Assembly (NCBI GenBank): GCA_963662465.1 | Contig: OY759599.1 | Location: 786,946 to 810,945, forward strand | DNA: 24,000 bases | Reading direction: 5' to 3' | From: Desulfatiglandales bacterium | Lineage (GTDB): Bacteria; Desulfobacterota; DSM-4660; Desulfatiglandales; Desulfatiglandaceae | Part shown: positions 1 through 24,000 of the stretch, piece after piece | Layout: each line of letters begins with the position of its first letter | Numbering within the stretch: the first letter of the stretch is position 1 | Made by a program: the position numbers and the translations under genes | The notes under the pieces: model-generated | What the model was told of the DNA's origin: nothing | Databases searched by the model: none | What the model saw: only the letters and a program-made list of their open reading frames with translations

Positions 1-1
1 C

Positions 2-1735
2 AACCATCCCGTTGCCTATGCGACCATCTCCCGTAACATAGAGAAAGATCTAGGACTTTCGGCACACACCATCGAACCATCAAACCTGGGCCGGGTGGAT
101 ACCTTCCCCTTCGAAGAAAAGGCGCTTCTCAAATGGGCGGGGATACTCATTTTGAAAGGGGAATACCGGCAGGCCCTGACGCTCATCTCAGAACGCCGAC
201 GAAGCTTCTGGGCGGATCGAACACTTGAGCGGCAATCCCAGTGGACCGCCTGCCGACTCATGGCCCGGCTGGGGGAGCGCATCCAAACGGCCCGAAAGGG
301 GCTTTTAAAAACCGGCCATGCGCCTCCCCAATGGATTGATGCCTACTGCAACCCGGAGGGATGGCACAGGGTGGACCTGGCTCAGCAGCAGATGGAGGCA
401 TGGACCGCTAAAATGACCGTGGACCCGGAGGCCGAAACGGCCCTTGAAAAGGTTCGGCAGACCTATGAGGATCTGCTTCAGGATATGGCCGTGGGGTTCA
501 TGGAGGCCCTGGAGCGTTCGGGATGGATCGTAGCGGATCTGCTTCAGCAGACGGACGTACACCCAAAGATGGTGGATGGGGAAAAGACGCCTGTGGCCTA
601 TTTTCTGGTAGATGCCATGCGGTTTGCCATGGCCCATGAATTTGTGAAAATGCTCCCCATGGCAAGCGATGTGACGGTGAAACCGGCCGTAGCCGCCTGG
701 CCTACGATCACCCCAGTCGGCATGGCCGCCTTGCTGCCTGGGGCTTCAGCGGGATTTAGCGTGGTGGAATCGGGCGGGAAGCTGGCGGCTCGAATCGATA
801 ACACGGCATTACCGGATGTCAGCGCCCGGTTGAAATTTTTGAAAGCCCGGGTTCCCGGCATGAAGGAAATGCTCCTTGAAAAACTGCTGCAGATGTCCGG
901 CAAAAGGCTTACAGGTGCTGTGTCCGGGGTTCCTCTGTTGGTGGTTCGTTCCCAGGAAATTGATGCCCTGGGGGAGATGACGGGCGGGCTCATCGCCCGG
1001 CAGGTCATGGACACCATGGTGGGAAATGTAGTTCGTGCGGTTCGAAAACTGGCCGATTGCGGCATCACCCGGTTCGTGGTCACCGCGGACCATGGTCATT
1101 TGTTTACCCGGAAAAAAGAGGACGCCTTCAAGACGGATTCACCGGGTGGAAAAACCCTGGAAATCCATCGCCGTTGCTGGATCGGGCAGGGTGGCAGCAC
1201 ACCGGTCGGAACCATTCGGCTTTCCGCATCCCAATTGGGTTACGACAGCGACCTGGAATTCGTTTTTCCCAGGGGGATCGGCGTATTTAAAAGCGGAGGC
1301 GACCTGGGATATCACCATGGGGGCCTGAGTCTGCAGGAAATGATTATTCCGGTCATCAGCTTTCGCATGAAACGGGAAAAGCGCATGATGGAACCGGGAA
1401 GCATCGTTTTACTTTCGGACGTTCCTGAAAAGCTGGCCAATCGAACATTCGGCATCAAGCTGGAAATGGGGGGACTTTTCAACCAAAGCCCCCTCAAGGT
1501 TCGGCCCATACTCCTGAGCCGGGATGTGATCGTGGGAAAAGCCGGCATGGCCCTGGATGGGGATTTTGAACAGGATAGCGGTTGCGTAATTCTTCAACCC
1601 GGAAAGAAGGCCGGCGTGGGCATGCTTCTTGAAAATGAAGACTGTAAAACGATCCGGGTGATGATCCAGGATCCGGCAACGGATGCTGTACTGGCCCAAT
1701 CCGATGATATCCCCGTTAACTTAGGAACCCAATAA
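2..1735 (+). CDS. pglZ: BREX protein PglZ (alkaline-phosphatase superfamily), C-terminal ~577 aa; 5' end lies upstream of the window
   Basis: Frame 2 has no stop from nt 2 up to the GTG at 95 that the ORF track uses, so the gene enters from upstream. It carries the PglZ-type metal-site signature 'RFVVTADHGHLF'. It lies directly 5' of a BrxL-type gene, which is the canonical type-1 BREX order. Confidence 0.8.
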   Translation, partial: NHPVAYATISRNIEKDLGLSAHTIEPSNLGRVDTFPFEEKALLKWAGILILKGEYRQALTLISERRRSFWADRTLERQSQWTACRLMARLGERIQTARKGLLKTGHAPPQWIDAYCNPEGWHRVDLAQQQMEAWTAKMTVDPEAETALEKVRQTYEDLLQDMAVGFMEALERSGWIVADLLQQTDVHPKMVDGEKTPVAYFLVDAMRFAMAHEFVKMLPMASDVTVKPAVAAWPTITPVGMAALLPGASAGFSVVESGGKLAARIDNTALPDVSARLKFLKARVPGMKEMLLEKLLQMSGKRLTGAVSGVPLLVVRSQEIDALGEMTGGLIARQVMDTMVGNVVRAVRKLADCGITRFVVTADHGHLFTRKKEDAFKTDSPGGKTLEIHRRCWIGQGGSTPVGTIRLSASQLGYDSDLEFVFPRGIGVFKSGGDLGYHHGGLSLQEMIIPVISFRMKREKRMMEPGSIVLLSDVPEKLANRTFGIKLEMGGLFNQSPLKVRPILLSRDVIVGKAGMALDGDFEQDSGCVILQPGKKAGVGMLLENEDCKTIRVMIQDPATDAVLAQSDDIPVNLGTQ

Positions 1736-3783
1736 TGGAAGAAAAATATACTCAGATCCCGGAGCGGGACGCGCTGGACGATAAGATTAACCGCGTCTTT
1801 TCCGGACGGGTGGTGCGAAAGGATCTGGTCAGAAAAGTGAAGGTGGGCGCCAATGTCCCGGTATTTGTGCTGGAATTCCTGTTGGGCAAATACTGTGCGT
1901 CATCGGATGAAATGGCCATTCAGATGGGCCTTCAGGTGGTCAATAAAACTTTGGCGGAAAACTACATCGGTCCGGACGAGTCCACTCGGGCAAAGAGCCT
2001 GGTGAAGGAGGAAAACACCCACACCTTTATCGACAAGGTCAAGGTGCGCCTGGTGGATTCCGACTACTGGGCCGAAGTGGTCAATTTCGGGGACCGGTTT
2101 GTGCATGTCCCCTCCCACTACGTGCGGGAATATGACCGACTGCTCATGGGCGGCGTCTGGTCTCAGGTGGACCTGCGGTTTGATTACGACGAAGAGAGCC
2201 GGGGGAAACACCCTTTCTGGATTGACAAGCTGGCCCCTATCCAGATCGCCACCTTTGACATCAATGACTATTGCAGCTTGCGGACGGAATTTACTTCCGA
2301 AGAATGGGTGGATTTGCTGGTGCGGAGCATGGGCTATGAAGCTGGGGAAATGGACCGGCGATTGAAGCTGCATTTTCTCATTCGCCTTCTTCCCCTCTGT
2401 GAACGCAATTACAACCTGGTAGAGCTGGGACCCCGGGGAACCGGTAAGAGCTTCGTTATTCAGGAAATTTCTCCCTACTGCGCCCTGTTGACCGGCCCTA
2501 CCACCGTGGCCAATATGTTTGGGCACATGAGCGGTCGGCACAAGGGAATGGTTTCCATCTGGGACGTGGTGGGCTTTGACGAGGTAGCCGATCTTCAGAA
2601 GATGCCCAAAGAAGTCATCACAACCCTCAAAACCTACTGCGAATCGGGCACCTTCCAGCGGGGCAAGGACGCGGATTCAGGGAATGCCGGCATCGTCATG
2701 TTCGGAAACACCAACCAGCCCATCGACGTCATGGTGCAAACAGGCCATCTCTTCGCTCCCATGCCGGATGTGATCCGGGACGACATGGCCTTTATCGACC
2801 GCATCCATTTCTACCTGCCCGGCTGGGAAATTCCAAAAATGCGGGTGGAGCTGTTCACCCGACATTACGGCTTTGTGGTGGATTATCTGGCTGAGGCCTT
2901 AAGGGCTTTGCGCAAACATAACTTCACCGAGGTTATCGACCAGCATTTCAGCCTTGGTTCCCACTTAAATGCCCGGGACCGGAAGGCCGTTAGAAAGACA
3001 GTATCGGGCCTCATGAAGATCCTCTACCCTAACGGCGAGGCGACCTCTGACGAGCTGAAGGAAATCACGGAACTGGCCCTTGAAGGCCGCCGAAGAGTTA
3101 AAGAACAGCTCAAGAAGATGGGCTCCTTTGAATATTATCACACCTCCTTCAGCTACATGGAAAAGGAGACCGGCGAAGAACACTTTGTGGGCACGCCCGA
3201 AATGGGCGGTCGGGGCCTCATTTCATCAGACCCCCTGGCCCCGGGAACCGTTTACAGCGCCACCGTCAACGCCGAAGGCACGGTGGGCATGTACCGCATC
3301 GAGGTGAGTGTATCGCCGGGGACCGGGAAGCTCAAAACTGCGGGTGGAGTTTCCGGGATTACCAAGGAATCCATCCAGCGTGCCTTTGGCTACCTGGCCG
3401 CCACCAAAGGTGAGCTGGGTCTGGCCCGTGAAGTAGACAATTCCGATTTTCATGTGGAGGTCTTGGATCTCTTGAACAACAAGGTTCAGGGAGAACTGGG
3501 GGTGGCCTTTTTCGTGGCCGTTTTTTCCGCCATCCGCAAGAGTCCCGCAACACCGGCAACCCTGATTATCGGCGACATGAGCATCCAGGGCAACATCAAG
3601 CCTGCCCGCTCCCTGGTGGAACCCCTTCAGGTGGCCAAAGACAACGGCGCCAAACGCGCGCTCATTCCCATCGAAAACAAACGCAACTTCCTGGATGTGG
3701 ATGCCGACATCATGGAACACGTGGACCCGGTCTTTTATGGGGAACCGAGGGCGGCGGCTTTGAAAGCCCTGGCGTTGAGTTAA
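1735..3783 (+). CDS. brxL: BREX protein BrxL (AAA+/MCM-like ATPase with C-terminal Lon-protease-like domain)
   Basis: 682 aa. The ATG overlaps the pglZ stop (TAATG at 1733-1737). Walker A 'GPRGTGKS' and Walker B-like 'WDVVGFDEV' are present. The C-terminal Lon-like region reads 'IIGDMSIQGNIKP...VAKDNGAKRALIPIENK'. Length and position, as the last gene after pglZ, fit BrxL. Confidence 0.85.
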   Translation: MEEKYTQIPERDALDDKINRVFSGRVVRKDLVRKVKVGANVPVFVLEFLLGKYCASSDEMAIQMGLQVVNKTLAENYIGPDESTRAKSLVKEENTHTFIDKVKVRLVDSDYWAEVVNFGDRFVHVPSHYVREYDRLLMGGVWSQVDLRFDYDEESRGKHPFWIDKLAPIQIATFDINDYCSLRTEFTSEEWVDLLVRSMGYEAGEMDRRLKLHFLIRLLPLCERNYNLVELGPRGTGKSFVIQEISPYCALLTGPTTVANMFGHMSGRHKGMVSIWDVVGFDEVADLQKMPKEVITTLKTYCESGTFQRGKDADSGNAGIVMFGNTNQPIDVMVQTGHLFAPMPDVIRDDMAFIDRIHFYLPGWEIPKMRVELFTRHYGFVVDYLAEALRALRKHNFTEVIDQHFSLGSHLNARDRKAVRKTVSGLMKILYPNGEATSDELKEITELALEGRRRVKEQLKKMGSFEYYHTSFSYMEKETGEEHFVGTPEMGGRGLISSDPLAPGTVYSATVNAEGTVGMYRIEVSVSPGTGKLKTAGGVSGITKESIQRAFGYLAATKGELGLAREVDNSDFHVEVLDLLNNKVQGELGVAFFVAVFSAIRKSPATPATLIIGDMSIQGNIKPARSLVEPLQVAKDNGAKRALIPIENKRNFLDVDADIMEHVDPVFYGEPRAAALKALALS

Positions 3784-3995
3784 TAGGGGCATTATTCTTA
3801 AAAAACGACCCGGCTTTAAAAACTGGAGAAGTGATGCACGTTTTATCGAAGGACGTCATGCCAAGAGCGTAACGCCCTTTTTTTGATTGTTTCAAAGGGT
3901 GAATTGGCGTAACCTGAGAACTGTTGAAACATGAAAGATGTGAGACTTGGACTTACAGACCTCCCGGAAAACAGTTCGGAATTCCATGATGTGTT

Positions 3996-4271
3996 ATGAC
4001 TGAAATTCTCAGCATGAAAACCGTCTTTGTTTTTCCCAGCCTCATCGCTTTGATGCTGTTCGTCTGCATGCTTTATGTGTACCGAAAGGGCAGAACATAT
4101 CAGGGTTTCAGGCATTGGGCCCTTGCGTCCTTGTTGTATGCGCTTGGCAGCTGTCTGATTTTATTGCGGAATATTGCCTCCGATCTGGTCAGCATCATAG
4201 CGGCCAATATTCTGCTGATCGCCTCCATGTTGATAATCTCCCAGCGGGCTTGTCGAAATTACGCCAAATAA
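3996..4271 (+). CDS. Small 2-3 TM membrane ORF; possibly the 5' remnant of a membrane sensor gene
   Basis: 91 codons, with an alternative ATG at 4014 (MKTVFVFPSLIALMLF...). The hydrophobic helices resemble the N-terminal membrane modules of sensor cyclases/kinases, but the frame stops at 4271 and AT-rich non-coding sequence follows. No convincing RBS was seen. Confidence 0.3.
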   Translation: MTEILSMKTVFVFPSLIALMLFVCMLYVYRKGRTYQGFRHWALASLLYALGSCLILLRNIASDLVSIIAANILLIASMLIISQRACRNYAK

Positions 4272-4367
4272 ATGCTTCATCCAGAATCATCTTCATGTTA
4301 TAAACTTGAATTTGAGTTTCATGTGTTATCGTTGTATTCATGTGAACAAACTAAGGGAGGGATAAAT

Positions 4368-4685
4368 ATGGAAAATCCCAGAACGCGAAGTGCCCGAACG
4401 GTTTTGCGAGAATGTTTCTGGGGAGATTATCAATTAACCGCCGAAGAACTGCTCCACAGGCTGGATAAAAATGATGTTGGATTTGACCGTTTCGTGTTTT
4501 CCAAGATTGTGGAAAACAGCGATTATCCTTCTCGGCATATTCGTGTACTGTTTCATCCGGACAAATGGCAAAAACTGCTGGATCGTTACATGAAAGCAGG
4601 CGGAAATTCAAAAAGACTTCGCCTCGTGGCAGCCAACATGACGGGAGACTACGATCTGGCAAAGGAATATGCATGGGGAATTTAG
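4368..4685 (+). CDS. Short protein upstream of and overlapping the AbiEii-type toxin; candidate cognate antitoxin/partner
   Basis: The ATG at 4368 is preceded by AAGGGAGGG with 6-nt spacing. 105 aa. Its 3' end overlaps the downstream ATG (4673) by 13 nt, consistent with translational coupling. It begins '...RECFWGDYQLTAEELLHRL...', similar to short proteins I recall upstream of AbiEii-like genes. The family assignment is not verifiable here. Confidence 0.55.
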   Translation: MENPRTRSARTVLRECFWGDYQLTAEELLHRLDKNDVGFDRFVFSKIVENSDYPSRHIRVLFHPDKWQKLLDRYMKAGGNSKRLRLVAANMTGDYDLAKEYAWGI

Positions 4686-5314
4686 ACTACCGTATGTTGT
4701 ACCGCATTCAGGATCGGGTGCTAAAAATTGTTTCAAGTGCTGATACCCACTTTTACCTCACTGGAGGCACTTGTTTGAATCGGTTTTATTTTGAAAAGCG
4801 GCACTCCGCGGACTTGGATTTTTTCTCCAACGAGAGCAACCTGTTTCGAGAAGATGTTCGAATGCTGCTGGATGTGTTCAATGCAAACGATTCTAAATAT
4901 GAGGTCTTGGTCGATGCCCGGGATTTTGTAAGGCTTTTGATGTCATCTGTACTCAAAGTCGATGTGGTCAACGACAGGGTTTACCGTTTCGGCAGAAATA
5001 TCAGAACTCCTGACGGTCTCATCTTGGACAACACCCTGAATATTGCCGCAAACAAGATATGCGCAGTTCTGGGGCGGGACGAACCCAAGGATGTGTTTGA
5101 CCTGTATACCTTGTTTTGTCACGCAGGGTTGGACTGGGACAATGTCCTTGCCGTGTCGAGAAGAAAATGCGCTTTTGAAACGGAAGTTCTCGAATACCGG
5201 CTGAGGTCATTTCCCATCCACCTGGTGGATTTTCTGCCGGTTCTGTCACCATCGTTCCTGAGGGATTTTAAGGCAGGCTATGGTGGAATGGTGGCGGCTA
5301 TTTGTGCTGTTTAG
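4673..5314 (+). CDS. Nucleotidyltransferase AbiEii/AbiGii-family toxin (type IV TA / abortive infection)
   Basis: 213 aa from 'MGNLDYRMLYRIQDRVLKIV'. The NTase motif 'FYLTGGTCLNRFYFEKRHSADLDFF' (GG...DxD) is typical of AbiEii (formerly DUF1814) proteins. The track ORF starts at 4565, but that upstream part lies inside the preceding gene. Confidence 0.8.
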   Translation: MGNLDYRMLYRIQDRVLKIVSSADTHFYLTGGTCLNRFYFEKRHSADLDFFSNESNLFREDVRMLLDVFNANDSKYEVLVDARDFVRLLMSSVLKVDVVNDRVYRFGRNIRTPDGLILDNTLNIAANKICAVLGRDEPKDVFDLYTLFCHAGLDWDNVLAVSRRKCAFETEVLEYRLRSFPIHLVDFLPVLSPSFLRDFKAGYGGMVAAICAV

Positions 5315-5437
5315 CGGGTGAGCGGCTCAGCATCCATTCTCTTGACCGCCCCGACTTGCCAGGTGATTGATCACAACCGTTTTGAACCCATTTTTTTTGC
5401 GTTGGTTCGCTTTAAGCCAATTTAAAGGAGCTCGATT

Positions 5438-6409
5438 ATGGCAAAACCGAAGTGTAAAATTTGTAATGATAAACGCGCCAAAAGAAAATGTTCGGTATAC
5501 AATGATCAATTCATCTGCCCTTCATGCTGTGCTGATTTGCGCAACGAGGCATGTGAAGGGTGTCGTTATTACCAGGCCGCAGTCAGATATGAAGGATCGA
5601 AAACAGAAGCCAAAACGAAGAAAAAGTTCATCATGGAAATCAATGAGGAGGTTGAAGACGCTGTTGACGGCGCCATGAAATGGGTGGGGGAAGGGAATTT
5701 CAAAAAAGCACGCGGCATACTCCATGATCTCGATAAACAGCACCCCGGGAATCATTTAGTCATGTATGGGTTTGGAACGGCGTGCGCTCTCGAAGACAAT
5801 CTTGAAGATGCCATAGAATATTTTAATAAAGCCATTGAGATTTTTCCCTATTTTGCTCATGCCTATTACAATCTGGGCGCCGCCTATCAAAAGAAATACG
5901 ATCTGCGAAAATCCGTTGATTGTATGCAGCGGGTCATTGACATCGGAGGAGATGATGAATTGGTTCAGAAGGCACGGGATTTAATCCGATTTCTTGAAAA
6001 AATGGTCATGAAAAACTCCAAAATCAGTCTGGATGAATATTTGAAAGCCCAGGATTTGTTTGAAGCCGCATTTTCCCATATGGAGAAGGGCCGATGGGAA
6101 CGGGCTATTCCAGAATTCCGGAAATGTATTAAAATCAATCCGGATCATGCGCAGAGCTATGGGAATATGGGCCTTTGCCATGCCCAATTGGGTGAGAAAT
6201 CAAAAGCATTGGCCGCTTTCGACGAGGCATTGAAAATTGACCCCGAATATGAACCGGCGATTGTCAACAAGACCCATGTAGAAAAAATGCGGGATGGTGA
6301 GCCTTCGACCATTCTGCCAATGGAATCCATCGAGTATTATCGGGAGTATCCCCACAGGAAGAAGAGTTATATTCAATCTCTTTTGAACAAAGCTGAGGAG
6401 GATTCATAG
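5438..6409 (+). CDS. Cys-rich zinc-ribbon + TPR-repeat protein, function unknown
   Basis: AAAGGAG RBS before the ATG. The N-terminus has 8 Cys in 42 aa (CKIC...C...CPSCC...CEGC). It is followed by several TPR-like repeats ('AIEYFNKAIEIFPYFAHAYYNLGAAY', 'AIPEFRKCIKINPDHAQSYGNMGLCH', 'ALAAFDEALKIDPEYEPA'). Confidence 0.8.
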   Translation: MAKPKCKICNDKRAKRKCSVYNDQFICPSCCADLRNEACEGCRYYQAAVRYEGSKTEAKTKKKFIMEINEEVEDAVDGAMKWVGEGNFKKARGILHDLDKQHPGNHLVMYGFGTACALEDNLEDAIEYFNKAIEIFPYFAHAYYNLGAAYQKKYDLRKSVDCMQRVIDIGGDDELVQKARDLIRFLEKMVMKNSKISLDEYLKAQDLFEAAFSHMEKGRWERAIPEFRKCIKINPDHAQSYGNMGLCHAQLGEKSKALAAFDEALKIDPEYEPAIVNKTHVEKMRDGEPSTILPMESIEYYREYPHRKKSYIQSLLNKAEEDS

Positions 6410-6437
6410 AAGGGCGTTGCTCTTTTGAAAACACCCG

Positions 6438-7532
6438 CTACCTGAAATACTGCTTCAATTTCTCAAGATCGTTTCCCACTTCGGCCAGGGCCAGCATCAA
6501 CAACAGACGCGCTTTGGTTCCCATGAGGTCTCCGGCCAAAATGGCGCCCTTTTCCGCCAGCATGCCGCCGCCTCCCTTGTCGCCGTAGGCCGGTTCCACC
6601 GAGCCGTAATAAACCCGGGTGGATATAATCACCGGAATGTTTTTTGAAAGGGCGTACAGAATGGCGTCACAGGTATCCGCATTGACATTGCCCGCGCCCA
6701 GGGCGTCAATGACCAGGCCTTTGGCCCCTTTATCCACGGCGTAACGGATGAGATCCCCATGGTCCCCGGCGAAGGTACTCAGGAACGGTACAGGGGGAAG
6801 CGTTGCGGGAAGGGGCAATTTTATTCCGTGAACCCTGTTGTTGAATCGCGTGACCTTGCCGTTATACACGTAGCCCAGATACCCCTTTTCACCGGATTGA
6901 AAGGTCTGCACATTGGTGGTCTGGGTTTTTCTCACCGCTCTTGCCCCATTGATGTAGGAATTGAGGGTTACGGTAACGCCCATTCCCTGCCCCTCCTTTG
7001 ACGAAGCCTGCACAACGGCGTTCAGGATATTGCCGGGCCCGTCCGAACAGGGGGCGGAGGCATCTTTCATGGCCCCGGTAAACACCACCGGCTTGTCGCT
7101 GTGAACGGTCAATGACAGGAAGTACGCCCCTTCGGCCATGGTGTCCGTTCCATGGGTGATCACCACGCCGGCGATATCGGGTCTTTTGATGATGTCGTTC
7201 ACTTTTCTGCTGAGTTTCAGCCAGATCTCCGGTGTCATCTGTGAGCTGTCAATGTTCATGAAATTCAAAACACCGATGTTGGCAATCTTGTCTAAACCGG
7301 GTACGGCGTTTACCAGTTCATCTCCGGTAAGTGTCGGGACAGACTTGCCGGACTTGGGATCCTTCTTTTCAGCGATGGTTCCGCCGGTGGTGACGATGGC
7401 CACATTCGGCAGTTTCGGATCGGTGACGTGGATCTTGAGATCCGAAGATTCTGCTGCCCCTGAGAAATGTGGAAAAAAGGACGATAACAAGAGTACGATG
7501 ATGAATGTGGAAAAAAGTCTTACGGGCTTCAT
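6438..7532 (-). CDS. ansB: Periplasmic/secreted type II L-asparaginase
   Basis: 364 aa. N-terminal signal peptide 'MKPVRLFSTFIIVLLLSSFFPHFSGAAES'. The catalytic motifs 'VTTGGTIAEKK' (nucleophile Thr) and 'ITHGTDTMAEGAYF' are both present. GGAGAA RBS lies 6 nt upstream of the ATG. Confidence 0.9.
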   Translation of the reverse strand: MKPVRLFSTFIIVLLLSSFFPHFSGAAESSDLKIHVTDPKLPNVAIVTTGGTIAEKKDPKSGKSVPTLTGDELVNAVPGLDKIANIGVLNFMNIDSSQMTPEIWLKLSRKVNDIIKRPDIAGVVITHGTDTMAEGAYFLSLTVHSDKPVVFTGAMKDASAPCSDGPGNILNAVVQASSKEGQGMGVTVTLNSYINGARAVRKTQTTNVQTFQSGEKGYLGYVYNGKVTRFNNRVHGIKLPLPATLPPVPFLSTFAGDHGDLIRYAVDKGAKGLVIDALGAGNVNADTCDAILYALSKNIPVIISTRVYYGSVEPAYGDKGGGGMLAEKGAILAGDLMGTKARLLLMLALAEVGNDLEKLKQYFR

Positions 7533-7573
7533 AGTGTTCTCCGTTCCATAATGTCTGCAATATTTATGCTTTC

Positions 7574-7591
7574 CGTAAACTACAGTTTACG
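7574..7591. promoter_or_regulatory. Perfect 7-bp inverted repeat CGTAAAC-TACA-GTTTACG, ~40-60 bp upstream of the asparaginase start; putative operator
   Basis: Read directly from the sequence. It lies in the AT-rich divergent intergenic region between ansB (-) and the AbrB-like gene (+). Confidence 0.3.
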
Positions 7592-7669
7592 CAAAAATCT
7601 TTGAAAATGTCAAATGGACAAAACACTTACCTTCCGTCGTTTTTCAAGAAGTTTTGCTTGTAAACAATT

Positions 7670-7697
7670 CTGATAAGTAATAATGTTTTACTATCAG
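7670..7697. promoter_or_regulatory. Imperfect inverted repeat CTGATAaGTAA-N6-TTTACTATCAG just upstream of the AbrB-like antitoxin; putative TA autoregulatory operator
   Basis: The arms CTGATA/TATCAG and GTAA/TTAC pair with a one-base bulge. The repeat lies 24-50 bp upstream of the 7721 ATG, where TA operators normally sit. Confidence 0.35.
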
Positions 7698-7720
7698 AAA
7701 ATAAAATGAGGTGCAAATGA

Positions 7721-7966
7721 ATGGAAATAAGAAAAGTCTCAATAAAATCACAGGTAACTTTGCCCAAAGAATTTGCAGGGAAACTGGTTTCAATTGAAAA
7801 CCTTTCTGAAGGGGTTATTCAGATTAAAATGGGCGAATTCATTCCCCATTCCGAGAGAATGTTTCACACGGAAGAATACAGAAAACGCCTGGAAAAGTTT
7901 GACCGATGGATGGATCAACACGAGCCTGAAGAATCAAATTTGGAAGACCTATCGGGAGACAGATGA
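7721..7966 (+). CDS. AbrB/MazE/SpoVT-fold antitoxin-like protein
   Basis: 81 aa. The N-terminal 'IKSQVTLPKEFAGKLVSIENLSEGVIQIKMGE' matches the swapped-hairpin SpoVT-AbrB pattern, and the C-terminus is acidic. GAGGTG RBS. The stop (7964-7966) is 1 nt from the next ATG (7968). Confidence 0.65.
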   Translation: MEIRKVSIKSQVTLPKEFAGKLVSIENLSEGVIQIKMGEFIPHSERMFHTEEYRKRLEKFDRWMDQHEPEESNLEDLSGDR

Positions 7967-7967
7967 A

Positions 7968-8270
7968 ATGAAGGTTCGCCTTGATTTAAACAACCCCGAT
8001 TTTCAAAAAGAATGGTTTTCTTTGCAAAAAGAAGAGTTTGCAATCTCAAGGAATACGTTGAAAAAGATCGTTATGATGGATTGGCATCAGGTCTATCATG
8101 ATAGGGGCCTGAAATGGGAAAAGATTCAGTCCATAAAAACAGATAAAGGAAGGGAACTCTATACCATCCGCCTGAGCAGAAAACGCCGAGCCGTGGTATG
8201 CCGGAAAAATGATTTTATGATCTTTGTTTCACTTCATCCGGATCATGATTCCGCCTACAAGATGGCATAA
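7968..8270 (+). CDS. RelE/ParE-superfamily-like toxin (tentative)
   Basis: 100 aa from 'MKVRLDLNNPDF'. The C-terminal pattern 'LYTIRLSRKRRAVVCRKNDFMIFVSLHPDHDSAY' resembles the RelE/ParE/HigB core (xRhxxxxRhh...hhhhxhxxHxxxY). It is tightly coupled to the AbrB-like gene. The track ORF start at 7773 overlaps the antitoxin and is unlikely. Confidence 0.5.
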   Translation: MKVRLDLNNPDFQKEWFSLQKEEFAISRNTLKKIVMMDWHQVYHDRGLKWEKIQSIKTDKGRELYTIRLSRKRRAVVCRKNDFMIFVSLHPDHDSAYKMA

Positions 8271-8278
8271 AGGCCCTC

Positions 8279-9376
8279 TCAATCACTATCCGCAAGTTCC
8301 TTAGCAACCGCTTTGATGGTTTCCTCAATTTCCAGAAATGCATCCACCACATCCGGGTCGAAATGAGTGCCGCGCCCTTCGCTGATAATGGCCACGGCCT
8401 TTTCATGGGTGAACGGGGGTTTATAAACCCGTTTGCAGATGAGGGCGTCATACACGTCCGCCACCGCCATGATCCGCCCGGAAAGGGGAATTTCCTCTCC
8501 TTTCAACCCTTGTGGATACCCGGAACCGTCCCATTTTTCCTGGTGGGTACGGGCGATGTCCCTGGCGTGGGAGAGAAAGGAGGGCCGGATTTCCGCATCA
8601 AACAATTCCTCCGCCTTCAGAAGGGCCTGGTATCCCAACTCACAGTGGGTCTTCATGGTGGCGAATTCTTCATCGGTGAGCTTGCCCGGCTTGTGCAAAA
8701 CGGCATCGGGAACACCCACCTTGCCGATGTCGTGCAATGGCGCGGACTTGTAGAGCAGCTCCACTGTCTTTTTGTCCAGAACCTGCCCATGCTTTGGATG
8801 GTCCGCCATTTTTTGGGCCAGAGCCTGCACGTAACGCTGGGTTCGCAGGATATGCCCGCCGGTTTCATTGTCCCGGGTCTCCGCAAGGGATGCAAGGCTG
8901 TGAATGGTGATATCCTGGGTGACCGCCAGGTCCCGGGTACGCTCCGCCACTTTGATTTCCAGAATTTCGTTCTGCATCTCCAGTTCACGGCCGGCCAGAA
9001 CCAGGGAGAGGTGGGTCTTCACCCGGGCCTGCACCTCGGTAATTTCAAAGGGTTTGGTGATGTAATCGACGGCGCCCATCTGAAACCCCCTGGTCTTGTT
9101 TTCGATTTCCGTCAGCGCCGTCAGAAAGATGATGGGGATTTTGGCATAGCGTTCATCTGCTTTTAGCGTTTGGCAGACTTCATAGCCGTCCATCTCCGGC
9201 ATCATGATATCCAGCAGAATCAAATCCGGCGGTTCTTCCGCCACGGTCTCAACGGCTTCCCGGCCGTCCATGGCCACCGAGACATCATAGAGTTCGCCCA
9301 GGGCATCCACCAGAATATCCACATTGGCTTCCGTATCGTCCACCACCAGCACGGTGCAATCCGACAATTCTTTCAT
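8279..9376 (-). CDS. Response regulator: REC + intact HD-GYP domain (RpfG-like c-di-GMP phosphodiesterase)
   Basis: 365 aa. REC with 'LILLDIMMPEMDG' and 'ITKPF'. HD-GYP motifs 'APLHDIGKVGVPDAVLHKPGKLTDEE' and 'HQEKWDGSGYPQGL' are all intact. Confidence 0.9.
   Translation of the reverse strand: MKELSDCTVLVVDDTEANVDILVDALGELYDVSVAMDGREAVETVAEEPPDLILLDIMMPEMDGYEVCQTLKADERYAKIPIIFLTALTEIENKTRGFQMGAVDYITKPFEITEVQARVKTHLSLVLAGRELEMQNEILEIKVAERTRDLAVTQDITIHSLASLAETRDNETGGHILRTQRYVQALAQKMADHPKHGQVLDKKTVELLYKSAPLHDIGKVGVPDAVLHKPGKLTDEEFATMKTHCELGYQALLKAEELFDAEIRPSFLSHARDIARTHQEKWDGSGYPQGLKGEEIPLSGRIMAVADVYDALICKRVYKPPFTHEKAVAIISEGRGTHFDPDVVDAFLEIEETIKAVAKELADSD
8992..9376 (-). repeat. REC-domain coding segment duplicated at 10227-10611
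   Basis: The first ~128 aa of the two response regulators are near-identical (MKELSDCTVLVVDDTEANVDILVDALGELYDVSVAMDG... to ...ARVKTHL). DNA identity is roughly 85% by eye. Confidence 0.85.
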
Positions 9377-9383
9377 TGAACTT

Positions 9384-9440
9384 CACCTGTCCTTTCACTT
9401 TATTTTTCAAGTCGGCCGTCAGAAGCAAAGCCTCTTAAAA
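9384..9440 (-). pseudogene. Decayed relic of the 3' end (Hpt tail) of a hybrid-kinase gene, now the spacer between the two response-regulator genes
   Basis: On the minus strand 9440->9384 translates F*EALLLTADLKNKVKGQ, versus the HK1 C-terminus [17 protein letters not shown] (10672->10621). The first 30 nt aligned from CACCT are 25/30 identical. The AAAGGA-N-AGGTGA RBS context is also shared. Confidence 0.6.
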
Positions 9441-9450
9441 GCCGGAACCA

Positions 9451-10611
9451 TCAGGCAGAGGCAAAAACCTGAATGGTTTCCTCGCGAAACTCCGTTTTAG
9501 AGGAGTTATGAAGGATTTCAAAAAGAAACGGGTTGATTTTGGTACCCGCCTCTATCAGCCGTATGCCATTGCTCGTGAAGACATCCGCGGCAATCACCAT
9601 CCCAACGGTCAGGTCTTTTGGATAAAGTTTTCTGACAGCCATGTGGGCAGGTTCCGGTTCGCTCTCAACAATCCGGGAAAACATTTCCACCAGTTTGGGG
9701 CCGTACTCTTTTTCACCGGTTTTCAGCTCGGCCATTGCCGCGGATGGGGTTTTTCCGCTGTAGGTCAACTTCTCATACTCCAGAACCAGCTTTAGAATCC
9801 GACTTCCAATGTGAATCATGCGCTGTGCCTGATCATCCCCCTGGAACCCGGTTTCTTTTTGGAGTTCCTGCTGGCGTGCGATGATCTCTGCCACCTCTGT
9901 TAACCTTGGGATTTTGCGAATCAGTTCATACCCTATCTGAGGGTGCCGATTGTAGGTTTCCTTCTCCTCCACCAAAACCTTCTCTCCCCGGAAAATTTTC
10001 TCGATGGTTTCAGGCGGTACGATAACACAACCGATCTGGCTCAACATGGCGGCCATTCGAATCTGCCAGAAGTCCGTTAGTTTGAAGGCTGCCATCACCT
10101 TGCTGACATGGCGTTTCAGCCGGGATGTTCGGCTGAATGCCGTGGGATTGGCAACGGAAAGAATTTCCGTGAGAACCTCGATGGCGCCCCCCAGCGTTTT
10201 TACCACCAGATCGCGAAGTTCAAGCTCCGCCAGGCGCAGTTTCAGGTGGGTTTTTACACGGGCGTTGACTTCCGCAATTTCAAAGGGCTTGGTGATATAA
10301 TCCACCGCTCCTAACTGGAAACCCTTGGTCTTGTTGCTAATTTCCGTTAGAGCTGTCAGAAAAATGATGGGGATGTTGGCGTAGCGTTCATTGCCCTTTA
10401 ATCTTTGGCACACCTCATACCCATCCATTTCGGGCATCATGATGTCCAATAAAATCAGGTCCGGTGGTTCTTCCGCCACGGCTTCAAGGGCCGCCACGCC
10501 ATCCATGGCCACCGACACATCATACAGCTCCCCCAGTGCATCCACCAGGATGTCCACATTGGCTTCCGTATCGTCCACCACGAGTACGGTGCAATCCGAT
10601 AGTTCCTTCAT
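9451..10611 (-). CDS. Response regulator: REC + degenerate (probably catalytically dead) HD-GYP-like domain
   Basis: The REC is near-identical to that of 8279-9376. The start is taken at ATG 10611 (MKELSDC, AGGTGA RBS with 5-nt spacing) by homology with the paralogue; the track's GTG at 10620 is possible. The output domain aligns to HD-GYP, but 'LHDIGK' is 'MLSQIGC' and 'HHExxDGSGYP' is 'RQQELQKETGFQGDD'. Confidence 0.8.
   Translation of the reverse strand: MKELSDCTVLVVDDTEANVDILVDALGELYDVSVAMDGVAALEAVAEEPPDLILLDIMMPEMDGYEVCQRLKGNERYANIPIIFLTALTEISNKTKGFQLGAVDYITKPFEIAEVNARVKTHLKLRLAELELRDLVVKTLGGAIEVLTEILSVANPTAFSRTSRLKRHVSKVMAAFKLTDFWQIRMAAMLSQIGCVIVPPETIEKIFRGEKVLVEEKETYNRHPQIGYELIRKIPRLTEVAEIIARQQELQKETGFQGDDQAQRMIHIGSRILKLVLEYEKLTYSGKTPSAAMAELKTGEKEYGPKLVEMFSRIVESEPEPAHMAVRKLYPKDLTVGMVIAADVFTSNGIRLIEAGTKINPFLFEILHNSSKTEFREETIQVFASA
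10227..10611 (-). repeat. REC-domain coding segment duplicated at 8992-9376
   Basis: See 8992-9376. The duplication also extends upstream into the RBS and kinase-tail relic (9384-9440 versus 10618-10675). Confidence 0.85.
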
Positions 10612-10620
10612 TAGACTCAC

Positions 10621-12960
10621 CTATCCTTTCAGTTTGTTTTGCAGGTCTTCCAGAAGGGGTAAAGCCTCCTTGAATTTGTATTTATTGATCAACCGCTCCA
10701 GATCGGCCATTTCAATGCTCACGGCCGCCGGCCAGGGAGCCTTCTTCAACTCCGCCATGGCTTCCTTGCAGGGTTTCGGTTTTCGAGTTTTTAAATGGGG
10801 GATCATTTCTTCCAGTGCGGCCAAAAAAATTTTCGGATCAGCTTCTTCCGCACCAGTTTTGACGATTTCAACCTGTTTCGGTTCATCCCCCAGGATTCCC
10901 AGAGCCTCTACAACATCTCTTAGGACACCGCCAAAATTGGAAATCTTCTCTTCATAGGTTTCCCGCTCTCCCTGTTTGATGGCGGACTCCAAAGCCGCAC
11001 CGGCGTCCTGAAGGGGGCCCGCCCCCACGTTACCGGCCACCCCTTTGATGCTGTGGGCCAGACGTTCCGCCTCATCGGCCTTTTCCGATTGCAACAGGCC
11101 CCTTATTTCCTCATCCGTCTTGGCGTAATCGTCGCGAAGTTTCATAAGGATGTTGCGATAGAGTTTCTCATTACCCCCCACGCGCATAAGCCCTTCTTCC
11201 ACATTAATTCCCTCAATGGATTGGGGAAGTTGATCCTTGGGTGGTGCAGGAGGGGCTGATGGGGCAGGTGCTGTTTCGAGGGGTTCTACCCTATCCGATT
11301 TGGGTTCAAATCCCCTCACCCCCGGCTGTATCCACTGGCCCAGGCAGGAGAAAAGCTGTTTTACGTCAATGGGTTTGGCCACATGGTCGTTCATGCCGGC
11401 TTCAATTGCTTTTTCCTTGTCACCGGCCATGGCGTTGGCGGTCATGGCGATGATGGGCATGTCGTCAAAACGCTTATCTTTGCGGATTTCGAGGGAGGCC
11501 GTGTATCCATCCATCACCGGCATCTGGATGTCCATGAGCACGGCCTGGTAATTGCCCGTCTGCACCGCATCCACCGCCTGCCGGCCATCTCCCACTGTGG
11601 TGACCTTAAGACCCGCCCCCCCCAGAATCTCCTGGGCCACCTGTTGATTGATCTCGTTGTCTTCCACCAGGAGCACCTGAGCGCCCTTGATATGATCCAC
11701 CCCTTCGGGGTCAACACCCGGTCCCCGCCGTTTTTGTCCGGATCCGCTGCCTTTACCAAAGGCGGCCATGGCGGCATCCAACAGCATTGAAGGGGCTACC
11801 GGTTTGATCAGAAACCCATCCAGACCGATCCGGTCCGCCTGGTTCATGATCTCTTCACGACCGTAGGCGGTCACCAGAATGATTTTGGGTATCTTGTTGA
11901 GGTCAGGATGATTCTTTATTTTTTCGGAAGCCGTTAGCCCATCCATACCCGGCATCTGCCAATCCATGAAGATGAGATCAAAGGGATTGTCCGGGTCCGC
12001 CTTTTCCACCTCCGCCAGTCCTTTTAGTCCATCCGTGGCCAGGGTCACCTCAAAAGACATGGAGGTAAGCATATCTTCCAGTATTTCACGGCTGGTATCG
12101 TTATCGTCCACCACCAGCACCTTGAGGTTTTTGAGATCGGGGTCAGGCTGTAGTATTCTCTCTTTTTGAGCCTCACCAATACCTAAAACCGCCGTAAAGA
12201 TAAATTCACTGCCCACCCCCGGTTCGCTCTCCACCCAGATCTCGCCGCCCATCATCTCCACCAGCCGCTTGCTGATGGTCAACCCCAGGCCGGTTCCACC
12301 GTATTTTCGGGTGGTGGAGGCATCCGCCTGACTGAAGGCCTGAAAGAGTTTTCCCCGCTGTTCTTCGGTAAGCCCGATGCCCGTATCCCGAACCCCGAAC
12401 CGCACCTTTACATGATCTGAGGGCACCTGATCATCCATCGTCTCCATCACTGCGGCTGAAATGACAATTTCACCGGTTTCCGTAAACTTCACGGCATTAT
12501 TGGATAGATTCACCAGGACCTGGCTCAGGCGCAGGGGGTCTCCCTGAAGGTCATTGGGCAGTTCCGGATCCACTTTCATCAGCAGCTCCAACCCTTTTTC
12601 CTGGGACTTGACACTCACCAGAGTGGACACACTGTCCAGGGTCTTGTCCAGGCTGAAATCGATGATCTCCATGTCCATCTTACCGGCCTCGATCTTGCTG
12701 AAATCGAGGATGTCGTTGATGATGCCGAGAAGCGCCTGAGCACTGGAGTGGATTTTAACCAGATAATCGACCTGCTTGGGATCCAGATCGGTCTTTAGCG
12801 CCAAGTGACTCATGCCCATAATGGCGTTCATGGGGGTACGGATCTCGTGGCTCATGTTGGCCAGGAAATCACTCTTGGCCTTGGTGGCTTCCTCGGCTTT
12901 CTGCTTTTCCTCATCCAGGTCCTGCATCATGTTGAGCATGGCGCGCCTGGCTTCGGCCAA
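10621..12960 (-). repeat. Paralogous ~2.35-kb segment (HK1 catalytic core + REC-REC-Hpt), direct repeat of 20676-23030
   Basis: The two segments align end to end at the DNA level, including a 32-nt identical run CCCATCATCTCCACCAGCCGCTTGCTGATGGT at 12248-12279 and 22318-22349. Confidence 0.85.
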
Positions 12961-13494
12961 CTCCTCAAGCTGCTCCTGAAGCGCCTCGGAAGCCTCTTCG
13001 GCGGAATCCCTGGCCGCCTCGATCTCCTCGGTGGAATTTTTCAAGGCTTCATTTTTCTCCTGCATCTCACGCAGCAATTCCCCCCTGGACGCTTTGGACA
13101 GATTTTTCCGCACGGTTTCGAGGAAATGCTCCGAAGGGCTGAAGCCTGGATTGGGCAAATATTTGAAAACAAGAACCTTTGATGGCGAACCTTCCCCGTT
13201 TCCCTCATGAATAACATCGAAAAAGGGCGCACCGTGGGATGCAATGGCTGTGTTTCCACCGTATGAGAATCTTATGGTCAAACCGCTCTGCCCATTACGG
13301 TCTTCAAGACCGATGGCAACATCCACATCAAAGGCATTACGAACGTCGTTTCTCAAAAGCTCGGAAAAAGCCGCCACCAGCCTTGTGGCATCCATGTCAT
13401 CATATTCCAGTGTTTCGGCCAGCCTGAAGATTTTGCGCCTGGCATCAGAAAACGTTTCGGCATTTTTTACGGAAATATTACCCAATTCAATCAT
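10621..13494 (-). CDS. Soluble hybrid histidine kinase HK1: novel N-terminal domain, coiled coil, HisKA, HATPase, REC, REC, Hpt (RpfC/BarA-like)
   Basis: H-box '[11 protein letters not shown]', N-box '[12 protein letters not shown]', G1 'RDTGIGL', G2 'GGTGLGL'. REC1 '[13 protein letters not shown]', REC2 '[13 protein letters not shown]', Hpt '[12 protein letters not shown]'. No TM segment. The preferred start, ATG 13494, overlaps the rsbX stop as ATGA, with GAGG ~10 nt upstream. The track's GTG at 13518 would overlap rsbX by 28 nt. Confidence 0.9.
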
Positions 13495-14078
13495 AGCCCA
13501 TACCTCAATACAATACACGATGCATCATCGCTGTCCTTACCCAACCGGTCCATCAGATCCGCCGCTATTTTCCGCGCTGAACCCTTCAGAAGGTCCGGGT
13601 AGAAAATCGGATCAAAGTGTTCCTTTATCCCGTCGGAGTTCAAAATCAGGATATCCCCGGAAGACACTTTTGCCCGTTGTTTTTTGGGCGTGGGCATTCT
13701 GTACCCGAGAACACCGTCCCGGGAAACAAAGGTGACGGGGGACGGTCCGTAAAGCCGCGCCGTAATATTTCCCACGCCCACAAATTCCATTTCGCCGTTC
13801 ACCAGGTTCAAATGGCAGAGGGCGGCAACGGCCCCTCGGGTCCCCTTCAAACAGGCATGCAATCCGTTCATCAATTCCTCCAGATCGGAAAGATGGCTTT
13901 CCTCAAGATAGCGCTCCCCGATTTCCGCCACCTGGTGGGCATTTTTGCCATGGCCCAGCACATCCATGAGGGCTAAAAAGCATTGGTCATCGGATACCCG
14001 GATGACCCCCGCATCGCCGCATTCGTCCTCCGGACCGGTGAGTGAGCGCTTCAACAAATGGGTGTCAACCTTAAGCAT
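13491..14078 (-). CDS. rsbX: RsbX-like PP2C/SpoIIE-family serine phosphatase
   Basis: Aligns by eye with B. subtilis RsbX ('CGDAGVI...[11 protein letters not shown]', '[11 protein letters not shown]', 'FVGVGNI', 'ILILNSDGI'). The preferred start, ATG 14078 (GGAG with 5-nt spacing), gives 195 aa and an 8-nt overlap with rsbT. The track start at 14138 would overlap rsbT by 68 nt. Confidence 0.8.
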
Positions 14079-14493
14079 TCCGTCTCCATTTTCTGGCAAC
14101 AATCCGCGTGCCGGCGCCTGGTTTCGATTGAATGTCAAATTCGTCCATAATCCTTTTTATGCTGGAGAGCCCCAGACCCAGACCGTGGCCCTTGCTGACC
14201 CCTTCTTCCATGGCCCCTTGGATGTCCTCGATGCCGGGTCCCTGGTCCTCCACGGTAAACTCAAAGCCCACACGGTCCTCATCTTTAACAGCCCTGAGCC
14301 TGACCCTTCCTTTTTCGGCATACCGAATCACGTTCGTGGAGGCTTCGGACGCGGCCGTGGCGATCAGGTATTGCTGGTTCTCGTCAAATCCCATTTGGGC
14401 GGTGAGGTGCCTGACGGCGTAGACCACCCGGGCATGGTCCGACAACTCAACCAGATCGATGATCCTTTCTTCAATAATGCCGTTATTCTCCAA
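14071..14493 (-). CDS. rsbT: RsbT-like serine/threonine kinase (GHKL, anti-sigma-kinase type) of the stressosome
   Basis: 140 aa with a TTG start and GGGAGA upstream. N-box 'SEASTNVIRYA', G1 'VEDQGPGI', G2 'GHGLGLGLSSIKRIMDEF'. Its position between an RsbS-like and an RsbX-like gene fits. Confidence 0.85.
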   Translation of the reverse strand: MENNGIIEERIIDLVELSDHARVVYAVRHLTAQMGFDENQQYLIATAASEASTNVIRYAEKGRVRLRAVKDEDRVGFEFTVEDQGPGIEDIQGAMEEGVSKGHGLGLGLSSIKRIMDEFDIQSKPGAGTRIVARKWRRNA

Positions 14494-14520
14494 CTTAAAA
14501 TATCTCCCGGGTTACCCGAT

Positions 14521-14952
14521 TCACGGGATGACGCCTGATTTCGACTCCACGGGCCCAAACCGCTTCAGGGCACGATTCCTTAAAAACGCGAACCCGTCAT
14601 CCATGCTGATGGCCGTCGGAATGTTCCCGAGATCTAGCCCCAGATCCACCGCCGCGGACGCAACACCCGGCTGAAAGCCCACAAACACAATATCGGCGCC
14701 CAGCATGGATACCATTTTTGCGGTATTCGTCAGAACGGTAAAGCTGTAAGCATCAACGATCCGAAGAACGGAAACATCAAACAGGACCCCCTTGGCAGCG
14801 GTTTCGTTTACTTTTCGAAGGACCGCTTTTTGAAGCCCCACGGCGTAATGATCATCCAGTTCCGCATTGACGGGCACCACCAGAAAGCCGCCCACCGTGT
14901 GCATGCCCAATGCGGAAAAATTTTCAACATCTTCCATAGTTATCTTCTCCAT
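14521..14952 (-). CDS. rsbS: RsbS-like single STAS-domain stressosome scaffold protein
   Basis: 143 aa. An ungapped alignment to B. subtilis RsbS runs from 'GVLFDVS' through 'GFQPGVA' ('GVVIDLT...GIQPAVA'). An alternative start at ATG 14937 has the better RBS (GGAGAA). There is a C-terminal extension of ~20 aa. Confidence 0.85.
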   Translation of the reverse strand: MEKITMEDVENFSALGMHTVGGFLVVPVNAELDDHYAVGLQKAVLRKVNETAAKGVLFDVSVLRIVDAYSFTVLTNTAKMVSMLGADIVFVGFQPGVASAAVDLGLDLGNIPTAISMDDGFAFLRNRALKRFGPVESKSGVIP

Positions 14953-14980
14953 CTCGGTATAATTTACAGATAAGCTACCT

Positions 14981-15790
14981 TTATTTCGTTTGGACCACCT
15001 CCAGCTTCAATATGGCAAATGCATCGGCCAGGGAATCCTGAAGGTTTGAATTGGTGGTCACGTCTCCCAGTTCAATGCCCAGTTGAACCAGGGTCTCGGC
15101 CACGGCGGGGGATATGCCGGAAACAATGCACCGGCACCCCATGAGCCTCGTGGCTTTGGCGATTTTAATAAGATGGTTGGCCACCGCCGTGTCAACCGTG
15201 GCCACCCCCGCAATATCCAGAATAATGACTTTGGCCAGGGTTTCCGTTATCTTCTTCAACATGGTGTGCATCATCTGTTGAGCACGCAGGGAATCCACCA
15301 CCCCCACCACGGGAAGAATGATGACCCGGTCCCACAGCTTTATGACCGGGGTCGATATCTCCATGATGGTGCGGCTCTGTTCCTGAAGTTTCCGCTCCTG
15401 TTGAACCCGGTTGGTGATATCCAGGATGTATTCCAGCCCGCCGATGATATTCCCCGCTTTGTCCTTTAAGGCCGCGGCGGTGTATTCAATGGGGATCGAC
15501 CTCCCACCGATTTTTGCCTCATTGCGAACGGTACACGTTTCAGTGCCTCCCATAACTTGTTTCATTCGGCATTCCGGTGTCCGGCAGTGGAGCGAATCGA
15601 AAACCTCGTAACAATGACTCCCTTTGATTTCCTCCCAACTTTTTCCGGAGAGCTTTAAACCCGCATCATTCATGAAAATGAGATTCAGATCGAGATCCAC
15701 CGCCATAATCGGCGTGGGAAGCTGATCCAGAATCTGGATTGCGAGATCGTTGTTGATCTGCACACTGCTGCCGTTAATTTTTTGGTTCAT
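14981..15790 (-). CDS. rsbR: RsbR-like stressosome sensor: N-terminal PAS + C-terminal STAS
   Basis: 269 aa with a GGAGG RBS. The STAS part 'VIILDIAGVATVDTAVANHLIKIAKATRLMGCRCIVSGISPAVAETLVQLGIEL' aligns with RsbRA and conserves both phospho-Thr positions (VDT, AET). The N-terminal ~130 aa is a PAS fold ending in 'LEYILDITNR'. Confidence 0.85.
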   Translation of the reverse strand: MNQKINGSSVQINNDLAIQILDQLPTPIMAVDLDLNLIFMNDAGLKLSGKSWEEIKGSHCYEVFDSLHCRTPECRMKQVMGGTETCTVRNEAKIGGRSIPIEYTAAALKDKAGNIIGGLEYILDITNRVQQERKLQEQSRTIMEISTPVIKLWDRVIILPVVGVVDSLRAQQMMHTMLKKITETLAKVIILDIAGVATVDTAVANHLIKIAKATRLMGCRCIVSGISPAVAETLVQLGIELGDVTTNSNLQDSLADAFAILKLEVVQTK

Positions 15791-15825
15791 GGATTGCCTC
15801 CAGTTTTTGGGTGTTGAATATACGG

Positions 15826-18800
15826 TTATTGAACAATCTCGTATTTTTCTTCCCGGCCGAGTTTTTCCAGAAGTTGGTTGACTTCTTCCTTCAGACCGAT
15901 CATTTTTATCTCCCTGCCCACCACCAGTCGGTTGAACTGTTCCAGCTCTTCCAGCCTCTCCTTCAGTTCCTGTTCGGCCTTCTTCAGTTCCGAGATATCG
16001 ATAAAGCTTTCCAGAAGATGTGTTTTCCCACTCAGTTTCACCCGCGTCACGGTTTTGAGTATCGGTATTTCCTGACCCGCGGCGGTAAGAAGAACCCGTT
16101 CGGCATTTTCAATTTCCTGCTCACTGTCCAGTACGGGACAGTCATTCACTGCCTTGGGACAAACAAACTCATGACAAATGTGGCCGATGATTTCCGTGCC
16201 GGGCAACCCGATCATTTGGGCCGCCAAGGGATTTACGTCAACGATGGTACGGTTTTCGGGATCAATGATGATCACACCGGTGTTGATGGCATTTAAAATC
16301 GTCTGGACACGCTGTTCGCTCTCTTTAACCGCCTTTTCCGCCTGCTTCTTTTCCGTTTCGTCTTTTGAAAAAACCGCAATAACCCAGCGATTCTCCAATT
16401 GCGTCAAAACAATTGAAAGCATAACATTCAGAATACGCCCGTCTTTTGTTTTGTGGAGGCCTTCGGTCTCAACGTGGGAATGGGTCTGAAGGACCTCCAT
16501 CAAGCCGGTAAATTTTTCTTCATTGAATTCCATATCGATCTGGGGCACATGCATGCTCATGAGCTCCTCCCGGGTGTAACCCAGTGAACTGCACGCCGCT
16601 TCATTGGCATAGATAAACATACCGGTCTCGGGATCCACCCAGAAGATCGTGAGAGCCGCTTTGTCCACCGTGGTCTGAGTGAACCGCAGGCGATCTTCCG
16701 ATTGTTTGCGGTCGCTAATATCCGTGACCATGGCAAAAGCGCCGATCCTTTCATTGTTTTCGTCATAGAGCGGCGAAACATTGTAAAGACAATTGACCTG
16801 GCTACCGTCGGGCCTGGAAAGGGCGATTTCATAGGCACTGGTAATGCCCTGTTTTCGAAGCTCAATCTGTTCCAGAAATATTTTCTTGTTCTCTTCGTCC
16901 ACAAAATCAAAGATGGTTTTGCCGATCACCTCATCTTTCTCCCTCCCCATAATATGGCACATGGCGGGGTTCTGATCGACAATTTCCTGACTGGCATTGA
17001 CCAATTGGAAACCTTCAGCGGCTGTTTCCAGAATCGTTTTGAGCTTTTTCTCACTTTCTTTCATGGCATCTTCCGCAATTTTGCGGTCAGTAAAGTCGCG
17101 CAGGCTTTCGATGGCGCCTACCGGTTTCCCGCTGGTGTCATAAAGAATGGCCGCAATACCGGAAAGGTAAGTGCCACCATCGCCCATGTGGGGATGGAAA
17201 GATTCCGACACAAGACAATTCCCTTCCTTCTTTACGCTCAGGTATTTTTTCCCCAGTTCCTCATCCCATTGTTTTACCAAATCCACCAGAATCGGGCGGC
17301 GGTCACCATAGAATGGCAAGGCGTATTCATAATCCCCTTTACCCACGATGTTTCCCTTCTTTACGCCGGTAAGTTTCTCCATGGCGCGATTCCAAAACTG
17401 CACTTTGCCCTCAACATCGATTGCAAGAATGGGATCCGGCAGAAAGTCAATGAGATCGGCCATGCGTTGTTCAGAATCTTTTATGGCCTCCTCAGCCTTC
17501 TTGCGCTCGGTGATGTCTCGCACCGTGCCAACCGCAAACCATTCTTCATCTACCTGGAAGGATGACAGCGTTACCTCAACCGGGAATTCATCGCCCTTTC
17601 GGTTGCGGGCGTTAATCTCGGTGGTGGTTCCCAGGACAGGGCCTTCCCCATTTTCGGCAAAATGTTTCAGCCCGGCGTAGATTTTCTCATGGTACACTTC
17701 GGGCGCGGCCATCTGGTGAAAATCCATCCCCATGGCCTCGGCTTCGGTGTAGCCGAAAAGCTTCTCCGCCGCGGGATTCCAGAACAGCACTTTCCCCTGT
17801 CCATCGATCATCACCAGTGCATCTTCCGCAGCTTGGCTCATGGCCTTGATTTTGCGCTCGCTTCTGATATGATCCAGTTCCGCCAGTTTCCGGCTTGTAA
17901 TATCCAGTATTAATCCGTTATAAATGAGATCCCCTTCAGCGTTACGACTGGGAGAGGCATTGAGGCGGATCCATTTGACAGCGCCTTCTTTGGAAATTAT
18001 ACGGCCCACATGATTCATGTCCGCTTCAGCCAAGAGGTCCGTTTGGACCTCTTTCTTGACCCTCTCAAAATCCTCCGGATGCCATGGAAGGCGCTCTTTC
18101 CCCCTCATCACCTGCTCCACCGGCATTCCGAAAAAGGCTTCGGCCTTTGGACTCAGGTACAGGTATTCGGGCCTGCCGTCGGCGTCAAACCGGATCTGAA
18201 TGATGGCCCCTGGTGTGGTTGCGGCAATGGTCTGGAAACGCTCCTCGGCACGCTTGCGTTGGACCATCTCCCTGGCCATGCGCCGGTTCCAGATGATGAT
18301 GATGGTCAAAATCAATCCGATAACCATGGCAACGGCAATCCCCATTTTGATCAAGAAAGCCCAGTCGGTGCGTTGGGCGAAGCGCACGTTAATCCAGCGG
18401 TTGGCGATATTTCGCTTCTCTTCTTCAGGTATGGAATTGAGGGCCTTGTCAAGGATGGTTGCCAGTTGTGGCCAGTCCTTGCGCACGCCAAAACGCAGGC
18501 TTGAACTGTAACCTGTCGAGGCGGCCACCTTGAGATCCGCAAGACCCAATTTGCTAATGGCATATACAATCGAAGCCGAGTTATCCACATAGGCCGCGGC
18601 TTGTCCTTCGGCTACCGCCTTAAGGCCCTGTTCGATATCGTCTACCAATACCAGCTTCATTTCAGGGAAATCCTGTTCCAGCATCTCCTGCACAAAATAC
18701 CCTTTGACCACCGCCACTTGGGCGTCTTTCAAACTTTTCATTTCAGCAATGAACGGTGCGTCTTTCCGGGTAACGGCAACGGTCTGAAAATCCAGATAGG

Positions 18801-20592
18801 GGCGTGTGAACTGAAGAAATTCCGCGCGCTTCGGCGATTTGGCGACACAAGGCAGAACATCCAGTTCCCCGGCTTTCACGGCATCCATGACGCCATGCCA
18901 ACTCAAACTCTTCACCGGCGTCATCTCCACATTCAGTTTCTCACTCATGAGGAACACGTAGCTGGAGGAAATCCCTTCGTACTCCCCTCCGGCACTGACG
19001 CCCTCAAAAGGCATGAAATTGGGATCCACGCCCAGGCGGATATGAGGATGTTTTTTGAGCCACTCCTTTTCCTCGAAGGTCAGCACCATGGGGCGGGCTT
19101 TTCCGGAATACTGGCGCAAGTCGGGATTTGAAACCCAGCGCCCTTCGACATCCCGTATTTCCTTTTCCGTAATTTCGTCAAAACCACTGTTTATGGATTT
19201 AAGTCGGAACCCATCTTCCTTTAAAACAGCGGCAAAAAGATTTCGAATCGGGGTGGTTTCCCTGGAAACCCGAATCTCCCCCTGCAATCCCATGTCTTCA
19301 ATAGCCCGCTGCAATGTAATCCCAACATCATATATGGCGATGACATCACCGTCCTGCAGGCCGGTAAGGAGTTCTGGGTATCCCTCATAAGGGATGCGAA
19401 CAATTTCCGGATACTGCTCACGAAGCTGACTCTCCTCCCCCGACCCGGCAATCACACCGACGCGAGCGCCGGAGAGTTCAGCAAGCATCATGGGTTTCCT
19501 GCTTGTTTTAAAGGCCAGGCTGTCCTGCACGTCAAAGATGGGGACTGAGAAGGAAAGAAACGTTTCGCGTTTCGGGGTTTTGTACAGACCCGAGTGAAAA
19601 TCGGCTCTTCCATCTTTGACCATCTGAAGTGTTTCTTCCCAGTCTCCGAAAACAAACTCGATTTTACGAAAGTTCTTTGAGGACCACAAACGCCAGAGAT
19701 CCACCAGGATTCCCGCAGCCTTGCCCGAAGGGGTCAGCATGGTAAAGGGCGGGTAGTACCGATCGCAGGCAATGGTTAATACCCCTTTGGGTTTGATTAT
19801 TTTTGAACCGATCCAGCGCCGTTCGATCTGCACCTTTTCTTCCGGGGAGATCTTGTCAAAACATGACTTTATGACAGGCGGCAAAACCGTATCGCCTTTT
19901 TTTACCGCGGCCTGAAAGGCATTGGTATAAAGAGGCTTGTCCGAAAAATAACGAAAGTTTGAAAGGAGTTGTATTTTCTTGAGGAAGTAAAGGCCGACGG
20001 GGGTATCTATGACGAATACCCGGATTTCCCCCTTTTTAACGGCCTTGAACAGATCTCCATTGTTGACATATTCGGCGAGAGCGGCCCCGGGCAGATTAGT
20101 GCGCAGATAGTCCACTGCAAAATCTCCCTTGATGACGCCGATGCGAAACCCCAGCAGATCTTTCAGGGTTTTAATGCCATAAATGTCTTTGTGGAAAAAG
20201 AAATGGGTATCCGCTTTGATGAGGGGGGCAACATAGTCCAGGTAGGTTGCTCTTTGCTCCGAATAGAAACAGCCGCCCTGAACGTCCACTTTCCCCTCTT
20301 TGGTGAGCTTCAGGGTTTCACCAAAAGGCGCCAGGACGAAGTTGATCTTGATACCGCTTTTTTGGGACCACAACTGCCAGAGATCCACCAGCCACCCGTC
20401 AGCGACCCCTTTCGCGTCTCGGAAATAGAACGGGGCAGTGTCCTGTGCCACCGCCACAGTGATTTCTTTGATATCTTGAGAGCCTTCCTTTGCCGCAGCC
20501 ACAATCGGCATGCCTAAAACAGTCAGAAAAAATCCCAGACAAAACAACCAGGACCCGAAAACTCCGGCAATGCTCCTTTTAAAACACGGCAT
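15826..20592 (-). CDS. Giant membrane sensor: signal/TM, 3 periplasmic SBP_bac_3-type domains, TM, 6 PAS domains, C-terminal coiled coil; no recognisable output domain
   Basis: 1588 aa from ATG 20592 (AGGGG RBS); the track's TTG at 20616 is 8 codons upstream. Each solute-binding domain ends in an RW(I/V) junction. The TM helix is 'AFLIKMGIAVAMVIGLILTIIIIW'. PAS linkers are 'DITSRKLAE', 'DITERKKAEE', 'DFTDRKIAED', 'DISDRKQSED' and 'DISELKKAEQE'. It ends '...FNRLVVGREIKMIGLKEEVNQLLEKLGREEKYEIVQ'. Confidence 0.85.
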   Translation of the reverse strand: MPCFKRSIAGVFGSWLFCLGFFLTVLGMPIVAAAKEGSQDIKEITVAVAQDTAPFYFRDAKGVADGWLVDLWQLWSQKSGIKINFVLAPFGETLKLTKEGKVDVQGGCFYSEQRATYLDYVAPLIKADTHFFFHKDIYGIKTLKDLLGFRIGVIKGDFAVDYLRTNLPGAALAEYVNNGDLFKAVKKGEIRVFVIDTPVGLYFLKKIQLLSNFRYFSDKPLYTNAFQAAVKKGDTVLPPVIKSCFDKISPEEKVQIERRWIGSKIIKPKGVLTIACDRYYPPFTMLTPSGKAAGILVDLWRLWSSKNFRKIEFVFGDWEETLQMVKDGRADFHSGLYKTPKRETFLSFSVPIFDVQDSLAFKTSRKPMMLAELSGARVGVIAGSGEESQLREQYPEIVRIPYEGYPELLTGLQDGDVIAIYDVGITLQRAIEDMGLQGEIRVSRETTPIRNLFAAVLKEDGFRLKSINSGFDEITEKEIRDVEGRWVSNPDLRQYSGKARPMVLTFEEKEWLKKHPHIRLGVDPNFMPFEGVSAGGEYEGISSSYVFLMSEKLNVEMTPVKSLSWHGVMDAVKAGELDVLPCVAKSPKRAEFLQFTRPYLDFQTVAVTRKDAPFIAEMKSLKDAQVAVVKGYFVQEMLEQDFPEMKLVLVDDIEQGLKAVAEGQAAAYVDNSASIVYAISKLGLADLKVAASTGYSSSLRFGVRKDWPQLATILDKALNSIPEEEKRNIANRWINVRFAQRTDWAFLIKMGIAVAMVIGLILTIIIIWNRRMAREMVQRKRAEERFQTIAATTPGAIIQIRFDADGRPEYLYLSPKAEAFFGMPVEQVMRGKERLPWHPEDFERVKKEVQTDLLAEADMNHVGRIISKEGAVKWIRLNASPSRNAEGDLIYNGLILDITSRKLAELDHIRSERKIKAMSQAAEDALVMIDGQGKVLFWNPAAEKLFGYTEAEAMGMDFHQMAAPEVYHEKIYAGLKHFAENGEGPVLGTTTEINARNRKGDEFPVEVTLSSFQVDEEWFAVGTVRDITERKKAEEAIKDSEQRMADLIDFLPDPILAIDVEGKVQFWNRAMEKLTGVKKGNIVGKGDYEYALPFYGDRRPILVDLVKQWDEELGKKYLSVKKEGNCLVSESFHPHMGDGGTYLSGIAAILYDTSGKPVGAIESLRDFTDRKIAEDAMKESEKKLKTILETAAEGFQLVNASQEIVDQNPAMCHIMGREKDEVIGKTIFDFVDEENKKIFLEQIELRKQGITSAYEIALSRPDGSQVNCLYNVSPLYDENNERIGAFAMVTDISDRKQSEDRLRFTQTTVDKAALTIFWVDPETGMFIYANEAACSSLGYTREELMSMHVPQIDMEFNEEKFTGLMEVLQTHSHVETEGLHKTKDGRILNVMLSIVLTQLENRWVIAVFSKDETEKKQAEKAVKESEQRVQTILNAINTGVIIIDPENRTIVDVNPLAAQMIGLPGTEIIGHICHEFVCPKAVNDCPVLDSEQEIENAERVLLTAAGQEIPILKTVTRVKLSGKTHLLESFIDISELKKAEQELKERLEELEQFNRLVVGREIKMIGLKEEVNQLLEKLGREEKYEIVQ

Positions 20593-20675
20593 TTGCGTTA
20601 CCCCTTGTAATTTCAATGTTTTTTTCTAAATATCCTCTGGGAAACATGAACTTTAAAACATTCTCATTCCCCTGT

Positions 20676-23030
20676 TTATTCCTTTAATTTTTTCTGAAGA
20701 CCTTCCACCAGGGGCAGAGCCTCTTTAAATTTGTATTTGTTGATGAACCTTTCCAGATCTGCCATCTCCACGCCTACCGCCGCCGGCCAGGGCACCTTTT
20801 TGATCTCCGCCATGGCCTCCTTGCACGGTTTCGGCTTACGGGTTTTCAGATGGGGAATCAATTCTTCCAGGGCGGCTGCAAGCGCTTCAGGATCGACTTC
20901 CCCCCCAGCCTTTTGGGCCATATCGGCCGGTTTGGGTTCCTCGCCCAAAACCCCGAGCGCTGCCACAACATCTTTCAACACACCTCCGAAAGCGGAAATC
21001 CGTTCATCATCGGTATCGGAAAGCCCTGCTTTGATGGCGGACTCCAGCGCCGCTGCCGCCGCCTGTAACGGCCCCGCCCCCACGTTGCCGGCCACCCCTT
21101 TGATGCTGTGGGCCAGACGTTCCGCTGCTTCCCCTTTTTCGGCCTTCAGCAGATCTTTGAGTTCCTGTTCGGTATCGGCATAGTCATCCCGAAGCTTTAT
21201 GAGCAGTTTGCGGTAAAGCTTTTTATTTCCGCCCACGCGCATAACCCCTTCCTTGATATTGATGCCGTTTACGACATCCGGAAGATGATCTTCAGCCACG
21301 GCGGCGGAAGGTTCAACAGCCGGTAAAGGGATATCAGTCCTGGGTTCGAATCCCCGCACACCCGGTTTGATCCACTGGGCCAGGCAGGAGAACAGCTGGT
21401 TCAGATCGATGGGTTTGGCTACGTGGTCGTTCATGCCGGCATCAACCGCCTTTTCACGGTCTCCCGCCATGGCGTTGGCCGTCATGGCGATGATGGGAAT
21501 GGGGATTGCGGATTGCGGATTGCGGATTTTCTCTTCCCCTTCCCATTTGCGGATTTCGCCGGTAGCCGTGTACCCGTCCATGACCGGCATCTGAATATCC
21601 ATTAAGACCGCATGGTAGTTGTTGTCCGCCTGCACCGCTTCCAAAGCTTGCTTTCCGTTACTAACGGTAGTGACCCTGAGGCCTGACCCACCAAGAATTT
21701 CCTCGGCCACCTGCTGGTTGATTTCGTTGTCTTCCGCCAGCAGCACGTGGGCGCCTCTGATTTTTTCCGCTCCTTCCGGTTCACTCGAATGTTTCCTGCC
21801 GCGTCTTTTGGAAGCATCCAGTTTGCCAAAGGCGGCCATGGTGGCGTCCAGCAGCGTCGAAGGGGTGAGCGGTTTGATGAGGAAACCGTCCAGTCCCATT
21901 TGATCGGCCCGGGTCATGATCTCTTCCCGGCCAAAGGCGGTCACCATGATGATTTTGGGAATCTTGGCAAGGCCTGCATGGTTCCTGATTTTTTCAGACA
22001 CCGTAAACCCGTCCATTCCGGGCATTTTCCAATCCATAAGCACCAGTTCAAAGGGATCTTCCTTATCTGCTTTTTCCAGTTCCCTGAGCCCTTCTTCCCC
22101 ACCGGGGACAAGGGTCGCTCTAAAGGACATGGCAGCCAGCATTCCTTCCAGAATGTCGCGGCTGGTTTGGTTGTCGTCCACCACCAGCACTTTGAGGTTC
22201 CTGAGATCCGGGTCGGGCACGAGAGCGGGCTTTTCATCCCCTTTTCCAAGGCCGAAAAGAGCGGTGAAGATGAATTCGCTGCCCACTCCGGGTTCGCTTT
22301 CCACCCAGATCTCTCCCCCCATCATCTCCACCAGCCGCTTGCTGATGGTGAGCCCCAGACCGGTTCCGCCGTATTTCCGGGTGGTGGAGGCATCGGCCTG
22401 GCTGAAGGCCTGAAACAGTTTGCCCCGCTGTTCCTCGGTAAGTCCTATCCCCGTATCCCGGACGCCGAACCGCACCCTTACCTGATCTGGGGGCATCTGA
22501 TCCTTGGTTTTCTCCTCCAGGGTGGCGGAGATGACGATCTCTCCTTTTTCCGTGAATTTGACGGCATTGTTACTGAGGTTCACCAGCACCTGGCCCAGGC
22601 GAAGGGGGTCCCCAAGAAGGTTATTGGGGAGTTTCCGGTCCACCTTCAACAGCAGTTGCAGTTCCTTTTCCTGGGACTTCACACCCACCAGGTTGGCCAC
22701 ATTGTCCAGGGCATCATCCAGCTTGAAATTGATGGTTTCCATGTCCATCTTGCCCGCTTCGATCTTGCTGAAATCTAAGATGTCGTTGATGATGCCCAAG
22801 AGCGCCTTGGCGCTGGACTGTATTTTCACCAGGTAGTCTTGCTGCTTGGGGTTCAACTCCGTTTTTAGGGCCAGGTGGCTCATGCCGATGACGGCGTTCA
22901 TGGGGGTCCGGATCTCGTGGCTCATGTTGGCCAGAAAATCGCTTTTGGCCTTGGTGGCCTCTTCGGCTTTCTGTTTCTCCTCGTCCAGGTCCTGCATCAT
23001 GTTCAGCATGGCACGCCTCGCATCCGCCAA
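20676..23030 (-). repeat. Paralogous ~2.35-kb segment (HK2 catalytic core + REC-REC-Hpt), direct repeat of 10621-12960
   Basis: See 10621-12960. Homology ends at the codons for 'LA(E/D)[43 protein letters not shown]'. The N-terminal sensor parts are unrelated. Confidence 0.85.
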
Positions 23031-23468
23031 CTTTTCAATCTGAGCCTGCATGGAATCCTCGGACTCCCTGCTTTTGGCGAAAGCGGCTTCCAACTGCTCG
23101 GCCATACTGTTAAAGGCCTCTGAAAAATCCCCCATGAAATCGACCTTGTGACTGAAATCCCCTTTGGCGATCTGCTGAGTGGTCCAGGTCAGGTGGCGCA
23201 GACTTCCCTGGAGGTTTTTCAGGTTACCCATCAGGGCGCTGTTGCTTCGAGGCGGTTGGTATTCGACATCGCCGCCGGACAGTGCCTGGGCCAGATCGGC
23301 AGTGGCGGCGTAATCCGTGAGGAATTTGTTGATGTAGCCAACCGCCTGCCGAATCTCGTTGTCAGGAAAATCGTCGGGCAAAAGGATAGGGCCGGGCTTC
23401 TTACCTTTCATGATCAGATAGAAGACCTCACTGATCTTGTCAATGATCTCTTCCTTGACTTCCAGCAT
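20676..23468 (-). CDS. Soluble hybrid histidine kinase HK2: unknown N-domain + HAMP-like segment, coiled coil, HisKA, HATPase, REC, REC, Hpt; paralogue of HK1
   Basis: It has the same catalytic, REC and Hpt motifs as HK1, at roughly 80% aa identity over the C-terminal ~780 aa by eye. The N-terminus is distinct, with '[32 protein letters not shown]' (HAMP-like). The preferred start, ATG 23468, lies 4 nt after the V4R stop with GAGGG upstream. The track start at 23513 would overlap V4R by 41 nt. Confidence 0.9.
21503..21528. repeat. Tandem heptanucleotide repeat (GGATTGC)x3 + GGATT inside the HK2 coding region (REC2 loop)
   Basis: Read directly: ggattgc ggattgc ggattgc ggatt. On the coding strand this is AATCC(GCAATCC)x3, encoding ...IRNPQSAIP.... 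It is absent from the HK1 paralogue. Confidence 0.9.
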
Positions 23469-23472
23469 GTAT

Positions 23473-24000
23473 TTATGCCCTCGGCTTGATGTCAAAACGG
23501 CAGACGCGGTCACCGGTGCACCAGCAGTCGATCTCCTTCACATCAAACTCTTTGCCCGTAAATTCCAGGAACAGGCCGTTGATAAACCCCTCATCGTAAG
23601 TACAGATGCTTTCATCAGTGATGGGCAGCCCGGAACAATCCAGATCCTCCGCCACCGTCAGGATAAAGTGCATGTTCTCCATGTCGGCTTTTTCAACGCG
23701 CAGAATACCGATGCTCAAATCGGACAACAGCCTTTGTACCTCTTCAACAAATGCATTGAAGTCAGACTTCTGCGTCACCAGATTCTTGAAAAACTGGCGG
23801 CCCGCGGACTGCCCGGCTTCGTAATAAATGCGGTCGGCGGCCTCGGGGCCATAATGCTTGATCAGTACGTCGCGCAGGGTAAATTGCATGAGGCGGTAGA
23901 CCGCCACGCTCATGGTGTTCCCCAGGTTGGGCCGACCTTCGGCGATATCGCCCAGCATACTCCAATCAAATTGCAGTTCATCCCGCTCTTCCTTAAACAT
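23473..24000 (-). CDS. Stand-alone V4R (4-vinyl-reductase / XylR-DmpR-type ligand-binding) domain protein
   Basis: 175 aa, with an ATG exactly at the window edge, so the true start cannot be confirmed. The V4R-type C-terminal pattern is '[39 protein letters not shown]'. The size is typical of single-domain V4R proteins. Confidence 0.7.

Follow-up and report, generated by a model that had tools for sequence, protein, structure and literature searches.

A kinase-less membrane sensor encoded next to stressosome genes, and its conserved C-terminal tail

Genes of the locus and architecture of the sensor

The window, by which we mean the whole 24,000-nucleotide stretch of Desulfatiglandales DNA analyzed here, contains a minus-strand cluster of 10 genes with intergenic gaps of -8 to 83 nt. 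The features of the locus are collected in Table 1.

Table 1. Features of the sensor locus, in positions of the window
Feature	Position	Strand	Basis
V4R-domain protein, 175 aa, partner of the V-class kinase	23473..24000	-	Pfam V4R, E 5e-15
V-class hybrid histidine kinase, upstream of the sensor: 85-aa head, HAMP, core	20676..23468	-	Pfam, alignment A2
Kinase-less membrane sensor gene, 1588 aa	15826..20592	-	ORF and translation; stop codon 15826-15828
N-terminal signal/TM, aa 1-40, hydrophobic core aa 8-34	20473..20592	-	Hydropathy scan
Three tandem periplasmic SBP_bac_3 (Venus-flytrap) domains, aa 41-263, 273-489, 515-736	18385..20472	-	Pfam, E 1.8e-58
Second TM helix, aa 744-768	18289..18363	-	Hydropathy scan
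Six cytoplasmic PAS domains, aa ~785-1538	15979..18240	-	Pfam PAS and TIGR00229, 6 stretches
Conserved C-terminal tail, aa 1536-1588	15829..15987	-	Alignment A1, tail profile, AF2
Intergenic gap, 35 nt, GGAGG 6 nt before the rsbR ATG	15791..15825	-	Sequence
RsbR homologue, PAS-STAS, 269 aa	14981..15790	-	Pfam PAS_4 and STAS
RsbS homologue, single STAS, 143 aa	14521..14952	-	PDB RsbS matches, E 4e-19
RsbT homologue, GHKL Ser/Thr kinase, 140 aa	14071..14493	-	Pfam HATPase_c_2, E 3e-15; SpoIIAB-type PDB matches
RsbX-type PP2C phosphatase, 195 aa, overlapping the end of rsbT	13491..14078	-	Pfam SpoIIE
S-class hybrid histidine kinase: RsbT-like head, coiled coil, HisKA, HATPase_c, 2 REC, Hpt	10621..13494	-	Pfam
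Response regulator, degenerate HD-GYP (SQ for HD, no GYP)	9451..10620	-	Pfam REC and HD_5; sequence; comparison with the second regulator
Response regulator, canonical HD-GYP	8279..9376	-	Pfam REC, HD_5 and HD; HD and GYP motifs in sequence

The order of a signal/TM segment, three SBP_bac_3 domains, a second TM helix and six PAS domains, proposed for the sensor in a preliminary description of this DNA, was borne out by Pfam, TIGR00229 and the hydropathy scan, which found just two hydrophobic segments. The ATG at 20592, with AAGGGG 8 nt 5' of it, is taken as the start because orthologues begin with MPCF or MPGF, in agreement with this codon; an alternative TTG would lengthen the ORF to 20616. 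An ExxxIxxRW junction closes each flytrap domain (aa 252-263, 478-489 and 725-736), at the three places where conserved domain ends had been described. The last PAS domain, PAS6, carries a conserved C-H-x-F-V-C-P-x5-C-P motif and has a high-confidence AF2 model. The C-terminus lies 50 aa past this domain, and the earlier statement that the polypeptide has no output domain agrees with the profile searches. HisKA, HATPase_c, GGDEF, EAL, HD, MCPsignal and STAS were absent in Pfam at E<=0.01, and the NCBIfam matches were to PAS and solute-binding models only. About 33 homologues (29-100% identity) have the same architecture and the same tail. Other homologues of the array terminate in a kinase, PP2C, GGDEF or cyclase domain, as had been expected of such input arrays.

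In its signal/TM segment, tandem periplasmic SBP_bac_3 domains, TM helix and cytoplasmic PAS domains, the protein resembles the sensor kinases BvgS and EvgS. The NCBIfam EvgS model aligns with aa 467-780, over SBP2-3 and TM2, and many homologues of the sensor are hybrid kinases of the BvgS/EvgS type. One of these, P0031, joins a homologous SBP-PAS array to a kinase core that shares 62% identity with the kinase of this locus over 766 aa. Unlike BvgS and EvgS, the sensor has three flytraps, six PAS domains and a terminal 50-aa tail, and its polypeptide contains no HisKA, HATPase, REC or Hpt; the kinase is encoded separately, by the fifth gene downstream.

The four genes downstream of the sensor fit the RSTX order: RsbR with its STAS domain, a single-STAS RsbS, a GHKL RsbT and a PP2C RsbX, whose start Met was chosen to match orthologues that are likewise 195 aa long. 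A PAS-STAS RsbR homologue had been predicted as the next gene, 35 bp away with a GGAGG in the gap. The gap is exactly 35 nt with the GGAGG as placed, and besides the Pfam matches, the STAS half aligns with the Vibrio vulnificus stressosome RsbR (7O0I_B) at E 1e-45. Homologues of this RsbR number 898 at E<=1e-10, and the 120 best are 241-312 aa long. A scan of the gaps on either side of the sensor gene found no terminator-like site. In RsbS of the window clade, Ala (VDAYSF) is aligned with the canonical phospho-Ser (Ser59 in B. subtilis, Ser56 in Listeria), and other clades have Ser or Thr there (11 RsbS sequences). The Ser two residues past this Ala is a possible shifted phosphorylation site.

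The RSTX module is followed by the S-class kinase, whose head (aa ~1-132) is a degenerate RsbT (hhalign against RsbT, 94.5%, E 7.6e-8). This head was found exclusively after rsbRSTX modules, and it suggests a route by which stressosome output may reach two-component systems. Of the two response regulators, the one with canonical motifs is probably a c-di-GMP phosphodiesterase, judging from its sequence. As a correction to the preliminary description, a V4R protein and a second hybrid kinase lie directly upstream of the sensor on the same strand. The cores of the V-class and S-class kinases are 70% identical (581/825, BLASTP), and the same V4R-kinase pair sits behind tail sensors in about 20 other loci.

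The locus is similar to stressosome modules of the Vibrio vulnificus type (PMC9237108, PMC4976288), in which RSTX is likewise followed within a few bases by a signaling protein, and c-di-GMP turnover is the likely output here as well. Unlike that type, the RsbR of this locus has a Cys-rich PAS domain and not a globin, the kinase has the degenerate RsbT-like head and not RsbU_N, and RsbS is without the canonical Ser. The first gene of the operon here codes for a giant membrane sensor, and no upstream partner sensor is described in PMC9237108 or PMC4976288. The sensor also differs from the RsbR paralogues, which build into the stressosome core through a C-terminal STAS domain, in that it has no such domain.

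The C-terminal tail

The terminus had been labeled a coiled coil. It is a strongly conserved module and not a generic coil, with the consensus LEELERFxRLxxGRExKMIxLKEEINxLLxxxGxxxKY[KE]IV (~50 aa) over the ~33 homologues, all of which, down to 29% identity, end the same way. The module consists of a helix of ~44 residues, in which the Arg at a core heptad position is invariant, and a following G-x3-KYEIVQ. Alignment A1 of the tails has 12 invariant columns; in our own reading of its heptad register, the invariant R26 occupies a d position, as do F19, L33 and L40, and L16, V23, M30, V37 and L44 occupy a positions. In the AF2 model, a single unbroken helix spans aa ~1534-1577, and the 11 residues after it are poorly ordered.

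At E<=1e-3, a search with the tail profile retrieved 14,225 protein clusters, of which 2,946 pass E<=1e-10, and in nearly all of the best 150 matches the tail stands at the extreme C-terminus. The Pfam domains of 72 representative tail proteins are PAS (66), SBP_bac_3 (17), PocR (16), HAMP (8), dCache (7) and GAF (5). HisKA, HATPase, GGDEF, EAL, HD, STAS and HTH are not among the 25 most frequent families in these proteins; within this set, the tail accompanies input domains only, to the exclusion of enzymatic outputs. Nothing meaningful was matched by the tail in Pfam (E<=10), NCBIfam or a PDB profile search, and a full-text literature search with tail peptide strings returned no relevant paper. 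By these profile matches, the tail is a conserved, so far unannotated helix in thousands of similar output-less sensors. A large share of the PAS proteins of bacteria are annotated as sensors without an output, and their mode of signaling is a long-standing question. The tail offers a testable handle on this question, since it marks thousands of such sensors, co-occurs with input domains only, and shows a polar linkage to kinases (see below).

In a Foldseek search with the PAS6-tail model, the best matches were YF1, over its PAS-Jalpha-DHp helix 1 segment, and output-less short LOV proteins (PF5-LOV, PpSB1-LOV and SBW25-LOV; E ~1e-7, TM 0.6-0.64). As in these proteins, a PAS core is followed by a long C-terminal helix, and the short LOV proteins also have no effector. 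Unlike them, small soluble flavin photoreceptors, the PAS-helix unit here closes a 1588-aa membrane protein, its helix bears a conserved signature of its own, and the Cys motif of PAS6 differs. The tail was also considered as a degenerate DHp helix 1 (ELEQF...GRE against ELEQFAYVASHDL / DFLANMSHE), an idea rejected when hhalign against two HisKA subfamily alignments gave probabilities of 1-3%. The structural overlay on YF1 is the sole remaining DHp likeness of the tail.

This overlay, in which the helix superposes on Jalpha and DHp helix 1, could also be read as the trace of a histidine kinase that has decayed or been truncated, whether as a pseudogene or through a recent loss of its kinase core, and proteins with this input array usually do terminate in a kinase. 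However, the 4.8-kb ORF is intact, the tail has no sequence relation to DHp (hhalign), and no kinase remnants lie downstream, where rsbR begins 35 nt past the stop. The presence of the same terminal module in the ~33 homologues, and in thousands of proteins besides, refutes this reading, which we regard as extremely improbable, and a recent truncation, which the preliminary description had proposed to check for, is thereby ruled out.

A further likeness is to the S-helix of Anantharaman, Balaji and Aravind (2006), an element of ~40 residues of the parallel coiled-coil type that directly follows a sensor domain (PMC1592074). The tail is similar by description and model, being a continuous 44-residue helix behind PAS6 (AF2) with an Arg at a core heptad position. 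The signatures differ, [G/N/D]-R-E in the tail and E-R-T in the S-helix, and unlike the S-helix, the tail is terminal, has no downstream domain in cis, and runs into the conserved G-x3-KY[KE]IV. Internal copies of the tail helix do occur in some proteins, where PocR or PAS follows; these copies are as compatible with a structural dimerization element as with an output.

Genes that follow tail sensors

Gene calls and neighbor labels in the loci compared below are from simple ORFs and single-seed phmmer searches. The rsbRSTX genes stand behind the sensor in six of the eight close orthologues with readable context (the window, L002, L008, L094, L095 and L096), and the gap of ~35 nt between sensor and rsbR recurs in L008, L094, L095 and L096. 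Three tail sensors whose N-termini are unrelated (L023, L034 and L040) likewise have PAS-STAS rsbR, rsbS and rsbT behind them. In other loci (L009, L010, L012, L014, L015 and L097), sensors of this family, with the same tail, precede a V4R protein, a hybrid kinase and an RR-HD-GYP regulator. In a metagenome sample of 80 loci, linkage to V4R is about five times commoner than linkage to rsbR (17 versus 3). The V4R-linked P0002 (L014) and the rsbR-linked P0004 are identical over aa 1-820 and have tails that are ~90% identical. A tail subtype specific to rsbR was sought and rejected, as the ELEQF/GREIKMI/KYEIV subtype also precedes V4R units (L014, L026, L037 and L046). A scan of viral contigs yielded no further rsbR contexts.

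The preliminary description read the sensor as the input arm of a stressosome. Spelled out, this reading makes the protein a dedicated extracytoplasmic arm that would bind, with its PAS6 or tail, to the N-terminal PAS turret of RsbR, hold the complex at the membrane and control the release of RsbT. The recurrent position of rsbR as the next gene in the close orthologues, with its conserved junction and RBS, is consistent with it, as is the rsbR-rsbS-rsbT order behind the three sensors with unrelated N-termini. The Ala at the canonical phospho-Ser position of RsbS also fits, since activation in this clade may then need a non-canonical trigger. The membrane miniprotein Prli42, which is associated with the Listeria stressosome (PMC6614362, PMC9840623), is a precedent for tethering; it is short and without sensory domains, and the sensor shares no homology or architecture with it.

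The linkage to rsbRSTX is supported, the dedicated role is not. Sensors of the same family with near-identical tails precede V4R-kinase units, this linkage is the commoner one in the metagenome sample, and the rsbR loci have no tail subtype of their own. No sensor gene lies upstream in the rsbRSTX locus of Desulfovibrio sp. JC022 (L098, with a PP2C output), the single one retrieved through RsbR itself (n=1). A Cys-rich PAS sensor is already part of RsbR, which, at 63-96% identity, is far more conserved than the giant sensor. The question whether orthologues are always followed by rsbR has a divided answer, six of eight close orthologues having it and others being V4R-linked. As to fusions, none of the array to STAS was found among the best 120 sensor homologues or the best 120 RsbR homologues, and the fusion that does exist, P0031, is to a kinase. 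We therefore consider the dedicated stressosome arm unlikely; the adjacent stressosome is just one of several modules paired with such sensors. The activating inputs of stressosomes are largely unknown, and the loci described here provide a natural co-operonic pairing of a periplasmic ligand sensor with RSTX, in which the RSTX module is exchangeable for a V4R adaptor before a 70% identical kinase core.

The common denominator of the tail sensors is a downstream histidine kinase. Of the 28 metagenome loci that have 3 kb or more of flanking sequence on the downstream side, 23 carry a HisKA kinase in the co-directional stretch of genes behind the tail sensor, 20 of them at position 1-2; for the upstream side the count is 5 of 18. 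Since most loci were retrieved through the tail itself, these counts describe tail genes, not the share of kinases that have such sensors, and the linkage could be partly non-specific because signaling genes cluster anyway in these genomes. In related loci, H-NOX, TorT-like and V4R genes stand between tail sensors and kinases. L014 and L095 have one tail sensor per kinase unit. The kinases themselves have diverse N-termini (dCache-HAMP, GAF-PAS, 7TM-PAS, V4R-head and RsbT-like head), and no docking element common to them was identified beyond the HisKA core.

It could be argued that the tail is a mere dimerization cap and that the sensor signals through heteromeric PAS-PAS contacts, or else to a partner encoded elsewhere or a small molecule, its neighbors being loosely related. 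The plain continuous helix of the AF2 model would suit such a role, and its structural analogues, the short LOV proteins, are dimers of PAS and Jalpha with no effector domain. The copies of the helix between domains and the absence of a common docking element in the downstream kinases point the same way. However, 12 columns, among them charged residues on the surface and the terminal KY[KE]IV, are invariant across very distant proteins, and this exceeds the needs of dimerization. The mutual exclusion of tail and enzymatic outputs, the downstream bias of the kinases and the fused sensor-kinase homologue P0031 also argue against a mere cap, to which we assign a low probability.

The sensor as a possible half of a split sensor-kinase

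We propose, at about even chances, that the protein is an accessory sensor, anchored in the membrane and lacking a kinase, that in effect forms the sensor half of a split sensor-kinase, and that its tail most likely acts in trans on the downstream phosphorelay. Ligand binding by the three periplasmic Venus-flytrap domains would send a signal across the membrane via TM2, and the six PAS domains would contribute inputs of their own. The signal would then reach the tail, a putative dimeric signaling helix whose invariant core Arg may resemble the switch residue of the S-helix, and which would occupy the place of the kinase, cyclase or phosphatase of related proteins. From there it would pass in trans to the phosphorelay encoded directly downstream, which in this locus would run from RsbR-RsbS-RsbT-RsbX to the hybrid kinase with the RsbT-like head and on to the two REC-HD-GYP regulators. 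The pathway would in the end affect the hydrolysis of c-di-GMP. The stressosome would be one of several interchangeable adaptors between sensor and kinase, others being V4R, H-NOX, TorT-like proteins and CheR, and some loci would have none.

Several observations led us to this proposal. Near-identical sensors and tails precede either a V4R-kinase or an rsbRSTX-kinase unit, and the kinase cores of these units are 70% identical. The array occurs fused to a kinase in P0031, and in P0214 the head and HAMP of a V-class kinase are followed by the tail where the kinase core would stand. The kinases lie preferentially downstream of tail sensors, the AF2 model shows a single long helix with YF1 and short LOV proteins as its best structural matches, and the 10-gene cluster has short gaps and no terminator-like site beside the sensor gene. 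The conserved terminal position of the tail, its company of input domains, the enzymatic ends of other homologues of the array and the single tail sensor per kinase unit in L014 and L095 also speak for it. We infer that the tail is the output and works by protein contact, and as its partner we lean toward the kinase core over RsbR. The diverse N-termini of the kinases and the lack of profile homology between tail and DHp run counter to the split-sensor proposal.

More tentatively, and with less confidence than for the locus itself, we suggest that the tail is a very widespread, undescribed output module that acts in trans and links kinase-less PAS, GAF, HAMP and REC sensors to separate HisKA kinases. 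If this is true, the tail defines a large class of split sensor-kinases, and at the present locus a Gram-negative stressosome-kinase phosphorelay gains a periplasmic ligand input. A separate sensing polypeptide encoded near its kinase, here in the same cluster, is also found in the accessory sensor systems H-NOX/HnoK, TorT/TorS and LuxP/LuxQ. H-NOX, TorT and LuxP are small proteins with one ligand-binding domain each, and their contact sites are known, whereas the sensor described here is a large multi-domain membrane protein.

Sensor architecture and operon

The sensor had been described from its sequence as an output-less protein with three solute-binding and six PAS domains, and profile searches agree. 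Pfam identifies three SBP_bac_3 stretches and six PAS stretches (PAS/TIGR00229), and NCBIfam adds no further kinds of domain. HisKA, HATPase_c, GGDEF, EAL, HD, MCP and STAS were all absent from the 1588-aa translation (Pfam, E ≤ 0.01), so no cryptic output domain emerged. The only hydrophobic segments are aa 8–34 and 744–768, and the three junction motifs noted previously lie at aa 252–263, 478–489 and 725–736. The proximity of rsbR also holds: exactly 35 nt separate the sensor stop codon from the next ATG, with GGAGG 6 nt ahead of that ATG and no terminator-like site found by scanning the gap. Every gene between 24000 and 8279 is encoded on the minus strand, and neighboring genes are −8 to 83 nt apart.

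Features of the window
Feature	Position	Strand	Remarks
PglZ	95-1735	+	end of BREX system
BrxL Lon-like protease	1735-3783	+	end of BREX system
AbiEii toxin homologue	4565-5314	+	
L-asparaginase	6438-7532	-	746 nt downstream of last response regulator, same strand
REC protein, canonical HD-GYP	8279-9376	-	
REC protein, degenerate HD-GYP	9451-10620	-	HD replaced by SQ; lacks GYP
Second hybrid kinase (S class)	10621-13494	-	
RsbX-type PP2C	13491-14078	-	
RsbT	14071-14493	-	
RsbS	14521-14952	-	matches Listeria/Bacillus RsbS, E 4e-19
RsbR	14981-15790	-	PAS-STAS, 269 aa; STAS half resembles Vibrio vulnificus stressosome RsbR (7O0I), E 1e-45
Sensor	15826-20592	-	1588 aa; ATG at 20592, AAGGGG 8 nt upstream
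Hybrid kinase (V class)	20676-23468	-	85-aa head and soluble HAMP; directly upstream of sensor
V4R protein	23473-24000	-	175 aa

An rsbRSTX module with two-component or c-di-GMP proteins encoded immediately after it has been described before (PMC9237108). The V-class (V4R-paired) and S-class (rsbRSTX-following) kinases share 70% identity across 825 aa, the N-terminal heads being the only part in which they differ; the V4R and stressosome input branches therefore share nearly the same transmitter. The S-class head (first ~132 aa, 13099–13494, minus strand) is RsbT-like, a degenerate GHKL domain from which the ATP lid is missing (hhalign 94.5%, E 7.6e-8). The rsbRSTX locus of Desulfovibrio sp. 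JC022 has the same type of head ahead of a PP2C domain (L098, 12214–13482). Given these two settings, the head probably couples stressosome output to the effector, and it may be the coupling element where RsbU_N is absent. The phospho-Ser position of RsbS is occupied by Ala in the window and in the related loci L002, L008, L094, L095 and L096 (VDAYSF/FDAFSF), and by Ser or Thr in other clades (L098, DSS; L034, DSY; L023 and L040, DTF). The canonical phosphorylation of RsbS by RsbT may not operate as a switch in the window clade.

The receiver domains of the two tandem response regulators are almost the same, and we take this degenerate and canonical pair to resemble the active/degenerate regulator pairs of H-NOX networks.

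A conserved tail at the C-terminus

A search with the whole sensor retrieved ~33 proteins (29–100% identity) without a Pfam output domain, all of which share the final ~50 residues, LEELERFxRLxxGRExKMIxLKEEINxLLxxxGxxxKY[KE]IV, with 12 invariant columns in the tail alignment. These homologues end alike, and this conservation speaks against a recent truncation; the sensor as a truncated kinase was rejected on the same ground. Searched against 1.84 billion representative proteins, the tail profile matched 14,225 clusters at E ≤ 1e-3, of which 2,946 also passed E ≤ 1e-10, and in the 150 best matches the tail is almost always at the extreme C-terminus. The tail matched nothing in Pfam (E ≤ 10), NCBIfam or PDB sequences, and its peptide strings matched no relevant paper among the full texts searched.

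Pfam annotation of 72 representative tail proteins gave input domains only: PAS (66), SBP_bac_3 (17), PocR (16), HAMP (8), dCache (7) and GAF (5). The 25 most frequent families listed for them include no kinase, cyclase, phosphodiesterase, STAS or DNA-binding domain; proteins combining REC with the tail were also found. More distant relatives of the SBP-PAS array close with an enzymatic domain in its place: a hybrid kinase, PP2C, GGDEF or adenylate cyclase. Taken together, these input-only partners and enzymatic alternatives assign the tail to the output position in the domain grammar.

In an AlphaFold2 model of PAS6 and the tail (22 aligned sequences; mean pLDDT 87.5), the PAS fold is followed by a single continuous helix of 44 residues (aa ~1534–1577), and the final 11 residues are less ordered. 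We read the alignment as a heptad register with hydrophobics at a/d; GRE would then contribute its invariant Arg to the core, at position d. The S-helix shows the same peculiarity in its ERT signature (PMC1592074). The tail resembles the S-helix, as well as the Jα of short LOV proteins, but carries the sequence signature of neither. The best Foldseek matches to the model were YF1, with the helix lying over Jα and DHp helix 1, and output-less short LOV proteins. Homology to the HisKA DHp was considered and discarded, since profile-profile comparison with two DHp alignments revealed none. It is improbable that the tail is a mere dimerization cap, with signaling occurring elsewhere.

Six tail proteins (P0121, P0127, P0133, P0144, P0181 and P0213) contain an internal copy of the tail helix, an acidic linker, PocR/PAS and a second, C-terminal tail. 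Tiny putative tail-only ORFs lie beside sensors in L033 (68 aa) and L035 (92 aa, two tails). The tail is rich in Glu pairs, making methylation by CheR-like enzymes conceivable.

Gene linkage and the probable signaling partner

The preliminary description proposed the sensor as a dedicated co-sensor of the stressosome. Its linkage to rsbR is real: rsbRSTX follows, with the ~35-nt gap preserved, in the window, L002, L008, L094, L095 and L096, that is, in six of eight close orthologues with readable context, and also lies 3' of the three tail sensors of L023, L034 and L040, whose N-termini are unrelated. However, the same sensor family is followed by a 175-aa V4R protein, a V-class kinase and REC-HD-GYP in L009, L010, L012, L014, L015 and L097. 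P0002 (V4R-linked, L014) and P0004 (rsbR-linked, L095) are identical over aa 1–820 and reach ~90% identity across the last PAS and the tail; their middle PAS domains are swapped. The pattern resembles the outcome of recombination between tandem paralogous sensors, with a whole adaptor-kinase unit deleted or swapped. Tail subtypes do not distinguish rsbR-linked loci from V4R-linked ones. The sole rsbRSTX locus found via RsbR itself (L098, n = 1) has a PP2C output and lacks an upstream sensor. RsbR homologues are uniformly ~265–270 aa (63–96% identity), and none of those listed is fused to a sensor array. A fusion does exist on the kinase side: in P0031, a homologous SBP-PAS array runs into a hybrid kinase core that shares 62% identity with the window kinase over 766 aa, with ~22 residues between the last PAS and the H-box. 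Conversely, P0214 has a V-class head and HAMP with the tail in place of the kinase core. These observations favor assigning the tail sensor to the kinase unit, with the stressosome, V4R, H-NOX and similar proteins as putative interchangeable adaptors, and they make a stressosome-specific sensor unlikely. The downstream kinases have nothing obvious in common beyond the HisKA core.

The best 80 loci from a metagenome scan with the tail profile were annotated by our own simple ORF calls and single-sequence phmmer seeds. Next after the tail sensor came V4R and a kinase in 17 loci, rsbR in 3, a kinase directly in 13 (13 tail genes; L014 also counts under V4R), and H-NOX, a TorT-like binding protein or CheR, then a kinase, in several. 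Where the flank extends for 3 kb or more, the co-directional run downstream includes a HisKA kinase in 23 of 28 loci (position 1 or 2 in 20) and the upstream side does so in 5 of 18, most loci in these linkage counts having been retrieved via the tail itself. L014 and L095 are both double-cassette loci in which each kinase unit has a tail sensor of its own; this cassette pattern predicts a further tail sensor just past position 24000.

H-NOX, a CheR-type methyltransferase or CheD lies between sensor and kinase in L039 (9235–9777) and L069 (3250–3792), in L042, L043 and L045, and in L071. The H-NOX protein in this position also gives a weak V4R match.

Proposed signaling route and additional observations

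Periplasmic ligands in the three flytraps, together with cytoplasmic PAS signals, would set the conformation of a dimeric terminal helix. From there the signal would pass in trans to the phosphorelay encoded downstream, where the hybrid kinase is the most likely target and RsbR a possible one. At the far end of this relay stands the REC-HD-GYP pair, so that the outcome would probably be c-di-GMP hydrolysis. For this model as a whole, with the tail as output, we see the chances as evenly balanced. The analysis itself shows the architecture, the conservation of the tail, its exclusion of enzymatic domains, the linkage of the genes and the fused homologue, whereas the role of the tail as output, its contact in trans and its partner are inferred. 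The input half of the sensor is like that of BvgS/EvgS, but the absence of HisKA/HATPase places it outside that kinase family, and it lacks the STAS domain of a stressosome component. Its nearest functional analogues are the kinase accessory sensors H-NOX, TorT and LuxP. The stressosome angle is weaker than initially proposed, and the tail, a widespread, unannotated and kinase-linked module, is the more interesting result.

A PP2C (SpoIIE) domain replaces the tail in P0021 (L011) and P0024, which match the sensor at 44–45% identity across 89% of its length. The next gene in L011, on the opposite strand, encodes a hemerythrin; DUF6272, SiaC and GAF-HD-GYP come after it, and the set looks like a SiaABC-like partner switch, likewise ending in an HD-GYP enzyme.

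PAS6 (15988–16320) contains the Cys cluster C-H-E-F-V-C-P-x5-C-P, whose general conserved form, C-H-x-F-V-C-P-x5-C-P, is also kept in the unrelated tail proteins P0149, P0150 and P0167. The RsbR PAS (15386–15790) has a conserved cluster of its own, H-C-Y-E-V-F-x4-C-x4-C. Both clusters suggest metal, Fe-S or redox sensing.

The L-asparaginase gene could have a connection with the sensor, whose binding domains are of the amino-acid type, or be a coincidence. The defense island (95–5314, plus strand) is unrelated to the sensor operon, and G+C falls to 44–46% at 4001–6000.
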